A stretch of 63,100 nt of DNA, counting the filler, from Pseudomonadota bacterium (lineage in GTDB: Bacteria > Desulfobacterota > Desulfobacteria > Desulfobacterales > JBDRRP01), in NCBI GenBank assembly GCA_043825735.1. It is 5 parts of 5 records of this genome, joined end to end, with 100 filler letters (N's around TTAATTAATTAA, not from the genome) between each part and the next. Parts side by side here need not be neighbours in the genome. Positions count along the whole stretch, not along the records: positions 59,550 to 63,100 come from JBDRRP010000042.1; 4 more parts are not named here. The stretch is one strand, 5' to 3'. The translations under genes and the position numbers were made by a program. Shown one piece after another: positions 1-63,100 of this stretch (the stretch's first letter is position 1; every line of letters begins with the position of its first letter). The notes beneath the pieces were generated by a model. That model ran no database searches. It was not told the DNA's origin and saw only the letters and a list, made by a program, of their open reading frames with translations.

Positions 1-140
1 TTCCAAACCAGTGAAAAACGACCGTTTGAAAGGGGGTGAAAAACCATAGTTTGAAGCCGGTCCGAGAACCGTTTTTTGGCCGCTTTCAACTGGCTCCATT
101 ACGGCGATCATGGGTGGCTCGTATATGGCGATCATTGACA
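1..140. mobile_element. Terminal part of an IS21-family-like insertion sequence; the rest lies outside the window
   Basis: Ends in ...ATCATTGACA (TGTCA on the other strand). Two 21-nt subterminal direct repeats with 24-nt period: TGGCTCCATTACGGCGATCAT (91-111) and TGGCTCGTATATGGCGATCAT (115-135). Helicase-like sequence stops exactly here. Confidence 0.65.
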
Positions 141-2124
141 CGGGCAAAACATTTTGTACAACTTCGTCAATCTGGCGTTGATTGAGGGTGCCACGCGCGT
201 GACGGCCTTCAACGGTTATATAGGCCTTGAGAACGTCTGACTCCCCTTGATCGTGAGTCATTAAGATTAATTCGCCTCCATAGAATTTTTGGTTGCAGAA
301 CTGGATAATCTTTGGATGGCAACGATAATGCTCTCGAAGCAGCGTCTCTGGGATCTGAGGGAAAGCAGCGCGAACGGCTGAAAGTAAATTGTGTCGTTCG
401 AACCGGGCGTGTTCCGGTAAGTCGTACTTTAAAGCAACCTGGATAGCATGCTTTGCGTCCTTCTCCGTCAATACGTTGGGAAGTTGCATAGGATCACCGA
501 CGATTACGAGCTTCTCGGCGCAGCCCATTGCAAGAACACCATTGAGCAGATCGACCTGGCTCGCTTCGTCCACTATGACGCAATCGAACAGATAGCCATT
601 CTTGACCGACGTGATGATGGAGAACGTGGTGCTCAGAACGATAGGATATTCCTTGAGAAATTTTTCCGGCTGTCTCCAGAGGTCTTCAAGTTTGAATATC
701 TCCCGAGCCCGATTATTGTAATGCTTTGCAAGACGGTGCTTCAGTAGCTGCATCGAAAGCTCAGTCAACCGTTTCAGTCGCTTGTCGAAACTGTATCCGG
801 CAAGTGACGCCTCAAGCCTCTTTTTCTTGTCCTCAAGATCCGCAATCTTCCGCAGGTAGAAGGCCGTTTGCAACAGTGGGATACGCTCCTCGACGTTGAG
901 TTGGAAAAAGACTCTCCCTGCCATACCAAACCGAAGCAGGAGCCGAATTTTCTCAATAAGGCTGGCATGATAAACCGGTTCCATTGTTGTGGGTAAAAGC
1001 GATGGGAATTCCGCCTCTGCATGGTGCGTAAATTCCTGCTCATATGCCAGCCAAGCCTTCAGAAGCGTTCGCGCTGAAATTTTCGTCAGACGATGAGTCT
1101 TGTCCCTAACATTCGCGTCGTCGCCCTTCGTTTCCTGATGGAACCTTTCAAAATGCTTTAATTCAAGCCGAAGAGCATCGATCTGCTGAATTGTGGCGGC
1201 CAACTTGTTTTTCGTTTCAAACGCTTTGTCGAGTTCCTGATTCAGGTGTGGAATTTCCCTATGCAAAGAAGCCTCTTGGTCCGCTTGTAGCGTTGGCATC
1301 CGAACCGCATCTCCTGTCTGTCGATCGATGAATGCCTCTTTGTTTTGGGCGCTTCCGAGAAATGCGGTCACGAAACCCAACTCGTATTTCTGAAGCTTTT
1401 GGAGAACGTTAGCCGTAGCAGAATTATTGTTGGAAACCACAGCAACCCGTTTATCCTGGAGCAACATGTTGCCAATCAAGTTCAGGATAGTTAGCGTTTT
1501 CCCCGTGCCAGGCGGACCCTGAACCAGGGAAACAGGGTGCTGAATCGCCTTCTGGACAGCTGTTTTCTGGCTCATATTACAGCCGAATGGAAAGATGATG
1601 CTCGATGTAGGGTGCGATGGAACCGGCTCCAAGCTGGGGAACGGGGCCTTCAGAAACCTGAAAAGGATACTGCGGTTCGATACAATGTCCAGTTGCCGGT
1701 ATTTCATTGCAAGCAGCGATTCGTTTCCGCTAGTCCTGAGTGAAATGGCCTCAGTAAGCTCTCTGAAATAGGCGAGAGCATCCTTGCTGCGGCCAGATGA
1801 TGACTTCATTCGCTGGGCAGCAAAGTCTGCGACTGGACAGCATCTTATTCCCCCTCTTCCGTGGAAAATCTTTACCCAATTATCGAATCGTAATACCTCT
1901 TTCACATCGGATAGAATATCACCTGCGATGGACACGCGGTAATTATCGACAGGTCTTCTCTCGGGATTTGATAGACACTCAACATTTCGCTGAGCATAGC
2001 GATACGACTTCCCGCTTTTGTATGTCACGACTGCACGGTCGCCTTCCCGGACGATTTTCAATATATCATTCGTCTTGTCTTTGCCTTTGATGATGACAAG
2101 GTATTTTTTTGGGTCTATGGCCAC
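141..2124 (-). pseudogene. SF1 (DNA2/NAM7-like, AAA_11/AAA_12) helicase, 3'-truncated by the IS end; absent from the ORF track because the frame runs off the window without a stop
   Basis: Manual translation from GTG at 2124 gives MAIDPKKYLVIIKGKDKT..., Walker A SLVQGPPGTGKT, VAVVSNNNSATANV, and HYRCHPKIIQFCNQKFY near the truncation. Confidence 0.8.
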
Positions 2125-2475
2125 CGGAATTTCTCTTACCTTATTGCCTTAAACAAGTTTTCCCAAATACAATCCAACGTCGCTTTGCGGATTGCGCATC
2201 ACAGTTTGTGAATTCCTTCCTGCAGGACGAGGGGGTGGGGCAGCTTGGCATATATACTATCCTATTGCCCCTTGATAAAGTCCCGAATAACCTTTGGGAA
2301 TCGTGATTATTCTTTTTCTTGAGAACCTTTGGTGTAAAGTCTTTTTGAAAACCTTATCATCGCCGACAAAGAGTAATCCGGTATCCCTGGCCCATCTCAT
2401 ATCGTTAATCAAAACCGCTCGGAATGTAGGCCAAACTCAATGCAGGGAATTCTTCAGAATATATCTTCGATGAAG

Positions 2476-3441
2476 TCACCGAGTGAAAATATCTTGCCGG
2501 TGTGTCGCCAAGTTTGTTTGGGCCGGCCAGAAAGATTCCTTGTCGGGCTTGAAAATCGGTCGGTCCTGAAGCGTGAGCACGTGGCCGGGGATGTTCTCGT
2601 TTGTCCGAGTCCGTCTGGATACCAGCACCTCGTATTTTTTGCCTACGCCCATCAGCCCCGCGTCAAAGGACCAGTGGCACAGGCGGCACAGGCACAACCC
2701 GTTGGTGGGGTGATCGTCCTGGCTCTTGCTCCATGGGACGATGTGGGCGGCCTCGACGATGGTGTGACCGTCCGCCGTGAGCATGCGGATGCCGCAAAGC
2801 GCGCAGCGGTGGTCGTAGAGCGTCACGATGGCTTTCCGGAACCCCTGGTCGCGCACTTTGCGGGATGCCTCTGTTGCCAGGCCCGGTGCCGGTTCAACCG
2901 TTTCATGAACGCCCTGGGTCAATGCGGCGGCATATTCATAGGCGGCGAGGTTGACCGCCCCTTGCTCGGCAACTGCGGCTTGGACCGTCGGGTCGAAATA
3001 GGTTTCCACCAGCACCTTTCTCAGACGCTCCCGCTGGACTGGATCCACCATGGCCGCAAAAAGCGTTTCATCGATTCTGGCGCCGGCGTAGTATTCATTG
3101 AACTTTGCCATCGAACTGATCGTCCGGCCGGGCCTGTCTGTTTGCCCCGGGTTGGGGACCAACTGCCAGAACGGCTCTGAACACAGATGATAGAGCGGAT
3201 ATGATGGCAGTCCGCGCCGAGTCGGCGGCATCACCAGAGACCAATAACCGTTGAAAGTTTCGACCAATTCGCGGGTCGGGGCAATGAAGGGCTGCGTGAT
3301 TTGCCCCAGTGCGACGAGATCCATGATCGAAAGCAGCAAAAAAGGCTTGTGTGGTGCGCGGTGGCGGGTGAGGGGAGACCAGCGCGTACTGTTCGTATCG
3401 GTTCGAAGCTTTGCAAAGGCCGTGAGGTGGGGTGCCAGCAT
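2476..3441 (-). CDS. HNH restriction endonuclease with N-terminal sulfur-binding-like (SBD) domain; putative phosphorothioate-dependent nuclease
   Basis: N-terminal APHKPFLLL and SYPLYHL motifs; C-terminal RDQGFR..CALCG..EAAHIVPW..NGLCLCRLCHWSFDAG HNH domain. Confidence 0.75.
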   Translation of the reverse strand: MLAPHLTAFAKLRTDTNSTRWSPLTRHRAPHKPFLLLSIMDLVALGQITQPFIAPTRELVETFNGYWSLVMPPTRRGLPSYPLYHLCSEPFWQLVPNPGQTDRPGRTISSMAKFNEYYAGARIDETLFAAMVDPVQRERLRKVLVETYFDPTVQAAVAEQGAVNLAAYEYAAALTQGVHETVEPAPGLATEASRKVRDQGFRKAIVTLYDHRCALCGIRMLTADGHTIVEAAHIVPWSKSQDDHPTNGLCLCRLCHWSFDAGLMGVGKKYEVLVSRRTRTNENIPGHVLTLQDRPIFKPDKESFWPAQTNLATHRQDIFTR

Positions 3442-3557
3442 GATGGCTACTTTAGCAGTTTGTCAGGGATTCTCAAGGTTTAGGGTGATGAATCTCCATA
3501 AACCGTCCATTTTACCGACGAAAAGTACGTTTTAAGGCAATTTTTAGAGGGTATTTT

Positions 3558-5455
3558 CTTACATTTCGCATGTTTCAAAAATAGTTTTCCCCAATCAGCG
3601 AAAAATATTATTTAAATCAGCTATGTAGCTCTAAATTGCCACCAGCGACTATTGAGCATTTTGTACACAACCTCTGGAACTTCAAGAAGCCTATTGATCT
3701 CCCAGTGAAGCGTGCTAAGGCCTTTCACCTCCGACATTATGCTGGTTCCGTCTCTGATTATCTCGGAGAAATGGATGTTACGGTAAAAATATCGGATGTT
3801 GTTCCAGGTTGGCTTCTTGGTGTTCATGCCCTGGGGTAAGATCGGCAGCTTCTCTATCTTCTCTTTGGCCATGTTCATGCGGATCTTGCGCTCGATGAGC
3901 GACACGATCATCAAGGCAACGAAGTATAGAAAAAGCATGGCCTCAATGCGTTTCACTTTCTTCAGAAAAACCGGAGCGACTTCCAGAACCGTCTTTTTGG
4001 TGTACATGCGTTTTTCGAGAAAAGGCTGATCCTTGTATCTTTTCAAGACATCGGCGGCGTCAAAAGCCGTGTTGGTGATCAAAGGAAAGATCCCGTCGGT
4101 TCTGGACGCCTCGGCAAGGGCTTTTTCGTTGAGTTTCCACTCAATGCTGTGGGTGAATGTCCACTTGTTTTTGAAAACGCTTTCAGACAACGAAGTCCTC
4201 GGCGGCGAAAGCTTGATCTTGACCTGCTTGCGCTCGGTCAGAATATCAACATCGATGAACTCCTTGACCGGCTTGCAGATGCGATCGATCGCCGCCTTGA
4301 TATCCTTTTTGGTCTTGAGATGGTAGGCGTTTAGTTTCGGCACCAGTTCCTCCAATTGCGCTACGGCCTTGTCGATCTTCTTTTGCCTACGATCTTGGTC
4401 GTCTTCCCACTTTGCGCTGCTATACACGAAAATGATGCGGTACCCGGCTTTCGTCGGCTTCGCCTCATGGGTTTTGTAGGTGTTGAGCTTACTTTTTTTG
4501 CGTGAGCTCTCCACATCGAAAGCATGTTGCCAATCGACTTCGTTTTCTTTCAGGTGTTTGTAAAACTGCTTCAGTTCCTTGCGATCCTTGGGAACGATGG
4601 TGATGAACAAGCCGCCGTTTTTCGCGATATGGTCCAGGTTCTTCTGGCTGCACAATTTGCAGTCGGCCACGTATACGAAATCCTCTTTGCTCAGCAAGGC
4701 GCGCAGGGCGTTCCAGTTGGGTATGTGAGTGATATCATCGTTGGTGTTGCCGTCAAAAAGCTTATAGCTTAGCGGTACATGGCCATCGGCGGTGATATTC
4801 AATCCGAACACGACTTGCTTGCAATCGGGCCTGAAATCCTTGTTGTGGCCGTGCTTGAGCTTGACCGCTTGTTCATCGGGATTGTCGTATTTGCCGATGA
4901 AAGTCACCGTGGTGCTGTCGTTGTGAACTTCATCGGTCAACAAATTGTGGGTGGCTATCGCATTGCCGGACACATCGGTCATCAGCGAATGGCGGTCTGC
5001 CTCGAAAAGAGCCGAAAGAGCTCTGGCCAGGCGGTCGTCATTGAACAGCGTTGCCTCTTCCGGTTCTTTGCCAAGATCGTCTGAGTATTGGCGCAACCAC
5101 TCTTGAACTTTGTATAAAGGCTTGTTGTCGCAGATGATGTTGGCCGTCAAAATGCACAGGCTTTCTGCATGATCCGCCAGACTTCCTGGTGCTGCCGGGA
5201 CATACTTCGTAAAGAGATTGACCAGGTCAAGTTGATCCATGTAATGCTTGACCAGCGGCAGCACATCGACTTGGCTGAACCGCGTTTCAAATTGTTCCAT
5301 TACGCCTCCCCTGATCGTGTTTAGGGGGCGTTATAGAACAACTGAAAGGCGAAGTCTAGATTTATTTATTGTGCTGAAAAAACAGGATATCGCGCCATAT
5401 ATGAGCTCGTGGCCTCTTGCCTTGAAAACTTTTTCCTGAACGTGCGAAATGTAAG
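3558..5455 (-). mobile_element. IS1634-family insertion sequence (complete)
   Basis: Terminal inverted repeats CTTACATTTCGCATGTT (from 3558) and AACGTGCGAAATGTAAG (to 5455) flank a 559-aa transposase. Flanks ATTTT/ATTTA are only an imperfect target duplication. Confidence 0.85.
3621..5300 (-). CDS. IS1634-family DDE transposase
   Basis: LFNDDRLARAL, HNDSTT, GHNKDFRPDCKQ, DGNTND, VADCKL and VAPVFLK..RIEA motifs. Confidence 0.9.
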   Translation of the reverse strand: MEQFETRFSQVDVLPLVKHYMDQLDLVNLFTKYVPAAPGSLADHAESLCILTANIICDNKPLYKVQEWLRQYSDDLGKEPEEATLFNDDRLARALSALFEADRHSLMTDVSGNAIATHNLLTDEVHNDSTTVTFIGKYDNPDEQAVKLKHGHNKDFRPDCKQVVFGLNITADGHVPLSYKLFDGNTNDDITHIPNWNALRALLSKEDFVYVADCKLCSQKNLDHIAKNGGLFITIVPKDRKELKQFYKHLKENEVDWQHAFDVESSRKKSKLNTYKTHEAKPTKAGYRIIFVYSSAKWEDDQDRRQKKIDKAVAQLEELVPKLNAYHLKTKKDIKAAIDRICKPVKEFIDVDILTERKQVKIKLSPPRTSLSESVFKNKWTFTHSIEWKLNEKALAEASRTDGIFPLITNTAFDAADVLKRYKDQPFLEKRMYTKKTVLEVAPVFLKKVKRIEAMLFLYFVALMIVSLIERKIRMNMAKEKIEKLPILPQGMNTKKPTWNNIRYFYRNIHFSEIIRDGTSIMSEVKGLSTLHWEINRLLEVPEVVYKMLNSRWWQFRAT

Positions 5456-6056
5456 ATTTAAGATAAAAAATCAGGGGTGATTTTGGAATTTTATCATTGA
5501 TATTTGCCGAATAGCGTGGTCCGACCCCAAATAGCACTAATTGAACCGTGGGCTACCAAGAATGGCATTCTGGCCGTTACTTATAGTAATGATTTTGCGA
5601 TTTCGCTCGACATCCCCGTCGGTGAAGAAAAGACGGCGGTTATTCGGCACCTGGTCGATATAGTAAAGTCAATGGCGGCCATTCTCAGAGCACTGCCGCC
5701 GAGGGCCGCCACAATTGTGGAAGATGAATGAGACGATGAGGCCCCAGAAATGATACAACGAAGCAGACAACTCCATTGGCCAGGGGGCACATGTCCGACG
5801 CCCTTACTGAGATCTTACTGGGTGCCCCCCGGCCTAAGCCGCCCACGGCAGCGCCAGAAAGTACAATGGGCAATAGGATTTTTTTCGGCTCTGGTGGGCC
5901 CATAATAGTTCGCATGCCAACGATGATCACTGCCACTGAGATAATGGGTGTTTGACATTTTGGCGGCAGTAGTGGCGGGAACGGTTGTCGTGAATTTGCG
6001 CGTGGGAATGGTGCGGCGGAAGTAGCGGGGTCGGCAGGACCAGGAACGGAGGTTTA

Positions 6057-6362
6057 GTGAAAATCCCTCACCTGGTGAGAAGCGGGCAATTTCGGCCCAT
6101 CATCGCGGTCGCAATCGAGGCCGAAGGCTGCCCGGGCGGTTTTCGGGTCGATCTGCCGCTGGGCGGTGGGTATAGCGGTGACATCGTGGTTTCCATCGGT
6201 TCGGCCACCGAGAAGGCCTTCGAAGCCGAAGTTTCGCTGAACGACTGGACGCGGTTTCCTGCTAGAATTCGAGCTGCCGCAACGGCCCTTCGAGATGTGG
6301 GGTGTAAGGGCCATTTCAGGATCAGTCACACGGATGGGGTTTTGATAATCAGGGCCCTTTGA
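6057..6362 (+). CDS. Small hypothetical protein (101 aa)
   Basis: GGAGG immediately upstream of the GTG start; globular-looking sequence with TRFPARIRAAATAL. Confidence 0.55.
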   Translation: MKIPHLVRSGQFRPIIAVAIEAEGCPGGFRVDLPLGGGYSGDIVVSIGSATEKAFEAEVSLNDWTRFPARIRAAATALRDVGCKGHFRISHTDGVLIIRAL

Positions 6363-6611
6363 GAAATGCCAATAGTTCTCTATCAGAAGGATATTGTGCG
6401 GGGTGAAATGGGCCGTTTAAGACTTTTTGAAGAGGCTTTTTCCCGGTTATCAATGTAATAGGAGGTTGATACCTTGGTCTGTTCCGAGGTCCGTCTTAAC
6501 AACGTCTCGTTTTTACTTTAGAATGGGTCAATTATGGGAAATATCATAAGACAGAGGTGGACGGTTGGTTAAAATCGGGAGGAACTGAACAGGATAGGGG
6601 GCTTTAGAAAA

Positions 6612-7721
6612 ATGAGCGCGCATAAATACCGAAGCGATGTGTCTTGTTTAGACCTTTTCTGCGGCGCCGGGGGCCTCACTTACGGCTTTGCTCTGGAAGG
6701 ACTCCGAATCAATGCCGGGATAGACCTTGATCCCGCCTGTCGCTATCCGTTTTCTTCCAACAATGATTCCTCCTTTATTGAGTGGGATGTTTCGAGAGTC
6801 GATGAATGCGAAATAATAGAGCTTTTCTCACCGGACACGATCTGGGTGTTGGCGGGATGCGCCCCATGTCAACCGTTTTCGACCTACAGTCAGCGATATG
6901 ACACAAAAACGGATCACAAGTGGGGTTTACTATACGAATTTGACGGTATAGCCGAAGCCGCAATGCCCGATATCGTAACCATGGAGAATGTTCCGACGAT
7001 TAAGCACCACAAGGTGTTCAGCGATTTCGTGGAGGCTTTGAAGCTGCGTGGCTACGAAGTGTGGCATGATGTGGTGGACTGCGCCGCATATGGAGTCCCA
7101 CAGTCTCGCCAGCGAATGGTTTTGCTTGCTTCCCTGCATGGGCCGATAAGCCTCATCGAACCCTTCAGAGAAAAGTCGAGATATAAAACCGTTCGGCAAG
7201 CCATAGGACGATTGCGTCCCATCGGTGCAGGCGAATCGGACCCGAAGGATAAGTTACATGTCGCATCAATGCTTTCTGCCAAGAATACAGATCGTATCCG
7301 TGCATCCAAACCCGGCGGAACATGGCGGGACTGGCCGCGGCATCTTGTGGCAAACTGTCACAAAACGGATTCAGGGCATACATACCCAAGTGTATATGGG
7401 CGCATGGATTGGAATAAACCTGCACCGACGATCACTACACAATGCTACGGCTTCGGCAACGGGCGATTCGGTCACCCTGAACAAGACCGGGCGATATCCT
7501 TGCGCGAAGCAGCCATACTCCAAGGCTTTCCTAAGAGCTATAGATTTGTTCCGCCTCGCGAAAAGGTTCATATCAAAACGGTGGGGCGGCTGATAGGCAA
7601 CGCTGTTCCCGTCGATTTGGGGCGAGCTATCGCGAAGAGTATAATCCGGCATATAGATGATAAGAAGGTGAAGCCAATGAACTCTGCGAGAATGCCGAAT
7701 CGTGAGCGTTATTCGCTGTGA
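6612..7721 (+). CDS. dcm: DNA (cytosine-5) methyltransferase; DruM-like by position
   Basis: Motifs DLFCGAGG, GCAPCQPFS, MENV, YGVPQSRQR, ISLREAAILQGFP, IGNAVP. Confidence 0.95.
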   Translation: MSAHKYRSDVSCLDLFCGAGGLTYGFALEGLRINAGIDLDPACRYPFSSNNDSSFIEWDVSRVDECEIIELFSPDTIWVLAGCAPCQPFSTYSQRYDTKTDHKWGLLYEFDGIAEAAMPDIVTMENVPTIKHHKVFSDFVEALKLRGYEVWHDVVDCAAYGVPQSRQRMVLLASLHGPISLIEPFREKSRYKTVRQAIGRLRPIGAGESDPKDKLHVASMLSAKNTDRIRASKPGGTWRDWPRHLVANCHKTDSGHTYPSVYGRMDWNKPAPTITTQCYGFGNGRFGHPEQDRAISLREAAILQGFPKSYRFVPPREKVHIKTVGRLIGNAVPVDLGRAIAKSIIRHIDDKKVKPMNSARMPNRERYSL

Positions 7722-7753
7722 AGCTGGGTACTTGATTGAGCGAAAACATTTAT

Positions 7754-8179
7754 ATGAAAAGAAAACTCAACCGGCCGCCTTTGACCCGTTCAGAGATCAT
7801 GAAGCGAGTGAAGAGCAAGGACTCAACCGCTGAAATCGCTCTTCGCTCCGCTCTGCATGCGGAAGGGTTGAGATTCCGGTTTCATCGTCGTATCGAAGGC
7901 ATCACAGTTGATATCGTCTTCCCCGGTCCGAGAGTCGCCGTTTTCGTCGATGGCTGCTTTTGGCACGGCTGTCCAGAACACGCAACATTCCCAAAATCCA
8001 ATCGGGATTATTGGCTGCCCAAGCTTGCTGAGAACAAGGAGCGCGATGAACGCCAGTCGAAACATCTTCAGAGACTGGGATGGAAGGTCATTCGAGTGTG
8101 GGAGCATGATTGCTTGCCGCCCGCCTCTAACGTCGTTGCTCAGATAATTGAAGCTTGTGGCAAAGAAAGATGTGCATGA
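7754..8179 (+). CDS. vsr: Very short patch repair endonuclease
   Basis: RSEIMKRVKSKDS, DIVF, FVDGCFWHGCP, YWLPKLAENKERD, GWKVIRVWEH; adjacent to dcm. Confidence 0.93.
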   Translation: MKRKLNRPPLTRSEIMKRVKSKDSTAEIALRSALHAEGLRFRFHRRIEGITVDIVFPGPRVAVFVDGCFWHGCPEHATFPKSNRDYWLPKLAENKERDERQSKHLQRLGWKVIRVWEHDCLPPASNVVAQIIEACGKERCA

Positions 8180-8273
8180 TTTATTATCTCTATTCCTATC
8201 CGATAAACAGAACATTTCCAGTGACTGTAGAGTTCCTGATTCCTGAAAATTGGAGACTTGTTGGAGATCAATA

Positions 8274-9524
8274 GTGATAAAAATATTTCCCTTCAATAAA
8301 ATTGATACGGCAGACTTGATTGTAGACGCTGTATATGAAGGAGGAACTACGGGCAAAATCAGAGATGAAGCTCTATGCAAAGTTTTGCCTGGAATCGGCA
8401 ACCTTGGTGGGTTCCGTGCTTCAGGAACAGGTTTAGATAAAAAATTCGTTGTGCTCTATACGAGTGGGAAAGATATGAACTGGCCCGATCTCATAGATCT
8501 TAGCTCAGGGCAGTTCATTTATTACGGTGACAATAAAACCCCTGGGCATGATCTGCACGATACTCGACCCGGAGGGAACCGGATTCTACGACGGGTTTTT
8601 GAACATCTTCATTTTACACCTCCCAAACGTGAATTGATTCCACCCTTTTTCATATTCACTCGTTATCCAACGGAAAAATCCTCCAGATCCGTTCAGTTCA
8701 ATGGACTTGCTGCTCCCGGGTTCCCTGGAATACCAGCAACGGAGGATCTGCTGGCTATTTGGAAAACAAGCCGAGGACAGAGGTTTCAGAATTACAAATC
8801 TGTTTTTACGATTTTAGATGTTCCAGTGATAAGCCGGACCTGGATCACCTCATTAGCGAAGGGTGCGGAATCAAATGTCAATACACCAGCAGCATGGAAA
8901 GAATGGGTTCATAAAGGACGGTATCATCCTCTAACTTCAGAGCCCACAACGATAATTCGTACGCTGGACGACCAAATCCCTGACACGAGCCAGAAGAGGC
9001 AGCTGCTTTCTATCGTATTCGAATATTTCAAAGATGCTCCTTTTTTATTTGAAAATTTTGCGGCCCGTATATTCCAGATGCAAGATCAACGGGTTGCAAT
9101 AGATAGGGTGACAAGAAATGTGATAGATGGCGGACGAGATGCAGTAGGCCGCTATCGCTTAGGTCTAATTGATGATCCTGTCAAAGTAGAGTTCGCTCTG
9201 GAGGCCAAATGCTACGCTCCATCAATCAGAGATAAAAGGCCCAGCACGGTTGGAGTTAAGGGGGTAGCAAGATTGATCTCAAGGCTGAGGCACAGGCAAT
9301 TCGGGGTTTTGGTTACCACTTCGGCTATCGCACGTCAAGCATATCAGGAGGTAAGAGAGGACAAGCACCCGATAGTTTTCATTTCTGGGAAAGATATCGC
9401 AGAAATACTGATTACCAGTGGTTACAATAGCAAGCAGATTCTTCAGAATTTTCTTGAGGCTGAATTCCCGCATCCTGATTATGGTGCAGGAGATAAGAGG
9501 GAGCAACGCGACGCCGTTCCATAG
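8274..9524 (+). CDS. AspBHI-like restriction endonuclease (SRA-like N-domain plus Mrr-type catalytic domain)
   Basis: ADLIVDAVYEGG, GNLGGFR, WPD..D, YYGDNKTPG, FQNY; catalytic DGGRDAVG and LEAKCY, ISRLRHRQFGVLVTTS. GTG start at 8274 follows GGAG. Confidence 0.85.
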   Translation: MIKIFPFNKIDTADLIVDAVYEGGTTGKIRDEALCKVLPGIGNLGGFRASGTGLDKKFVVLYTSGKDMNWPDLIDLSSGQFIYYGDNKTPGHDLHDTRPGGNRILRRVFEHLHFTPPKRELIPPFFIFTRYPTEKSSRSVQFNGLAAPGFPGIPATEDLLAIWKTSRGQRFQNYKSVFTILDVPVISRTWITSLAKGAESNVNTPAAWKEWVHKGRYHPLTSEPTTIIRTLDDQIPDTSQKRQLLSIVFEYFKDAPFLFENFAARIFQMQDQRVAIDRVTRNVIDGGRDAVGRYRLGLIDDPVKVEFALEAKCYAPSIRDKRPSTVGVKGVARLISRLRHRQFGVLVTTSAIARQAYQEVREDKHPIVFISGKDIAEILITSGYNSKQILQNFLEAEFPHPDYGAGDKREQRDAVP

Positions 9525-9771
9525 TACCCGCCGAAGGGCTCGCATCGTGTTACGTTCCAGGCGGGTTGCGGCGATGATAAGTGTCTGCTTATAACACAAG
9601 AAGATCAAGAAACACCGCCGCAGCAGGAGAATGGAAGAGGCAGGCTGGTTTATTACCAGGGCCTGGGAGCACTAGGGCCCAAAATGCACCAAGGAAAAGC
9701 TCAATTGCATTGACATGAGCCGAGACCAAATCTGAGATGCTTCGAAGAGGTCGAGGCGAGCTGGGTGGAAG

Positions 9772-12700
9772 ATGATGGTGAAGGGCCACCAGTGGCATAA
9801 ATGGACCATCAAGGATTGGAACGAAGCGCTCTTCGAGCACTTTTTTTTCGATTCGGATGGTGAAGACCGTCCCGTTTACCGCATCCCGGTAACCGGAGAC
9901 GAACTCCTTAAGGTGGTCAAGGATCCCGAAGCGGGCGTTGACGAAGTCCAGGAGGCGTTTCTGGCCACCCTTAGGGTGCCTTCTCATATCGAATTCAATC
10001 ACCGTTTATCCAGATATCCGATTAATTCTAAGGTCGGATGGCAGGGCACAGGAATCCCGCCATTTTTCGTGGAACTCGCATTCTCTTGTCTAGTTGCTTC
10101 GCCACCGGATGGAGAGATTCGGGGTGTTGGGGACTATCGGAACAGGCTCGCGTTGTTGATGGGTCACGATCGAGCCGCAACTAACTACCCTCTTGAGACT
10201 CTCGCTCCGTTGTGGGAGGCATTCGGCCGCTGGCTGGATGTGAGACGGGCTGCGGGTAGCCCGTATCGGAGACTGGAACTACCCCCACCGGATTACAGAG
10301 TTCGAATCGGATATTCGATCAATCTTGCATTTCCTTCACGCAAGGACCTTGAAAACCTGATCAGAGTTCTGTCGGGGCGAGAGTTAGCAGCCGATCCTCC
10401 TATACCATCTGTCTTCGCTCTTGTCGGGAAGGTGATCCACACCTTTAGCAAAGGATTCCGCAGAGCGTATGACGAGTTCCGAGAAGCATATCGAACCCGT
10501 AAGACAAATCTTGATCAATATCCATTCTGGGGAGCTATCCGCGAGGCGCTTGATAGCGTCGAAGAAACCCGACCAGGTGTGGAAGAAGACGGAGCGGCTC
10601 TCTTGCTCGTGATGGAGCCAGGCGGCATGGTGCTCCTTCTCAGCGACGCGCCAAGTGAAGTTGTCGAAGGCGAACTCTCGTTTGTTGGAGCTGACACGCC
10701 CTATGGGGAGTTTCGAAACGTTTTGTGTGTCGATATGGATTTCGAAAATGGTATCCAAAATGCCACGATCATGCTACTGCGAGGGCGATATCGGGGCCAC
10801 TTGACCGGTAAGGGTTGGTCTTCAATCCGCGCAGCCATAGAGCAGGGTGTCCTCCTTTTTGCGAAGACCGAGCGATTATCCTGGGAACTCGTGTTTCTCC
10901 GGCAGGAGGAGGGAGACTACCAGGCACTCGTCAAAGATTTTCTGGCACCGACCTTTCTCTCGGCCTTCAACGACGATCGACGCCCCCATCTGAGAGCTTC
11001 TCGATATCAAGGATGGGCAGTATTGGACCGCTTTCCCGGGGAGTGGCTGGCTTCGTTGCGGTACGACGATCGAAGCCCTCTCGCCAGGGTACGCTGTCTG
11101 CAACCTGTGGTTCGCAGAGCGCGGTTGTCGCTCGTCGGCGGTTGCCCGGTAGACGGTGGCTACCTGGGCATCCCCGAGTGCCTTCCCTCGGTTCGGGCGC
11201 CACTTTCCGACAAAGTCGAGTTGGTCCCCTTGGGACCGAAACGAGACGGTGACTCCCTTCGCCTCCCCAGACATACGCCCGATTCGGTCGAATTTGCATT
11301 CCCCAGGGGCTTCAAGACCCACCTGAAGGGCCGCTTTCGCTTTGTAGGGAGCCGTGGTGATCGGGTCTTGGTTCGTAAGGAAGTCGTCTTCCGACCGGAC
11401 ATCGTCGTAAACGATTATGCTCGGCCTACGAATCCAGATGCATGGCTCGTCGAAGCGGGAGGCCCGGACGTTATCACTTTCGGCGAGTCATGCAAGTGGG
11501 TACAGGCGAACAGCGATCAACTGGGTGAGAAGAATCACGGTAGTTGCACAGAAGGGAAACCACAAACCGGATCAAGCATACAATCCAGACCGAGGACGGG
11601 ACTTCGAGACTGGCGACGATTCGACTCTATCATCCAGCCAGGATTTTCCACCTGTAAGGCTTCGGGAGATTTGGGGGCCGCAGGTCGGCTCATGGAGATC
11701 TGCGGCGGACTCGCCATGCGGCGAAGGGGCATTCCGGAAGCGGAGTTCTTGGAGTTCCTGCAAAAGACGCTAAGGGTGGATCGATACCGGTTATGGGACG
11801 TGGTCCGCGGCTGGGTCGAGGCAGGATACCTTGACCAGTTGATGTACCGGAGATGGCGTAGGACTGAGTACTTTCCTCGTATTCCCCAGTTCCTATTGGA
11901 TCGTGATGGGGCGCGGGTTCGTGCGGCATTGTCCGGCTTGGCTACTAGTGCTCTTCGCAGCCGCGTGGATGTCGACCTCCTGAATAAAGGTGCCACGCGG
12001 ATTGAAACTCTTTCTTTTTCCGAGTGGGTCCCCCCGATTCCCATGTGGGTGGCGCCAGATACCAAGGCATTCGAAGGGGTGTCTGTATCCCTTGCACTGG
12101 ATGAGCCGACCTGGGTTCGACCGATAACAGATGCCCTCTGGCCCCTCTCAAGGGTAACCTCTTGCAAAGAGGATCCACCCCTATTCCACGATTGCTGGGG
12201 ATGCTGGGACTGGGAGCGGGGATGGTTCGTCAGGGAAACAGAGCTGAAGGGTGAAGGGATTGAGGTTGCTCGCTTCCTTCACACGGAGAGGCCGCCTTTC
12301 TACCAGGTTCTGGTAGATGGAGTGCACGTGTGGTGGAGCACGTCAAGAAACTGGGCCTTGCTGCTGGCCCACGAGCTCCTTGGTGTACCATGTTTCGCGA
12401 TGTCTGGGTCCGACCAGGTCGTTCGGTCGGCCAGCGGACAGGTCTATCTGCCACTTCAATTAGCCCGGCACCTCGCCGTAACGTGTCAGGTTACGCCTGG
12501 GCCTCTAAGCGATCGTTCTGGCGCGTATTGTTACCAGTTTCGGGACTCATCCGAGCGCTATCGCCTCCTGAGGTCGATCTGGGGTGGTGCTTCAACCCCG
12601 GTTGAAGAGTTGAGACGATGGGGCCGGTGGATGCTATGCATGTCGAGACGTCCACCTTTTGGCTTTGGCAATCGTTCCATGCCGTTGCCAACGTCGATCA

Positions 12701-12828
12701 GGCAAGAACTCGACCGATTCGCTGACGTGCCAGAGTTCCAGAAGTTGTCTCAAACCAGGCTCAACTCTTCTTTGCTCCCGCTACTGAAAGACGGGCTATC
12801 TCGCTTCACCAAGGATAGGGGGGATTGA
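9772..12828 (+). CDS. Large hypothetical protein (1018 aa); Druantia accessory subunit (DruF/DruH-like) by position
   Basis: Long ORF heading a tight operon that ends in a DruE-like helicase; no catalytic motif recognised. Confidence 0.6.
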   Translation: MMVKGHQWHKWTIKDWNEALFEHFFFDSDGEDRPVYRIPVTGDELLKVVKDPEAGVDEVQEAFLATLRVPSHIEFNHRLSRYPINSKVGWQGTGIPPFFVELAFSCLVASPPDGEIRGVGDYRNRLALLMGHDRAATNYPLETLAPLWEAFGRWLDVRRAAGSPYRRLELPPPDYRVRIGYSINLAFPSRKDLENLIRVLSGRELAADPPIPSVFALVGKVIHTFSKGFRRAYDEFREAYRTRKTNLDQYPFWGAIREALDSVEETRPGVEEDGAALLLVMEPGGMVLLLSDAPSEVVEGELSFVGADTPYGEFRNVLCVDMDFENGIQNATIMLLRGRYRGHLTGKGWSSIRAAIEQGVLLFAKTERLSWELVFLRQEEGDYQALVKDFLAPTFLSAFNDDRRPHLRASRYQGWAVLDRFPGEWLASLRYDDRSPLARVRCLQPVVRRARLSLVGGCPVDGGYLGIPECLPSVRAPLSDKVELVPLGPKRDGDSLRLPRHTPDSVEFAFPRGFKTHLKGRFRFVGSRGDRVLVRKEVVFRPDIVVNDYARPTNPDAWLVEAGGPDVITFGESCKWVQANSDQLGEKNHGSCTEGKPQTGSSIQSRPRTGLRDWRRFDSIIQPGFSTCKASGDLGAAGRLMEICGGLAMRRRGIPEAEFLEFLQKTLRVDRYRLWDVVRGWVEAGYLDQLMYRRWRRTEYFPRIPQFLLDRDGARVRAALSGLATSALRSRVDVDLLNKGATRIETLSFSEWVPPIPMWVAPDTKAFEGVSVSLALDEPTWVRPITDALWPLSRVTSCKEDPPLFHDCWGCWDWERGWFVRETELKGEGIEVARFLHTERPPFYQVLVDGVHVWWSTSRNWALLLAHELLGVPCFAMSGSDQVVRSASGQVYLPLQLARHLAVTCQVTPGPLSDRSGAYCYQFRDSSERYRLLRSIWGGASTPVEELRRWGRWMLCMSRRPPFGFGNRSMPLPTSIRQELDRFADVPEFQKLSQTRLNSSLLPLLKDGLSRFTKDRGD

Positions 12829-12829
12829 G

Positions 12830-15028
12830 GTGTCCGACATCGTCTACATCGGCCGAGTCAAGTGGATGCACGAGAACTACGAGAAGAACTATCGCCATGC
12901 GACAGTGGAGCCTCTGATCCGATCGTCCGAGGATCGAAAGCGCTGGATCGGGTCCATTGAAAACCCAGTGGATGACTTCCCAGCCAGGGGTTTCGTAAAT
13001 TGGCACGACGCCCCCAAAGGTTTAGAAATGGGTGATTTCCGCCAATTTGATCTGGATCACCATCCGTTCTACAAGGGGGAGCCTGACAAGGAAGCATTTC
13101 AGATCAGGAACTCAAAGTATCCGACAGAAATTATCGACCTCAGGGACATCGGGTCGGAACGCGACATTCGCATCCTTCTGACGACAAAGGGAATATTTTT
13201 TAACGAGAGGCCCCTTGTCGATCGATGCGTGCTGTGGATTCATGACAAGAAGTGGGTCGGCCCCGTGGACCTTCTTCGGAGAGTTGGAACCAGCTCCTGG
13301 GTCTTGGCCCCCTCGCAGAGGCTCGATTCGATACGTTGTTGGAATATACCCACCGCCTCTATCCAACAGATAGAACTGGAGGGGACGAGATACTTGCTGA
13401 CCCCGAATCAGGATAATTTGGGGCAGCATAAGGGTTTCGTTACATGGGAAGCAGACGAGGTCTTGGCAAGACGAGTGTTGAACAGACTCCGGAAGCGGGA
13501 CAGAAAGACCGCAGATGCATTGAAGATTTCAAAAGATGTTTTCAAGACCTACATCGACATAGTAGAAAAGGCAGGGCTGGTAGGTTCGGAACTACATCAG
13601 GAGCTGTCTTTCAGAGAACGGATCCAAGAAATATTGAATGTCATCGCCAAGAACGAGGAACTCTTGGACGAAGCTGTCAACGTTTGTTTCGACATCGGTC
13701 CAGTTAAACAAAAAATGGAAGAGAAGGCGGAAGCGGAATATCAAAAGAAACTCTCGGAGCAAGAAGCACTACTGGACATAGATCTCACTACCAAGAAACG
13801 GGAGATTGATGACATTGAGGTTGATTTAAGAAATAAAAAGTCAAAGCTTGATTCTTTGCAGGTCTTAATCACAACCGCTGAACAGAAATTGGCTAAGCAT
13901 GTGAGCCAGTTCGACAAAGAACTGTCCGAGAAGCTCCGAGAAGTCGCTGAGAAGCCGGAACGGCTATTTGCAGAGATGGCTTTCATCGGGGCAATTTCGT
14001 CGGCGATCCGGCCCCCAATTTCTGTGCTACAACGAAGAGCGCTTCGCGCAAAGCAAATCATCGTACCCGATGTCCCGATCATACGAGAACCGAGTGGCTT
14101 GGTGGGGGCGCTTTCTAGGCGACTGCTGAGCATTGGTGTCTCGCCGCAGGTCGGACAAGCACTCCACTGCGCATTGGCCTCTGGTACCGTCCCTGTTGTG
14201 ACCGGGCCCGATGCCCTTAACGTGGTCCGCTGCTATGCCGATTGCGTTTCGGGCGGTGTACTCCACTGGATTCCCGTCGGTGGAACGCTCTTGGAGCCAG
14301 CTGATTTGATGGGTAGGGTTGATCCAGTTTCAGGTTCCTTCTTTCCTCACCCCAGCGGCTTGCTCGATTTGCTCCTTGACGATTCGGACGCCGTTCATCT
14401 CGTGGTTTTGGATGGGTTCAATCGAGCCGCCTCGGATGGGTACTTGCTGCCACTAATACAGTCGCTTCGAGACGCAGCCGAAGGACGCGATCAACTTACC
14501 ATTCCACTCGTTCCGCAAGGCTTTTTCCAATATGGAGATTTCTATGAGGCCGCTCACCGCGTCGCCGTGGGCCGCAACATCCTCCTAGTGTTGAGACCCA
14601 CTACTGGAGCCTCTGTACTACCTGTGGCACGTGAGCTTTGGGAGCATTGTGCTGTGATCAATACTGAACTGTCAGCAGGTGTAAGTGAATCATCAGAGCA
14701 GGCGAGTCGGGTGCTCAAAGCGGACTGGAATGTATGGTTCGACCAGGCCCTCTCCCTCTCCGTGCCAATAGAAAAACTCTCTGAGCAACCCAAGGCGAGC
14801 GCTCCTTTGCCTCGCATCATACGGCGCAAGATCGAACGAATCTATGGGGCAGGAGCGTTATTAGAATTGAACCCGGACAGGGCGACTGACCAAGCTTTAA
14901 AGGTCGCCTTGTTGCCCTATCTCGTGGCTTGCAACGAGCCGATAGACGAGTGGTCGAGGATCTTGGGGCTGGAATTGGACGAACTAGATCGTCGAGTCGT
15001 AGATCTCGTACGACGACTGAAGGGGTGA
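12830..15028 (+). CDS. Coiled-coil protein with degenerate McrB-like AAA+ C-terminal domain; DruG-like by position
   Basis: Central K/E-rich coiled coil; VVTGPDA (broken Walker A), EPADLMG, VVLDGFNRA..YLLPL (compare McrB-type LDEMNLA). Starts 1 nt after the upstream stop. Confidence 0.6.
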   Translation: MSDIVYIGRVKWMHENYEKNYRHATVEPLIRSSEDRKRWIGSIENPVDDFPARGFVNWHDAPKGLEMGDFRQFDLDHHPFYKGEPDKEAFQIRNSKYPTEIIDLRDIGSERDIRILLTTKGIFFNERPLVDRCVLWIHDKKWVGPVDLLRRVGTSSWVLAPSQRLDSIRCWNIPTASIQQIELEGTRYLLTPNQDNLGQHKGFVTWEADEVLARRVLNRLRKRDRKTADALKISKDVFKTYIDIVEKAGLVGSELHQELSFRERIQEILNVIAKNEELLDEAVNVCFDIGPVKQKMEEKAEAEYQKKLSEQEALLDIDLTTKKREIDDIEVDLRNKKSKLDSLQVLITTAEQKLAKHVSQFDKELSEKLREVAEKPERLFAEMAFIGAISSAIRPPISVLQRRALRAKQIIVPDVPIIREPSGLVGALSRRLLSIGVSPQVGQALHCALASGTVPVVTGPDALNVVRCYADCVSGGVLHWIPVGGTLLEPADLMGRVDPVSGSFFPHPSGLLDLLLDDSDAVHLVVLDGFNRAASDGYLLPLIQSLRDAAEGRDQLTIPLVPQGFFQYGDFYEAAHRVAVGRNILLVLRPTTGASVLPVARELWEHCAVINTELSAGVSESSEQASRVLKADWNVWFDQALSLSVPIEKLSEQPKASAPLPRIIRRKIERIYGAGALLELNPDRATDQALKVALLPYLVACNEPIDEWSRILGLELDELDRRVVDLVRRLKG

Positions 15029-15031
15029 AAA

Positions 15032-18000
15032 ATGCAAGATCCGGTCGGCGGTTTCGAGCGCATTAGAGATCTCTACATAACCTACACCGAGACAGCATTC
15101 CGGGTTCGCGATCCTGGGGTGACGAGAGAACGACGCCACCTACTCGAATCCCCGGGTTCGCTCTGCACGGAACCACTTTTGGAGCCGATTCCCAGGTATG
15201 CATCAGACTACAGGATTGAGTCACTGGTTACAGACGCCCCCGCGGATCATAGGCTACCGGGTCTATCTCCGCAGGCGCGACGGGCCTTTGTCGATCTCGT
15301 TCTCTCTGGCCTTATAGACGCCGAATTCACTGCGGAGGGGAAACGAGTATCCGCCTTCGAGATCTACGAGCATCAGGCCACAATGCTGAAACGAGGAGTC
15401 CAGGAGGGGCGCCCAGGGATCGTTACCTCTGGTACGGGGTCCGGGAAGACCGAATCCTTCCTGTTGCCGATCTTCGCTCAGATCGCTAAGGAGGCCATCA
15501 ATTGGCCTGCGCCGAAGGATGGTTATCTGGTTAGACGATGGTGGCAACGCCCGGACGGTCAACCGTACGCGAAGTATACAGAGATACCCGATCATCTGCG
15601 ACCGTCGAAAAAACGTCAAAGCACCACTCCGTTTCGTATCCAGAGGGAAGGCGAACATCCGGAGAGACCGAAGGCCCTTCGGGCGATCGTTTTGTACCCT
15701 ATGAACGCGTTGGTCGAAGACCAGATGACCCGCATCCGTGTCGCCTTGGACTCGGACGTAGCACGCACAGCTATGGACAGAAACTTCAAGGGGAACCGGA
15801 TCTTTTTCGGCCGGTATACGAGCATGACGAAGGTTACCGGATTCCACCTACATCCAAGGCCGAACGAAGACGAGGGAAATGGACAACTAGAATACGAGAG
15901 GCGCTCCAGAAAGCTCCAAGAGCTGTTCGCCACTAGCGTTGCAATGCAGGAAACCCAGGTGAGGGCACGAGAGATCGACGAGAAAAGGAGCGGAGATGAC
16001 GAGGAGGTTCGCTATCTGTTCCCCTCGGTGGATGGGGGCGAATTGACCAGCCGCTGGGACATCCAGGAAACTCCTCCGGACATCCTGATCACGAACATCA
16101 GCATGCTGAACGCCATCTTAGCCCGAGAGGTGGATTCTCCGATTATCGACCAGACACGAGAGTGGATATCGACCAACGATGACGCGTATTTTTTTCTGGT
16201 TCTCGACGAATTGCACCTCCAGCGCGGATCGGCTGGTACAGAAGTCTGCTATCTCCTAAGACTATTATTCGAGCGCCTCGGACTCACCGATCCTGTAAAT
16301 CGCCACAAACTTCGGATCCTCGCGTCCAGTGCTTCGTTGCCGACTGAAGGAAAAGGCGGTGAGGACAGCCTGCAGTATCTCTGGGACATGTTCGGAGTCC
16401 ACGGAATGTGGACGAAGGCGGATGGGCGTCCCCCCGACCCGAATGCCATTTGGAAGGAGTCCATCGTACCAGGCCGCACTGTGGACGAAACCCCGTTGTG
16501 CAAACACAGCCTTGACCCGGCGCCATTTCGGGCGTTGCTGAACGCAAGCCGTGCTACCACTCGCGAAATCGCCAAACTGGCGGCCCCCTCTACTGCACAG
16601 CCCCTCTGGCGAGATGTATACGCAGCGCTGTTTCCTGGCATTAGACCACCCAAGATTGGGGAATTGGTCGCGGCCTGCATTGCTGAAGCGGCGAAGAGAG
16701 TTGCTTGGGCGTGCTGGTCCGGAAGCGAAGGCCGCTACCGGACCAAGACGATGACCGTCCTGGCCGAGAAGCTCTTCGAAAGCGGCGAAGGATTCGGGGG
16801 CGAAGCACTCCAGGGACTCCTCCTGGTGCGTGGTGCGACGGAATCCTTTTCCAGTTGGTGGCCGAACACGAAGTTGCCAGACGCACCGTCATTCAGGATG
16901 CACACGTTCTTTCGCAGTATTGAGGGGCTCTTTGCCGCTGTGAGTGACTCGTCAGACATCCCAAAGGAACACCAGAGCCCTCAGCGCGTGATCGGACCAG
17001 TAACGGTGGACCGAGGGGTTCGGTTCGAAAAAGCCTACGGTGGCGAAGTTGGCAATCGCATCGTTGAGCTGGTATACTGCGAATGCTGCGGCGAACTGTT
17101 CCTGGCAGGAGCCAAGGGGGAAGACCCCAATGGTGAGTTCGTAGAACTGCTTCCCTGCGAGCCACAACTAGAGGGCCTACCAGATTCGGCCGCTCAGCAG
17201 TTCTTCGAGGACCTGAGCGCTAAAGAGTTCGCACTCTTCTGGCCCACCGAAAGGAACCAGCTCTTCTGGCCGAACACCGAAAGAACCCCAGATGACCCTC
17301 AAGTCGGGGTGTGGAAAAAGGCAGTTTACGACCATCGTTCCGCAAGAATCAGATTCGCCTCTATGACGTCCGGTTCGGTGCCACCCTGCAACGTCCGGGG
17401 TTTCTACTACCACCGTGCCGAGGCAGGCAAGGACCATCACAAACGCAATAGTTCGGCCCCAGGGACCGCCGTCCCTTATGAATGCCCTTCTTGCGCCAGT
17501 GACTATAGCGGCAGAGATCTGGGGTTTCGGCTCTCTCCGATCAGGAACTTTCGAGCTGGCTTCGCGAAGACGACTCAGCTCCTTTCCACGGAGATGTTCG
17601 GACTCCTGCGCATTGACGACGTAACCCCCAAGTTGGTGTCCTTCTCCGACAGCAGACAAGATGCCGCCCGAGCCGCTCTCGACATTGAGTCGCGGAGACA
17701 TCAGGATTTATGGAGGGAACTGCTCGTACGGGAACTGCGAAAAGTAGACGCGGCTAAGCCCAATAAGGAGGTCTTGGAACGCAAAATAAAGGAACTCGAA
17801 GCACAGATCCGCCAAGCCTGGATGTCGGATGTCCCAGGCAGTAATGACAAGGCAATGGCCTTCATGGAAGAGCTGAAAACTGCTAAGAACGCACTCAAGA
17901 ACGCGAACCGGGATGAGATCCCTCTGTCGGAGATAATAGAATCTAATAAGGCCACGGGAGAGTTCTTCATGCGGCGTGAAGACGGCAGGAAACCTTTGAA

Positions 18001-21000
18001 GGCCGTGCTTGCCGGTTTCGTGGGGATTGGAGTCCATCCCGTGTCCTCTACCGGTGTCGGGTGGATCAAAGCCGAGGGCGATAAATGGTACACCTGGGAA
18101 AAGCTCTTTACAATCAACGCTGACAAACGTGCCGACTGGCGAGATTACTCCACGGATTCTGAGCAGATCAACGTTAACACCGCTCGGCACAAACTAGTAT
18201 CTAAGGCACAGAAGCTTGTCACCGAAGTGATCTTCAACAAGACCTACTTTTCTTTGGAAGAGACCGGACTCGGATACCCCTGTGTGCCCAGCGAGTTCCC
18301 GCCCGATCGTCAGGTTGTGCTGGACGCATTCCTCCGTGTCTTCGGGGATGCTTATCGCTTGTCCGATAGCCCCTGGGCCGAGAAACCCTCCGACTACTCT
18401 GCCGAGTGGAGTTCGTCAGCAGAAATCGGACCAAGACACAGGGTGCGCAAATTCGCTCAGTCCATCTGGTCTGACGAAGACCAAGTGAACGAAGAACTTG
18501 ACCGTGTTTTAGAGGACCTCTCACTCGTTGGGCACAAGGGTGGCTACGTTTCGACTTCTGCTCTTTGTATTCGACTTGTGGGTGACGATCACCCATTCTG
18601 GAGGTGCCCTAATTGTGGTCGAGTCCACTTGCATCGTGGGGTGGATCGATGCACACGCTGCCAAGAGGTACTGCCGGAAACAGCTGACGGGGAGGCAAAG
18701 GACCTGCGCCGGACCAGCTTCCTTGCGAAACGAATCGAACGAGACGATCACACCTTCCGGCTACGTTGCGAAGAACTGACGGGCCAGACTGACGATCCAG
18801 CCGATCGGCAACGACGTTTCAAGGGCATCCTTATCGAAGACGACCCGGAGCCCTTGCTGGAACTCGCTCGGATCGTGGATCTGCTGACTGTCACCACCAC
18901 AATGGAAGTCGGGATCGATATCGGCCCGCTCCGCGCCGTGTTCCAGGCGAACATGCCGCCACAACGGTTCAACTACCAGCAGCGTGTGGGGCGTGCCGGT
19001 CGACGCAAGCGCGCCTACTCAATGGCACTCACGATCTGCCGTAGCAAGAGCCATGATCTGCACTACTTCTGGCATCCAGAGTCGATCACCGGAGACGACC
19101 CTCCGCCACCGTTCCTCACGAAGTCCCAAGCGACATCGGCTCTGCGGTTCCTTCGCAAAGCATGGATGTGCAAGGCCTTCGAGAACATCCGAATCGCCTG
19201 CCAGGCAAAGGGGCTTCCGTATCCGGGAGACAGCATCAAGCCGCCCGATATTCATGGTGAATTTGTGCCAATGCGAGCGTTCTCGGATCCGGCACTCGGT
19301 TGGAAGACGATGTTGAGGAAGAAGTTGGAAGAGACCAAGGCGTATCGCCGCAAGATTCAAGACGTCCTCGTCGAGGACTCCAAGTTGATCTTCGATTCAA
19401 CGCTCGCATCTTATGACATCGGCAACCTACTCAAGGAGATAGAAGATGTGGAGGGTTCTGGAATCGAAGAACGAGGCCTTGCACATACGCTTGCCGAGGC
19501 GGGTCTCCTCCCCATGTACGGGATGCCTACGCGAGTTCGAAACCTCTACTGCAACCACCAACGCCAAGACACGGACGTGCCGATCCGAAGCTGGGACACC
19601 ATCGACCGCGATTTGGACTTGGCGATCTATGAATTCGCTCCGGGATCGGCGCTCGTGAAGGATAAGCTTCAGCACCGGTGCATCGGTTTCACCGGACCGC
19701 TCGCCGATTTCCGTGACTTGGCACGGAAGGGGGCCACTATTGAAGTCAACCCGATGGGTCCAGCGTTTACTGAATCCTTTTGGATGGTTCAGTGTACGAA
19801 GTGTGGGGCTTGGAGCCGTTTCCTGTCGAAACCCGAACCGGGGGAACAGGAGTGTGGGGCTTGCGGCGGCATGGTGGATCGCCAGCGCGCAACTGAATGC
19901 CGGGTTCCCAGTGGATTCAGAACCGATTTTTTCCCCCGCTCATTCGACGATGAAGTTGTTGAATCCCGTAAGCACAGGTCGCTCACGGCAGAGGGAATGC
20001 CTTTGCGAATGAATGACGATCCTAACTCGAACCTGTCGTACGCCTGTGAAACGAAGAGTCGGACTTATCGTCTCAACCGAGGAAAGAGGGTCGAGGACAG
20101 CTCGGTGCGATGGGAAGGCTACGGAGCGTCTGGAGGAAGCGAGCGACTCAAGCGCGCGAGGCAATGTTTTCTAAATGGTCAATTCATAGGGGATGGCCAG
20201 TCGACCCACGGCGATTTCCAGCCCGATCCAGCTGCAGACTCCTTCGACGGGATCTGGCTCGCCGCCCCCAAGACGACAGATTCCCTCTTCGTTGCACCCA
20301 AAGTGGTTCCAATTGGGCTCAAACCAAACCTCTGGGGAGCCGAGATAGAACGAGATCCTGCGATTCGCGCGGCCGCCCTTTCGGCCACATTCATTCTGGT
20401 GCACCGCGCTGCACTAGAATTGGACGTCGACCCCGAGGAATTCGATGTCATCGAGCCTCGAATGGGGAAGCCAGGAGGCAGGTCGGCGGTTCCGATCCTC
20501 CAGTTCACAGACCACCTGATCAACGGGGCAGGGTTTTGCGAACGCCTGGCCAAGAAGGAGGCAAGCGGATCTCCCATGCTCGCAAGATTGATCGGATCGA
20601 TCATCCGAGATAAACACGAGTACCCCCTGAAGGACTTCTTGAAAGTCGAGACGAAACCGAAGCAATACGATCACCGGGAACAGTGCGATCAAGCTTGCTA
20701 TAGGTGTCTCCAGCGCTATGGGAACCAGATGTACCACGGGTTGCTCGACTGGCGATTGGGACTCGCCTTTCTCCAAATGATGCACGATCCCAAATTCAAG
20801 TGCGGATACGACGGCAACTTCAAGGGTCCTGCTCTGGAAAACTGGCCGAAACTCGCAGCACGATACGCCGAAGAAATGATCCGTTTCGAGAACGGCAAGG
20901 GAGAGGTCAAGAATGTAGGAGATTTGGTCGCCTTCAGGTTGGGCGATGAACCGCATTGGTCGATCGTTGTGCACCCATTGTGGGATACCGATGCTATGCC

Positions 21001-21139
21001 AGGAATCGTTGAGGATGCATGGAACGCCCTTGATGGGCACAAGGTCAAGCGGGTTTTCTCAAATACCTTCGAATTGGCCAGGCGCCAGATAAGGGAGCGG
21101 CAGCGGTTGCTGACGCGAGAGACATGGAAGGAAGCCTGA
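15032..21139 (+). CDS. druE: Giant DEAD/DEAH-box helicase with DUF1998-like C-terminus; Druantia DruE-like
   Basis: 2035 aa. TSGTGSGKTESF, LYPMNALVEDQ, PPDILITN, VLDELH, FSDSRQDAA, TTTMEVGIDIG, NYQQRVGRAGRR, and C-terminal D..INGAGF...CDQACYRCL. Confidence 0.8.
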   Translation: MQDPVGGFERIRDLYITYTETAFRVRDPGVTRERRHLLESPGSLCTEPLLEPIPRYASDYRIESLVTDAPADHRLPGLSPQARRAFVDLVLSGLIDAEFTAEGKRVSAFEIYEHQATMLKRGVQEGRPGIVTSGTGSGKTESFLLPIFAQIAKEAINWPAPKDGYLVRRWWQRPDGQPYAKYTEIPDHLRPSKKRQSTTPFRIQREGEHPERPKALRAIVLYPMNALVEDQMTRIRVALDSDVARTAMDRNFKGNRIFFGRYTSMTKVTGFHLHPRPNEDEGNGQLEYERRSRKLQELFATSVAMQETQVRAREIDEKRSGDDEEVRYLFPSVDGGELTSRWDIQETPPDILITNISMLNAILAREVDSPIIDQTREWISTNDDAYFFLVLDELHLQRGSAGTEVCYLLRLLFERLGLTDPVNRHKLRILASSASLPTEGKGGEDSLQYLWDMFGVHGMWTKADGRPPDPNAIWKESIVPGRTVDETPLCKHSLDPAPFRALLNASRATTREIAKLAAPSTAQPLWRDVYAALFPGIRPPKIGELVAACIAEAAKRVAWACWSGSEGRYRTKTMTVLAEKLFESGEGFGGEALQGLLLVRGATESFSSWWPNTKLPDAPSFRMHTFFRSIEGLFAAVSDSSDIPKEHQSPQRVIGPVTVDRGVRFEKAYGGEVGNRIVELVYCECCGELFLAGAKGEDPNGEFVELLPCEPQLEGLPDSAAQQFFEDLSAKEFALFWPTERNQLFWPNTERTPDDPQVGVWKKAVYDHRSARIRFASMTSGSVPPCNVRGFYYHRAEAGKDHHKRNSSAPGTAVPYECPSCASDYSGRDLGFRLSPIRNFRAGFAKTTQLLSTEMFGLLRIDDVTPKLVSFSDSRQDAARAALDIESRRHQDLWRELLVRELRKVDAAKPNKEVLERKIKELEAQIRQAWMSDVPGSNDKAMAFMEELKTAKNALKNANRDEIPLSEIIESNKATGEFFMRREDGRKPLKAVLAGFVGIGVHPVSSTGVGWIKAEGDKWYTWEKLFTINADKRADWRDYSTDSEQINVNTARHKLVSKAQKLVTEVIFNKTYFSLEETGLGYPCVPSEFPPDRQVVLDAFLRVFGDAYRLSDSPWAEKPSDYSAEWSSSAEIGPRHRVRKFAQSIWSDEDQVNEELDRVLEDLSLVGHKGGYVSTSALCIRLVGDDHPFWRCPNCGRVHLHRGVDRCTRCQEVLPETADGEAKDLRRTSFLAKRIERDDHTFRLRCEELTGQTDDPADRQRRFKGILIEDDPEPLLELARIVDLLTVTTTMEVGIDIGPLRAVFQANMPPQRFNYQQRVGRAGRRKRAYSMALTICRSKSHDLHYFWHPESITGDDPPPPFLTKSQATSALRFLRKAWMCKAFENIRIACQAKGLPYPGDSIKPPDIHGEFVPMRAFSDPALGWKTMLRKKLEETKAYRRKIQDVLVEDSKLIFDSTLASYDIGNLLKEIEDVEGSGIEERGLAHTLAEAGLLPMYGMPTRVRNLYCNHQRQDTDVPIRSWDTIDRDLDLAIYEFAPGSALVKDKLQHRCIGFTGPLADFRDLARKGATIEVNPMGPAFTESFWMVQCTKCGAWSRFLSKPEPGEQECGACGGMVDRQRATECRVPSGFRTDFFPRSFDDEVVESRKHRSLTAEGMPLRMNDDPNSNLSYACETKSRTYRLNRGKRVEDSSVRWEGYGASGGSERLKRARQCFLNGQFIGDGQSTHGDFQPDPAADSFDGIWLAAPKTTDSLFVAPKVVPIGLKPNLWGAEIERDPAIRAAALSATFILVHRAALELDVDPEEFDVIEPRMGKPGGRSAVPILQFTDHLINGAGFCERLAKKEASGSPMLARLIGSIIRDKHEYPLKDFLKVETKPKQYDHREQCDQACYRCLQRYGNQMYHGLLDWRLGLAFLQMMHDPKFKCGYDGNFKGPALENWPKLAARYAEEMIRFENGKGEVKNVGDLVAFRLGDEPHWSIVVHPLWDTDAMPGIVEDAWNALDGHKVKRVFSNTFELARRQIRERQRLLTRETWKEA

Positions 21140-22335
21140 GAAATCTACCTACTCCGATCCTCCAGGCGAGGATTCCGCAGATGTTCTCGGTTTCGGCGGT
21201 CGCCTCCGCTACTGGGTGCATGTTGAAAGCCATCTTCCAGGCTTCCTCGCACGAAGGTGCACTATTGCAGGGTCCGCGTGCCGTTCTCGGAAGCATCGCT
21301 CACGAGCTGGTGGAAAGGGCGATACGGGACATTAACAAAAACGGAGATGCAGCCTTCGAGGAATTGGAACGGATTCTCGGCGCCCTTTTGCATAATGCAC
21401 GTGAGCGTTTGCGTGTGAATCCGGTAACGGCCCATTACTCTCATTTGCCGCGTACCATGAGCCGATTGGCTTGGGCCAGAAAGCGCAGGAAGATCCTTGA
21501 TCTGGCTTATGAATCGGCGGGTAGTGCCAGACCATGCGGCGAAGCCATTGAACCCCGCAGCAACGCTGACTTCAGATTCGAGAAGCTGTTGCGGGATGGC
21601 CGATGGTTCGAGGTTCCTATTGAGGTACCAGAGCTCCGGCTGAAAGGGCGAATGGACATTTTGGATCGCCGTGGGAAGGAAACCAAGATCACCGATGTCA
21701 AATCTGGTCGTGTAGAAGACGAGAACGGAGAGATTGCCGAGAGGATAGTGCGACAGATTCGGCTTTACGGTCTTATGGCCAATTGGCTGTCACCTTGGAC
21801 GAACGTGATTTTGACGATCCTCGCTGGCGCCGAGCACCCCGTTCCGTTCGACGCAGACGAACGAAACGAGACTTTGGTTTGGCTTCGGTCGAGAACGGAC
21901 CCGCTCCCAACAGGTTCTACCGTGTCCTGCGATAGCCTCGCCCAATTAAACTCTGACTGTAGATGGTGCGACATGCGACACCGATGTCTACGGTATCTCC
22001 AGGACACGCCATCACTCTGGGCCAGCAATCCTGACTGGCCATTGCCTCTTGATGTTTGGGGATTAATTGAGCGAATCGATTCGAAAGGTGAAGACCTCGT
22101 CGATTTGGCCCTATGGGATGCTGGGGGACGCCATATCAAAGTCTTTAACTTGCGCGACACTCATGTCGCCCGTATGCGTGCCGGAGACCGGATCTGGCTG
22201 TTCAACCTGTCGGCCTCAGCCACAGACCTTCGTGGAACGCCGTTTCAACACCCCCTCAATTTCTACGAGGTTGGTGATTCCGAAAATGATAGAGCCTGGT
22301 CTCTGCAAGTTTTCACGGGAACACTCGCAGCATGA
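21124..22335 (+). CDS. PD-(D/E)XK (RecB/Cas4-like) nuclease with Fe-S-type cysteines
   Basis: N-terminal GC, G.IAH, LKGRMD..ITDVKSG, Q.RLYG, CRWCDMRHRC. Overlaps the end of the helicase gene. Confidence 0.8.
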   Translation: MEGSLRNLPTPILQARIPQMFSVSAVASATGCMLKAIFQASSHEGALLQGPRAVLGSIAHELVERAIRDINKNGDAAFEELERILGALLHNARERLRVNPVTAHYSHLPRTMSRLAWARKRRKILDLAYESAGSARPCGEAIEPRSNADFRFEKLLRDGRWFEVPIEVPELRLKGRMDILDRRGKETKITDVKSGRVEDENGEIAERIVRQIRLYGLMANWLSPWTNVILTILAGAEHPVPFDADERNETLVWLRSRTDPLPTGSTVSCDSLAQLNSDCRWCDMRHRCLRYLQDTPSLWASNPDWPLPLDVWGLIERIDSKGEDLVDLALWDAGGRHIKVFNLRDTHVARMRAGDRIWLFNLSASATDLRGTPFQHPLNFYEVGDSENDRAWSLQVFTGTLAA

Positions 22336-22435
22336 TTCCTTCCCCTTTGGCAGTTTCGGCCTTGGCTCTCGGCAGTGGCTCTCGGGGTCGGACCAAGCTA
22401 TAAAACAGGCATTCCAACAATAATCCCCGAAAATA

Positions 22436-22608
22436 CTTACATTTCGCACGTTCAGGAAAAAGTTTTCAAGGCAAGAGGCCACGAGCTCATATATGGCGCG
22501 ATATCATTTTTTTTCAGCACAATAAAAAAATCTAGACTTCGACTTTCAGTTGTTCTATAACGCCCCATAAACACGATCAGGGGATGCGTAATGGTAAAAT
22601 TTGAAACG
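22436..22608 (+). mobile_element. Left end of a second IS1634 copy in inverted orientation, cut by the contig end
   Basis: Near-identical to the reverse complement of 5283-5455: CTTACATTTCGCACGTTCAGG... through the transposase start codon. Confidence 0.9.
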
Positions 22609-22708
22609 NNNNNNNNNNNNNNNNNNNNNNNNNNNNNNNNNNNNNNNNNNNNTTAATTAATTAANNNNNNNNNNNNNNNNNNNNNNNNNNNNNNNNNNNN
22701 NNNNNNNN
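22609..22708. other. Artificial contig spacer
   Basis: N-run, TTAATTAATTAA (stops in all frames), N-run; 100 nt. Confidence 0.98.
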
Positions 22709-23562
22709 GTCATATTTCCATAAAATTTGGCAAATGGCTCAAGATACTCACGAATTTTCGCAATCTGCTCTGCTGTCTTGCTGAGCAGCCGATTGGCCAC
22801 GACGTATTTAACATCCGTTGAGGCGATCCGGACCTGTTGAAACCTGTCTTTTACCCGCCGTATGCTGTCAGCAACGTGTGCAAAGCGGCCACTTTCGAAT
22901 ATGGCTTCCTGGACGCCGGCAATGAAGCGAAACCGCAGATCCTTGCACACCTCACCCAATTCACGGAGGAAACCCAGATCAAGGATGAGAGGCTGATCAC
23001 TGCGAGAGCGGAGGTAATCCAAAAGTTCATCCACCACGATGAGTAGCCCGTGATTGGGGTATTGTTTGTGGAACACCCCCATGAGCTGTTCGAATGCGGT
23101 TTTGTTCTCATACTGCTGGTTCGCTTCGGGAAACCGGAAAGAAACATTCATGTCCTCAAGATTCTTTTCCAACGCAGAGGTGATGATTTCCCTGAACGGC
23201 ATCTCCGTCGAACCGATTTCCAGGCGAATTACCTTGAATTGGCCGGCAATATCCTGAGCCGCCTCCCGTACGGTTGGATCGGTGATCAGCGGCAGCAATT
23301 CCCCATTTTCGGCAATGCTTGAAAGTAAGGACAGGAGGTGAGACTTACCGGTCCCGTAATTGCCTACTATCAACAACCCCTTGTTATCGTGTGGCTTATG
23401 GAACTGAAGATGCGGGATGACCACTTCGCTAAGCCTCTGCCGCATCTCTTTGGAAATGACGTACGACGAGACGTGCTTCTTCGCCGACGCTTCGCGGTTC
23501 GCATCTCGCAGTTGGATCACACTTTCGATGGGTTCGAACGAAATCAGTTCGTTGTATTTCAT
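22709..23562 (-). CDS. brxC: DUF6079-family ATPase, BREX type 3 BrxC-like (5' part; cut by contig end)
   Basis: [55 protein letters not shown]; follows brxF. Confidence 0.8.
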
Positions 23563-23577
23563 CGCATCTCTCTCTTA

Positions 23578-24054
23578 TTAGAGCGTTATCAGAGTAATAC
23601 GGTCTGTCGGCATACGACGATATTCGCGGTGTCCAGGTTCACCGTAGATTACATGACCATCATCAAGCTTGCCATTCCAGGACCACACCAACAGCCTTGT
23701 CCTTGAAAGCTTTTCAAGCAAACCGACCGGATTCAATTCCAAATCGGCGTCGAATATGATCTCCGTGTTGTCTACTGCAATCCTTGAACTGTTAATCTCA
23801 TCGAACATATCGGCAATCAAATCCGCGGCTCCCAGCTTGCGTTCCCGGATATCCAGAGGAAGCAGCCGTCTGCTCAGTTCGAGGCCCAAATTAAACAAGG
23901 GCATTTCAAACTGTTTGGCCATGGTGCGCAACAATGCCGTTTTGCCGGTCCCGGAACGCCCGACAACGAAAAGCAGTTTGGCGTAGCGTGCCTCAGCTTG
24001 GGCTATCGCTGCGGCACAATTGTCAGGATTGAAACACGTTTGGCTTTTGCTCAA
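23578..24054 (-). CDS. brxF: BREX type 3 P-loop protein BrxF
   Basis: VVGRSGTGKT, NLGLELSRRLL, DNTEIIFD, SWNG, Y.EPGHREYR; 158 aa directly upstream of the DUF6079 ATPase. Confidence 0.85.
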   Translation of the reverse strand: MSKSQTCFNPDNCAAAIAQAEARYAKLLFVVGRSGTGKTALLRTMAKQFEMPLFNLGLELSRRLLPLDIRERKLGAADLIADMFDEINSSRIAVDNTEIIFDADLELNPVGLLEKLSRTRLLVWSWNGKLDDGHVIYGEPGHREYRRMPTDRITLITL

Positions 24055-24126
24055 CTCATAGATCCTTATCTCAAGCGCTGAGGGTTTATCTTGGCACTGA
24101 TCCGAATACCCTTTAACTCGTAATGC

Positions 24127-24345
24127 TCATCTCGCAGTGCCTTTAGCAGTGCCCTGGGATTCATCATCCCTTTCGCCTGCTGCGCCAGACTTTACCCATT
24201 CGTCAACCTCTTCCTTACGGAATTTCCACAGCCTTCCAACTCGATGAGCTGGCATTCGCTTATCGGAGATCCATTTGTAGAGTGTATCCCGCTTAATTCC
24301 GAGGTAGGCTGCAATTTCATCTACGGAGAACCATCTGTCTTCCAT
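24127..24345 (-). CDS. Excisionase-type (HTH_17) DNA-binding protein leading the BREX operon
   Basis: MEDRWFSVDEIAAYLGIKRDTLYKWI..MPAHRVGRLWKF..EVDEWV; probable start is ATG 24345. Confidence 0.88.
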   Translation of the reverse strand: MEDRWFSVDEIAAYLGIKRDTLYKWISDKRMPAHRVGRLWKFRKEEVDEWVKSGAAGERDDESQGTAKGTAR

Positions 24346-24776
24346 TTTGAATCCTAACGATGGAAATTTAGTTTCTTGTGTCGGGTGGTATAAGATTGAA
24401 AGAAAATAATACCGTAGGTCTGGCCAGATAATGCCAGATACCAATAAACAGGTATAAATCGGCACAAATAAAGCACAGTAATAACTAAAATGTCAAACTT
24501 TTTCAGGGAATTCCAAAGATTATCTCATGCGCAGCTTATCGTGGTCGAACTTCCTCAATAGCTTTACCATATTTTTTGCCTGCCGGTCTTGCCCCAACAG
24601 CCCCCATCCTGGTCGTCCTAAAAATTTCCATCAAAAATATCGCCTCTGGCACCCATAGAGTGATCAGGGGGTAAGATTCGAAAACATACATTATAGCCCC
24701 CACCCCCAGGGCTACCATCCACAGGGCTGTCGATTCTTATCGATGGCCTTTCGTGCTTTGAAAGGAGGTGATCCAT

Positions 24777-25322
24777 TTGAATGAGAAATCCACAATACCA
24801 AGACAGCAGAGCCTTTTCCCATCCCCCGCCGAGACCCCTCACCATTCCAAGTTCATTTCAAATTACCGAGTTGCGCTGGTTAGAGACCGGCGCCTTCCCT
24901 TTGAGCAGTGCCGTCTGGCCAATTCCCAGCAGGCCCAGCCTATCGTCAAGCATCTCATTGAAGCCCACGGACAATCCGATCGAGAGCAGTTCTGCGTCCT
25001 GATGCTCAATACCAAGAACGAGATTGTCGGCGTGAATATCGTCAGCACCGGCAGCGTCTCATCGGCCCAGGTCTGTCCTCGTGAAGTGCTCAAGCCAGCT
25101 ATTCTGGCCAGTTCATCGGCAATTATCCTGAGTCACAACCACCCTAGTTGTGATGTGCAGCCATCTCCGGAGGATCTGGCTTTGACCGAGAAGCTGATCC
25201 ATGCCTGCCATCTCGTTGGCATTACCGTCCATGAGCACATCATCGTCTCGATGTTCGATGACCGGTATTACAGCATGGCGGACAACGGCATTATTCAGCG
25301 GATCTATGACCGGATAGGGTGA
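24777..25322 (+). CDS. radC: RadC-like JAB-domain protein
   Basis: DREQF.VLMLNTKN, PREVLKPAI, HNHPS..PSPED, EHII; AAAGGAGGTGA precedes TTG 24777. Confidence 0.9.
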   Translation: MNEKSTIPRQQSLFPSPAETPHHSKFISNYRVALVRDRRLPFEQCRLANSQQAQPIVKHLIEAHGQSDREQFCVLMLNTKNEIVGVNIVSTGSVSSAQVCPREVLKPAILASSSAIILSHNHPSCDVQPSPEDLALTEKLIHACHLVGITVHEHIIVSMFDDRYYSMADNGIIQRIYDRIG

Positions 25323-25405
25323 GACCGACATTTCCAAGAATTTCAATGGAGCCATTTGCCCCGGCGGCAAGTGGTTTTTTCATTTCGAAAGGAGGTGATT
25401 CGCCA

Positions 25406-25621
25406 ATGGCATACACACCGGAGCTTTCCATAAAATCGTCCAGCACCCTGAGACGGATCGCATGGGCTCTGGATCTGCCGATGACTCAAACCATTGAAAG
25501 AGTGTTCGAGCATTTGCCCCGAATCCTGGACCGGCAACTGGTCTGCAAGGCCTGCCGGGACCGGTCCAAGTGCTGCAACTGCCCCTTCAGTGAAAACCCA
25601 TTTACACCCGAAAGGAGGTGA
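25406..25621 (+). CDS. Small hypothetical protein with C-terminal Cys cluster
   Basis: AAAGGAGGTGA RBS; MAYTPELS..LRRIAWAL..PMT..CKACRDRSKCCNCPF. Confidence 0.75.
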   Translation: MAYTPELSIKSSSTLRRIAWALDLPMTQTIERVFEHLPRILDRQLVCKACRDRSKCCNCPFSENPFTPERR

Positions 25622-25626
25622 TCCAC

Positions 25627-25836
25627 ATGACCGTGCCCGGTGAATGCGTAAATGACGTCGTCACCAATTGCTGTGAATGCCACGCCGTGCTCAACATCGG
25701 TGTCCATCGCAGCGCAGCCGGCTACTATGTCGGCTTCTTTTGCCCATGTTGCGGCCCTTACAGCCGCGAGAGCGGGTATTACCGCAGTTTCGAGGAAGCC
25801 CAGGAGTCCCTGGAAAGCGGTCTTTACTGGCGCTAA
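25627..25836 (+). CDS. Small Cys-rich mobile-element protein
   Basis: AAAGGAGGTGA RBS; CCEC..SAAGYYVG..CPCCGPYSRESGYY..EEA. Confidence 0.75.
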   Translation: MTVPGECVNDVVTNCCECHAVLNIGVHRSAAGYYVGFFCPCCGPYSRESGYYRSFEEAQESLESGLYWR

Positions 25837-25936
25837 CCGCTACAACCATCCACCCCAACAGAGAAGCCCGGTGAGCAATGACGCTTGCCAGGCTTTTCGT
25901 GTTTCTGGACCCATCAAATCAAAAGGAGAATACACC

Positions 25937-26902
25937 ATGACTTACGACAGACAGGAAATGAAACGAGTGAACGCGGCAGAAGTACTTCCTCCGGAGGTGC
26001 ATCAGGAGCGCCGCATAACGGTTCCGAGCCTCATTCCTACGGCACCGCTGGATATGCCTGTGGAGCGCTTCTCTGAGGCCCTGGAGCGCCGTGAGGACAA
26101 CCGCAAGGCATTGCTCCGGTGGATTCAGTCCAACCTTCAGATCGGTGTCGATTATGGCCAGATTCACGTGGTCGGAAAGGACAAGTGCCGGCTGGCCAGT
26201 GAGGGGAAAGCTCATGAGTGCATCAATCCGAGGCACTGGAGCAAGCCATCGCTGTGGAAGCCCGGCGCCGAGAAAATCTGCGGCATGCTTGGGCTGATTC
26301 CGAGGTTTCCGAACCTCAAAGAATACGAAAGCGCCGCCCTTCGCGGGGAGGATCTGAAGGTCATCATTCTCAAATGCGAGCTTCACACGGGTAGCGGTTT
26401 CGTGGCCGCCGAGGGCTCCGGAGCCAGGCGTGTCGCCCAAGACAATGGGGATATTAACAAAAGTTTAAAGATGGCCGAGAAGTCGAGTCACATCGACGCT
26501 ACGCTTCGAGTGGCAGGCCTGTCGGAACTTTTTTCGCAAGACCTGGAGGATTTGCCAGATCAAACGCGGCAGCAGGTTCAACCGGATGCTCAACGGGGTG
26601 CGCCTCAGCCCGGATCAGAGCACCCGCAGGCAGATGACGGATCATTACGCACAGGCGAAAACAGCAACTCAAACAAGAATGCCGCCAACGGCCGGCAGAA
26701 TCAAAGACCCGCCAATGGTCAATCCAACGGCGGCAACCGTATCACCGGCAAACAGTACAAGTACATCATGAGCTTGATGCAGACGGCCGGCATGACCAAA
26801 AAGGAGCTGAACGAGCACTGCGTCAACACCTACGGTTCCGTGGTGGATCACATCACCCGGGCCGACGCCTCCAGCCTCATCGACTGGCTGCAGAACAGCT
26901 AA
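25937..26902 (+). CDS. Phage-type protein, possible single-strand annealing protein
   Basis: AAGGAG RBS; KPSLWKPGAEKI, NKSLKMAEK..IDA, Q/N-rich linker, short C-terminal domain ITGKQ...ASSLIDWL; upstream of an exonuclease. Confidence 0.6.
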   Translation: MTYDRQEMKRVNAAEVLPPEVHQERRITVPSLIPTAPLDMPVERFSEALERREDNRKALLRWIQSNLQIGVDYGQIHVVGKDKCRLASEGKAHECINPRHWSKPSLWKPGAEKICGMLGLIPRFPNLKEYESAALRGEDLKVIILKCELHTGSGFVAAEGSGARRVAQDNGDINKSLKMAEKSSHIDATLRVAGLSELFSQDLEDLPDQTRQQVQPDAQRGAPQPGSEHPQADDGSLRTGENSNSNKNAANGRQNQRPANGQSNGGNRITGKQYKYIMSLMQTAGMTKKELNEHCVNTYGSVVDHITRADASSLIDWLQNS

Positions 26903-26978
26903 ATCGATTCATTCAACTCACGGGGAAGGTGCCTTCTAGGGCCTTCCCCTTTTCATTGCCCAAAGAAAGGAAACGATC

Positions 26979-27809
26979 ATGACCAGAAAACAAGCATTGG
27001 CGGATTTCCAGAGCGAGCTTCACGTCAGTTACAGCCAGGTGTTCACCTATCTGGCGTGCCCCTTGAAGTATCAGTTCCAGTATGTCGAGCAGCGGCCGGC
27101 CGAAAGAATCAGTATAGCGCTGCCGTTCGGTTCCGCCATCCACAGCGCTATCGAGCGGTATCACCGAGGCCTGATGGATAACGGGGTGCCTGATCCGCTG
27201 TGGCAGTTGCAGGATGTGTTCGCCGAGGTGTTGACCGCCGGCCTGGACCGAGTGGAGGTGCCCATCATTTACAAACAGCAGACTCCGAACAGGGAGGCCG
27301 CCATCGACATGGGCAGAAAGATGCTGAAAGCGTTTTACGAAGGCGTCGATATGACCGGATTCGAGATTATCGGTATCGAGCTTCCTTTGACCGCCAGGCT
27401 GTACTCCGAGGAAGGACAGGCCCGTGATATGGTTGTGACAGGCATCATCGACCTTTTACTGAAGGACGCCGCCGGCAACGTCATCGCCGTGGACAACAAG
27501 ACGGCCAAGAACCCCTATGCTCAGAACACCGTGGATGAGGATCTTCAGTTGACCTCGTATGCCTACCTGTTGGCCGCCAACCGGTATGTGTTTCCCAAGG
27601 CCGATGTCTATTGTCGGTTCGACGTGCTTCGGAAATTGAAGACACCCAAGTTCGAGCAGCACTACACGACCAGGACCGCTGAACAGAGAAGGCGATTTGC
27701 CAAGCTAACCGATGCCGTACTGGCAGGCATCGAGGCACGCATATTCATGCCGAGCAAGAGCTGGATGTGTTCGGACTGCCAATACGCAAATGCGTGCGGA
27801 AAGTGGTAG
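26979..27809 (+). CDS. PD-(D/E)XK RecB/AddB/Cas4-like exonuclease
   Basis: HVSYSQ..YLACPLKY, FGSAIH, GIIDL..DNKT, QLTSY, C-terminal CSDCQY..C. Confidence 0.9.
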   Translation: MTRKQALADFQSELHVSYSQVFTYLACPLKYQFQYVEQRPAERISIALPFGSAIHSAIERYHRGLMDNGVPDPLWQLQDVFAEVLTAGLDRVEVPIIYKQQTPNREAAIDMGRKMLKAFYEGVDMTGFEIIGIELPLTARLYSEEGQARDMVVTGIIDLLLKDAAGNVIAVDNKTAKNPYAQNTVDEDLQLTSYAYLLAANRYVFPKADVYCRFDVLRKLKTPKFEQHYTTRTAEQRRRFAKLTDAVLAGIEARIFMPSKSWMCSDCQYANACGKW

Positions 27810-27815
27810 GCGTGG

Positions 27816-27846
27816 AAGCCCCGGTGGTGTGACGCTGCCGGGGCTT
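27816..27846. terminator. Probable terminator hairpin between convergent genes
   Basis: AAGCCCCGG...CCGGGGCTT just after the stop at 27809. Confidence 0.55.
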
Positions 27847-28123
27847 AGCCTCTGGTTAGTACCTCATGGCATTATCAAGGAAAGCGTTACTTGAAATACC
27901 GCGTTTATTCAGCAGGATGGATGAGGGATGACGCTCGTGACGATAGGGGGATCAAAACCTTTTCGGTTTTTCCCTTTGCCTGGACGTCACGCCCGACGAA
28001 AACGGTGGGAATGAGAAAGCCATTCCGTGATGGTCAGAAATTCAGCCCTCGTGCACTCATAGCTGTTTTAATTTTCGCTGCTTCAAGTGCTGGTGATGAA
28101 CTGGTGAGCAGATGGTGCTGCTA

Positions 28124-29203
28124 TTACCCATGCAGCTCGCGGTTGCAATGAATACAGGTGCCGGCACGTAGCCTGCTCCGTCGACGTTTTGCCACCGCCT
28201 TATTGACTTGACCACTAACATCCTTCGACTTCAACATATCGGAAAGGACCGCGACTGCCACTTCCTTAGGCATTGCATACATCAGTCCTCGCGCTCCTTC
28301 ATAGGAACAGTTCAGTGCAGCAAAAGCTTGCCCCCAACGTAATGCTTGAACTACTGCCTTTTTGCATTGGCTCAGGTTCGGCAAGCGATTTCGGTCGGAG
28401 AGCAAAGCATGAACGAATCCTGCGGTGCACCAGTCGCCGCTTCCAGCAGCATCTCTAAGCCGCGGAGCGGGAACAGCGGGCAACTCCTCTTCATGAACAG
28501 TATTCCGGCCTTGTCGAATCGTAACCCTCAATCCAGCATTGCCACGGGTCTCTATCTCTACTGGAACTTCCGCATCAGTGGCGGCATCCAGCACGCTCGA
28601 AAGTCTCTCGTGGGAATACTTGAAAACGTGGCACGCATGTAGGCACGCATTAAACAATCCCGGGTCCTTGATGCCGGACGGCTCGAATACGACAAGTGCC
28701 CCATTTTGCCGCGCATGAGCGGCAATCTCAAGGTTCGCCCGAGCGACCCGATCAAAGTAAAACAACGATGCAGATGGTATCGAAGCGATGAGCTCGTTGA
28801 TATCTCGCTGAAGCCATGGGCGATAGTTCGCTGTGTGAATTCCACATTTAGAACAGATTCGACTGAACCGGTGCCGTGCTGCCCCTTTTCGGTTGAATAT
28901 AATCTCCTGAAAGACAACCGGGGTCTGTGCATTTGCCTCTCGCAAAAGGAACCGCGTGTCGACCGACCAGTACTCCAAATCCCTGACGAGTTCATGCCCG
29001 GGCTGGTCATCGCCAATACGAGCTATCGGTGCGGATTTCCAGCCAAGATATGACAAAATCGCCAAGACGTTGCCGCAGGAACCGCCGGCAAAGCGCCGTT
29101 CCGTTGTGCGACCATTGATCGAACGCACTATGTCCAAGGCGACAAAGCCAGCACCAAGGCACCACGACTCAGCTATTTTTCCTGAGCTATGTTGTTTGTG
29201 CAT
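28124..29203 (-). CDS. PfkB/ribokinase-family kinase (gene E of the five-gene operon)
   Basis: GGSCGNV, ARIGDD..G, DAAGSGDWCTAG; GGAGA RBS before ATG 29203, overlapping the upstream gene. Confidence 0.88.
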   Translation of the reverse strand: MHKQHSSGKIAESWCLGAGFVALDIVRSINGRTTERRFAGGSCGNVLAILSYLGWKSAPIARIGDDQPGHELVRDLEYWSVDTRFLLREANAQTPVVFQEIIFNRKGAARHRFSRICSKCGIHTANYRPWLQRDINELIASIPSASLFYFDRVARANLEIAAHARQNGALVVFEPSGIKDPGLFNACLHACHVFKYSHERLSSVLDAATDAEVPVEIETRGNAGLRVTIRQGRNTVHEEELPAVPAPRLRDAAGSGDWCTAGFVHALLSDRNRLPNLSQCKKAVVQALRWGQAFAALNCSYEGARGLMYAMPKEVAVAVLSDMLKSKDVSGQVNKAVAKRRRSRLRAGTCIHCNRELHG

Positions 29204-30341
29204 AGCATTCTCCATACAACCATGCCGTGTAGCACTCAGAGGCCGACTCAGCGGGGACATGCCCCGTCAAGTTGTACCCTTGAGCATCGACGTGACCGAC
29301 ACCCACGTCAATTCGATCCCCCCCTCGACGCCACTGAGACAACTCGTAGGCAGCAAGTAGAGCCCCCAAAGACAGGAGCTTCGAGGACATCGCCGACACG
29401 ACAGCTTTGCAGCCGCCAAGTGGATGCAGTGCCTGTTGGTAGTGCAGCACCGATCGCATGATTTGCCGATAGACCTCGAATGGATTAGTCTCGGCGGCGT
29501 AGATGAAATTCTGAGGCTCTACACGAAGCTGATCGAAAAGTAGTTCGCGATATTCTAGAACGATATCATCGGCGTTACGTGGATTCCTTGCAGGCGAAGG
29601 CAACAATGGGCATATCTCATCAGGTTGAACGAGCTCGTACACGCGTTCAATTTGAAGTCGTTGATTCTTCCCCAGGAGTGGAATCCAGATGCGAGGTTGA
29701 TCGCGGGTTGCTTCCAGTTCGAAGCTGGCAGCAGCGAACCCATGGAGAAGCGTAGCGGCCTCGTCTATACCTTCGTCGACGACTTGGTCATCGCGCTCCG
29801 TAGAATGCGACACCACAACGTGCAGGTTAGGATGATTTCGATCGTGTTGTTCTTGGTCAAAGAGCGTCAGCATCTTTGAGAGCAGCGGGAAATAGAGCCC
29901 TCGAGGGAGAGCACTGATATCTACGATAACGTCTGTGTAGTTCAAAAACTCGTCAATGCTCAAGAACTCGTTGGCTATACTCCGAGATCCAATTCGGCGA
30001 CCATCATCTGAGAAAATCCGGATTGTCCGTATCCATATGTCGCCACGCTTGTTGAAAAGAGACTTCAACCGAAATCCGTTTGCATCCCGTTGGGCTCGGT
30101 ATTGATGTGACGGCGATTGGGGTCCCTCGTCGTACTCGATAACGAGAGCGTCTCGTGTGCCCTCCTTACCGAGGTCGAGAATCACGTCCGCACAATCGCA
30201 CATGCGAGTATCGAATCCGTGCCCCAACACAAAAAGCAAGTTCCTCTTTTTAGACAAGAGCTCATCCCAGAACGTTGTAAATTCATTCCCTCTGCGGAGC
30301 AAATAGTCCCGCCAACGCCAAGTCGTCGAATCATGGCTCAT
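29187..30341 (-). CDS. Uncharacterised alpha/beta protein (gene D), 384 aa
   Basis: ATG 30341 overlaps the upstream TGA (ATGA). Motif-like segments LFVLGHGFDTRM, VIVDISALPR, WIPLLG, NPFEVY. Confidence 0.75.
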   Translation of the reverse strand: MSHDSTTWRWRDYLLRRGNEFTTFWDELLSKKRNLLFVLGHGFDTRMCDCADVILDLGKEGTRDALVIEYDEGPQSPSHQYRAQRDANGFRLKSLFNKRGDIWIRTIRIFSDDGRRIGSRSIANEFLSIDEFLNYTDVIVDISALPRGLYFPLLSKMLTLFDQEQHDRNHPNLHVVVSHSTERDDQVVDEGIDEAATLLHGFAAASFELEATRDQPRIWIPLLGKNQRLQIERVYELVQPDEICPLLPSPARNPRNADDIVLEYRELLFDQLRVEPQNFIYAAETNPFEVYRQIMRSVLHYQQALHPLGGCKAVVSAMSSKLLSLGALLAAYELSQWRRGGDRIDVGVGHVDAQGYNLTGHVPAESASECYTAWLYGECYAQTT

Positions 30342-32266
30342 AGTGGAAGCTCCTCTCTGCGCGGGACCGTGTATCCCTTTTCTATCCAACCCACAAAATC
30401 GCGCAGGGGTTTCTCGCGAAAGCCACCATACTGCAGGGGTAGGCGATACTTCATGCATACGAGGCGGTTCAAGTACAAGACCATGTATCGCCCTCCCTTG
30501 ACCTTATAGTCGAGAGTTGCCTGGAAAACGTTTTGAGCAAGCGTGGTGCCCAGCATTTCGGCGAAACGACTGTATGCAGGATTCTTTTCAAGGAACTCCT
30601 TGTCAAGAAGACGATCTCGGTCAGCCATGGAAATAGCGATACCGGTGACTCCAGGTGAGTAAGGGGCATTGGGTCGGTAGGTCTCATGACGGCAGAATTG
30701 CCCCACGTTCTCGATGAACCGCAAGACATCTCTGCCATTGACCGCCCGCCGGGGGAGCTCCGAAAGACGGGATTCAAAAGCATCTATCAACAGTTTCTCT
30801 TGACGCTGTGGCGAGAGGACAGGGCTTCGTCGAAGCAACGCAGCCCCAAGCGACTCCTCAAATAGATCCCCGGCCAGTCGAAGGAATTGCTCAATATTGA
30901 ACGACCCTAGGTTTGCCACACAGGTCGTTCCAAAGTAGTAAGGGATGCTGAATTCGGTTGCAACAAACAGCCCCGCTGCTGCACGCACTGAAGAGTCCTC
31001 ACGCTCCTCGAGCATCTCCGAAGGGAGATCGAAATCGAAAGTCAACTGCGACTTTCGTCGATCGCGCTCTATGAGAATTTCAAGCGTACGCCATGCGACG
31101 AGCTTTTCACGCAGCGTCCCGTCAAACTCGGCGCGTGAGCGCACCCATTCCCGGTACTTCTTGTGCGTGCCTACAAGTCGATTAACTCGATCTTGAACAG
31201 TCTGTAGCGCCGAGAACAGAGTGGTTTCGAACTCCGCCGGATCAAGGCGGCTGTCGAGAGATGCGGCAAAGGACCCGGTCGTCCAGGCACCGGCAGCTAC
31301 ATCGGACGCCATTCGAGCTCGACGCTCGGCAATTCCAGTTGCCGCTGCCTCGAAACGACGCTTCCTCCAAGCATCCTCTATATTGATAATCTCGCCATAG
31401 TCACGCCCCTCAAGTGCACCATTGGCAAGGAGTTCCTCACGAGACAACGCCTCAAGCCGCTCAGCAATCCATGTACTGGTCGCGCTTCGCTGCTCAAGAA
31501 GAGTCTCTCTGAGTGTTTGGCGTTGCAAGGCTGTCAACTTGTGGACGTCATCAAGTAGAACGATCCACCGCTGGGCGGGATGCACACCATCGACTTTAAT
31601 CGAGCCAGCATCAAGCAAGCGGAGAGAATGCAGGCAATCATGGCCGGGCACAGCCAAATTTCCAGAGGGAACAAGACTGTCGATAGCATCGCACACAGCT
31701 CGCTCAAGATGCTCTGCCCAAGTTCGGGCATGTCCACCGTCACAAGGAAGATCTAAGCCAGGGATCGGTGGGTCGTCGGGTAGAGCGTCAATCGTGATCC
31801 GGGATAGATCCTCAGGATAACGCAAATGCTTGGCCACCAGAGCACTCCGGAGGGCGCCCATGACGACTCGAGCGTCTAGCAACGCCAAAAAAAGCCTATT
31901 TGCGCGAATATCTGGTAGTCCGAGGTCACTGAGCGCAGGGAAAGTCCGGCGTGAGGTCAACATAATTGCCAAGACTAGGATCCCAGCCTCGTTCACAACT
32001 TCCAATGAGCGGGCCTTTGCAAAGACCTCTCGGTAGGGATCTGAACTCCGAAGCGCCAGCAGGGCTTGCAGGACAGATGGAGTAAATAGTCTTAGCAACG
32101 ATGTTTTACCGCCCCCAGGAGCGCTACGAATGAACAATGGCTTTCCCTTCGTGGCTCCGTCAGGCAGCAAGTCAAGAACCGCAGGTCCGAACAGCCTGAG
32201 GAAGTCTGCATCCGTTTCGATGCTCTCTGCATGCTGCAGCCGGAAGGGATTGCGCATGTCTCTCAT
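30338..32266 (-). CDS. P-loop NTPase, STAND/ORC-CDC6-like (gene C)
   Basis: N-terminal NPF, Walker A FIRSAPGGGKTS, Walker B WIVLLDD, long helical C-terminus; ATGA overlap. Confidence 0.8.
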   Translation of the reverse strand: MRDMRNPFRLQHAESIETDADFLRLFGPAVLDLLPDGATKGKPLFIRSAPGGGKTSLLRLFTPSVLQALLALRSSDPYREVFAKARSLEVVNEAGILVLAIMLTSRRTFPALSDLGLPDIRANRLFLALLDARVVMGALRSALVAKHLRYPEDLSRITIDALPDDPPIPGLDLPCDGGHARTWAEHLERAVCDAIDSLVPSGNLAVPGHDCLHSLRLLDAGSIKVDGVHPAQRWIVLLDDVHKLTALQRQTLRETLLEQRSATSTWIAERLEALSREELLANGALEGRDYGEIINIEDAWRKRRFEAAATGIAERRARMASDVAAGAWTTGSFAASLDSRLDPAEFETTLFSALQTVQDRVNRLVGTHKKYREWVRSRAEFDGTLREKLVAWRTLEILIERDRRKSQLTFDFDLPSEMLEEREDSSVRAAAGLFVATEFSIPYYFGTTCVANLGSFNIEQFLRLAGDLFEESLGAALLRRSPVLSPQRQEKLLIDAFESRLSELPRRAVNGRDVLRFIENVGQFCRHETYRPNAPYSPGVTGIAISMADRDRLLDKEFLEKNPAYSRFAEMLGTTLAQNVFQATLDYKVKGGRYMVLYLNRLVCMKYRLPLQYGGFREKPLRDFVGWIEKGYTVPRREELPL

Positions 32267-33336
32267 GCGTCCCCCTTGTGACGACTGATCCGAGGGAAAA
32301 GGGCTCTGACTGATGAACGTTCCTCGGCCCAGAGTAAGAAGAGAGAGTTGTTCGGCGAGTTGTGGTGAAGGACCACAGGAAGGCCTCCACCAGCGAATCC
32401 AAACTTCAAGTCGGTTCGGCCCTTCCGGGTGTGCTCGTCCTCAAGCGACTCGTCATAGTACTTCTCAGCGAGCACAGCGAACTCATCGGAACGGGTTACG
32501 CAAAGATCATCATCAAGATGCTGAACGGCAGTGACCACGAACGATGAGGCAGCTTCTCCCAAACACGCAGCAGCGGAGTCCCGCATGCGCTGGAGTGCAG
32601 TATTGGTCGCAACATAGAGCGCGACTATGATGAGGGTATCCGGCAATCGGACGAGAATCTTCCAGGAGTCGTCATCGCGTATGCGCGCCAGGAACTTGGC
32701 AATCTTGCCGGTGTAAGCGCCGTTCTCTTGCCGGAAATAACTGGCGCCGCTGGCGGTGAAGTCATCGAGGAGAACAAGCGCACGAATGGCCGGTTGTCCA
32801 TTAATAGGTTTGAATCGCTCTGCGAGCTCTTCTAACTTTTGGCGGGGTAAATCGTAGCTCTGAAATATCTGTTCGTGGCTTAGGTCACGGTTAGACCTTC
32901 GGAACATATCGATGCGTGCTCCATCGCTAAGGCCTAAAAAGAGTGACGATGCCTGGAGGCTCTTGAACGCATCTGTCCCAACTATAGCACCAATTTGATA
33001 CCGGCGTTTGCCTGTGGCGGTAACAGCGTGATCTATCAGGAGCGGTCGGATGAAATCTGGAAACACAACGGCCGAGAAATGGGCCATTTCCTCATGAGAA
33101 AAGAAAACCAAACGGCTCTTGACGAAGTCATAGGCAATTTGTCGCTCTTTCGCTTCCTGAAACTGCGCGAGCCATAAGGCGAGGCTCTCCAGGAACCGCA
33201 TCCCAGGAGAGAATTGTTGATAGCCGTCGTACTTGAGATCCGCAAGCGCTTGAAGAATGGGTCGCTCGCGAGCGACATCATCAGGCTCCCAGCCCATTAC
33301 TTGAGCAAGAAGCCTTTCTGCAAGAAGGGCTCTCAT
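32263..33336 (-). CDS. Phosphoribosyltransferase-like protein of the conflict-effector type (gene B)
   Basis: PRPP-loop LVLLDDFTASG; C-terminal FGF..GLPVVLHHNSPNNSL.LLW; ATGA overlap. Confidence 0.75.
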   Translation of the reverse strand: MRALLAERLLAQVMGWEPDDVARERPILQALADLKYDGYQQFSPGMRFLESLALWLAQFQEAKERQIAYDFVKSRLVFFSHEEMAHFSAVVFPDFIRPLLIDHAVTATGKRRYQIGAIVGTDAFKSLQASSLFLGLSDGARIDMFRRSNRDLSHEQIFQSYDLPRQKLEELAERFKPINGQPAIRALVLLDDFTASGASYFRQENGAYTGKIAKFLARIRDDDSWKILVRLPDTLIIVALYVATNTALQRMRDSAAACLGEAASSFVVTAVQHLDDDLCVTRSDEFAVLAEKYYDESLEDEHTRKGRTDLKFGFAGGGLPVVLHHNSPNNSLFLLWAEERSSVRALFPRISRHKGDA

Positions 33337-35213
33337 TTGCGCGGCCCTAAGTTCTCAATTGCATCAAGATTGATGCGCACAGCACCCGAATGGGGCTGAA
33401 GCGCGGTCAAGTAACGAATGGTGGCAGAAGGCCCAAGACACCCTCGTGGGGCAAGATTCCAGCAAGAGCCCGGGGCCGAAGAAACTTCATCGACGCTTAG
33501 GGAGAAACGGTGTCTAAGCAACTCAAAGTCATTACCTGGCCATCCCCCTCGGTCGCCGATACAGAGTAAAACTCGAGGGGAAACAAGCTCCGTTAATCGT
33601 TGCACGACCGCTACTTTAGATGTCTCTGCCTCAATAATGTCGAAGGAATGCGCCGAGCATAGCACCCGAACACCCGGGCCCCCCGCTGCAAGAATCATGT
33701 CCATGAGATGTTGATGCAAGTCAACACGTGGTTCGTCACCATTCGGGGTAACCATTATCTGCGAGGGCCGAGCCTCAATGGTAGTAAGGGATGTGAGCAG
33801 CTTATCCTCGGTGAGTATCTTCTCCAATGAAGCTAAAACGGCTGAGGTTGGTCCGGTTTTGTTGGGCTTTGTGTCGTCTGCAAGGATGCCTACGTCGGCA
33901 CCGTTATAGTACCCGACATAGACATTCTTCCATACCTTTGGGGGAAGTGCACCTTGTAGTGCTTGACGCACCGACCTCCCCCGGCCGGTGGCAATACCTA
34001 TGGCGACGCCGAGATTAAGAACATGCAACAAAACGTCAGCGGTGGCAGACGGAATCGGGCCAAAGCGTTCAGACTGATGGACGAGAGTGCCATCATAATC
34101 GAGAACGACTGCACCGATATCGGCCGACGCGAGTTCTTTTCGAAAGGACTCATACTCATTTGAGTAGATAGTGCGAACTGCGTTGGATGTGGAATTCAAC
34201 CGTCGTAGCTTCCGATCAACAGCCGGCGAAACAGTGATCTTGCTTTTTGATGTACGGGAGGGCGCAAGGTGAAACAATCTCCTCCCGAAATCAGGAACGT
34301 TTGGCTTACCAGGATCTCTGCCAAGATACTCGGCAATATCGAGTGTCAAGTGGAGAGCTTGGACGAGGAGATCAATGGTGGCTGAGGGACCCTTTTGATT
34401 TGTACTGAGCTGGACCACTGGTACGTCCTTGGGGAGGAGCCGAAGGGTCTTCATGGCTAGCGCTCGGGTATCGGGTGTGATCAGCGCGAGAACGAACGTA
34501 GATGAATGGCGCTGCGAGAGCCATAGATGCCTCCCGTGTCCAAAGTTGCGGTAGTCTGAGATCTGAACATGGAGAAGTGCCGACTCGTGCAATCTTGACT
34601 CAAGGTCAGTCGCTATTGGCGACGACCAACCACCATGAAGAACGATGACAGAATCACGCCCTTTCCACGAATCGTCAATGATCTGGCACTGGAATTCTGC
34701 GACTGGATCGAAGCGACCATAGGCACGGGCGATAATGACCATCGTTGCCAGCAGCGAGTTCGTGGCAAGGTATCCATCCTTCCCCGACGGAATTGGGTCG
34801 TCAAACACGTATCCCCGGGAACATGCACGAACATCAGAAGCAAGCGGGCTCCCCTTTCGGGTACAGATCGCACCTAAGGTAGGCACTTCGGCAGCGACTG
34901 CAGCTCGAGCAGCTGCAAGAACGTCAGTGTTCTTGCCTGAGGCAGACAGGAACAGGATGCTGCGAGCATGGAGTGCTGCTTCGTCGAGCAACAATTCAAG
35001 CGGTGTCGCGTGCCTGCTCATGCCACGCGCGACGCGTCGATGAATAAGGGCAGCAAAGTGAGCTGCTGCTGATGAGCCTCCTGAACCAACCGCGACGAGA
35101 GAAGCACCGCAGGTTTCATTGACGAAACGCTGCATCACGCCGATTGGCAAGGATGACGCCCACGTAAGCGTACCCGAGAGTGTCTTGATCTCGGAGGCGT
35201 AGCTCTTACCCAC
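33333..35213 (-). CDS. Tandem SIS (sugar isomerase) plus HAD-IIB phosphatase fusion (gene A)
   Basis: VGSGGS, LSASGKN.DV, DGYLATNS, DYRNFGHGRH (SIS); VLDYDGTL, ATGRG, IGD.G..GND (HAD); GGAGG RBS. Confidence 0.85.
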   Translation of the reverse strand: MGKSYASEIKTLSGTLTWASSLPIGVMQRFVNETCGASLVAVGSGGSSAAAHFAALIHRRVARGMSRHATPLELLLDEAALHARSILFLSASGKNTDVLAAARAAVAAEVPTLGAICTRKGSPLASDVRACSRGYVFDDPIPSGKDGYLATNSLLATMVIIARAYGRFDPVAEFQCQIIDDSWKGRDSVIVLHGGWSSPIATDLESRLHESALLHVQISDYRNFGHGRHLWLSQRHSSTFVLALITPDTRALAMKTLRLLPKDVPVVQLSTNQKGPSATIDLLVQALHLTLDIAEYLGRDPGKPNVPDFGRRLFHLAPSRTSKSKITVSPAVDRKLRRLNSTSNAVRTIYSNEYESFRKELASADIGAVVLDYDGTLVHQSERFGPIPSATADVLLHVLNLGVAIGIATGRGRSVRQALQGALPPKVWKNVYVGYYNGADVGILADDTKPNKTGPTSAVLASLEKILTEDKLLTSLTTIEARPSQIMVTPNGDEPRVDLHQHLMDMILAAGGPGVRVLCSAHSFDIIEAETSKVAVVQRLTELVSPRVLLCIGDRGGWPGNDFELLRHRFSLSVDEVSSAPGSCWNLAPRGCLGPSATIRYLTALQPHSGAVRINLDAIENLGPRK

Positions 35214-35255
35214 TTGTTCCTCCGATGTTTTTTCCTGATTGAGCCCTCCTCATGC

Positions 35256-35492
35256 TTATCTGTCTCCGTCCTCTCGGTGGGGCGATTCGGCCGCTTGCTC
35301 ACCAGTGCCTCTCGCATCGTCGCCACTGCCGAACGCAACCTACTCATCGGCAGCCAAATTCTTGACCTTCGAGAAGCTGCCGATCCGTCGGCCCGGCATC
35401 CCTCACGGGGAGAGCCAGTTGAAAACGGTATCGCAGTCTACACCGAGGTAGCTCGCTATTTCATCGACAGAAAGCCAACAATTTTCCAGCAC
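35256..35492 (-). pseudogene. Decayed paralog of the excisionase-type HTH gene at 24127-24345
   Basis: Manual translation from GTG 35492 (GAGGA RBS): MLENCWLSVDEIASYLGVDCDTVFNWLSP*GMPGRRIGSFSKVKNLAADE*VAFG; in-frame stops at 35403-35405 and 35340-35342. Confidence 0.8.
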
Positions 35493-36183
35493 GTATCCTC
35501 TCGAAAAGCGGCAGCGCTAAATCTGGGTTTTATATCCCGAGCCCGGCTTTATGGTCAAGCAGAACTGTTCGAACAACATCTAACTGGAGCGAACAGTGTC
35601 GAATATATAGGAACGATAGGCAAGAAGCTGTATTTGCAGCACATCAAGCTCATATGTCCCAGGTTGTCGCCTGCACCGGTTCACATGAATGAACCAATGC
35701 ACCGCGATGAGAACATCCTACAGGCGATGCGAAACGTCGGGGCCGAAGCCGAATTGAGCAAATCGGCTCATAGACTTACAGTCAGCTCCTTAGGCGCCTG
35801 GAAGACCAAATCGTTTCACTAATTTGTTCGGGTCAGATTGCGTATTTCCAGCGTCAGGTAGCCTCGGGCGAAAATCTTTTTTTTATTGCCAGTAGCCCCC
35901 CGTGTGGCTGGCATATTGAAGTCGCGGACTATTTGCCATAAATAACTATCCAATAAATTTCAATGGGTTGCATCATTAAGATGCCAGTGCACGCCCCCAT
36001 TTTGTAGTTTCCACCCAATCCCGATCTCTGCCAACAATCCAGTTTTGCCGCCACACAGCCCCCGGCCTTACTCCAAATATTTCCAGTTCCAGCCATCCAC
36101 AACCACTAAACAGGCGATCTGCCCCGGCGCAGGTCGCCTTTTCGTGTCCTAAAAATCCAACCATAGAAAGGAGCCCCTATGTC

Positions 36184-36913
36184 ATGCACAATCTAAACGA
36201 CCATCAAAAAGCCGCCGCCGCCTTCATGTTCGGCACCGCCAGCGTGGTAGCCATCGCAGGATCTGGGAAAACTGCCACCATGGCTGCACGGATAGGTAAT
36301 TTGGTCCGCAGCGGTATCCCGCCGGAAAAGATCCTGGGCCTGACCTTTACCAGGAACGCCGCAGGGGCCATGAGAAACAAGCTCAGGCCTGTCCTACTGG
36401 ATCAATCCTCCAAGGTGACCCTTTCCACTATCCATTCCTTTTGCCACCGGCTGTTGAAGGAGGAAGGCCGGACCTTTGAAATGCTTCATGGAAAGCGTCA
36501 GGTCTATCTCATGCGCAAGGTGATCAAGAGGCTTGACGTGGGTGAGTTTTCCGCCGGCTTCGCCCTTCGTGAGATCGGTCTTGCCAAGAGTCGCCTGATG
36601 GACTGGGAGCGCTTCCGGTCATTTCACGAAAATGATGAAGTGATGCAGGCCGTCGCCGAGATTTACCAGGTCTATGAAGAGGAGAAACGCAAATGCCTTT
36701 GTTTGGATTTCTCAGACCTGCTGATGGAAGCCCACAGATTGCTCAAATCGCACAAGGACCGATGCAACAGCTACCGGCAGACCTTTCCGCATATTCTGGT
36801 GGACGAATACCAGGACACCAATCCCGCTCAGGTGGAGGTTCTGAACCTTCTGGCCGGAAGGAATGATCACTCATCACTGTGGGTATGTGGCGATGATTGG
36901 CAGAGCATCTTCG
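36184..36913 (+). CDS. UvrD/PcrA-family helicase (5' part; cut by contig end)
   Basis: LNDHQ, AIAGSGKT, LTFTRNAA, STIHSF, LDFSDLL, ILVDEYQDTN, VCGDDWQSIF. Confidence 0.92.
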
Positions 36914-37013
36914 NNNNNNNNNNNNNNNNNNNNNNNNNNNNNNNNNNNNNNNNNNNNTTAATTAATTAANNNNNNNNNNNNNNNNNNNNNNNNNNNNNNN
37001 NNNNNNNNNNNNN
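36914..37013. other. Artificial contig spacer
   Basis: N-run, TTAATTAATTAA, N-run. Confidence 0.98.
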
Positions 37014-37692
37014 CGAGGAGACGAGCAAGATCATCAAGACCATCGATGAGATCGCCTTTCAGACCAATTTGCTGGCCTTGAACGCAGCGGTCGAGGCGGC
37101 CCGGGCCGGCGAGGCCGGTGCAGGTTTTGCCGTTGTGGCCGACGAGGTGAGAAACCTGGCCATGCGGGCGGCCGAAGCGGCCAAGAACACGGCCGCGCTC
37201 ATCGAGGGGACGGTGAAAAAGGTCAAGGACGGCTCCCAGTTGGTGGCCACCACCAGCGAGGTCTTTGCCAGCGTATCGGACGCTTCGGCAAAGGTCGGGG
37301 AACTGGTCTCGGAGATTGCCGCAGCCTCTTCCGAACAGGCCCGGGGCATCGACCAGATCAACATCGCCGTGACCGAAATGGACAAGGTGACCCAAAGCAA
37401 CGCGGCTGGCGCCGAGGAATCGGCCAGCGCAGCAGAGGAAATGAACGCCCAGGCCGAGCAGATGAAGGCCTTCGTGGCAGACCTGGTGGAAATCGTGGGG
37501 CGCTCATCGAAGGGGGCGGCCTCTCAGCGCACGGCGCGAAGCGTCGCTGCCGTTCCGCGCTCTTCCCGTCAGAAAAAAGCCGGTCTCCCGGCGCCGGCCA
37601 GCAGATCGAAGTCACTGGGCACCAGCGCCCGCGGCGGCAAGCCGGTCCAGGTGATACCCTTTGACGAGGACGAAGACTTCGGCGATTTTTAA
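37014..37692 (+). CDS. Methyl-accepting chemotaxis protein (3' part)
   Basis: [40 protein letters not shown]; ends in DFGDF pentapeptide. Confidence 0.95.
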
Positions 37693-37728
37693 ATTCGACG
37701 GCAACGATGCCGCCATGCTGCACAGACG

Positions 37729-37760
37729 CGCTCCCGGAACATTCGTTCCGGGAGCGTTTC
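37729..37760. terminator. Intrinsic terminator hairpin between convergent genes
   Basis: Perfect 12-bp stem CGCTCCCGGAAC-ATTC-GTTCCGGGAGCG followed by TTTC. Confidence 0.7.
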
Positions 37761-37809
37761 TATGCGCGCTGCCGGAGCGCCCATTCGGCAGGGGGGCAGG
37801 GCATCATCG

Positions 37810-38520
37810 TTATGGCCGGTGGCCGTTCAGAAACTGCCGGTAGATGCGATAGTGATCGGTCTCCTTGTAGGCAACCCGCCGGATCGGGGTGTGATCGAAG
37901 CTGTAGATCCGGGCATCGGGACAGGCCAGCAGGATGGGAGAGTGGGTGGCCATAATGAACTGGGCGTTGCCGGCCCCGCCCAGCCGTTTAAGAAGATCCA
38001 GAAGTTCCAACTGGGTCTTCGGAGAGAGCGCGGTCTCCGGCTCGTCCATAAGATAGAGCCCCGGTACGGTGTAGCGGGCCCTGAAAAAACTCATGATGGA
38101 TTGCCCGTGGGACTGGCTCAGCAGAGAGCGGCCCCCGAAGTAGTCGAGTTGCCCGGGATCGGCCACGGCCCAGCGCTCCAGCACCCGCCTGAAGTCGGAA
38201 AACGCTGACGATCCGAAGAAGGCCCCGGGTGTCGGCCCCTTTGTCCACGCCACCGACACGGTTTCATAAAACCGCTCTTCATAGGGGTTGGCATCGACGC
38301 GGGCATTTTCCCGGCTGCGCCAGATGTGGATGCCGCATCGGCGGGCCAAGGCTTCGAGCAGGGTCGATTTGCCGGTGCCGTTCTCGCCGACGAATATCGT
38401 TACGGGGCTGTCAAGCACCAGTTCGGTTTCCCGCGCGAAAACACCGACATTGAACGGGAACCGGTCTTTGACGGGATACCGCTCCGGATGAAGTCTGATG
38501 GACTCAAGATGCAGGGGCAT
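37810..38520 (-). CDS. Predicted ABC-type (AAA family) ATPase
   Basis: VGENGTGKSTL, QSHGQS, YLMDEPETALSP, MATHSPIL. Confidence 0.88.
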   Translation of the reverse strand: MPLHLESIRLHPERYPVKDRFPFNVGVFARETELVLDSPVTIFVGENGTGKSTLLEALARRCGIHIWRSRENARVDANPYEERFYETVSVAWTKGPTPGAFFGSSAFSDFRRVLERWAVADPGQLDYFGGRSLLSQSHGQSIMSFFRARYTVPGLYLMDEPETALSPKTQLELLDLLKRLGGAGNAQFIMATHSPILLACPDARIYSFDHTPIRRVAYKETDHYRIYRQFLNGHRP

Positions 38521-38649
38521 ATGACCAGCTTCCGGGTGCTGCGATTTGCCGACGGGCAATTGACGCCGTCATTGAACAGTGCTTAGCGCCTTTGTGAGAA
38601 ATTGCTTTTTTTATGAGATAGCCGAAAGCATACCCGACAGAGACGGCGC

Positions 38650-39384
38650 TCACCGGCGATGCATCAGGTATCGGATTTCTCCCTCTTTGGTCAGGGGGAT
38701 CACGTGGGCGGCGTAATAGTCACGGATCACTGCGGCGTCGATGGCGTGGCGGATCGTTGCCTTTGACGAGGCCTGCATGGAAATGGTTTTATCGGCCACG
38801 CGCTGCAGAATCTGGCGTTCCACTTCGGGCCGGGTCAACAGCGTTAGCAGCGTCGCCCTGTCGCCGTTATCGATGGCCCTCTGATAGGCGTCCGGATTGG
38901 TGCGGTATTTGCTCTCAGCCACGTACATGGCGCCGTAGTGGATCCGGCGGGAGATGGCCTGAATGGCATACACGTCATTTTCCACACTGGAGCCGTACTG
39001 GGAATCATCGCCGGTCCTGCAGATCTTCGGCAGCAGCCTCAGGTAACTGTTGATGATGCCGTCGGTGACATTGACCAGGTTGTAATCGGGCACATGAAGG
39101 CAGTTTTCAGGAAGCGTGACCTCTCGGCGGACCTCGGGAAGATCGCGGTTGAATGGGCGCTCTTCCGGCACGTGGAATCTGCCGAAGCGGGCATCCATCT
39201 CTTCCTGGTATTTCAACCGGAGCGCAAAGAGGCTCAAAACGGGCTCGCCCCGGAAGCCGCTTTTGCCGGGAATGTAGACCGTTTCGTTTCGGCGATACTG
39301 GGCCCGGTCGATGAGGCGCACGATAATGGTCTCTTCGAGACTTTCCAGGTCGGAGGCGATTTGGATCAGGTCAGGGGCACTCAT
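38650..39384 (-). CDS. Chorismate mutase of the eukaryotic (yeast Aro7/plant) AroQ type
   Basis: LEETII.RLIDRAQY..N..VY, GRF..PEERPF, GDD..YGSS..D..A.QAISRRIHYG..VAESKY, VIPLTKE.EI.YL; 244 aa. Confidence 0.85.
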   Translation of the reverse strand: MSAPDLIQIASDLESLEETIIVRLIDRAQYRRNETVYIPGKSGFRGEPVLSLFALRLKYQEEMDARFGRFHVPEERPFNRDLPEVRREVTLPENCLHVPDYNLVNVTDGIINSYLRLLPKICRTGDDSQYGSSVENDVYAIQAISRRIHYGAMYVAESKYRTNPDAYQRAIDNGDRATLLTLLTRPEVERQILQRVADKTISMQASSKATIRHAIDAAVIRDYYAAHVIPLTKEGEIRYLMHRR

Positions 39385-39556
39385 GCGGTCTCCGTCGATA
39401 AAAGGGTGACCTGCCTTTTACCGCTAAGGGCGCCGGCAGGCAAGCGGAAACCTTGTGGATTCAGGAATTGAGGGATTCAGGGATTTGTCCGCCGGTGCCG
39501 TGCGGCGGACGCTAATGACGACGCGTTGCCGGTGTTACCGATCTGCACCTGCCGTT

Positions 39557-42500
39557 TTACAGTGCGTGAAACACCAGCCCGGGATGACTTACCCGGCCTT
39601 TCGCCAGATCCACCAGGTGCCGGTGGTGGGTAAAGAAGATGACCTGGGTCTTTTCGGAGAGCGCGGCGAGCACCTGGAGGGTCGCCGCGGCACGGGCGTC
39701 GTCAAAGCGTAGCAGGATATCGTCAACGATAAACGGCAAAGGTTCGTTGAGGCTCAGGTACTGCTCGAGGCTGGCCAGGCGCAAGGCCAGGTAGAGCTGG
39801 TCGGCGCTCCCGTCGCTCATGCCGGCTACGGCCACCAGCTCGCCACTTTCAGGCCGCACACCCACCAGCATGGGATGCCCCTTGTCGTCGTAATCAGCAC
39901 GGATGCCGCTGAAGGCGCCGGCCGTCATCTGTGAGAACAGCGCGCTGGCACGACTGACCAACGGGCCCTGGTATTTTTCCCGGTACCGCTCGATGGTGCG
40001 GGCCAGCAGTACTGATGCCGTTTTCAGGCGTGCATAGTGCTCCACATCCGACTCCAGTTTCCCCAGGAGGCGCTCGGCGGTTTCGGCCAGTTCGGCGGCC
40101 CTGGCGCTGCCGTCCATGCGCTTGAGCTCATTGCGAAGATCGCCGATGGTTTCATCGAGCGTCGATCGGGATCGATCCAGAGAAGCAATCTCGTCGGCGA
40201 TGCGGCTCAGTTTCGGTTCGATGCCGTCGATGTCGACGCGATCGGCCTCGGAGATGAACGCCTCGATGGTGGCGCCCCCGGAAAAACGACGGATGTGGTC
40301 AGCCGTTGCTTTCAGCGTTTCAAGGTGTTGTCGCTTTTCAGCGGATTGGTTTTCGATGCCGGCCAGATCTTCAGCGCGCCCGCAGCCGGCCTCCCGGCAC
40401 AGTGCGCCGAGCAGTGCTTCGGCAGCGGCGATGCGCTGATCGGCTTTCGCTTTGTCCGCCTGCACTTTATTCAACCGTTCCAGAAGACTTTTTCGGGTCG
40501 TCTGGGCGTCTCTGGCCGTTGTCAGCCGTGATTGGAGCAGCTCCGCCGCCCTTTCATGCGGCTGCTCTTCAAGATCCGGCGCCAGTGCGGCCGCGAGCGT
40601 CGCCACCCGTAATTTGAAATCGGCGGCATCGCGGTCGATGCCCTCGATGCGTTTTTTGAAGTCATCGGCTTCCGCCAACTGGGCTTTCGCCGTCTTGATG
40701 CGTTCGATGACGGTCATGGCCGCCGATGGACTGATGTCGGCAGCGAGTCCGATGGTGGCCACTTTTTCCCGCCACGTGGCTTGCCAGGATTTAAGGGCAT
40801 TGTCGATCTCAGCCTGCCGGGCAATCGCCGCGCGCTGATCAACGGCAACCTGTTTTAACTCTTTTTCGACGTCCTCACGTCGGGCGGCGTGTTTTTCCGC
40901 GATCTCCACACGCGAGCGGGCCAGAGCGATCAGCAGCGCCAACGACAGATCGTCCGCTGCCGGTTTCCCGGAATCGGCCAAGGCCCCTGCCAGCTTGCCG
41001 CGCAGAGCGGCGGTTTCCGCTGCCACGGTTTGTGCTTTGACGCGTTGGGCGCGAAGATCGGCCAACTTTGCGCGGATGGCCTGAATGTCGGCGGTCCAGG
41101 AGCGCATCTCCATGGGCGGCAGCGGTGTAATGCCGGCCTTTCGCCACTCGGCGTGCCACCGGGTCGAAAGCGTTTCGAGCACCGCCGTTGCCGTAGCGAT
41201 GGCGTTGCCGATGGCTGCCCGCCGGGTTTCGAGCTGGCTCAGCTGAACTTCCAGGTCCGCTTTTCGGCTGACCAGCGCCGCTTCACGGCGAAGCCTGTCG
41301 GCAATATGGTCGGCCTGCGCTATGCTTTTTTCAAAGGCCTCCGGCAGCGCCGGCGGTGGCAGATCAAAGCGGCCGGTAAATGTCGCAACGGCTTCCGGAG
41401 AGGGATTTTCCCCGGTGAGCCGCTGCCGTATCAGTCCCCAGCCTTCGCCGCGGACGACGCGCGCCGCCGACAGGTCCGATTCCAGGGGCACATCGACCGT
41501 CTGCGCGATGGTTGTGAGCTCGCCGGCAGTCCTTGTGATGTCCGCCTCGGCGGCGATCCGGTCGCTTTTCAGTTTTTCCAGGGTTTGACTGGCCGATGCC
41601 ATTTCCAGCCTGAAACGATCGATGGTTTCCGTTGAAGGGCAAGGGAGGGTGTCAACCTCCTCCATCCGGCCGGACCACACGGTTTGACGTTGCAGGTCTC
41701 GGATCAGGGAGGCTTCAAGGCTGACTGCCGCGCTCTGCAGTTCGGACAGGTGCTTTTCGATGGGGCCGGCGCTCAAGGCTTGCTCCAGGGCGGCTTTGAG
41801 CGGGGCCACGTCCACCGGGGCGGGCAGGGCCGTTTTTTCCGAGATCAGCCCATCCCGGCGCGCAGACAGATCACGCTGCAGCGCCACGGTGGTTTCCCGC
41901 CGGATCGACAGCCGCCCGTGTTCGTCTTTCATTTCCTGGAGATCACCCACGACGGCAGCAGGCAGTTTCACCCCGGTGCCGGTATGGCTTTTCATCTCTT
42001 CGCTGACTTCGGACAGATTATCGGCGGCCTGTTTCTGGAGCGCCCGCAGGGTCCCCAGACGTTCCGGTCGATCCTTCTGGGCCTTGCGGTGGCTGCCCAG
42101 GTCCTGCTGGAGGGCCTCGATGGCGCCTGCATGCTGTATAAGGCTTTCGGGCACCTTCAGGGCGTTCAACTGGCCGAGGAGGCCATCGATTTCCGCCTGG
42201 GCGCGCTTGAGATCGTTTCGGGCCAGTTGAAGGTCACTCTCGGCCTTTCGCCGGTTGTCGCTGAAATCCGAGGGCAGATCCGGAACGTTGTCATACACCG
42301 GCAGCGCCGCATCGATTTCCTTTTTTCTGGAAATGAAGGGCAGGCCGTCCCGAATGCGCGCGAGGCGGCTCGCTTGCTTTTTCAGCGCGTCCAAGCGCTG
42401 CTGCAGCGTTTCCCGGTCCTTTTGGGCGCTGAGGAGGGCCTGGTGATGGGTTTTCCATGTTTTCGCGGAAAGCAGGGCTTCCTTATGCTCCTTGCGGGCG

Positions 42501-43075
42501 GCGCTGAGCGACAGCAGGGTACTGTTGATGAGCGGCTTGGTGCCGCTGGGCTTGAATAGTGCTTCGCAGGCCTCGTGCATCTGCTGCTGGAGCGCCTGGA
42601 GATGGATCAGACCGGCGCCGGCTGCAAACAGCGCCTGACCGATATTGCCGCCGCCGGATATGATTTCCTGCCCACCGGTGACCAAATCCTCGTGGCCGAT
42701 GGCAAACATCTGCTCGAACAGCGACTGGCCGACGCCGCCCAGAAAGGCGGTCAGGGCGTGGTCATCGAGGATTTCATCATCATCGGGTCCCCGAAGGGTT
42801 TTGGTCTTGCCTTTGCGGCGCACAAAAGCGATCTGGGCGCCGTCGCGTTTCATCAACCTGGCGCCGATGCGCAACTGCGCATAGGCATGTTGGAAGTTGT
42901 CGGCGCTCTGGACAGGGATGCCGAACAGCATGCTTCGAAGCGCCCGCAACGCGGTGCTTTTTCCGGCTTCGTTGTCGCCGTAAACCATGTGAAGGCCGGC
43001 GGCATCTTGGGTGAAATCGAGGCTTGTGCCGGTGAAGGCGCCAAATGCGGTCAGGTTCAGCTCAAGGATTTTCAC
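39557..43075 (-). CDS. yhaN: YhaN-family (AAA_27, Rad50/SbcC-like) coiled-coil ATPase
   Basis: GTG 43075 start MKILELNLTAFGAF, YGDNEAGKST, MSDGSADQLYLALRLA, PFIVDDILLRFDD.R, FFTHH. Confidence 0.9.
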   Translation of the reverse strand: MKILELNLTAFGAFTGTSLDFTQDAAGLHMVYGDNEAGKSTALRALRSMLFGIPVQSADNFQHAYAQLRIGARLMKRDGAQIAFVRRKGKTKTLRGPDDDEILDDHALTAFLGGVGQSLFEQMFAIGHEDLVTGGQEIISGGGNIGQALFAAGAGLIHLQALQQQMHEACEALFKPSGTKPLINSTLLSLSAARKEHKEALLSAKTWKTHHQALLSAQKDRETLQQRLDALKKQASRLARIRDGLPFISRKKEIDAALPVYDNVPDLPSDFSDNRRKAESDLQLARNDLKRAQAEIDGLLGQLNALKVPESLIQHAGAIEALQQDLGSHRKAQKDRPERLGTLRALQKQAADNLSEVSEEMKSHTGTGVKLPAAVVGDLQEMKDEHGRLSIRRETTVALQRDLSARRDGLISEKTALPAPVDVAPLKAALEQALSAGPIEKHLSELQSAAVSLEASLIRDLQRQTVWSGRMEEVDTLPCPSTETIDRFRLEMASASQTLEKLKSDRIAAEADITRTAGELTTIAQTVDVPLESDLSAARVVRGEGWGLIRQRLTGENPSPEAVATFTGRFDLPPPALPEAFEKSIAQADHIADRLRREAALVSRKADLEVQLSQLETRRAAIGNAIATATAVLETLSTRWHAEWRKAGITPLPPMEMRSWTADIQAIRAKLADLRAQRVKAQTVAAETAALRGKLAGALADSGKPAADDLSLALLIALARSRVEIAEKHAARREDVEKELKQVAVDQRAAIARQAEIDNALKSWQATWREKVATIGLAADISPSAAMTVIERIKTAKAQLAEADDFKKRIEGIDRDAADFKLRVATLAAALAPDLEEQPHERAAELLQSRLTTARDAQTTRKSLLERLNKVQADKAKADQRIAAAEALLGALCREAGCGRAEDLAGIENQSAEKRQHLETLKATADHIRRFSGGATIEAFISEADRVDIDGIEPKLSRIADEIASLDRSRSTLDETIGDLRNELKRMDGSARAAELAETAERLLGKLESDVEHYARLKTASVLLARTIERYREKYQGPLVSRASALFSQMTAGAFSGIRADYDDKGHPMLVGVRPESGELVAVAGMSDGSADQLYLALRLASLEQYLSLNEPLPFIVDDILLRFDDARAAATLQVLAALSEKTQVIFFTHHRHLVDLAKGRVSHPGLVFHAL

Positions 43076-44339
43076 TGGGATCCCCCTCCTTGAGCAGACG
43101 CTTTGCCAGCATGGCATGGGCCGCTGCGACAACAGCGCGAACGCCCTCCGGATCGTCATGGCGAAAGGCTTCTTCCGACTGACGGTATTCGGCCGGCAGT
43201 TTTTGAAACAGCGGGGAGAGCTCGGCGCCCAATTCGAGGAGCTGCGCATCGTCGCCTGCCAGCTCGGCCACCATGCGGTTCAGTTCGGCCAGTGGACCGG
43301 ATACGGCCGGTGGATTTTCTTCGATGCGCTTTGGCGGGGTGCTGTTGAGCCTGATTTTTTCAATCCACGATTGATCGCCAAAGTGGGAAAGGGCCGCGGC
43401 GCGCACGGCTTCTCTCCAATAGACGGGATCGCCGGCCATCCGCTGGTGGTGGGTGGTTTCACCGCAAAAGACAACGCGGACGATCACCGGCAGCGGGGCG
43501 TGGCGATCGATGCCGGCGCCGAGAGCGATAGTGAAACGGTTCAGGCAATCGGATTCGTTTATTGCTCCGGTCAGGTCCACCGCCAGCACTTCCCACCGGA
43601 CGACGTCCAGCGGGCGGTGGACGATCTCGACCGGACTGTCATCACCGACCGTGACGAGCATGCATCCCTTGCACCCGGTTTCACGGATGTGACGGCCCTG
43701 GATGCAGCCGGAGAAAACAACCGGCGGGTCAAGGGAGACGATCTCGTCCTTGTGCACATGACCCAGCGCCCAGTAGTCATATCCCCGGTTTTTCAGATCA
43801 TCGATCGAACATGGTGCGTAACGCTGATGCCCTTCACGGCCGGTGAGGCTGGTGTGCAGCAGTCCGATATTGAAACAGCCGGGAACGGGCTCAGGATAAC
43901 CAGCCGCCAGATTGTCAACGATCGCGGCCGTGGCGAAGCTTTGCCCGTGGACGGCCACCTTGAGGGTGTCCATGGTGACGGTTTCTGCTTTGCGGGGCGA
44001 AAAGATATGGGTGTTGTCCGGGCAGGGAAGGGTCTTGGTCACCTGGCCCGCCGCGTCATGATTGCCCGATACGATGAATATCCGGATGCCGGCCTCCCTG
44101 AGGCGTCCCAGTTGGGAGATGAAGAAAAGTCCGGTGTTGTAGTCCTTCCAGTCGCCGTCGAACAGGTCGCCGGCCAGGAGCACAAAATCGACCGATTCAT
44201 CTATGGCCAGTTCGATCAGGTTTTCAAAGGCGCGCCGGGAGGCCTGGCGAATCTCATCGACGGGGGCCCCCTCGTAGGCTTCCAACCGGTGAAGCGGGCT
44301 GTCCAGGTGAATGTCGGCGGCGTGGATGAATTTTATCAC
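43062..44339 (-). CDS. yhaO: YhaO-family (Mre11/SbcD-like) metallophosphoesterase nuclease
   Basis: HAADIHLDSP, AGDLFD, GNHD, GLLHT, YWALGHVH, QGRHIRETG. Confidence 0.92.
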   Translation of the reverse strand: MIKFIHAADIHLDSPLHRLEAYEGAPVDEIRQASRRAFENLIELAIDESVDFVLLAGDLFDGDWKDYNTGLFFISQLGRLREAGIRIFIVSGNHDAAGQVTKTLPCPDNTHIFSPRKAETVTMDTLKVAVHGQSFATAAIVDNLAAGYPEPVPGCFNIGLLHTSLTGREGHQRYAPCSIDDLKNRGYDYWALGHVHKDEIVSLDPPVVFSGCIQGRHIRETGCKGCMLVTVGDDSPVEIVHRPLDVVRWEVLAVDLTGAINESDCLNRFTIALGAGIDRHAPLPVIVRVVFCGETTHHQRMAGDPVYWREAVRAAALSHFGDQSWIEKIRLNSTPPKRIEENPPAVSGPLAELNRMVAELAGDDAQLLELGAELSPLFQKLPAEYRQSEEAFRHDDPEGVRAVVAAAHAMLAKRLLKEGDPSENP

Positions 44340-45562
44340 TGCGCGGCCTTGCGTTTTTTAAGCGCCAGCGCGGCGCGCAGACCCTTTTCGCGGATCACCT
44401 TGATCTTGAGCCTGGTTTCGGTGAGCTTGAAAAAGCGCTTTCCATATTTCTTCAGCAGCACCGGGTCGATCTCGAAGCCCAACCCCGGCTTGGTGAATGG
44501 CAGAAGGTGTCCGGTGGCATCGGGCAAAATGGGGGCGATGACCCCTTCACGCTGCTCGGGCACCCAGGAGGGCTCCTCCAGGGGGTATTCCAGGGGCAGG
44601 GTGTTTTCGGGGTCGGACAGCACCAGGTTCCAGTTGATGTAAAAGCCGATGCCGTTGGTCCAGGTGTGCGGTGTATAGAGCCGGCCGGCAGCGCGGCAGG
44701 CGTCAATGACTTTTTTCACCTGAGCAATGCCTCCGGCAAAGCAGGCATCGGGCTGGTAGATGTGGAAGCAGTCCTTTTCCAGCATGATCTTGATTTCGTC
44801 CCAGCCGGTGTTGAGCTCGGCGCCGGAGATCTTTACCGGCGAGGTTCTTTTCAAGGCCGCATTACCGTCGTAGTCCCTTGAATCGAGCGGCTCTTCGAGC
44901 CATCCGATGTCGTACTGCGCGCATGCGGAGGCAAATGCCGCGGCGCGTTTGAAATCCCAGGCGGGAACGCGGTCCACGATGGACACCAGCCAGCCCTGGT
45001 TGGCGTCCACGCCCAGCGCCATGCTGTTGCCGATGCCTTGCCGGATGCCGGCGATATTGGTAATGTCTTCACCGAGGGTGCGTCCCTTGACCCGGAGCTT
45101 TGCGGTTTTAAATCCGCGGTCCTTCATGGCGAGCAGGTAATCGATCCGTTTTTGGGGAGGCTGCATCTCACCGGTGGAGCAGTACACTTCAATGGGGCGG
45201 GCGCGTCCGCCCAGAAGCTCGTAAACGGGCTTTCCGGCAGCCTTTCCCATGATGTCCCAGCAGGCCGGCTCGATCCAGAAATTGCGCCAGCCCAGAAACC
45301 CGGCCTGTTTGAGCAGATCCTGCACGCGGTCGATGTCCTGGGGGTCCGATCCCATGAGATACGCTCCCAAAAGATCCCCCAGGCCCTGGCGCTCCCTGCC
45401 CATGGCCGATCCGGCGGACCAGCCCTCGATCCCGTCCTTGGTGACCAGGCGGATCAGGGTGAACCGGTTGTGGGTCTGCGGGTAGCCGGGTATCCAGGTG
45501 GGCCAGAATGTTTCGCGCAGCGGAACGGACACGTGATAGAGTTCGATGAGACTGATTTTCAT
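44336..45562 (-). CDS. Mandelate racemase/muconate lactonizing (enolase superfamily) enzyme
   Basis: WDIMGKAAGKPVYELLGG, KLR, VDANQG, WLEEPL, GAE, YQPD, PHTW. Confidence 0.9.
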   Translation of the reverse strand: MKISLIELYHVSVPLRETFWPTWIPGYPQTHNRFTLIRLVTKDGIEGWSAGSAMGRERQGLGDLLGAYLMGSDPQDIDRVQDLLKQAGFLGWRNFWIEPACWDIMGKAAGKPVYELLGGRARPIEVYCSTGEMQPPQKRIDYLLAMKDRGFKTAKLRVKGRTLGEDITNIAGIRQGIGNSMALGVDANQGWLVSIVDRVPAWDFKRAAAFASACAQYDIGWLEEPLDSRDYDGNAALKRTSPVKISGAELNTGWDEIKIMLEKDCFHIYQPDACFAGGIAQVKKVIDACRAAGRLYTPHTWTNGIGFYINWNLVLSDPENTLPLEYPLEEPSWVPEQREGVIAPILPDATGHLLPFTKPGLGFEIDPVLLKKYGKRFFKLTETRLKIKVIREKGLRAALALKKRKAAQ

Positions 45563-46027
45563 CGCATCCCTCCTTCAGCGACGGTGCGTTTCTGCTCAAT
45601 GCACCGGGGTTTGTTTTACAGCGGCAGCGCGACGTGACGCCCGTGCCGCTGTCATCCAGACTATGACCGAATGTGCAGAGCGGCGTCAATAGGGGAATAC
45701 GGGTCGAATTTTTAAAGCGATCTTGATAGCCATTTTACGACTTCATATCCGCGACGATGAGGGCACCACCATGGGTGTTCTGGAAGTCACCCAGACCATC
45801 GGCGAGATCCTGATCGTGTTGCGATGTTCGGGTCATGGCAGGTTGACCCATCGCTCTTGACAGAATCGAAATCCATGTGCTCGATTCAGTGGCAGCAGTG
45901 AAGCTGTTCAACAGTGCAGACAAAAAAGGGCTGGTCGCGGCGTTTCACACCGGTTGCTGAACTAAAGGTCCTCATGCGTAAAATACGTCACTGTAATTGC
46001 GAATCGAAACCCTGAGGCACACACCGC

Positions 46028-46708
46028 TTAGAGTGAATTGATGTCATTGTATCCGTAATCGGACCATTGCTCACTGATTATCCACTTGATTTTGCCGGCA
46101 ATCGTCTTGCCGATACCATCGACAGCGGCCCATTGCTCAGGCGTGGCTGCAATGGCCGAAGCAACGCTGCCGAAATGATCGAGGAGCCTTTGAGCCCGCG
46201 CAGGGCCGATGCCGGGCAGGCCCTGAAGGATGTAAAGTTGGCGCCGGCGTTTGCCTTTGGGCCTGTACCCGTTTCGTTGAACGGTCCCGCGGGCGACCGC
46301 ATTGATCTGTCGAGCGGCCATCAGCATCAAATGGGCCGTTTCAGCCGGATTCCGAGCACGGAGCACAGGAACCCCCAGAACGAGACTGACCGTAATGAGC
46401 GCTCCCTGCAGTGCTTCGCGGCGCACCCCCGTCCCTGCTATGTTGGCGCCGGAGCCTTCGAGGATCAACACGGGTATCATCGATGCGGTTGCCATCTTGA
46501 TGCACTGCCGAAACAGTCTGCCGTCGATGACTGAAACCGCGAAATCACCCAACGTTTTTCTTTCAAATACCAGGCGTTCATCAACCTGATAGTCGCCCAT
46601 GGCAAGTCTTTGGACTGAGACAGACACATGCGCATGCCGCATCAGCGCTTCAATGACATCACTGCCGGTTTCCCGGTCATCGGCAAGGATGGTGACTGGT
46701 TTTGGCAT
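46028..46708 (-). CDS. ERCC4/XPF-type nuclease with helix-hairpin-helix domain
   Basis: DDRE, GDY, ERKT..DF..S..DGRLF.Q, GLPGIGP, VDGIG. Confidence 0.9.
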   Translation of the reverse strand: MPKPVTILADDRETGSDVIEALMRHAHVSVSVQRLAMGDYQVDERLVFERKTLGDFAVSVIDGRLFRQCIKMATASMIPVLILEGSGANIAGTGVRREALQGALITVSLVLGVPVLRARNPAETAHLMLMAARQINAVARGTVQRNGYRPKGKRRRQLYILQGLPGIGPARAQRLLDHFGSVASAIAATPEQWAAVDGIGKTIAGKIKWIISEQWSDYGYNDINSL

Positions 46709-46731
46709 CCGCTATTCTTCAGTTCCTTTGA

Positions 46732-48027
46732 TCAACCTCGGCCGTGTGAACCCAATTTATCCTGGAGTATATGAATCACTGTCGGATCGACCTTGAACAT
46801 CCCCTCCATTGCGATCCGGCCCAGGTTTCTTATGGAGTTTTCAGGCGTTGCCCCAATGATGCCGTCATTATCCGACAAGCCGTATCCGGCGATGGCCATA
46901 AACCCGGAACGCATGGCCGTGTCCACTGCGGATACGGTCTTCATGGCGCACCCCGGTTTGGCGCCGTCACAAATCAGGCCGCTCAGATCGCCGATGACAT
47001 TGCCCATGGCGAATGTGATTTTTTCCATATCGATGCCGCACTGCTGATAGACGATCGCGGCGGCGGCGGCGATGCCGGCGGCCATCGAGCAGCCGCAGAT
47101 AACGGACAACTCGCCGATATAACATTTGATATATGAATTCAACGCGTGCGTTACGGCGATACTCTCCTGGATGCGCTCGAGCGCTATCTTCTGATGACAG
47201 CCGACCAGGTAGGGTGTCAAAATGCCGACCACGCCTTGGTTTCCCGAGCCGCCGGAGGTCATGACCGGCATCGGATATCCTGACATCCGCGCATCCACCG
47301 CGGCTGCGACGGTAAATTTGGCAGTATAGAAAAGATCTTCCGCCATCACGCCCGATGCTTTCATCTGCTGCAACTGATAAGCGGTCCGCTTGATCTCTGC
47401 GCCGGCTTCGGCAATGGCCAGATTCATTTCGACCCCGCGCTGCAGGCAACCGCGCGTGTCTTCATCGAGCACCACAACCTCGCTGATCAATTCCTTTATG
47501 GACATTGCTTTCAATCGGCTCCGGTAGTCTTGACGCTTCGATTCACCGGGTGATTTTTCAGCCCCGAATTCCTGCCCATTTTTTTGGAGCGATACGATGT
47601 CGGTATGGCCTCCGGAAAGGATGCATCGCGCCCATGACTCAGCGCTTTCAACCCGTGCTTCAACAAAAAATTCGCGCTTTTCTTCGCTGCACCGGTACTC
47701 GGCATTTCCGCTGTCAATCAGTTTTTCGGCTGTCTTGAGAATCTCAGGGGTAACCGTCTGCAGAACCTCCAGTTTGGTTGCGGCATCCGCGGCAACCGCG
47801 CCCATGGCCGCTGCGATAAGATTGCCTTTGGCGCCGTTGCTGTGGGGTACGGTTACCGCCGCCCCGTTTTTATAGGTCCCGGGGTCGACCGCGAGTTTTA
47901 TCTTTTCAACCGGCGCCGGAGACAGCAGCTCGGCGGCCGCCGCCATTGCATAGGCACATGCGATCGGCTCAGTGCATCCCAGCGCAGGGAATACTTCATT
48001 TTCCAAAATATCCTTCAGGATCGTCAT
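46732..48027 (-). CDS. Serine dehydratase alpha-like protein (YhaM/L-cysteine desulfidase family)
   Basis: PALGCTEPIA, DARMSG..PVMTSGGSGNQG, LSVICGC, ICDGAKPGCAMK. Confidence 0.88.
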   Translation of the reverse strand: MTILKDILENEVFPALGCTEPIACAYAMAAAAELLSPAPVEKIKLAVDPGTYKNGAAVTVPHSNGAKGNLIAAAMGAVAADAATKLEVLQTVTPEILKTAEKLIDSGNAEYRCSEEKREFFVEARVESAESWARCILSGGHTDIVSLQKNGQEFGAEKSPGESKRQDYRSRLKAMSIKELISEVVVLDEDTRGCLQRGVEMNLAIAEAGAEIKRTAYQLQQMKASGVMAEDLFYTAKFTVAAAVDARMSGYPMPVMTSGGSGNQGVVGILTPYLVGCHQKIALERIQESIAVTHALNSYIKCYIGELSVICGCSMAAGIAAAAAIVYQQCGIDMEKITFAMGNVIGDLSGLICDGAKPGCAMKTVSAVDTAMRSGFMAIAGYGLSDNDGIIGATPENSIRNLGRIAMEGMFKVDPTVIHILQDKLGSHGRG

Positions 48028-48255
48028 GAATATCTCCTCTGCCCTTGCAGGTTAAGGGATGTTTCTTGTTACATGATCTGATTCAGAGCGCTCCGAAAAT
48101 TGACAGGCACGCCTAATTTCAAATACACTATCAGCGCATTTTTTAAAATCCGAAGGATTGATATGCGTAAACGGTGAGGGCGGCGCGTGTGCGTCGCTGA
48201 AGAGCCCGGGCGTTATGGCCCAACGTGACGTGGCGGCCCTCTGGATGAGGATTGA

Positions 48256-49116
48256 ATGTTAAAAAATACGTTTCAGCATCTTCCCGGTATCGGTAAAAAA
48301 ACGGAAGCGCGCATCTGGTTGGCAGGCGCGAAAGACTGGGACTGCCTGGATGAGCCCCACCGGATAAATTTGCCGGGCAAAAAAGTGGCCGCTTTGGCAA
48401 ACAGTTGCCGGGAATCACGTGCGCACTTTGCCAGAGGGAACCCGGTCTACTTCGAAAAGCTGCTCTCTGCGTCCCTGGGCTGGAGAATCTTTCCCGAATT
48501 CAGGCAGCACACCGTGTATCTCGATATCGAAACCGACGGGCTGGACAGCTACTACGGCAAAATTACCACCATTGCATTGTATGATGGGGAAAATATTTTC
48601 TGGTATGTTCAGGGGAAAAATCTCGACGATTTTGTGAGAGATATACAAAAGTACACGGTGCTGGTGACATATAACGGGAAGACTTTTGATGTGCCTTTCA
48701 TCCAGGAATATTTCCGGATACGCCTTCCCCAGGCGCATATCGACCTGCGCTACGTGTTGGCGAGCCTGGGATATAAAGGCGGTCTGAAACACTGCGAAAA
48801 GTCGCTGGGGGTAGGGCGCGGATCGCTCGAGGGGATCGACGGCGCATTTGCCCCCTTGCTCTGGGAGGAGTACCAGATCCGCAACAGTAAAGAGGCGCTG
48901 GAAACGCTGTTGGCATACAATATCGAGGATGTCGTGAATCTGGAAACGCTCATGGTGAAAGCCTACAATCTCAACGTCGCCGAGACGCCTTTCGCCGAAA
49001 CCCACCGGATGCCACTGCCGAAAACGCCCGAAATTCCGTTCAAGCCCCACCGGCAGACCGTTGAGAAGATACGGGCGCGACTAAATACCGTAAATTCCTA
49101 TCCCTACCGTTATTGA
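48256..49116 (+). CDS. YprB-like RNase H-fold exonuclease domain protein
   Basis: N-terminal HLPGIG, YLDIETDG, TYNGKTFDVP, HIDL, GGLK..EK, YNIEDV. Confidence 0.88.
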   Translation: MLKNTFQHLPGIGKKTEARIWLAGAKDWDCLDEPHRINLPGKKVAALANSCRESRAHFARGNPVYFEKLLSASLGWRIFPEFRQHTVYLDIETDGLDSYYGKITTIALYDGENIFWYVQGKNLDDFVRDIQKYTVLVTYNGKTFDVPFIQEYFRIRLPQAHIDLRYVLASLGYKGGLKHCEKSLGVGRGSLEGIDGAFAPLLWEEYQIRNSKEALETLLAYNIEDVVNLETLMVKAYNLNVAETPFAETHRMPLPKTPEIPFKPHRQTVEKIRARLNTVNSYPYRY

Positions 49117-49207
49117 GAAGCGCAAGGGCGCTGCTGCAGTGTGTGAAAATGCCTGAACCCAGGCGGGTATTGACCTTCACGGCGGCGGGTCGGTGGCTCG
49201 GCCCGGA

Positions 49208-50215
49208 TCACACCGTTTTCTCCCAATCGGTCCGGACCAGTTCGCAGAGCCGCTTGCTGCGATCGAACGCCAGCTTGATGGTGTCCCAGTCCGGCGGACT
49301 GTGGAGTTTCTGCATCAAAAGGCCGTCCACCCCGAACCAGCGCGGCAGCACGCCGCCAAGGAAATAGCCCCGGGCCTGCATGACCGCCACCGCCGACCCG
49401 GACCAGGGGTTCCCAAGGCTCAACCATGCCTGGAAGACCGCCACCCCTTGGGCCGCAGCCTCGGTTTCGGCCGCGGCCAATGCCCGGTCCAGATCCGGAC
49501 CGGTATCCCATAGGGTCATGCGGGCCAGCTGCGCGGAGGGGATGATGTGGTTGTCGATCCGTGTCGACACCCCGGCCGGCAGCGGATCGGTGGACGTCGT
49601 CACCTCGCGGGTATCGTCGAACTCATCGTAGAGCCAGCCAATGCTTTCGGTGTAGACAGCCGGCAGGTAAACCCGGTGGGCGCTGGGGCGCAGGGTGATG
49701 AAGTCCTGCAAGGCCGACACCCGGCCGACCGCGCTCTTCTCCTTGGTGTAGGCCGCTGCCGGCATCAGCCCCACCTCCAGAGCCATGCTGATCCAGCCTA
49801 TGCTACGGCACATGCGTTGGCTGAAGACGTGGTTGCACACCGGCTCGCCCCAGACCGCTGCCACCCCGAAGCGGGGACCGCCCAACGCAACCCCGTGGCT
49901 GCACATGCGGGTAAACAGATTGCCGGCACGGTATTCCGGGTCCACCAGCCCGGCCCCGCTTTCATAGGTCTTGGGGTGGGGCACGTGGCTGAAGAGGGCG
50001 TTGTGGCCTACCACCCGGCCCTCGGGGGTCCGGGCCACGCTGGATATGATGCGCCCGCTGCGGTTGGCTTCCACGAGTATCTCGGGCTGATAGTAGTCGC
50101 CCACAGGGTAGCCCTCGCCATAGACCTTGCGGAAAAGGTCGGCCACCTGGGGCGCGTCCTCCGGGCGCAGAAGATCAATCTCCACCGGCGCTGTCTGATC
50201 CACGTTTTCGCTCAT
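49208..50215 (-). CDS. GNAT-like acyltransferase family protein
   Basis: VYGEGYP, VVGH.A, LVDPEYR, EPVCNHVFSQR; ATG 50215 after GGAG. Confidence 0.7.
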   Translation of the reverse strand: MSENVDQTAPVEIDLLRPEDAPQVADLFRKVYGEGYPVGDYYQPEILVEANRSGRIISSVARTPEGRVVGHNALFSHVPHPKTYESGAGLVDPEYRAGNLFTRMCSHGVALGGPRFGVAAVWGEPVCNHVFSQRMCRSIGWISMALEVGLMPAAAYTKEKSAVGRVSALQDFITLRPSAHRVYLPAVYTESIGWLYDEFDDTREVTTSTDPLPAGVSTRIDNHIIPSAQLARMTLWDTGPDLDRALAAAETEAAAQGVAVFQAWLSLGNPWSGSAVAVMQARGYFLGGVLPRWFGVDGLLMQKLHSPPDWDTIKLAFDRSKRLCELVRTDWEKTV

Positions 50216-50257
50216 GCGGTTTCTCCGGGTATATGGGGACGTCCATGAATAAATAAT

Positions 50258-50438
50258 GTTATGGGGTCGCACCGAACCATCTATCCGTAAACACACATAT
50301 TTTAATAAGGGGTGTTATGGTCGTGTTATGTGTTATGGTATTGTTATGGGGTCGCACCGAACCATCTATCCGTAAACACTGTCGTGGGTCGTGTTATGGG
50401 GTCGCACCGAACCATCTATCCGTAAACACACATATTTT
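50258..50438. repeat. Three direct copies of a 37-nt REP-like unit covering the RAYT 3' end
   Basis: GTTATGGGGTCGCACCGAACCATCTATCCGTAAACAC at 50258, 50343 and 50393, separated by low-complexity GTTATG-like sequence. Confidence 0.9.
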
Positions 50439-51058
50439 TATCCCACTTATAGGTGTTTGTATAGGCTATTTCATCTTTTTTGGGGTCGAAATGGGACTTA
50501 TAGGATTCTGCTGCCTCTTTCAACTCATAGCATTCATTATTAGGGCGCGATGCGATATATCGCCCTATTGCCAGCGCTCGTAGTCGATCTTTTACTTTTT
50601 GCACGAAGGCAGCGCCGCCCACCGCAATAGCCTTACTCCATTCAGGTTGTATGGTGGATGGCCCTTCCGATATTGCCGCATGCACCCAGTTTCGATGAGC
50701 CTCACGAAATGGCCCGTACTCACTGAACCCGGCAAGACGCATCAGCCTATCAGAATCAATCAGTACATATTTTCTCCGCGATGACTGAATTTCGTTATAG
50801 CCCGAATGGGGCCATTCATTCGGATGAGCGACAACACCCGCCCTCACCATGTTCAGGTCGATGTATACCAAGCATTTTAGAAAATGATCGCCGCTTTCTA
50901 CAGCGGTGGCATGGTACCTGTCTTCCCAGTACGCGCCCTTTCTGCGTTTTCGCTGATTGTATTCTTGCCCTGTTCTTCCTGCAACAAGCTGAATCGATCG
51001 TGGGATCACGTTAGCGCCTGAGGCTGCATCATCGTGAACTAACAGATGAATATGGTTG
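50416..51058 (-). CDS. REP-associated tyrosine (Y1 HUH) transposase, 5'-truncated by contig end
   Basis: NHIHLLV at the contig edge, YN.RK.RKGAYWEDRY, YIDLNMVRAG..HP.EW..SGY. Confidence 0.88.
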
Positions 51059-51158
51059 NNNNNNNNNNNNNNNNNNNNNNNNNNNNNNNNNNNNNNNNNN
51101 NNTTAATTAATTAANNNNNNNNNNNNNNNNNNNNNNNNNNNNNNNNNNNNNNNNNNNN
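51059..51158. other. Artificial contig spacer
   Basis: N-run, TTAATTAATTAA, N-run. Confidence 0.98.
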
Positions 51159-51338
51159 GGGATTCAGCACGGCGCCGCCGGCGATCCGCGTGGCCTCGGC
51201 GCCGACCCTGCTGCTTTTCGTGAACGGGCAGCCGGTGCTCACCGAGGTGGCGGGTACCGGACTTCAGGTGGTGGCCAACGCGAATTGGCCGACGTTCAAA
51301 GACCCGGCGGGAAAAGGCACCTTCTACCTTCTGGGGGG
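51159..51338 (+). pseudogene. Internal fragment of a coding sequence interrupted by the RAYT-like element
   Basis: GC3-rich open frame STAPPAIRVASAPTLLLFVNGQPVL..VVANANWPTF..YLL runs straight into the inverted repeat. Confidence 0.5.
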
Positions 51339-52452
51339 AGTTGGGGACATCCTTAAATTTTCAACTTCAAGCCTTCAGCTTCTGCAATCTGCCTGCCCCG
51401 CCTGAAGGATATGCTCACCGAAGCGGTAGTGATGCCCAAGCGCCTGGCCATGGCAGTCATGCTCTCGCCCAATTCATTGACCGCCCAGTAACACAGAAGA
51501 CTACGCGCAATCACCTGCTGTCTGAATTTTCCTGGCAACCAGACCTGATCGACGGTGACGCCAAGCACCTGCGCTACCCGGTCGGCCACCTCTGACACAC
51601 TCACGCCGTCAGCTTTCAGGGCATATCTCCTATCCAACGCTTCCTGGCTTTCTGAAAGAATCCGTTCAACAAATTCGCCGTCCCCTAAAATGCGCTCATC
51701 GCTCTTTTCATGCGAATCGGCGGCTCTCAGAGCCTGCACCCCTTCCCAGCCGCCGGCGCTTCTGATGAGGCCACCACCGGTCAAATCTTTTCTTTTTCCC
51801 TGATTGATGCCCTTTTCAACAAAGGCGCGGTAGCGTTGACGGGCCGCGCCTTTCTTTTTACCGAAATTGCGCAGCACTACAGCGGTGTTCTGCCACTCAT
51901 GCTCATGGGTTCCTATGACCACCGAGTGCCCGCAATACGGGTACTCGTCCAATGCCGTCATGTCAGGGACGAGCTTGGCTCTTAACGGATTCAGGTGGAT
52001 GTAGCGCACCAGTTCCATCAGGTAGGCGTCTTCCTGGCATAGGATAGACTTGTATCGGTTCTGGAACAGGTGGCCGGTTCGATGGTGACGGTGGTTGTAG
52101 CTGGTTGCGTGGCCGGTGAGCAGCCGTCGCATCACGGTGGCGATAGGAACGTTGCCGGTGCGAAGCAGCAAATGGAAATGGTTTGGGATCAGCGCCCAGG
52201 CGTAGCATTCGGTACCGGTTTCTTCGAGGATCGCCGCTAATCGGATCAGCAATGAATCCCGATCATGATCATCGTCAAAAATCTTCCGACGCTCAATTCC
52301 CCGGGTGATAATGTGATGAAGAGCGCCAGCGGTATCTATGCGCGCTTTGCGTGGCATTTGTGAAAGGGTAGCAAGGTTGCCAGAAACCGGCAAGTTGAAA
52401 TTTTAAGGGCGTCCCCAACTAAAAAGTTGAAATTTTAAGGGCGTCCCCAACT
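51339..52452 (-). mobile_element. RAYT-like element bounded by 29-bp inverted repeats (one left, two tandem right)
   Basis: AGTTGGGGACATCCTTAAATTTTCAACTT (51339-51367) versus AAGTTGAAATTTTAAGGGCGTCCCCAACT (52392-52420 and 52424-52452); 26/29 inverted match. Confidence 0.75.
51353..52357 (-). CDS. Y1 HUH (RAYT-like) transposase with C-terminal DnaA-C-like HTH
   Basis: MPRKAR..HHIITRG, PNHFHLLL, GHLFQNRYKS, YIHLNP.RA, ILGDGEFVE, AR....Y. Confidence 0.9.
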   Translation of the reverse strand: MPRKARIDTAGALHHIITRGIERRKIFDDDHDRDSLLIRLAAILEETGTECYAWALIPNHFHLLLRTGNVPIATVMRRLLTGHATSYNHRHHRTGHLFQNRYKSILCQEDAYLMELVRYIHLNPLRAKLVPDMTALDEYPYCGHSVVIGTHEHEWQNTAVVLRNFGKKKGAARQRYRAFVEKGINQGKRKDLTGGGLIRSAGGWEGVQALRAADSHEKSDERILGDGEFVERILSESQEALDRRYALKADGVSVSEVADRVAQVLGVTVDQVWLPGKFRQQVIARSLLCYWAVNELGESMTAMARRLGITTASVSISFRRGRQIAEAEGLKLKI

Positions 52453-52500
52453 ACACATCGGCAAAATCATGACGGTCAACAACAGGGTGCTTTTTTTCAT
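52453..52500 (-). pseudogene. 5' stub of an exported-protein gene truncated by the element
   Basis: AAAGGA RBS, then MKKSTLLLTVMILPMC (signal-peptide-like) abutting the repeat; lies 16 nt downstream of the anSME stop. Confidence 0.55.
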
Positions 52501-52516
52501 GGTTATCCTTTCGTTT

Positions 52517-53845
52517 TTAGATGCCTTTTCCATTCGATGTGCCCGGTTCCATTTTGATCACCAGCGGTGCGTCGATGGCGCGCATGATGTGGGCGGCGGG
52601 AAGACCGTGTTCGAGCAGCAGCGCCATGGCCCTGAGATACTTTCGGATGTGGAGAAAAAACTTCTTATACCCGGTGCAAAGGTAATGAAGTCCCGGCTCT
52701 CCATACCAGGACCGGGCAAACCGATGCTTGGGACACCCGCCCTGACAGGCCGCAAGGGCGTCGCATTCCCGGCACCATCTCGGGAGCGCAGACGTTTTGG
52801 CCGCGCCGAAGCCCGATCGCAGGCAATGCGCCACCATCTCGGGCAACGAATCCGTGGCGATGTTCCCCAAGCGGTGCTCAGGGTAGACGCAGTGATCGCA
52901 GGCATAGACATCGCCGTTGTGTTCCATCACCAGCGACCGGCCGCAGTGGGCGGCATGGACGCACACCGGCGAGGGGTTGCCGATCCAGGCATTGAGCGCC
53001 CACTCGAAGTTCATCACGAAAGTCCGGCCCACATCGTTTCGGACCCACGCCTCATAAATGGCGATCAAAAAATCGCCGTAGTCTTCGGCAGCGACGGTCC
53101 AGGGCGTGACTCGGGTCTGCGTTTCCTCCCGGTCCAGGGCCGCTGGGCCGGCAAGGCGAAGCCCCGGGCCGGCGCCTGACGGATCGTCCATCCAACGCTC
53201 GACGATGGGCGCGAACTGGATGTATTCGACACCGCTGTCCTTGAAAAAACGGTAGACATCCAGGGGATGCGCTGCCGTTTCACGGGCCACGCTGGCCAGC
53301 ACGTTAAAGGCGATCTTGTGCTTTTGCAGGAGCCGCAGCCCCCGCATGACCCTGTCGAAGGTTCCGCGGCCGCTGCGGTCGCGGCGATATCGGTCATGGA
53401 TTTCCTTCGGGCCGTCGATGCTGATGCCGACCATGAAATCATGCTTTTTCAAAAACCGGCACCAATCCTCGGTCAGCAGAGTGCCGTTGGTCTGGAGCAC
53501 ATTGCGGATTGTCTTGAACCCCATCCAGGGCTTCTGGAGCGCGATCACCTTTCTGAAAAATGCGATGCCCAGCAGGGTCGGCTCTCCGCCCTGCCATACG
53601 AATTCGACCTCCGGCGTGGGCTGGGATCCAATGTAACCTGATACGAAGGCGGAAAGGACGTCAACCGGCATTCGGAAATTTTCGCCCGGGTCGAACAACG
53701 CGCTCTTTTCGAGGTAGAAGCAGTACTCGCAGGCGAGGTTGCAAACCGGCCCCATGGGTTTTGCCACGACATGGATGCCTGCCGCGGGCCTGTCCGTGGT
53801 CATTACGGCTCCGAGCTTTCCAGTACCGGCTGAGTCTCGTGCCAT
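52517..53845 (-). CDS. Anaerobic sulfatase-maturating radical SAM enzyme (anSME)
   Basis: KPMGPVCNLACEYCFY, WQGGEPTL, QTNGTLL, SPASM cysteines C..CG..CDH..CRECD..CQGGCPKHR. Confidence 0.95.
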   Translation of the reverse strand: MARDSAGTGKLGAVMTTDRPAAGIHVVAKPMGPVCNLACEYCFYLEKSALFDPGENFRMPVDVLSAFVSGYIGSQPTPEVEFVWQGGEPTLLGIAFFRKVIALQKPWMGFKTIRNVLQTNGTLLTEDWCRFLKKHDFMVGISIDGPKEIHDRYRRDRSGRGTFDRVMRGLRLLQKHKIAFNVLASVARETAAHPLDVYRFFKDSGVEYIQFAPIVERWMDDPSGAGPGLRLAGPAALDREETQTRVTPWTVAAEDYGDFLIAIYEAWVRNDVGRTFVMNFEWALNAWIGNPSPVCVHAAHCGRSLVMEHNGDVYACDHCVYPEHRLGNIATDSLPEMVAHCLRSGFGAAKTSALPRWCRECDALAACQGGCPKHRFARSWYGEPGLHYLCTGYKKFFLHIRKYLRAMALLLEHGLPAAHIMRAIDAPLVIKMEPGTSNGKGI

Positions 53846-53959
53846 GGCTCAGTTCCCTTTTTTCCGGCGCTGGTGCGGCCGGACTGATTCCGGGGGTATC
53901 CGCGTCCCGATAAGGGGAGAAAGGACCGTCACTTCGGGAACAGAAACGTCAACTGCCGA

Positions 53960-56380
53960 CTAATTCGATATCGCCATCTTATAGGCGGCTTCCTTGCCGG
54001 CCGCCTCGGCTTGCGCCTTGACCGCTTCTCCCATCGGCTTCACATCCACGACAACCTTGAAGATCTTGCCCGTGAAGGCGTTGTCGCGCTCCTTGTAGTC
54101 GGACGTGACCGGGGTGGCGTCATCCACGCCAACGGCCGCCGTCTCGTCGGCCGAAAAGATCATCGGTTGCGTGCGCTCGATCCGGCCGCTGGCGACTTTC
54201 TCACCGTTGACCAGTATGGTGGCCGTGCCGCCCTTGCCGACCCCGCCGCCGTCATAGTCGAAGTTCATGCGGAGGGTGGCCTTGCCCGGCGCCACCGCCT
54301 TCGGGGCGGCGACCTTGAATTCCTGCAGCCCGATGAAGTTGTAGCTGTACGTCGCCTTGCCGTCCTTGAGATACAGGCTCCAGCCGCCGAACCGTCCGCC
54401 CTGGGCGAGGATCACGCCACTCGCGCCACCCTTGGGGATCTCCACATCCGCCGTGATGGAGAGCGAGCGGTTCTTGATGTTGATAAAGACGTTCTCGCTC
54501 ATCGAGTCCATGCCTTCCGAGAGCGTGAGCGACGTTCGATCGCCCATGAGGTCCGGTCGGCCTGCGATTGCCGCGTTGACGCGTTCAACGACGCGGTCAT
54601 CAATCGGCAGTACGCTGTACTTGATCGCTTCCTCCATGAAGAGGTCCTGCATCTCCTTGAGCTTCTCCGGGTTAGCCGTAGCCAGATCGTTCACGAGGCT
54701 GAAGTCGCTGCGCGTGTCGTAAAGCTCCCACTTGTCATCCAGCAGTTTCCTGCGGGGCTTCATCTCCCACGGCGCCCTGTGCAGGGTGCCGGCAAGCCAG
54801 CCGTCGTTATAGATGGCACGGTTGCCGAACATCTCAAAATACTGGGTCTTGTGGGTGCTCTTGGCTTGAGCATTTTCGAAGCTGTACACCATGCTCACGC
54901 CTTCGATCGGTTCCTGAACCGTACCGTTGACGCTTTTGGGTTCGGGCAGGTTTGCCGCCTCGAGCACGGTGGGGGCCACGTCGATGACGTGGTGCCACTG
55001 CGAGCGGACCTGGTTGGTGGCCTTGATGCCCTTGGGCCAGGAAACGATCATCCCGTTGCGGGTTCCGCCGTAATTGGAGGCAACCTGCTTGGTCCACATG
55101 AACGGCGTATCTCCCGCCACGGCCCAGCCCGCGGCCATGTGCGGATAGGTGGTCGGCCCGCCCCAGTCGTCGTAATGCGTGAGCATGTCTTCAACCGTCT
55201 CCTGAACGCCGTTGAAATAGGTCATTTCACTGAACATGCCGCTCATGCCGCCCTCGGCGCTGGTTCCGTTGTCGCCGAGGATGTAGAAGATCAGGGTGTT
55301 GTCGAGTTGACCGGTTTCGCTGATGGCTTCGAACAACCGGCCGATCTCGTGGTCGCAGTATTCGCCGAAACCGGCATACACTTCCATCTGGCGGGCGAAG
55401 AGCTTCTTCTCGTCCGGGCTCAGCTTGTCCCAATCCTTGATGGCCTCGGGCTTGTCGGCCAGCTTGGTGCCGGCCGGGACCACACCCAGTGCGATCTGTC
55501 TGGCCAGCGTTTCTTCGCGCAGCTTGTCCCAGCCTTTGTCGAATTTGCCCTGATATTTGGCGATCCATTCCTTGGGCACATGATGCGGCGCATGGGTGGC
55601 ACCGGGGGCGAAATACATGAAAAACGGCTTGTCCGGCGTCAGCGCTTTCTGGAACTTCATCCAGGCAATGGCCTGGTCGGTCATGTCGGTCATGAAATTG
55701 TAGCCTTCACGATGCGGCGTGGGGATGCGCGTCATCCCGTCATAGAGGGTGGGATTCCACTGGTCGGTCTCGCCGCCGTAAAAGCCGTAGAACTTGTCAA
55801 AGCCCGAGCGTGTGGGCCAGCGGTCGGTCGGCCCGGAGGGACTGACTTCCCAGGGCGCGGTCTCGTGGTTCTTGCCGAAGAAGCCGGTGCTGTAACCGTT
55901 CAGGCGCAGCATCTCGGCCAGCGGTGCGACGTTGTTCGGCCGCTGTCCCGTGTTGCCAGGAAAAGCCGTGGCCGTTTCGGTGATGCCGCCCATGTTGTTC
56001 ATGTGGTGGTTGCGGCCGGAAAGCAGCGCGGTCCGGGTCGGCGAGCTGACCGCGGTGGTGTGGAAGTGGTTGTAGCGCAGACCGCTGGCGGCGAGTCCCT
56101 CGGCGGCCGGCATGTGCACCGGCCCGCCGAAGGCACTGGGCACGCCGAAGCCCATGTCGTCCACGAGGACGATGAGCACGTTCGGCGCCCCTGCGGGCGT
56201 CTTGACCTCAAAGCGCGGCGGCGGTGTGGCGTCGCGGGCATCGAGAACGGTGCTGTGCGGGTACCTGGGCTCCTGGATCGGCAGTACCGTGCGGTCCATC
56301 GCGGTCTGCGCGGCGGCCGTGGCGGCACAGGCTGTTCCCAGCGCAATACCGAGCATCCCATGGAGTGCCTGCTTTTTCAT
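53960..56380 (-). CDS. Exported arylsulfatase, Ser-type
   Basis: Signal peptide MKKQALHG..., PNVLIVLVDDMG, SSPTRTALLSGR, GKNH, GDNG. Confidence 0.93.
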   Translation of the reverse strand: MKKQALHGMLGIALGTACAATAAAQTAMDRTVLPIQEPRYPHSTVLDARDATPPPRFEVKTPAGAPNVLIVLVDDMGFGVPSAFGGPVHMPAAEGLAASGLRYNHFHTTAVSSPTRTALLSGRNHHMNNMGGITETATAFPGNTGQRPNNVAPLAEMLRLNGYSTGFFGKNHETAPWEVSPSGPTDRWPTRSGFDKFYGFYGGETDQWNPTLYDGMTRIPTPHREGYNFMTDMTDQAIAWMKFQKALTPDKPFFMYFAPGATHAPHHVPKEWIAKYQGKFDKGWDKLREETLARQIALGVVPAGTKLADKPEAIKDWDKLSPDEKKLFARQMEVYAGFGEYCDHEIGRLFEAISETGQLDNTLIFYILGDNGTSAEGGMSGMFSEMTYFNGVQETVEDMLTHYDDWGGPTTYPHMAAGWAVAGDTPFMWTKQVASNYGGTRNGMIVSWPKGIKATNQVRSQWHHVIDVAPTVLEAANLPEPKSVNGTVQEPIEGVSMVYSFENAQAKSTHKTQYFEMFGNRAIYNDGWLAGTLHRAPWEMKPRRKLLDDKWELYDTRSDFSLVNDLATANPEKLKEMQDLFMEEAIKYSVLPIDDRVVERVNAAIAGRPDLMGDRTSLTLSEGMDSMSENVFINIKNRSLSITADVEIPKGGASGVILAQGGRFGGWSLYLKDGKATYSYNFIGLQEFKVAAPKAVAPGKATLRMNFDYDGGGVGKGGTATILVNGEKVASGRIERTQPMIFSADETAAVGVDDATPVTSDYKERDNAFTGKIFKVVVDVKPMGEAVKAQAEAAGKEAAYKMAISN

Positions 56381-56573
56381 GTCATTGGCTCCTTGCTGTG
56401 AAAAGGATTTGAAAACGGCACGGGCGCGCTGCCCACATCTGATGCCGGTGCCTTTATACCCATATCCTGATCGTTTGGCGGGGTCATCCCCCGAAAGTTG
56501 TAAGACGAGTTGTATTTTTTTCCAATCGGGTTCGGGTCCCTGAACGGCGGGATCGGGAAACGGGGCTGGATTT

Positions 56574-59303
56574 TCACAAAATGCCGAGGGCTTTGGCGCC
56601 GATAACCGCCTGGTGGCGATTGTCGACATCCAGTTTACGGTAGATCGTGGACAGGTGACGCTTGACGGTCTCCGGGGAGATGGACAGGCTTTCGGCGATG
56701 TTTTTGTTGCGCGTGCCTTTGGCAAGCATCCTGAGCACTTCGATTTCGCGGTTCGACAGTGGGTCTGTCGACATCTTGTCAGGTGACGCTGCGCCGGGTT
56801 TGTTTCGATCCTCCGCACGACGGCCAAATAGTTCGCTCTCCCCGCCGCCGATGGCCTCGAGGATCTGCCCGGCATATCGCAGCGCGGGATTTTTCTTTAC
56901 GAGGCGGTTCAGGAGATCCGGCATTTCCGGCCCCTGATCCAGGAAGGGGCGGATGAGGCCGCCAGGCTCTGCCAGGGCAAGCGCCTCCGTCAGGGTATTC
57001 AGCGCCTCCGGCAGGTTGCCCTTGAGCGCATAGCGCCGGGCCCGTAAAACGAGGGCATCGATCAGCATGCCGGTACCATGGGTCTTGCGGGAGAAATCGC
57101 ACAGGCGGGCGAGATACCGGTCCGCCTCGCTCAAATCGGCAGGCGCTGCCCGGGCCAGAAGCAGCCGCGCCAGGGTCACCTGAGGGGCGTAGAACCGAAA
57201 TGCGGGCATGAAGGGGACCGAAATAAAATGTCGCATCCAGACTCCAGCCTCGGCGGCATGCCCCTGACGCAGCGCCAGTTCGACCTCAAACGCTTCGCAG
57301 AGCTTCAGCAGATTGGTATTGCCCGCCTCCAGCATAAAATCCGTCACCGCATCGCTGACGGCCCGGGCGGCCTGTTCCCGGCCCATGGCCTGGTAGGTCA
57401 ACGCAAGCGCGAACGCACCGTGGCAGTAGTTGATGACACTCGGCACGGCCAGTTCTCCGAAGACGGGTTCCAGGAAACGCTGGGCCAGATCCAATTCGTT
57501 TTGCTGGTAATGGGTGATGCCGGCAAAATATCGGCCGACGGCGACCGATTCAGTCAGATTGTTCCTTTGGCCGTGTTTCAGGAACTGGGCGCTGACCTGT
57601 TTCAGGTGCTGTAAATCGGCAGCGATCCAATCGGAAAAACACAGGGCCGCCAGCGACATGCTTTTATTGCGGGCGTTCGATGCGTCTTCCTGTTCGAGCG
57701 CCGCATACACCACCCGCCGGGCGCCTCCCAGCTCGCCACGCATCTGGAGCGCCGCTGCCAGGATGATTAGGGCCATGCCGCGCGGACTGCAATGGCTGGC
57801 CGGGAGTCTCGTCAAGGCTTCCCTGGCCGTGGTTTCGGCAAGCGCACCCTGGGCGGCGATGAAGTGCTGGAAACTTCTTAATGCCTGCAGTTCCCCCCAT
57901 AAGACGCTGCCGGCGGCGCTGGCTTTGTCGGCGGCGGCGACGAAATTTTCGATGCGGTCCAGAACTTCGGCCAACTCCGGATACCGCGCCTGCCGATGCA
58001 ATAGCCAGGCACTGGCCAACAACAATTCGGGCCGACCCTGAACATATTCGTGCGGAAATCGCGTTAGGCAGCGGTTCAGGTGGTACCAGTCGCCCCGGCT
58101 CATGATGTCCTGGCGATATCGCTCGACAATCTCTGCGGCAACCGCCAAGGCATCTCCCTCGAGGGCGATCGAGAGCGCCTCATCGACATGGCCGTTTTCA
58201 GCAAACCAGGTGCCGGCCCGTTCGTACAGGAGGGTGATTTCTTGCGCAGTGAACCGCTCTTTGAGATGGCGCTTGAGCATTTTTTGGAACAGATGGTGCC
58301 AGCGAAACCATTTCTGCTCGTCATCCAAAGGGACGACAAACAGGTTGGCATTTTCCAGCAGCGATAAAAAGCTGCGGCCGTCCATACTGCTGCCGCCGGG
58401 TGTTGAATCTGGACAGCAGACGGCATCGCAGAGCTGCGCGTTGAAGCGATTTAAAATGGCGCTTTTCAACATACACGCCTGTATGGGCAGCGGATATTGG
58501 GAGAGGATTTCGGAAACGAAGTACGCCATGACATAGCGGTTTTCCAGCGGCAGGCCGGCCAACAGGCACTTGATGTCCTTTTGATCCATCATCGACAGGG
58601 CGGCCAGGCGCAGGCCGGTCACCCATCCTTCGGTTTTTTCCTCCAGGATGGCGGCGACGTCGCCGTCCACGGGTGCCCCTGTCGTCTGCTGCAGGAAAGC
58701 GAGGGTTTCCTCCAGTGAAAAGCGCAGGTCCCGGGTCCGGATCTCGAGCATTTGCCCCTTGGCGCGCAAAGCCGTCAGCGGCAGCGGCGGATCCCGCCGG
58801 CCGATCAGAACAAGATGTATGACGGCGGAAGGGTGACGCAGGAGATCGGCAAGCAGTTCGTGTACTTTATTGTCCCGGATCCGGTGGTAGTCGTCCAGCA
58901 CCAGGATCAACGACTTTTCGAACCGGTCCAACTCGTTGATCAGCGTCCTTGCCAGTACTGAAACCTCCGGTAATTGCTCAACCCCGAGCATGGAAAGGGT
59001 TTCACCGCAGGCGCCGGGGAAGACGTCTTGGATCGCGGCGACCAGATAGGAGAGAAAGCCCCTGAGATCGTTGTCGTTCTCGTCCAGAGACACCCATGTG
59101 CCGGGGGTGTCGCAGGCCGCCAGCCAGCAGCTCACCAACGTGCTCTTACCATAGCCGGCGGGGGCAGAAACCAGGGTCAGCGGTCGATCCTGCTGCCGGG
59201 CGAGGCGGTTCAGCAGGTCGCCGCGATGCACATGGTCGCTGGCCACCGGCGGCCGGTGCAACTTGGTGCGGATGATCGGTTCGATGTTGTGTTTTTTTGT
59301 CAC
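56574..59303 (-). CDS. MalT-like ATP-dependent LuxR-family transcriptional regulator
   Basis: TKL.RP, SAPAGYGKSTL, LVLDDYH, TEGW..GL.L, FRWHHLF, C-terminal LSNREIEVL..TVKRHL..IYRKL. Confidence 0.95.
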   Translation of the reverse strand: MTKKHNIEPIIRTKLHRPPVASDHVHRGDLLNRLARQQDRPLTLVSAPAGYGKSTLVSCWLAACDTPGTWVSLDENDNDLRGFLSYLVAAIQDVFPGACGETLSMLGVEQLPEVSVLARTLINELDRFEKSLILVLDDYHRIRDNKVHELLADLLRHPSAVIHLVLIGRRDPPLPLTALRAKGQMLEIRTRDLRFSLEETLAFLQQTTGAPVDGDVAAILEEKTEGWVTGLRLAALSMMDQKDIKCLLAGLPLENRYVMAYFVSEILSQYPLPIQACMLKSAILNRFNAQLCDAVCCPDSTPGGSSMDGRSFLSLLENANLFVVPLDDEQKWFRWHHLFQKMLKRHLKERFTAQEITLLYERAGTWFAENGHVDEALSIALEGDALAVAAEIVERYRQDIMSRGDWYHLNRCLTRFPHEYVQGRPELLLASAWLLHRQARYPELAEVLDRIENFVAAADKASAAGSVLWGELQALRSFQHFIAAQGALAETTAREALTRLPASHCSPRGMALIILAAALQMRGELGGARRVVYAALEQEDASNARNKSMSLAALCFSDWIAADLQHLKQVSAQFLKHGQRNNLTESVAVGRYFAGITHYQQNELDLAQRFLEPVFGELAVPSVINYCHGAFALALTYQAMGREQAARAVSDAVTDFMLEAGNTNLLKLCEAFEVELALRQGHAAEAGVWMRHFISVPFMPAFRFYAPQVTLARLLLARAAPADLSEADRYLARLCDFSRKTHGTGMLIDALVLRARRYALKGNLPEALNTLTEALALAEPGGLIRPFLDQGPEMPDLLNRLVKKNPALRYAGQILEAIGGGESELFGRRAEDRNKPGAASPDKMSTDPLSNREIEVLRMLAKGTRNKNIAESLSISPETVKRHLSTIYRKLDVDNRHQAVIGAKALGIL

Positions 59304-59449
59304 GGGGTTATGATATTCAATTTTGGATAGGCGCCGGCGCCGGTATCAAGAACGGCTGCGTAATGAGTTGTAGTGCGATAACAGGTACTTTTGTATCACA
59401 AAATAAGATGCGGCCCAATTGTAAAACACCGATCGATATACGATGGGGT

Positions 59450-59549
59450 NNNNNNNNNNNNNNNNNNNNNNNNNNNNNNNNNNNNNNNNNNNNTTAATTA
59501 ATTAANNNNNNNNNNNNNNNNNNNNNNNNNNNNNNNNNNNNNNNNNNNN
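59450..59549. other. Artificial contig spacer
   Basis: N-run, TTAATTAATTAA, N-run. Confidence 0.98.
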
Positions 59550-59721
59550 CCATCCCGGCCATTACAGCATATCCAACCGTGTCCATGACCCCGTTACGCT
59601 CGAAAGGCACCGGCCAGCAGACTCCACCCTTCATTGAGCATTCCATAGGGTCATGATCGTCAAAGAAAAGCAGTGTGGTCTTGCGCTCTGTGTTATAGTT
59701 CTTGTGGATCGGCCTTATCAT
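59550..59721 (-). CDS. Hypothetical phage protein (5' part)
   Basis: GGAG before ATG 59721, MIRPIHKNY...; open to the contig end. Confidence 0.45.
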
Positions 59722-60096
59722 AAACCCGCGCTCCAGTGAATGAACACCGCAATCCCGACTACGAGGGCAACCGCACACAACGCCCCTATGATTTCGTTGC
59801 CATTTGTACGCCGGTGCCCACTGCTCACCAGTACGTTATGGTTTGCTACGCCTACCATCAGCATATCCTTCTAGCAAAAAGGCAATCTGCCAGTAATAGC
59901 GACATGATACCAAGTCAAACCGGAAACACATCCAATAATATACATAACCCATGGGAGAAACCGCTTGGCAAAATCGCTATCGGGGTCATTGTAATACTGC
60001 TTGGTGCTGCAACTATTTGGATTATAAACCATTATTTCACCATCAATTTAAGGTGACCATCGCCATGCGTTGCTTCTTCGACTTTGCAGGCATATC

Positions 60097-60378
60097 TTAC
60101 GCCTTTCCTATCGTTCTGATGTCAGCCAATGTAGGCCGGATGATTTGGTCTTTTACAAGATTCAGCCGATCATCAAGATTGCCACTTTTCGACATCTCAA
60201 GAAAAAACCCCGCAACCCGCTTTTGTCCGGCGGCAATAACATCCATTGCCGCTATGAAATTATCGGGAAACCCGATCACCTCAACCCTGCCGTCCGGAAA
60301 TACCTGAATCCGTACCTCAAATTTCGGATTGTTCTCAATAGCCATACGTCGAAGCTCCTTTGCCTTCTTGCCGTTCAC
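60097..60378 (-). CDS. Hypothetical phage protein (93 aa)
   Basis: GTGA overlap with the terL stop; MNGKKAKELRR start. Confidence 0.7.
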   Translation of the reverse strand: MNGKKAKELRRMAIENNPKFEVRIQVFPDGRVEVIGFPDNFIAAMDVIAAGQKRVAGFFLEMSKSGNLDDRLNLVKDQIIRPTLADIRTIGKA

Positions 60379-62423
60379 ATCCGCGCCCCTTCCAAGTCCA
60401 AAGGGTCAAATGCAGGGTCAAACACCATCAATTCAGTCATGCCCCACACGAACGCATCCAACCTGTTGGGCGACGAATCGCCAGGGGTCCATAAACAGTT
60501 GTGTACCAATATCTCGTTTGCGAAATATTCGTGTGGATCTTGGGTGTGTAAGTTAAAAACGGGAGTGGAAGGACAATCAATAATGTCGATACTTTGTATA
60601 GTATCTTCTTCGGCAAATTCTTTCACAAAACATGGCCCTTGCTCCGGTACTCTCAAACTCAGTTCCGCATCCGGTGCAAATGACTTTGTGAGGTTTTTTT
60701 GTTTTCCAGTGGTTCGTCCTAAAATCTGAAAGGCGCTTTCGCTCTTCTTCAGTCCACCTATGCCTAGGGTGATGTGAGACATGTCTCTTCCGTGTCGCCG
60801 CCTCAAGATTCGAGATATTATAATTGAGCTTATTGCCATCCTTATGATGAACATCAGCGCTACTTGAAATCTTTCCGTTGTGGTGCTCCCAAACAGATCT
60901 ATGTAGCAATTTTCCTTCTCTATTTTTGTAATACCCATCCTTTGTGACAAACCATCTCTGTCCATACTCAACAATGGGTTTTCCATATTTGTAGACCCCA
61001 ATGGGCTTGTACGCCATAATCTATTCACCTCCAATATATTGCCTTTCTCAAGGCTTCTGGCCTCAACAAAGCCACTGATTTTATTATATACTGGATGATG
61101 AATGGTTGTCAATAGGTTCCGGCCATTTCTAGTGCTTATTTTTACTAATTTATCAACAAATCCCGTACATCCCGCATTGACAACCCTCACAAATCCTTTG
61201 CGAGTTAAAACAAAGTCATCTGTAGTAACAAATTGGATTGGCTTCTTACCATATTGTGTAGTAACCCAAGTATCAGCCACAACACACAATTCATCCTCTA
61301 ATTTCGGGAAGTTACCCACATGATGGATAAGCCCCTTCTCCGCCTTGGCTGATATCGGCTCGGCCCGGACATACTTCCCCCGGGATGCGTGAACCAGCTT
61401 AACCGGAACGTCCGAGTCCACCTGATGAATCGTAATTTCGACCATTTCCCCGCCCTGATTCTTTTCGGCCACGATACAGTCGGCACTGAAATTGTGATAC
61501 GCAGACACCGCAGATTTGGCCCAGACCAACGGCGAGCCTTCCGTGGTCCTGTCGGCAACCAGAAAAGCATGATCGCCCGCTGAACCACAGACCATTACCC
61601 CGGCCTCATCGCCGGCGGCGGTTGTAGCAGGGTCTACAGCAACCACGACACGATGGAAGTCCGGTGCAGACAGAACCCGGTTATCGTCTATTATTTTGCG
61701 AGTCCACAGCGCCCCTGGTGCTTCGTTAACGTCCTCGGCCTGTATTTCCATACGGTATGCCAAAGATGTCATGTCGGATGCAATCTCGTCCAACGCGGCC
61801 CGGCTCAGGTGTGGATTGTCCATGCTCGTGAAATGAAACGTCGCCCATCGGTCGGACCCAGATCCCATTAACTCAGTCGCCCGCTTGAACATCTTGGCCG
61901 CGTGCTGTGGGTCATCGGCCTTTGACACGGACCGCGACTTTAGGCTCGGCGGCGTGTAGATGAAAACAGCATCACCGTCATTGTCCAGGAGCATGGGCGC
62001 CCCGACCGTGTTCCATGTTTCCTCGTTCATCAGTTGAAACTCATCAAGAATAAGCACATCGGCATAATCACCGCGCAGGCTGTTTGCGTTCCATGCGGTT
62101 TTGGCCTTCAATCTCTGCTCTGTGCCTTGTAGTTCTATGAAGTGCTCGCTTTCATTCTTCCGGAACATCCCCAGGCTGATCGGCCCGGATAGCGCCCGGA
62201 TCACCGTTGTCCAAAATCGCCCAACCTGCTCAAGGGTAGGCGCTGCGTACAGGACCCGATGGCCATGAAGAAACTGTTCGGTGCCGTAGATTGACATTCC
62301 GACCGTTTTCCCGCCCCGACGGCCCGCCCGGATGACTTTGCGCTTGGCCGGGTGCCGGATGAACTCCCTTTGCTTAGGGTGCGGTCTTGGCAATGTAACT
62401 CGAATTTCCTCATTATCGGTCAT
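60375..62423 (-). CDS. terL: Terminase large subunit containing an intein
   Basis: PHPKQ, RAGRRGGKT, LRG..ILDE, VAVDPA, EKNQGG, RAEP, SPNRLDAFVW; 682-aa precursor, 419 aa after splicing. Confidence 0.93.
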   Translation of the reverse strand: MTDNEEIRVTLPRPHPKQREFIRHPAKRKVIRAGRRGGKTVGMSIYGTEQFLHGHRVLYAAPTLEQVGRFWTTVIRALSGPISLGMFRKNESEHFIELQGTEQRLKAKTAWNANSLRGDYADVLILDEFQLMNEETWNTVGAPMLLDNDGDAVFIYTPPSLKSRSVSKADDPQHAAKMFKRATELMGSGSDRWATFHFTSMDNPHLSRAALDEIASDMTSLAYRMEIQAEDVNEAPGALWTRKIIDDNRVLSAPDFHRVVVAVDPATTAAGDEAGVMVCGSAGDHAFLVADRTTEGSPLVWAKSAVSAYHNFSADCIVAEKNQGGEMVEITIHQVDSDVPVKLVHASRGKYVRAEPISAKAEKGLIHHVGNFPKLEDELCVVADTWVTTQYGKKPIQFVTTDDFVLTRKGFVRVVNAGCTGFVDKLVKISTRNGRNLLTTIHHPVYNKISGFVEARSLEKGNILEVNRLWRTSPLGSTNMENPLLSMDRDGLSQRMGITKIEKENCYIDLFGSTTTERFQVALMFIIRMAISSIIISRILRRRHGRDMSHITLGIGGLKKSESAFQILGRTTGKQKNLTKSFAPDAELSLRVPEQGPCFVKEFAEEDTIQSIDIIDCPSTPVFNLHTQDPHEYFANEILVHNCLWTPGDSSPNRLDAFVWGMTELMVFDPAFDPLDLEGARM
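60577..61017 (-). CDS. HNH homing endonuclease with C-terminal zinc finger, nested out of frame within the intein
   Basis: DGYY, LHRSVWEHHNG.I, VHHKDGNKLNYNISNLE, H...H, CTGC...FCERIC; own GGAGGTGA RBS. Confidence 0.88.
   Translation of the reverse strand: MAYKPIGVYKYGKPIVEYGQRWFVTKDGYYKNREGKLLHRSVWEHHNGKISSSADVHHKDGNKLNYNISNLEAATRKRHVSHHPRHRWTEEERKRLSDFRTNHWKTKKPHKVICTGCGTEFESTGARAMFCERICRRRYYTKYRHY
61025..61032 (-). promoter_or_regulatory. Internal Shine-Dalgarno site for the nested HNH gene
   Basis: GGAGGTGA, then 7 nt (ATAGATT), then ATG 61017. Confidence 0.8.
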
Positions 62424-62494
62424 ACCTTCCTATTCACCCGCAACAGATCGTTCAACCTGAGCGATCTCAGGAAGCCGGTTTTCATGCAAAAGTC

Positions 62495-62944
62495 TCATTT
62501 GTCATCCTCGTAGCAGATCACGATTTTTTTGGGAACGGTCAGGTCGATATCCTTCTTATCCCGTAGCCCCAAATCTCTCGCTATTATCAGTGGGTTAAGC
62601 ATTTCGGCAGAAGCTCCTTCAAATTTTTGCCGACGAATTGCCTCCTCTGCTCGCATGCAGATTGGTATATAATCTTCTCTAACTCGGTATAACTGCCAGG
62701 CTTCTTGTGAGATGCCGATGAACATGCACATCCCGCCGATTGTCATGACGCGCATTTTAGGGACGTACTTAATTTTAGCCTCGCCTTGGAATTTTACGAG
62801 TTCGGCAGCGCGGAGAGGATTGTTTTCATTCCAGTCAAAATACTGTTGGCAGGCATCCCAGAGTAACTCGGGTGATTCAAAAATTGGTTTCCGTCCGTGG
62901 GATGATCTCGCCTCCCAGAATCTATTCCCTTTTGGAGCAGCCAT
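62495..62944 (-). CDS. terS: Terminase small subunit, P22 gp3-like
   Basis: MAAPKGNRFWEARSSHGRKPIF..PE.LW.AC..YF.W, K.R.MT..G, QKFEGA..LNP.IIARDLGL. Confidence 0.92.
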   Translation of the reverse strand: MAAPKGNRFWEARSSHGRKPIFESPELLWDACQQYFDWNENNPLRAAELVKFQGEAKIKYVPKMRVMTIGGMCMFIGISQEAWQLYRVREDYIPICMRAEEAIRRQKFEGASAEMLNPLIIARDLGLRDKKDIDLTVPKKIVICYEDDK

Positions 62945-63100
62945 CAGAACACCGCCTTTAGGATGATGATGCCGAAAATGGTTTTGAGTATCTGCATAAT
63001 GTTTATCTCCCTGCCTTTGATGCTGGGAATGTATTCTCAGCTATTTGTTCGATGCTGATGCGGTATGCTTCCATATCATCGATGATGGTTTGTTTTGATC

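Follow-up and report, generated by a model that had tools for sequence, protein, structure and literature searches.

A mobile five-gene cassette that joins a PRTase-CE protein, an ORC/Cdc6-like ATPase and a tandem-CARF protein to two sugar-phosphate enzymes, a candidate nucleotide-depletion immune system

The protein families that form the core of the locus described here are already catalogued in Pfam and PADLOC, and systems of this kind, which combine a PRTase-CE protein, an ORC-CDC6-like ATPase and a CARF6 protein, have probably been predicted in print, the likely sources being two NAR papers, Nicastro et al. 2023 and Makarova et al. 2020. No experimentally tested member of these cassettes was found in the literature searched. 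Several partly similar defence systems have been described. According to the accessible part of one report, activation of Retron-Eco11, a type III-A retron, lowers PRPP and aborts the infection, and Gx14PNN is a motif of retron PRTases (PMC12746101). The available text on PUA-Calcineurin-CE-HAD (PUA-Cal-HAD) of E. coli ECOR28 describes abortive infection through nucleotide depletion, with m6-dAMP as the activator and a HAD phosphatase that augments the Calcineurin-CE effector (bioRxiv 10.64898/2026.01.15.699771). Excerpts of two further reports describe the CARF-HAD protein Chp as coupling CARF sensing to an ATP-depleting HAD phosphatase (PMC12715507), and propose that the pyrophosphatase domain of ShosT drives its PRTase reaction forward (PMC11961720).

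The window, that is, the whole stretch of 63,100 nucleotides analysed here, consists of concatenated contigs of a Desulfobacterales genome (GCA_043825735.1) with N spacers at positions 22609-22708, 36914-37013, 51059-51158 and 59450-59549. The operon's contig occupies positions 22709-36913, and positions 1-22608 map to a different contig. Five co-oriented ORFs, genes A to E, span 28124-35213 on the minus strand, and the features of this contig that concern us are as follows.

22709-23562: BrxC, first 284 residues only, cut by the contig end
23578-24054: BrxF
26979-27809, plus strand: PD-(D/E)XK nuclease, flanking the operon
28124-29203, minus strand: gene E, PfkB-family sugar/riboside kinase with a four-cysteine cluster, 359 aa
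29187-30341, minus strand: gene D, stand-alone tandem-CARF protein of the CARF6 family, 384 aa
30338-32266, minus strand: gene C, ORC-CDC6-like AAA+ ATPase, 642 aa
32263-33336, minus strand: gene B, PRTase-CE ('conflict effector') phosphoribosyltransferase-like protein, 357 aa
33333-35213, minus strand: gene A, fusion of a double SIS module and a HAD-IIB phosphatase, 626 aa
36184-36913, plus strand: N-terminus of a UvrD-type helicase, flanking the operon

The original prediction had read this locus as a candidate five-gene defence operon built from sugar and nucleotide enzymes. Our analysis confirms the observation and supports that reading, with corrections concerning gene D and the novelty of the parts. 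The junctions A/B, B/C and C/D are ATGA overlaps and D/E is a 17-nt overlap, as had been described and as the sequence confirms, and the operon does lie antisense between the nuclease and UvrD genes. Of the BREX system placed on the same contig, BrxF and the BrxC fragment are present, but the remaining BREX genes are absent from the contig, which also carries a GajB-like helicase. Among its Pfam-scanned ORFs we found no reverse transcriptase and, in agreement with the earlier description, no transporter, glycosyltransferase or sugar regulator.

Gene B matches Pfam PF24390 with 67.3 bits (cut-off 27) and the PADLOC retron PRTase_III-A models (E 1.9e-11), and both its PRPP loop (LLDDFxxSG) and the residues G313-x14-P328 N329 N330 are invariant. 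The folds closest to its AF2 model (pLDDT 80.9) are uracil, orotate and purine PRTases, with Z scores of 9.0-7.0, which are middling matches even at the top. It is a retron-type PRTase-CE whose PRPP-binding loop is intact. Gene C matches Pfam PF24389 with 67.4 bits (cut-off 27) over residues 6-612; the Walker A residues G51, G53 and K54 and the Walker B residue D239 are invariant in 17 sequences, D240 nearly so, and its relatives are paired with other effectors or fused to a protein kinase. It is predicted to be a switch or sensor. The connection between PRTase-fold effectors and ORC-like ATPases, stated in the original prediction, is borne out by these two Pfam families and by a PRTase-CE and ATPase pair at another locus (L085).

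Gene D had been left without a function; its start is codon 40 of the longest ORF, and its orthologues measure 377-385 aa. It matched no Pfam family, but PADLOC model PDLC01910 ('CARF6--CARF_CARF_CARF') covers its full length with E 1.1e-113, and the closest fold to its AF2 model (pLDDT 77.8, pTM 0.84) is Can1 (6sce_A; Z 15.1, rmsd 3.2, 232 residues aligned across both halves), followed by the cOA-binding CARF proteins Csm6, Cam1, Can2, Card1 and Csx1. It is thus a tandem CARF, predicted to be the receptor for a nucleotide ligand. Its homologues form 1107 clusters, identity is about 60% across phyla, and its mean column identity of 71% is the highest of the five genes, the other four having 46-57%.

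The two remaining genes encode sugar-phosphate enzymes. Gene A has a GTG start, with a GGAGGA Shine-Dalgarno sequence 6 nt upstream, and comprises a double SIS module of the sugar-phosphate isomerase type (residues ~1-330) and a Cof-type HAD-IIB phosphatase (residues ~365-626). Pfam gives Hydrolase_3 (E 2.7e-5) and a sub-threshold SIS match (0.023), NCBIfam gives a weak HAD-SF-IIB match, and the family profile finds double-SIS chains of the GlcN6P deaminase/GlmS-like type (8eol and 3hba; E 1.8e-6, residues 24-250). The motifs GSGGS, SAxGxNxD and DYRNFxHGxH, together with the HAD motifs DYDGT, ATGRG, K533 and GDxxxxxGND, are invariant in 15 sequences. Gene E, which starts at the 20th codon, matches Pfam PfkB (E 2.2e-16), and its family profile finds fructokinases, ketohexokinases and ribokinase-family chains (best E 1.5e-12). 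Its DxxGxGDW catalytic motif and the cysteines C117 and C120 are invariant, and C350 and C353 are kept at 90% or more. Annotators have named gene A 'sucrose-6-phosphate hydrolase' or 'HAD hydrolase' and gene E 'fructokinase' or 'carbohydrate kinase'; all substrate-level matches of both proteins are under the curated cut-offs, those of gene E (iolC_N, ribose-1-phosphate kinase and fructokinase in NCBIfam) far under.

Comparison with sister cassettes separates these two enzymes from the core. CARF6 lies directly downstream of the ORC-CDC6-like ATPase in six of the seven loci with downstream DNA. The ATPase-CARF6 pair is accompanied by a D12 methylase and a metallophosphoesterase in L086 and by PRTase-CE in L089, L090 and the window; in L087 and L088, CARF6 follows protein kinase-ATPase fusions, and the PADLOC model CARF6--CARF_STK_AAA suggests that a fused kinase-ATPase-CARF form exists as well. 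The contig of L085 stops after its ATPase. Because the pair recurs with other effectors (metallophosphoesterase, protein kinase), gene B is predicted to be the effector here, and because sister cassettes lack both A and E, the ATPase-CARF pair does not need them. The division originally proposed, a PRTase-ATPase-gene D core with a sugar-enzyme extension, is borne out by this recurrence. L089 lies near AbiEii and an integrase, and L090 near McrBC, Mrr, GajA/GajB-like genes and an integrase. In L090 the place of PfkB is taken by a NADAR gene, whose match to the NCBIfam model 'NADAR family anti-phage protein' is sub-threshold. Accessory genes across loci keep a nucleotide theme (NADAR, dCTP-deaminase/dUTPase-like).

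The cassette is a widespread, horizontally mobile and co-inherited unit. Where related loci had sufficient DNA, C was present in 65/66, B in 51/52, A in 41/42 and E in 75/76; all five genes are complete and in order in 32 of the 81 loci, the remainder being mostly cut by contig ends, and the five stay together down to about 45% identity. Dozens of unrelated loci contain this same set of five, which places the arrangement far outside chance expectation. Two gene orders are known (A-B-C-D-E and B-C-D-A-E), and junctions are chiefly 4-nt overlaps. The L039 clade has a dCTP-deaminase/dUTPase-like gene between A and B, and L044 retains D and E only. Plasmid records with D also carry A and B (19/19), and the L093 copy lies on a conjugative plasmid, with the relaxase/coupling-protein genes on one side and virB11 on the other. 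The cassette is patchily distributed, occurring in 3 of the 401 genomes of the phylum. Specific PADLOC defence genes occur within 7.5 kb at 9 of 26 loci, a raw count given without a random-locus background rate, and a further six have integrase, transposase, recombinase or toxin-antitoxin genes in their flanks; PADLOC found no match in the flanks of 14 of the 26, and several loci are flanked by housekeeping genes. Defence neighbours of the family include BREX, pAgo, DarTG, type I restriction-modification, Gabija-like and AbiE genes. The flanks of homologues are thus variable, with defence or mobility genes often present in preference to metabolic ones. No named system matched in full: the only PADLOC matches were those of B to retron PRTase models and of D to CARF6.

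We consider it somewhat probable (about 0.55) that the operon represents one copy of an immune (conflict) cassette which is mobile, self-contained and nucleotide-centred, and which most likely acts by nucleotide/PRPP depletion. Its core would be the ATPase and the tandem CARF together with an interchangeable effector, here gene B. When a phage or another foreign element enters or replicates, a nucleotide-type ligand would arise, which D would bind; D together with the ATPase switch would then release the PRTase, which may use up PRPP and/or cleave nucleotide glycosidic bonds, its reaction direction being presumed, and the collapse of the nucleotide supply would abort replication of the invader. 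A and E may act on the ribose-phosphate part of this chemistry and would most likely process the sugar-phosphate product further, which would pull depletion forward and make it hard to reverse. Several observations count against this reading: an opposing kinase and phosphatase in one operon are not obviously a one-way sink, A and E are missing from sister cassettes, the fold matches of B are middling, the substrate-level matches of A and E are sub-threshold, and many flanks lack PADLOC matches or hold housekeeping genes. Nor does the cassette have a cyclase that could supply the CARF ligand; a Cas10 palm-domain search of three host genomes gave nothing above marginal, and CD-NTase (SMODS) was found in only two of the three. 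Even the best Cas10 match (G309) barely attains the Pfam cut-off, and then with adjacent frame matches included; the other two genomes fall short, and control genomes such as E. coli give hits to this model as well.

The missing cyclase also speaks for an alternative that we regard as unlikely, in which SIS-HAD and PfkB, perhaps joined by the PRTase, synthesise, mature or erase a ribose-phosphate/nucleotide-like CARF ligand; if this were true, the cassette would have its own second-messenger pathway in place of a Cas10 or CD-NTase cyclase. No consistent cyclase is common to the three host genomes, the strong conservation of D fits a single fixed ligand, a kinase opposing a phosphatase suits a make-and-erase pair, and L044 retains D with E alone. 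A and E also take the place of the DNA methylase of sister cassettes such as L086, and by analogy with PUA-Cal-HAD, where according to the available text a methylase-derived m6-dAMP is the activator, such a fourth module might supply the ligand or its precursor. However, CARF6 proteins occur in sister cassettes without A or E, the substitution of PfkB by a NADAR N-glycosidase in L090 does not readily agree with a single fixed route of biosynthesis, such enzymes are not known to make a CARF ligand, and we found no substrate evidence for A or E.

More doubtful is an immunity or reset role, in which the PRTase is a toxin-like effector whose product is recycled or detoxified by A and E (or NADAR), either to shield the host or to bring its metabolism back afterwards, for example by forming ribose-5-phosphate from ribose or an N-ribosyl-phosphate adduct. 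Ribokinase-type kinases and YbiA-type N-glycosidases could both regenerate ribose-5-phosphate, and PfkB and NADAR are alternative partners here. The sub-threshold anti-phage match of the L090 NADAR, the DarT toxin gene and adjoining NADAR antitoxin-type gene next to the L048 cassette, and the translational coupling of every junction, as in toxin-antitoxin pairs, are consistent with this role. Nevertheless, L085 has PRTase-CE without A and E as far as its contig reaches, our analysis yielded no evidence of toxicity, and the accessible part of the retron report describes the Retron-Eco11 PRTase alone as non-toxic (PMC12746101). An ordinary accessory operon for nucleoside/pentose salvage or nucleoside-like metabolite biosynthesis riding on mobile elements, as the sugar or nucleotide enzymes among its products (three of five), the annotators' names for A and E and the housekeeping genes in some flanks might suggest, is highly improbable given the lack of a recurrent transporter, regulator or glycosyltransferase beside the cassette, an ATPase-CARF pair shared with cassettes of metallophosphoesterase or protein kinase effectors and DNA methylases, the retron effector family of B, and the patchy occurrence beside defence genes.

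Returning to the depletion cassette, we compared it with known systems. SIS, PfkB and HAD enzymes act serially in the phosphosugar pathways of ADP-heptose (GmhA/HldA/GmhB) and fructosamine (FrlB/FrlD). The locus shares these three superfamilies, the weak NCBIfam matches of E include fructoselysine 6-kinase and heptose-7-phosphate kinase models, and the SIS part of A resembles GlmS/NagB-II-type double SIS domains; however, the matches are far under curated cut-offs (for example, rfaE_dom_I at 20 bits against 345), there is neither nucleotidyltransferase nor transporter, and the context is mobile and defence-rich. ShosTA, in its available description, likewise has a PRPP-binding defence PRTase, with a fused phosphohydrolase proposed to drive the reaction forward, but ShosT fuses a PPase to its PRTase and is paired with a DNA-binding antitoxin, a partner not seen here. 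The type III CRISPR effectors Can1, Csm6, Can2/Card1 and Chp share the CARF fold, to judge from the Can1-like model of D, whereas D has no effector domain and no Cas10 or CRISPR lies nearby. PUA-Cal-HAD similarly combines a 'CE' nucleotide-targeting effector, a small-ligand sensor and a HAD phosphatase; as far as its accessible description goes, it differs in having a PUA sensor instead of CARF, a calcineurin-like effector instead of a PRTase and a C1-capped HAD instead of HAD-IIB, and in lacking the ATPase, SIS and PfkB. Retron type III-A shares the PRTase subfamily (by PADLOC), the PRPP loop and, from the part of the report available, the Gx14PNN motif, with control by RT-msDNA there and by ATPase and CARF here. 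The L086-L088 cassettes share the effector-ATPase-CARF6 order, and the predicted PRTase-CE/ORC-CDC6-like/CARF6 cassettes share B, C and D, all over curated or very strong thresholds; in place of a DNA methylase, the present cassette adds the SIS-HAD fusion and PfkB.

The five genes of the operon all lie on the contig that occupies positions 22709-36913 of the window, and are arranged as follows.

Genes of the operon (coordinates, strand, description)
33333-35213, minus strand: gene A, SIS-HAD fusion, with a GTG start after a GGAGGA Shine-Dalgarno sequence
32263-33336, minus strand: gene B, PRTase-CE, open reading frame (ORF)
30338-32266, minus strand: gene C, ORC-CDC6-like ATPase, ORF
29187-30341, minus strand: gene D, tandem CARF protein, start inside the longest ORF
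28124-29203, minus strand: gene E, PfkB kinase, start inside the longest ORF

The starts of genes D and E were placed within the longest ORFs because the orthologues start there. As the original prediction had it, the five co-oriented genes are joined by three ATGA overlaps, read from the sequence at the A/B, B/C and C/D junctions, and by one 17-nt overlap at D/E, all of which are present. The window consists of at least five contigs placed end to end, with the joins marked by pairs of 44-N runs and with N spacers at 22609-22708, 36914-37013, 51059-51158 and 59450-59549; positions 1-22608 belong to a different contig from the operon. Because of these joins, any claim about a neighbourhood that spans them is void, and BrxC, UvrD and an MCP signalling domain (37069-37692) look fragmentary because contig ends cut them, not because of decay. 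The following features share the contig with the operon.

Other features of the operon contig
within 22709-24465: BrxC, first 284 residues, cut by the contig end
23578-24054: BrxF
24127-24465: HTH_17/mad1-like gene
same contig: RadC and PD-(D/E)XK nuclease genes
same contig: UvrD/GajB-like helicase N-terminus, cut by the contig end

The BREX-3 system ascribed to this contig can be followed in part: BrxF and the N-terminal 284 residues of BrxC are present, but BrxC runs off the contig end. We take this BREX to be of type 3, on the assumption that BrxF is specific to that type. Divergent from gene A there is a 202-aa ORF (35214-35822, plus strand) that has no Pfam, NCBIfam or PADLOC family. By tblastn, three of the related loci (L001, L005 and L013) gave a match at about 44% identity, and that in L001 lies on the strand opposite to A, upstream of this gene. 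The ORF could represent either a genuine small gene or upstream sequence that is conserved. A promoter and terminator consensus scan gave fewer promoter-like sites than shuffled sequences and none upstream of A, and was uninformative for this organism.

Gene D, which had been recorded as unknown, encodes a tandem CARF protein. It was matched over its full length by the PADLOC model PDLC01910 'CARF6--CARF_CARF_CARF' (E 1.1e-113), while searches of the Pfam families and sequence searches of solved structures gave no match. Structure models were computed for two proteins, D and B. The AF2 model of D (pLDDT 77.8, pTM 0.84) had as its best fold Can1, which has two CARF domains in one chain, and the alignment by VIA-align covered both halves (Z 15.1, rmsd 3.2, 232 residues). 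Ranks 1-19 in VIA-align were all CARF proteins, with Z from 15.1 to 8.5, before the first non-CARF protein appeared. The top ranks of Foldseek for D (tandem universal-stress-protein, KaiC and transporter domains) had poor TM-scores and were set aside, since CARF dominates the full VIA-align result. D has no effector domain, and its gene lies directly downstream of C.

The product of gene B was matched by Pfam PF24390 (PRTase-CE) at 67.3 bits vs a cut-off of 27 over residues 55-349, and by the PADLOC retron type III-A PRTase models (PRTase_III-A) at E 1.9e-11. The PRPP loop is retained, as is the Gx14PNN motif, in which G313 and P328-N329-N330 are invariant; this signature is described as a retron PRTase feature in PMC12746101. 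The best folds for the AF2 model of B (pLDDT 80.9) were uracil, orotate and purine PRTases (Z 9.0-7.0), Foldseek on the model returned the same PRTase families, and a sequence search of solved structures with B found nothing. A reading of PRTase_III-A as a CRISPR type III-A accessory was dropped, as the name fits the use of retron type III-A in PMC13712802 and PMC12746101. The product of gene C, which adjoins the effector, was matched by Pfam PF24389 (ORC-CDC6-like) at 67.4 bits vs a cut-off of 27 over residues 6-612. Its Walker A and B motifs are intact, with G51, G53, K54 and D239 invariant and D240 nearly so among 17 sequences. In the same 17 sequences the C-terminus of the family (window 30338-30370) is a short, loosely conserved Leu-rich tail, with endings such as …EELPL, …ERLPL, …ESLL and …GGLFS.

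Among 401 genomes of the window's own phylum that were searched, PF24389 was found in 17 and the CARF6 model in three; seven of the PF24389 loci (L085-L091) were taken and annotated.

Annotated PF24389 loci of the phylum
L085: PRTase-CE (E 2.5e-53), then ATPase (E 3.9e-104); the contig ends after it
L086: D12 DNA methylase, metallophosphoesterase, ATPase, CARF6 (E 4.5e-63)
L087 and L088: protein kinase-ATPase fusion with CARF6 downstream (E 1.5e-21 and 2e-18)
L089: divergent complete A-E cassette (28-41% identity), adjoining AbiEii and an integrase
L090: NADAR, A, B, C and D with no PfkB; McrBC and Mrr upstream, an integrase and GajA/GajB-like genes downstream
L091: weak partial PF24389 match, no CARF6

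One of the models matched in the set of L087 and L088 is itself named CARF6--CARF_STK_AAA. CARF6 follows the ATPase in six of the seven loci with downstream DNA, the window included, and the effector varies. Since the adjacency of ATPase and CARF6 is constant while the effector changes, we regard C and D as the probable sensing and regulating pair and B as the probable effector. The operon is a member of a modular ATPase-CARF family with swappable effectors.

Two variants of the cassette differ in their accessory genes. In L090, from genome G309, the NADAR gene (L090:2861-3496) shares 4 nt with the start of A; it was matched by a riboflavin-intermediate N-glycosidase model (E 1.8e-26) and, under the cut-off, by the NCBIfam 'NADAR family anti-phage protein' (E 2.7e-20). 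In L039 (3648-4268) a sixth gene lies between A and B, and the same slot is filled in L040, L045, L046 and L047, which form one clade with it. This gene encodes a 206-aa dCTP-deaminase/dUTPase-like protein (TIGR02274, E 4.3e-11, under the cut-off) with a C-terminal stretch that looks hydrophobic on visual inspection; the L046 copy of the gene is broken into two ORFs.

The five-gene form is itself conserved. Homologues of D fall into 1107 clusters (E 1e-5 or better; clusters at 90% identity), and D is about 60% identical across records of Myxococcota, 'Deltaproteobacteria', Fermentibacter and Fimbriimonadaceae; A has at least 1713 homologous clusters at 90% identity, all of about 620 aa. The clusters of the protein atlas bear only the name 'hypothetical protein'. 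We compared one related genome locus and 80 metagenome loci, picked by similarity to D, by tblastn with the five window proteins, and all five genes were complete, on one strand and in order in 32 of these 81 loci. Where there was enough DNA, C was present in 65 of 66 loci, B in 51 of 52, A in 41 of 42 and E in 75 of 76, in agreement with the expectation that the five genes are conserved together. The exceptions were L044, with D and E alone, and L031, in which E does not follow directly and a gene resembling E lies elsewhere. L044 (7577-9735) is the sole locus in which D and E are kept while the 7.5 kb upstream contains none of A, B and C; a DUF5131/PDC-M41B gene flanks the pair on one side and an IetA-like ATPase on the other. 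The locus could represent a remnant or else a variant of two genes.

The cassette was found across many phyla. Among 72,556 plasmids, D was present on 19 records and A and B on 20 each, with A and B close to D on all 19 D records; nine of these 19 plasmids were typed as conjugative, and the carriers include conjugative plasmids of rhizobia, agrobacteria and others. Two gene orders were seen. The order A-B-C-D-E occurs on a Sulfitobacter plasmid, between relaxase/coupling-protein genes and virB11, and the order B-C-D-A-E on Paenarthrobacter pTC2 and, by coordinates, on three Rhizobium or Bosea plasmids. A search of 50,697 phage records gave no match.

The flanks of 26 loci were examined through 150 ORFs of at least 100 aa within 7.5 kb, with a PADLOC threshold of E 1e-10 or better for defence genes. 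Specific PADLOC defence genes were found in the flanks of nine of the 26 loci, a count that represents association and not measured enrichment.

Specific defence genes in the flanks
L001: DrmD, type III methylase, PDC-M19
L005 and L050: type I restriction enzyme
L018: PDC-S01
L020: BrxA
L044: IetA, PDC-M41B
L046: PDC-M41A/B
L048: pAgo with its nuclease, and AbiEi; Pfam adds DarT and a NADAR antitoxin
L049: type I methylase and specificity subunit

Three further loci (L017, L038 and L061) had generic defence matches only, and six others (L003, L006, L010, L013, L021 and L039) had integrase, recombinase, transposase or toxin-antitoxin genes. The remaining flanks include housekeeping genes (asparaginase, PGK, ribonucleotide reductase and ThiI), and no recurrent sugar transporter or regulator was found in the flanks of the 26 loci. 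The cassette may give protection against phages or mobile elements, a reading that draws on its setting among defence and mobility genes and on conjugative plasmids.

Other contigs of the window carry further loci of note. A Druantia-type locus was recognized by PADLOC at 6612-22335, with a DruF-like gene (9772-12828), an unassigned 732-aa gene, DruE2 (15032-21139; full-length PADLOC match, E 0) and a DruK-like PD-(D/E)XK gene, preceded at 6612-9524 by an m5C methylase, Vsr and an AspBHI-like methyl-directed restriction enzyme. The third contig (37810-43249) encodes a 1230-aa AAA_27/SMC-like protein with a weak LmuB-like PADLOC match, a 244-aa protein with no family and a 249-aa AAA_15/AAA_21 ATPase with PtuA/AriA-like matches, and is possibly another defence locus. 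The last contig (60375-62944) has phage packaging genes, namely a large terminase (Terminase_6C), which also matches an intein splicing domain at 27.3 bits vs a cut-off of 35.8, and a gp3-like small terminase.

The two sugar enzymes keep their catalytic residues. The C-terminal part of A matches Hydrolase_3/HAD-IIB, and its N-terminal family profile matches double-SIS GlcN6P deaminase/GlmS-like chains (E 1.8e-6), while A as a single sequence found nothing among solved structures; the 15 sequences compared show no variation in the phosphate-binding loops of SIS or in any of the four HAD motifs. E matches Pfam PfkB (E 2.2e-16), with fructokinases, ketohexokinases and ribokinase-family proteins as its closest chains, and its GxGD catalytic motif is invariant. 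Four cysteines are also conserved in E, C117/C120 in the lid insertion and C350/C353 near the C-terminus, and look like a putative zinc site. Such a site is unusual among PfkB kinases, and the cysteine cluster might be a docking or regulatory element. The substrate assignments of A and E rest on sub-threshold matches, those of E to substrate-level NCBIfam models being all far under the cut-off.

Nicastro reportedly described PRTase-CE as cleaving nucleotide glycosidic bonds. In the mechanism that we propose by analogy, C and D would gate B; once released, B would drain PRPP, cleave nucleotide glycosidic bonds, or both, and A and E would work on a ribose-phosphate product or substrate of B. A nucleotide or ribose-phosphate role for the accessory genes is suggested because a NADAR N-glycosidase replaces PfkB in L090, and because a dCTP-deaminase/dUTPase-like gene is inserted in the L039 clade. 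Published work describes relatives of these parts: in bioRxiv 10.64898/2026.01.15.699771, CE stands for conflict effector, and the HAD phosphatase of PUA-Calcineurin-CE-HAD, in series with the effector, collapses dNTP pools upon a trigger of m6-dAMP from degraded Dam-methylated host DNA. According to PMC11961720, PRPP is bound by ShosT, and the pyrophosphatase fused to this protein has been proposed to push its reaction forward, with the base substrate given there as not known. PMC12715507 describes CARF-HAD effectors in which cA4 binding leads to ATP depletion.

For A and E together, the candidate roles would be a sink, a make-and-erase pair for the CARF ligand, or a reset module. The cassette has no cyclase gene, and no cas gene families were found among the contig ORFs scanned. 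A resident type III CRISPR or CBASS system as ligand source was looked for in a small sample of three genomes, in which matches to the Cas10 palm-domain model were marginal at best and SMODS occurred in two; PF22335 reached 25.5 bits vs a cut-off of 27 in the window's own genome, and E. coli controls were also matched by the model. In the sister cassettes a methylase sits where A and E stand, and the ligand-making reading therefore stays alive. In its full form, which we consider rather unlikely, SIS-HAD and PfkB (with the PRTase optional) would build and erase a new second messenger based on ribose phosphate, or convert an infection-derived nucleotide into it, and the tandem CARF protein would read this messenger and fire the ATPase-gated PRTase, with no cyclase needed. 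If true, sugar-phosphate enzymes would here provide immune messenger chemistry of a new class. The cassette bears on the question of what CARF sensors read when a cyclase is absent. It is compact (7.1 kb, five coupled genes), clonable and dissectable, and would be informative either way, as a sugar-phosphate 'sink' making nucleotide depletion irreversible or as the source of a sugar-enzyme-made messenger.

Systems composed of a CE effector, an ORC-like ATPase and a CARF have very probably been predicted in print (Makarova et al. 2020; Nicastro et al. 2023). Full-text literature searches found neither the five-gene form nor a tested member, and the supplements of those two papers may bear on this; the 'PfkB' of a defence review proved to be an unrelated kinase-kinase-phosphatase system.

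The curated equivalog scores of the ADP-heptose SIS/PfkB/HAD pathway were not reached by the cassette kinase or isomerase: E scored 20.4 bits vs a cut-off of 345 with rfaE_dom_I (HldA/RfaE domain I), and A matched a phosphoheptose isomerase (GmhA) chain at E 1.8 only. The CARF ancillary effectors of type III CRISPR-Cas have the CARF fold in common with D, but no cas gene family was found among the ORFs scanned on the contig. Retron type III-A shares the PRTase effector, the PRPP loop and Gx14PNN with B, but no reverse-transcriptase family was found in the operon or among the 39 window ORFs scanned. For cassettes of PRTase-CE, ORC-CDC6-like ATPase and CARF6, all three defining families were found, PF24390 in B, PF24389 in C and CARF6 in D, and these parts are already catalogued in Pfam and PADLOC. 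The operon is thus probably a member of a kind of system already predicted computationally, in which the sugar-enzyme extension offers a real chance of new chemistry.

Follow-up and report, generated by a model that had tools for sequence, protein, structure and literature searches.

The window analysed here, a joined stretch of 63,100 nucleotides, contains a phage terminase large-subunit gene (terL) interrupted by an intein that we interpret as a mobile, dual-coding element holding a separate I-HmuI-like HNH endonuclease gene, an explanation to which we give, taken whole, a probability of roughly three in four. Read in frame, the precursor would splice out 263 residues, including a linker that is junk as protein, to leave a 419-aa TerL, while the same DNA read in a second frame would be a separate HNH gene translated from its own Shine-Dalgarno (SD) site. 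The HNH protein would most likely nick terL copies that have no intein, close to the insertion site; on repair from an intein-plus genome, the element would be copied together with some flanking DNA. Nicking and homing are proposed because of the patchy distribution of the intein, the finding of one and the same intein in exteins that differ, and a divergent flank at the insertion site. A free-standing, terL-adjacent HNH family would have moved into TerL inteins, or out of them, on more than one occasion, with stops in the intein frame giving a split intein and a stop-free intein frame giving the nested form.

The terL locus and its intein

The locus lies on a lone contig of 3551 bp (window positions 59,550-63,100; JBDRRP010000042.1), and since this is a separate contig in the concatenated window, neither linkage to the bacterial genes at its left nor a host can be assigned. 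The GC content of the contig is 0.49 compared to 0.575 for the genome, its tetranucleotide correlation of 0.54 falls between the first and fifth percentiles of genome pieces, and comparison with the rest of the genome gave a single 18-mer match and nothing more; the contig may be mis-binned. The terL precursor matched Terminase_6C in Pfam (E = 1.2e-11) and phrog_2 (E = 1.3e-30), and the insertion point of the intein lies in the nuclease domain of TerL. The acidic motif of the C-extein was kept in 77 intein-free terL relatives and presumably supplies a catalytic residue, as we take from knowledge of the terminase family.

Table 1 Features of the terL locus, in window coordinates
Feature	Position	Strand	Basis or remark
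terS, P22 gp3-like terminase small subunit	62495..62944	-	Pfam GP3_package E 1.9e-21; phrog_606 E 1.2e-51
terL precursor, 682 aa (379 aa N-extein, 263 aa intein, 40 aa C-extein)	60375..62423	-	ORF list
N-extein flank at insertion site, 28 nt, 13 differences from co-occurring empty allele	61287..61314	-	hand count
Contiguous class-1-type intein, 263 aa (C1, block B T61-x-x-H64, terminal His-Asn, Cys+1)	60498..61286	-	
Predicted sigma70-type promoter, perfect consensus TTGACA-N18-TATAAT	61083..61112	-	intein codons 59-68 (block B)
Shine-Dalgarno GGAGGTGA, 7 nt ahead of HNH ATG, predicted unpaired	61025..61032	-	duplex -10.6 kcal/mol
HNH_3 (I-HmuI-like) endonuclease gene, 146 aa, C-terminal Cys4 ribbon	60577..61017	-	-1 frame of intein linker
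Linker (HNH DNA read in intein frame), stop-free, no recognisable fold	60577..61017	-	predicted model
C-extein, 40 aa, with final conserved acidic motif of RNase H-like nuclease domain	60375..60497	-	

The initial annotation had described an intein with normal splicing blocks whose in-frame linker resembles no endonuclease, and both descriptions hold. The class 1 motifs were all present (N-terminal Cys, block B TxxH, C-terminal His-Asn and Cys at +1), with C1, H64 and N263 invariant among the 25 inteins compared. The splicing domain of the predicted model had pLDDT values of 92-98, and its N- and C-terminal parts formed a HINT fold with 46 structure matches at E ≤ 0.001, led by Ssp DnaB and gp41-1. 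Exactly the 263 intein residues are absent from P0003, a 419-aa intein-free TerL of the same cluster. Profile scores were below the curated cut-offs for Pfam Intein_splicing (E = 4.7e-7; 30.2 bits compared to 35.8) and for TIGR01445 (20 compared to 24.5). From the motifs, the fold and the empty allele we infer that the precursor is spliced to the 419-aa TerL. The linker was modelled with pLDDT below 50 over residues 93-134 and 166-220, and a Pfam search found no nuclease domain in the intein frame, HNH_3 being matched in the -1 frame only. A canonical endonuclease-containing intein was rejected, as there is no in-frame nuclease domain and no indel in the contigs, and a fractured gene (split intein) was rejected for the window, as there are 0 stops in the intein frame.

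The bases were checked against assembled contigs from two studies, one of whose runs, but not both studies, may be the source of the window. Two overlapping contigs of run X1 (study P1) covered 60431-60608 with 0 differences and 60580-61344 with 2 substitutions and 0 gaps, one contig of run X2 (study P2) covered 60580-61316 with 0 differences and 0 gaps, and no indels were listed between 59737 and 62987 in contigs of these runs. The intein of P0002, a separate 682-aa record, is identical to that of the window. The intact HNH ORF is thus out of frame with the intein without compensating indels, as first proposed, since the same bases occur in contigs of two studies.

The nested HNH gene and its expression signals

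Translation in the -1 frame relative to the intein (frame 3) gave a product that matched Pfam HNH_3 (E = 6.8e-15; 54.9 bits compared to a cut-off of 24.8) and phrog_15471 (E = 2.6e-17); this match and the ORF list agree with the intact 146-aa HNH plus zinc-finger ORF of the initial annotation. The HNH stop lies 79 nt upstream of the intein end, about five codons ahead of block F. Every catalytic-motif residue and all four ribbon cysteines are intact, and H57, H58, N70, H79 and H83 were invariant across 12 HNH sequences; we take their roles towards metal and base from the alignment to 1u3e and from general knowledge of the fold. That structure, I-HmuI, was the best PDB match (sequence E = 8.7e-5, structure E = 0.013), and Foldseek with the HNH model returned nothing at E ≤ 0.001. 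Both frames are stop-free, as had been noted: synonymous recoding of the HNH gene predicted 2.9 intein-frame stops and 0 were seen (P = 0.014, for this copy alone).

The SD reported 7 nt before the HNH ATG is present as GGAGGTGA (read from 61032 to 61025), and its duplex was stronger than at all 18 off-frame ATGs of the window terL. Duplexes of -6 kcal/mol or below preceded 10 of 21 nested HNHs compared to 8.7% of 298 control ATGs (p = 0.007), so that SD-like sites are enriched among the homologues. The other 11 had no SD at this threshold, and some HNHs without a strong SD may be leaderless. The perfect promoter consensus was the sole match in the 63.1 kb, occurred in 0 of 100 shuffles, and ends its -10 box 65 nt ahead of the HNH start. 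In the 110 nt upstream, 7 of 25 nested HNHs had a promoter site scoring 10/12 or better, compared to 0 of 171 control windows (0/25 antisense, 0/25 at intein starts and 0/121 in HNH windows) and to 1.8% of shuffles, the rows of this test and of the SD test including relatives (L006/L189; L002/L179/window). A 10/12 site was absent in 18 of the 25, and L002 and L179, the closest same-site relatives, have an SD and a promoter match at only 8 and 7 of 12 positions. In this copy, the HNH gene is probably transcribed from the sigma70 promoter in block B. With an SD and a probable promoter of its own, the HNH gene would not have to await the late expression of terminase. The initial annotation had not described an internal promoter.

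Other signals were sought around the gene. A hairpin between promoter and SD was no more stable than shuffles (z = -0.95), so no regulatory structure is claimed, and an Rfam search of the contig gave nothing at E ≤ 1, which leaves neither an intron nor a known RNA element. A search of 60300-61600 for terminator-like sites was negative. From RNA run X8 came one empty-allele piece and otherwise low-depth pieces that lie outside the intein, all without bearing on HNH expression.

Relatives, mobility and competing explanations

A census with one short peptide pattern, in which inteins were sought around the HNH matches listed, returned at least 32 distinct inteins, with the HNH in the -1 frame in 29, in the other shifted frame in 0, and in frame in 3. 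The three are inteins of RNR and PolA, and their HNH matches are weaker, at 32-40 bits compared to 60-115 otherwise. Terminase matches were obtained for 23 of the 24 host genes scanned (14 in Pfam, 9 in PHROGs); the family uses at least four TerL insertion sites, most of the inteins found being in the nuclease domain, and inteins with HNH_3 and a Cys4 ribbon occur in phages of several phyla. An open intein frame was seen in 27 of the 28 complete -1 inteins, against 1.6-8.1 stops expected there from synonymous recoding. Eight free-standing kin of the same HNH architecture carried 3-9 stops when read in that frame and 4-33 when read in the other; by these statistics, the -1 phase is where the HNH family naturally has fewest stops, and it also matches the ATGA stop/start overlap of a split relative.

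Selection was assessed by identity and codon-position counts per frame. The HNH frame was more conserved than the linker frame in 11/11 divergent pairs, with third positions most variable, and between the window and L002 identity was 59% in the HNH frame and 35% in the linker frame. These comparisons of sequence indicate that purifying selection acts on the HNH frame and is relaxed on the stop-free linker, and they support the dual-coding reading of the initial annotation, the out-of-frame ORF being conserved in divergent relatives. That annotation had also expected standard pipelines to miss the nuclease, and this proved so: four GenBank phages in which annotation gives TerL alone carry the same nested layout (11 of the 24 listed records were examined, PAE1 and Shemara being classed by annotation alone), and the five HNH products looked up in a 15-billion-protein collection were all absent, the window's TerL being present. 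A search of viral contigs with the intein-frame protein gave no match; the HNH-frame query retrieved the family.

Free-standing kin adjoin terL or terS in many phages. Split forms were found in L165 and Lactobacillus phage CL2, where a stop breaks the intein into two genes, and both group with the nested L163 by splicing domain (support 98/96). For the HNH genes, one common origin of the nested forms was rejected (29 nested against 8 terL-adjacent free rows; AU p = 3.6e-5); the HNH tree is a quick one and poorly resolved, with 24 of its 47 inner branches open, and it indicates no direction. Little of the splicing-domain tree is resolved, and it does not place the events in order.

Among the best 80 terL relatives, 77 are empty at this site, and both run X1 and run X2 contain the empty allele alongside the intein-plus one. 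Between P0001 and P0002, 12 of 419 extein residues and 0 of 263 intein residues differ (p = 0.005), although 8 of the 12 differences fall within the first 64 residues, which makes the contrast weaker near the insertion site. Two flank residues are common to P0001 and P0002 and absent from the empty P0003. The 28-nt flank differs from the empty allele at 13/28 positions compared to 72/1539 in the flanks (Fisher p = 2.7e-10), mostly synonymously, and has a GC content of 0.36 compared to 0.56 in the extein. This tract is likely the result of co-conversion, and could instead reflect target-site divergence or resistance in the empty allele. It also means that the empty junction first proposed needs revision, as the natural empty allele differs at these 13 of 28 nt just 5' of the site. 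Site-specific nicking of empty terL is the activity predicted for the HNH protein.

An assembly or sequencing artefact masking an ordinary in-frame HNH intein would fit a 3.5-kb contig of a binned genome whose bases were checked on contigs, but is largely refuted and hardly credible, as two studies give the same bases, the P0002 intein is identical, and the layout recurs in at least 28 other distinct inteins besides the four GenBank phages. An unlikely but more serious possibility is that the HNH, once active, is now silent or dead in this copy, with the element heading towards a mini-intein and spread by ordinary recombination. Relatives do decay, L004 having its HNH frame, though not its intein frame, cut by a nonsense codon and the L002 group having lost one ribbon cysteine, and the window HNH is short (146 aa with one Cys4, compared to kin of 190-230 aa with two). 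Against such a relic stand the intact catalytic and cysteine residues, the SD and promoter at consensus, the identical intein in two differing exteins, and the third-position bias relative to L002 and L179.

Two further accounts of the HNH frame are each very improbable. Frameshifting by -1 is common in phages, and a fusion made by -1 ribosomal frameshifting from the terL frame, without initiation of its own, would agree with the -1 phase of all 29 cases among the matches listed; yet an in-frame stop lies two codons ahead of the HNH ATG, no slippery heptamer was found in 61040-60880, the SD and start codon occur at the same place in many relatives, and stop-codon statistics already account for the phase. 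The HNH could also be a terminase cofactor that has been domesticated, in the manner of HK97 gp74, and is retained beside or inside terL for packaging, as the position of the free-standing kin would allow and as the terminase-aiding HNH proteins in the accessible part of PMC11855218 illustrate. A gp74-type cofactor was rejected, however, as it is not a constant companion: 77 of the best 80 terL relatives are without the intein, with no forward-strand HNH-profile match in their examined loci. Moreover, an empty TerL 98% identical exists, and the enzyme is I-HmuI-like. The mobile, dual-coding intein therefore remains our preferred reading.

Wider reading and relation to described systems

Beyond this explanation, we tentatively consider a gene-within-gene cassette (promoter in block B, SD and HNH) for an early or prophage nuclease that serves both homing and damage to rivals, in a family of interconverting states. 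If so, transcription from a host sigma70 promoter would allow nuclease synthesis early in infection or from a prophage, well ahead of terminase, and with a promoter inside the splicing domain homing would no longer be tied to late gene expression, with three codes on one DNA stretch: splicing protein, nuclease gene and expression signals. Besides driving homing, the nuclease could then harm the packaging gene of rival phages that have no intein, in the way that an intron HNH damages a competing phage's gene in the available portion of PMC11620839. Free, split and nested states of the TerL-associated HNH family would interconvert repeatedly, and the proposed route of endonuclease gain by inteins would become directly testable. 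The series of free-standing, split and nested forms of this HNH is what the models of Dassa 2009 and Gosselin 2025, in the parts available, predict for endonuclease acquisition, and a single family now allows a test of it. With at least 29 distinct inteins and four GenBank phages, the layout, so far described as rare, becomes a common hidden class in phage terminases. As these inteins resemble degenerate or mini ones and protein databases do not contain their nucleases, counts of mobile compared to dead inteins are probably wrong.

The initial annotation knew of no description of this architecture, but out-of-frame intein endonucleases have already been reported (10.1101/2025.01.02.630785, in its accessible text; 10.64898/2026.09.14.751524). 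Gosselin, Arsenault and Gogarten (10.1101/2025.01.02.630785) describe, in the portion available, actinophage inteins with an EndoVII-like HEN in frame 3 on the same strand; as in the window, the intein is contiguous and the in-frame linker open and without fold. Many of their non-canonical cases are likewise in TerL, a free-standing HEN origin is proposed and annotation misses are predicted. There, HNH inteins are listed as in-frame and the out-of-frame enzyme is EndoVII-like, unlike the HNH_3 with Cys4 ribbon of the window, and the available main text has 0 matches for promoter, ribosome, TJE1 or Tetrasphaera. Phillips, DeSimone and Gogarten (10.64898/2026.09.14.751524) report a cyanobacterial dnaX intein with a LAGLIDADG HE in the +2 frame, crediting Gorbalenya 1998. 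It shares with the window an overlapping frame, a putative SD, purifying selection in the endonuclease frame, and filled and empty alleles together in one population. The dnaX case differs in its LAGLIDADG enzyme, chromosomal host gene and single site, with no HE ancestor found and no promoter described, whereas free-standing and split relatives and at least four TerL sites were found for the window family.

The ShiLan element of Arsenault et al. 2025 (PMC11855218, in part) also hides an HNH with zinc fingers in frame 3 of a frame-preserving insert that keeps the host frame open. That part describes no splicing domain, no detectable RBS and a non-essential methylase host, unlike the full HINT domain, SD and essential host gene here. 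In the accessible part of PMC2677866 (2009) the enzymes are GIY-YIG and Vsr-like, with HNH only predicted, while the window intein frame is unbroken. The mycobacteriophage TerL inteins of Kelley et al. 2016 (PMC5050341, available portion), whose splicing is needed for function and which cut empty alleles, have the same TerL host, but lie in the ATPase domain with the endonuclease within the intein protein. Our literature searches, with subscription journals and bioRxiv supplements largely outside their reach, found no paper on an out-of-frame HNH in TerL inteins, and, with subscription journals mostly outside, none describing a promoter inside an intein. What appears new here is the HNH_3/TerL family and the promoter in block B, the out-of-frame layout itself being known.

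The window enzyme (HNH_3/phrog_15471) is unlike the LAGLIDADG, EndoVII-like or Vsr-like enzymes of the described cases. I-HmuI is intron-encoded and nicks. It shares with the window HNH a common HNH_3 core (PDB 1U3E), the core alone being alignable, and the window HNH's C-terminal portion, a helix followed by the Cys4 ribbon, is unlike that of I-HmuI.

The terminase intein and its second reading frame

The large terminase (TerL) carries an insert with intein splicing motifs, and exactly these 263 residues are missing from its 419-aa cluster mate, the intein-free record P0003. The splicing domain was predicted at pLDDT 92–98, against values under 50 for most of the linker between the splicing blocks, and has 46 matches to solved inteins at E ≤ 0.001. 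Curated intein profiles matched the insert with scores below their cut-offs. The intein is lower in GC than the gene (0.41 vs 0.56). In the predicted HNH protein encoded in the -1 frame of the linker, the four ribbon cysteines are present and H57, H58, N70, H79, and H83 are invariant across 12 aligned sequences; its best PDB match is I-HmuI (profile E 8.7e-5; fold only E 0.013). Contigs, as opposed to reads, from two studies reproduced the intein without a gap. The -1 ORF with its HNH_3 match and these contigs bear out the initial annotation in that the intein with an HNH gene in a second frame is real, and there is hardly any chance that it is an artefact.

Features of the phage packaging fragment (positions in the window)
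Feature	Coordinates	Strand	Remarks
terS	62944-62495	minus	
terL, 682 aa	62423-60375	minus	
Intein insert in TerL, 263 aa	61286-60498	minus	Cys1, block B T61-x-x-H64, terminal His-Asn, Cys+1
Sigma70 consensus TTGACA-N18-TATAAT	61112-61083	minus	12/12; within block B codons
HNH ORF, 146 aa	61017-60577	minus	-1 frame of intein linker; Pfam HNH_3 E 6.8e-15
Small ORF downstream of terL	60097-60378	minus	no Pfam or PHROG match
Small ORF downstream of terL	59550-59778	minus	no Pfam or PHROG match

Selection on both frames, expression signals and proposed function

The HNH frame was more conserved than the linker frame in all divergent pairs (11/11; two near-identical pairs were uninformative), with the third positions of HNH codons the most variable; between the window and the relative locus L002, identity was 59% in the HNH frame and 35% in the linker frame. 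Synonymous recoding predicted 1.6–8.1 stops in the intein frame, and none was observed in 27 of 28 cases (P 0.014 for the window). Free-standing relatives (n = 8) have 3–9 stops in the corresponding frame and 4–33 in the other. Since recoding predicts stops and free-standing kin have them, the open state of the intein frame is actively maintained; since those kin have fewer stops in the -1-type frame, the uniform -1 phase partly reflects codon statistics and is not proof of a single origin. In L004, the HNH was lost through a stop and the intein frame was retained. Conserved codon pairs of the splicing motifs, for example Tyr-Asp or the terminal His-Asn, often furnish the HNH stop when translated in the -1 frame, as do block F/G codons of L005, L006, L087, and L090.

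The Shine-Dalgarno (SD) sequence of the window HNH pairs at -10.6 kcal/mol. With HNH starts chosen blind to the SD, a value of -6 or better was found in 10 of 21 elements and missing in 11; among 298 extein ATGs outside the reading frame, the rate was 8.7% (p = 0.007). The 12/12 sigma70 match is unique in the 63.1 kb and was found in none of 100 shuffles. Among 25 nested HNH starts, 7 have a site of at least 10/12 no further than 110 nt upstream (antisense, 0/25; intein starts, 0/25; HNH windows, 0/121; shuffles, 1.8%), in a tally where some rows are related and the sites, as consensus matches, are predicted promoters. Three of the seven score 12/12, as does a fourth in the partial locus L187, outside the 25. 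The sites fall 21–65 nt upstream of the HNH start at varying intein codons, indicating that no single protein motif generates them; a point against a promoter is that the two closest relatives score 8 and 7. Four loci with no SD (L104, L184, L259, L180) have a -10-like hexamer ~6 nt before the HNH ATG, a position that would fit leaderless transcripts.

Both frames of the element are open and under selection, its motifs are intact, it has SD and promoter consensus sequences, and its distribution is patchy. We put at roughly three in four the probability that splicing would restore TerL, whose 40-aa C-extein is presumably needed for the nuclease site, and that the HNH would be made separately from TerL and nick empty terL, driving copying of the element. 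That the element is a relic appears improbable. Expression of the HNH as a frameshift fusion is very unlikely, as there is a stop two codons before the HNH ATG and no slippery site in 61040-60880, and a role as packaging cofactor is given equally little weight.

Distribution, probable mobility and origin

HNH pattern searches returned at least 257 partly redundant loci. Home-made profiles placed both intein parts near 46 HNH matches, representing 32 distinct inteins among the matches listed; in these the HNH lies in the -1 frame in 29, in the other shifted frame in none, and in frame in 3, the last hosted by RNR and PolA and scoring 32–40 bits vs 60–115. Of the 29, the locus end truncates one and L165 is split; the intein frame is open in the remaining 27, that of the window among them. 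Among 24 hosts scanned, 14 had terminase matches in Pfam and 9 more in PHROGs, one partial locus having neither. The inteins listed occupy at least four TerL sites by flanking motifs, mostly in the nuclease domain. Four GenBank phages among 11 of 24 records fetched have the nested layout annotated as TerL only (Tetrasphaera TJE1, Acinetobacter Highwayman, Clostridium phiCDHM19, and Rhodobacteraceae LS06-2018-MD07). All five nested products looked up were absent from a collection of 15 billion proteins, although the wider HNH family numbers 1036 representatives at E ≤ 1e-30. A near copy of the phiCDHM19 element in Clostridium phage phiCD119 (L262, 778-2595) has frameshifts, from old sequencing error or natural decay, and is annotated as two genes. 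Two TerL genes (L009:614-3955, L184:3-3338) each host an in-frame LAGLIDADG intein in their ATPase part together with a second intein, of the nested-HNH kind, in their nuclease part.

Among the 80 best terL relatives, the site is empty in 77 (up to 75% identity), the other three being one near-identical group at 64%, and sequencing runs X1 and X2, from different studies, hold filled and empty alleles side by side. The intein-bearing records P0001 and P0002 differ at 12/419 extein residues, of which 8 fall within the first 64, and at 0/263 in the intein (p = 0.005); to either side of the site they share a residue not found in P0003. Over 28 nt just 5′ of the site there are 13 differences from the empty allele, against 72/1539 in the flanks. 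These data fit a recent homing event accompanied by co-conversion, the alternative to co-conversion being resistance of the empty allele.

The same HNH family stands free directly beside terL or terS in L105, L164, L017, L084-L086, L160, and L193 and in phages PAE1, EauM-23, Shemara, and BP10. In L165 (1074-3314) and Lactobacillus phage CL2 (L264, 506-2734), an HNH gene of this family separates the two halves of a naturally split intein. The N-part stop and HNH start of L165 overlap as ATGA, and the C-terminal intein half and TerL end of CL2 are unannotated; both are candidate new trans-splicing inteins. In Brochothrix phage BL3 (L267, 727-2607), TerL and gp3 carry the N- and C-terminal intein parts as two CDS with no HNH core match, which looks like a degenerate split form. 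A single nested-HNH clade was rejected (AU p = 3.6e-5; 29 vs 8 rows), nested and free HNHs being mixed, and both split inteins grouped by splicing domain with nested L163 (support 98/96). The states therefore interconverted more than once, whatever the order of events.

Related systems and the contig of the fragment

The architecture, taken as undescribed in the initial annotation, has precedents in print. Gosselin et al. (10.1101/2025.01.02.630785) describe actinophage inteins with an EndoVII-like endonuclease in frame 3 and, in the accessible part of that source, give HNH solely as in-frame; Phillips et al. (10.64898/2026.09.14.751524) describe a +2-frame LAGLIDADG in dnaX with a putative SD and frame-specific dN/dS. 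The window element would work like both and belongs to neither type because its enzyme differs. In the available portions of two further sources, ShiLan (PMC11855218) has an out-of-frame HNH and, unlike the window, no splicing domain, and Dassa et al. (PMC2677866) present split forms in which the enzymes are GIY-YIG and Vsr. A literature search covering preprint main texts and few subscription journals found no report of TerL inteins whose HNH is out of frame, nor of a promoter within an intein. What this leaves as new is the breadth of the hidden HNH/TerL family, the internal predicted promoter, and the series of free, split, and nested forms.

The packaging fragment is a contig by itself (G000:C42, 3551 bp), which N gaps connect to the rest of the window; it has no portal gene and may be mis-binned. 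N runs and a short linker at 59449-59549 mark the contig join in this concatenation. Just downstream of terL, 59795-60238 is a swappable region, 442 letters being replaced by 315 others in related phages from runs X1 and X6. The stretch at 51353-59303 is an unrelated bacterial contig in which a REP-associated-type transposase, a radical SAM sulfatase maturase, a sulfatase, and a MalT-like regulator were recognized by eye.
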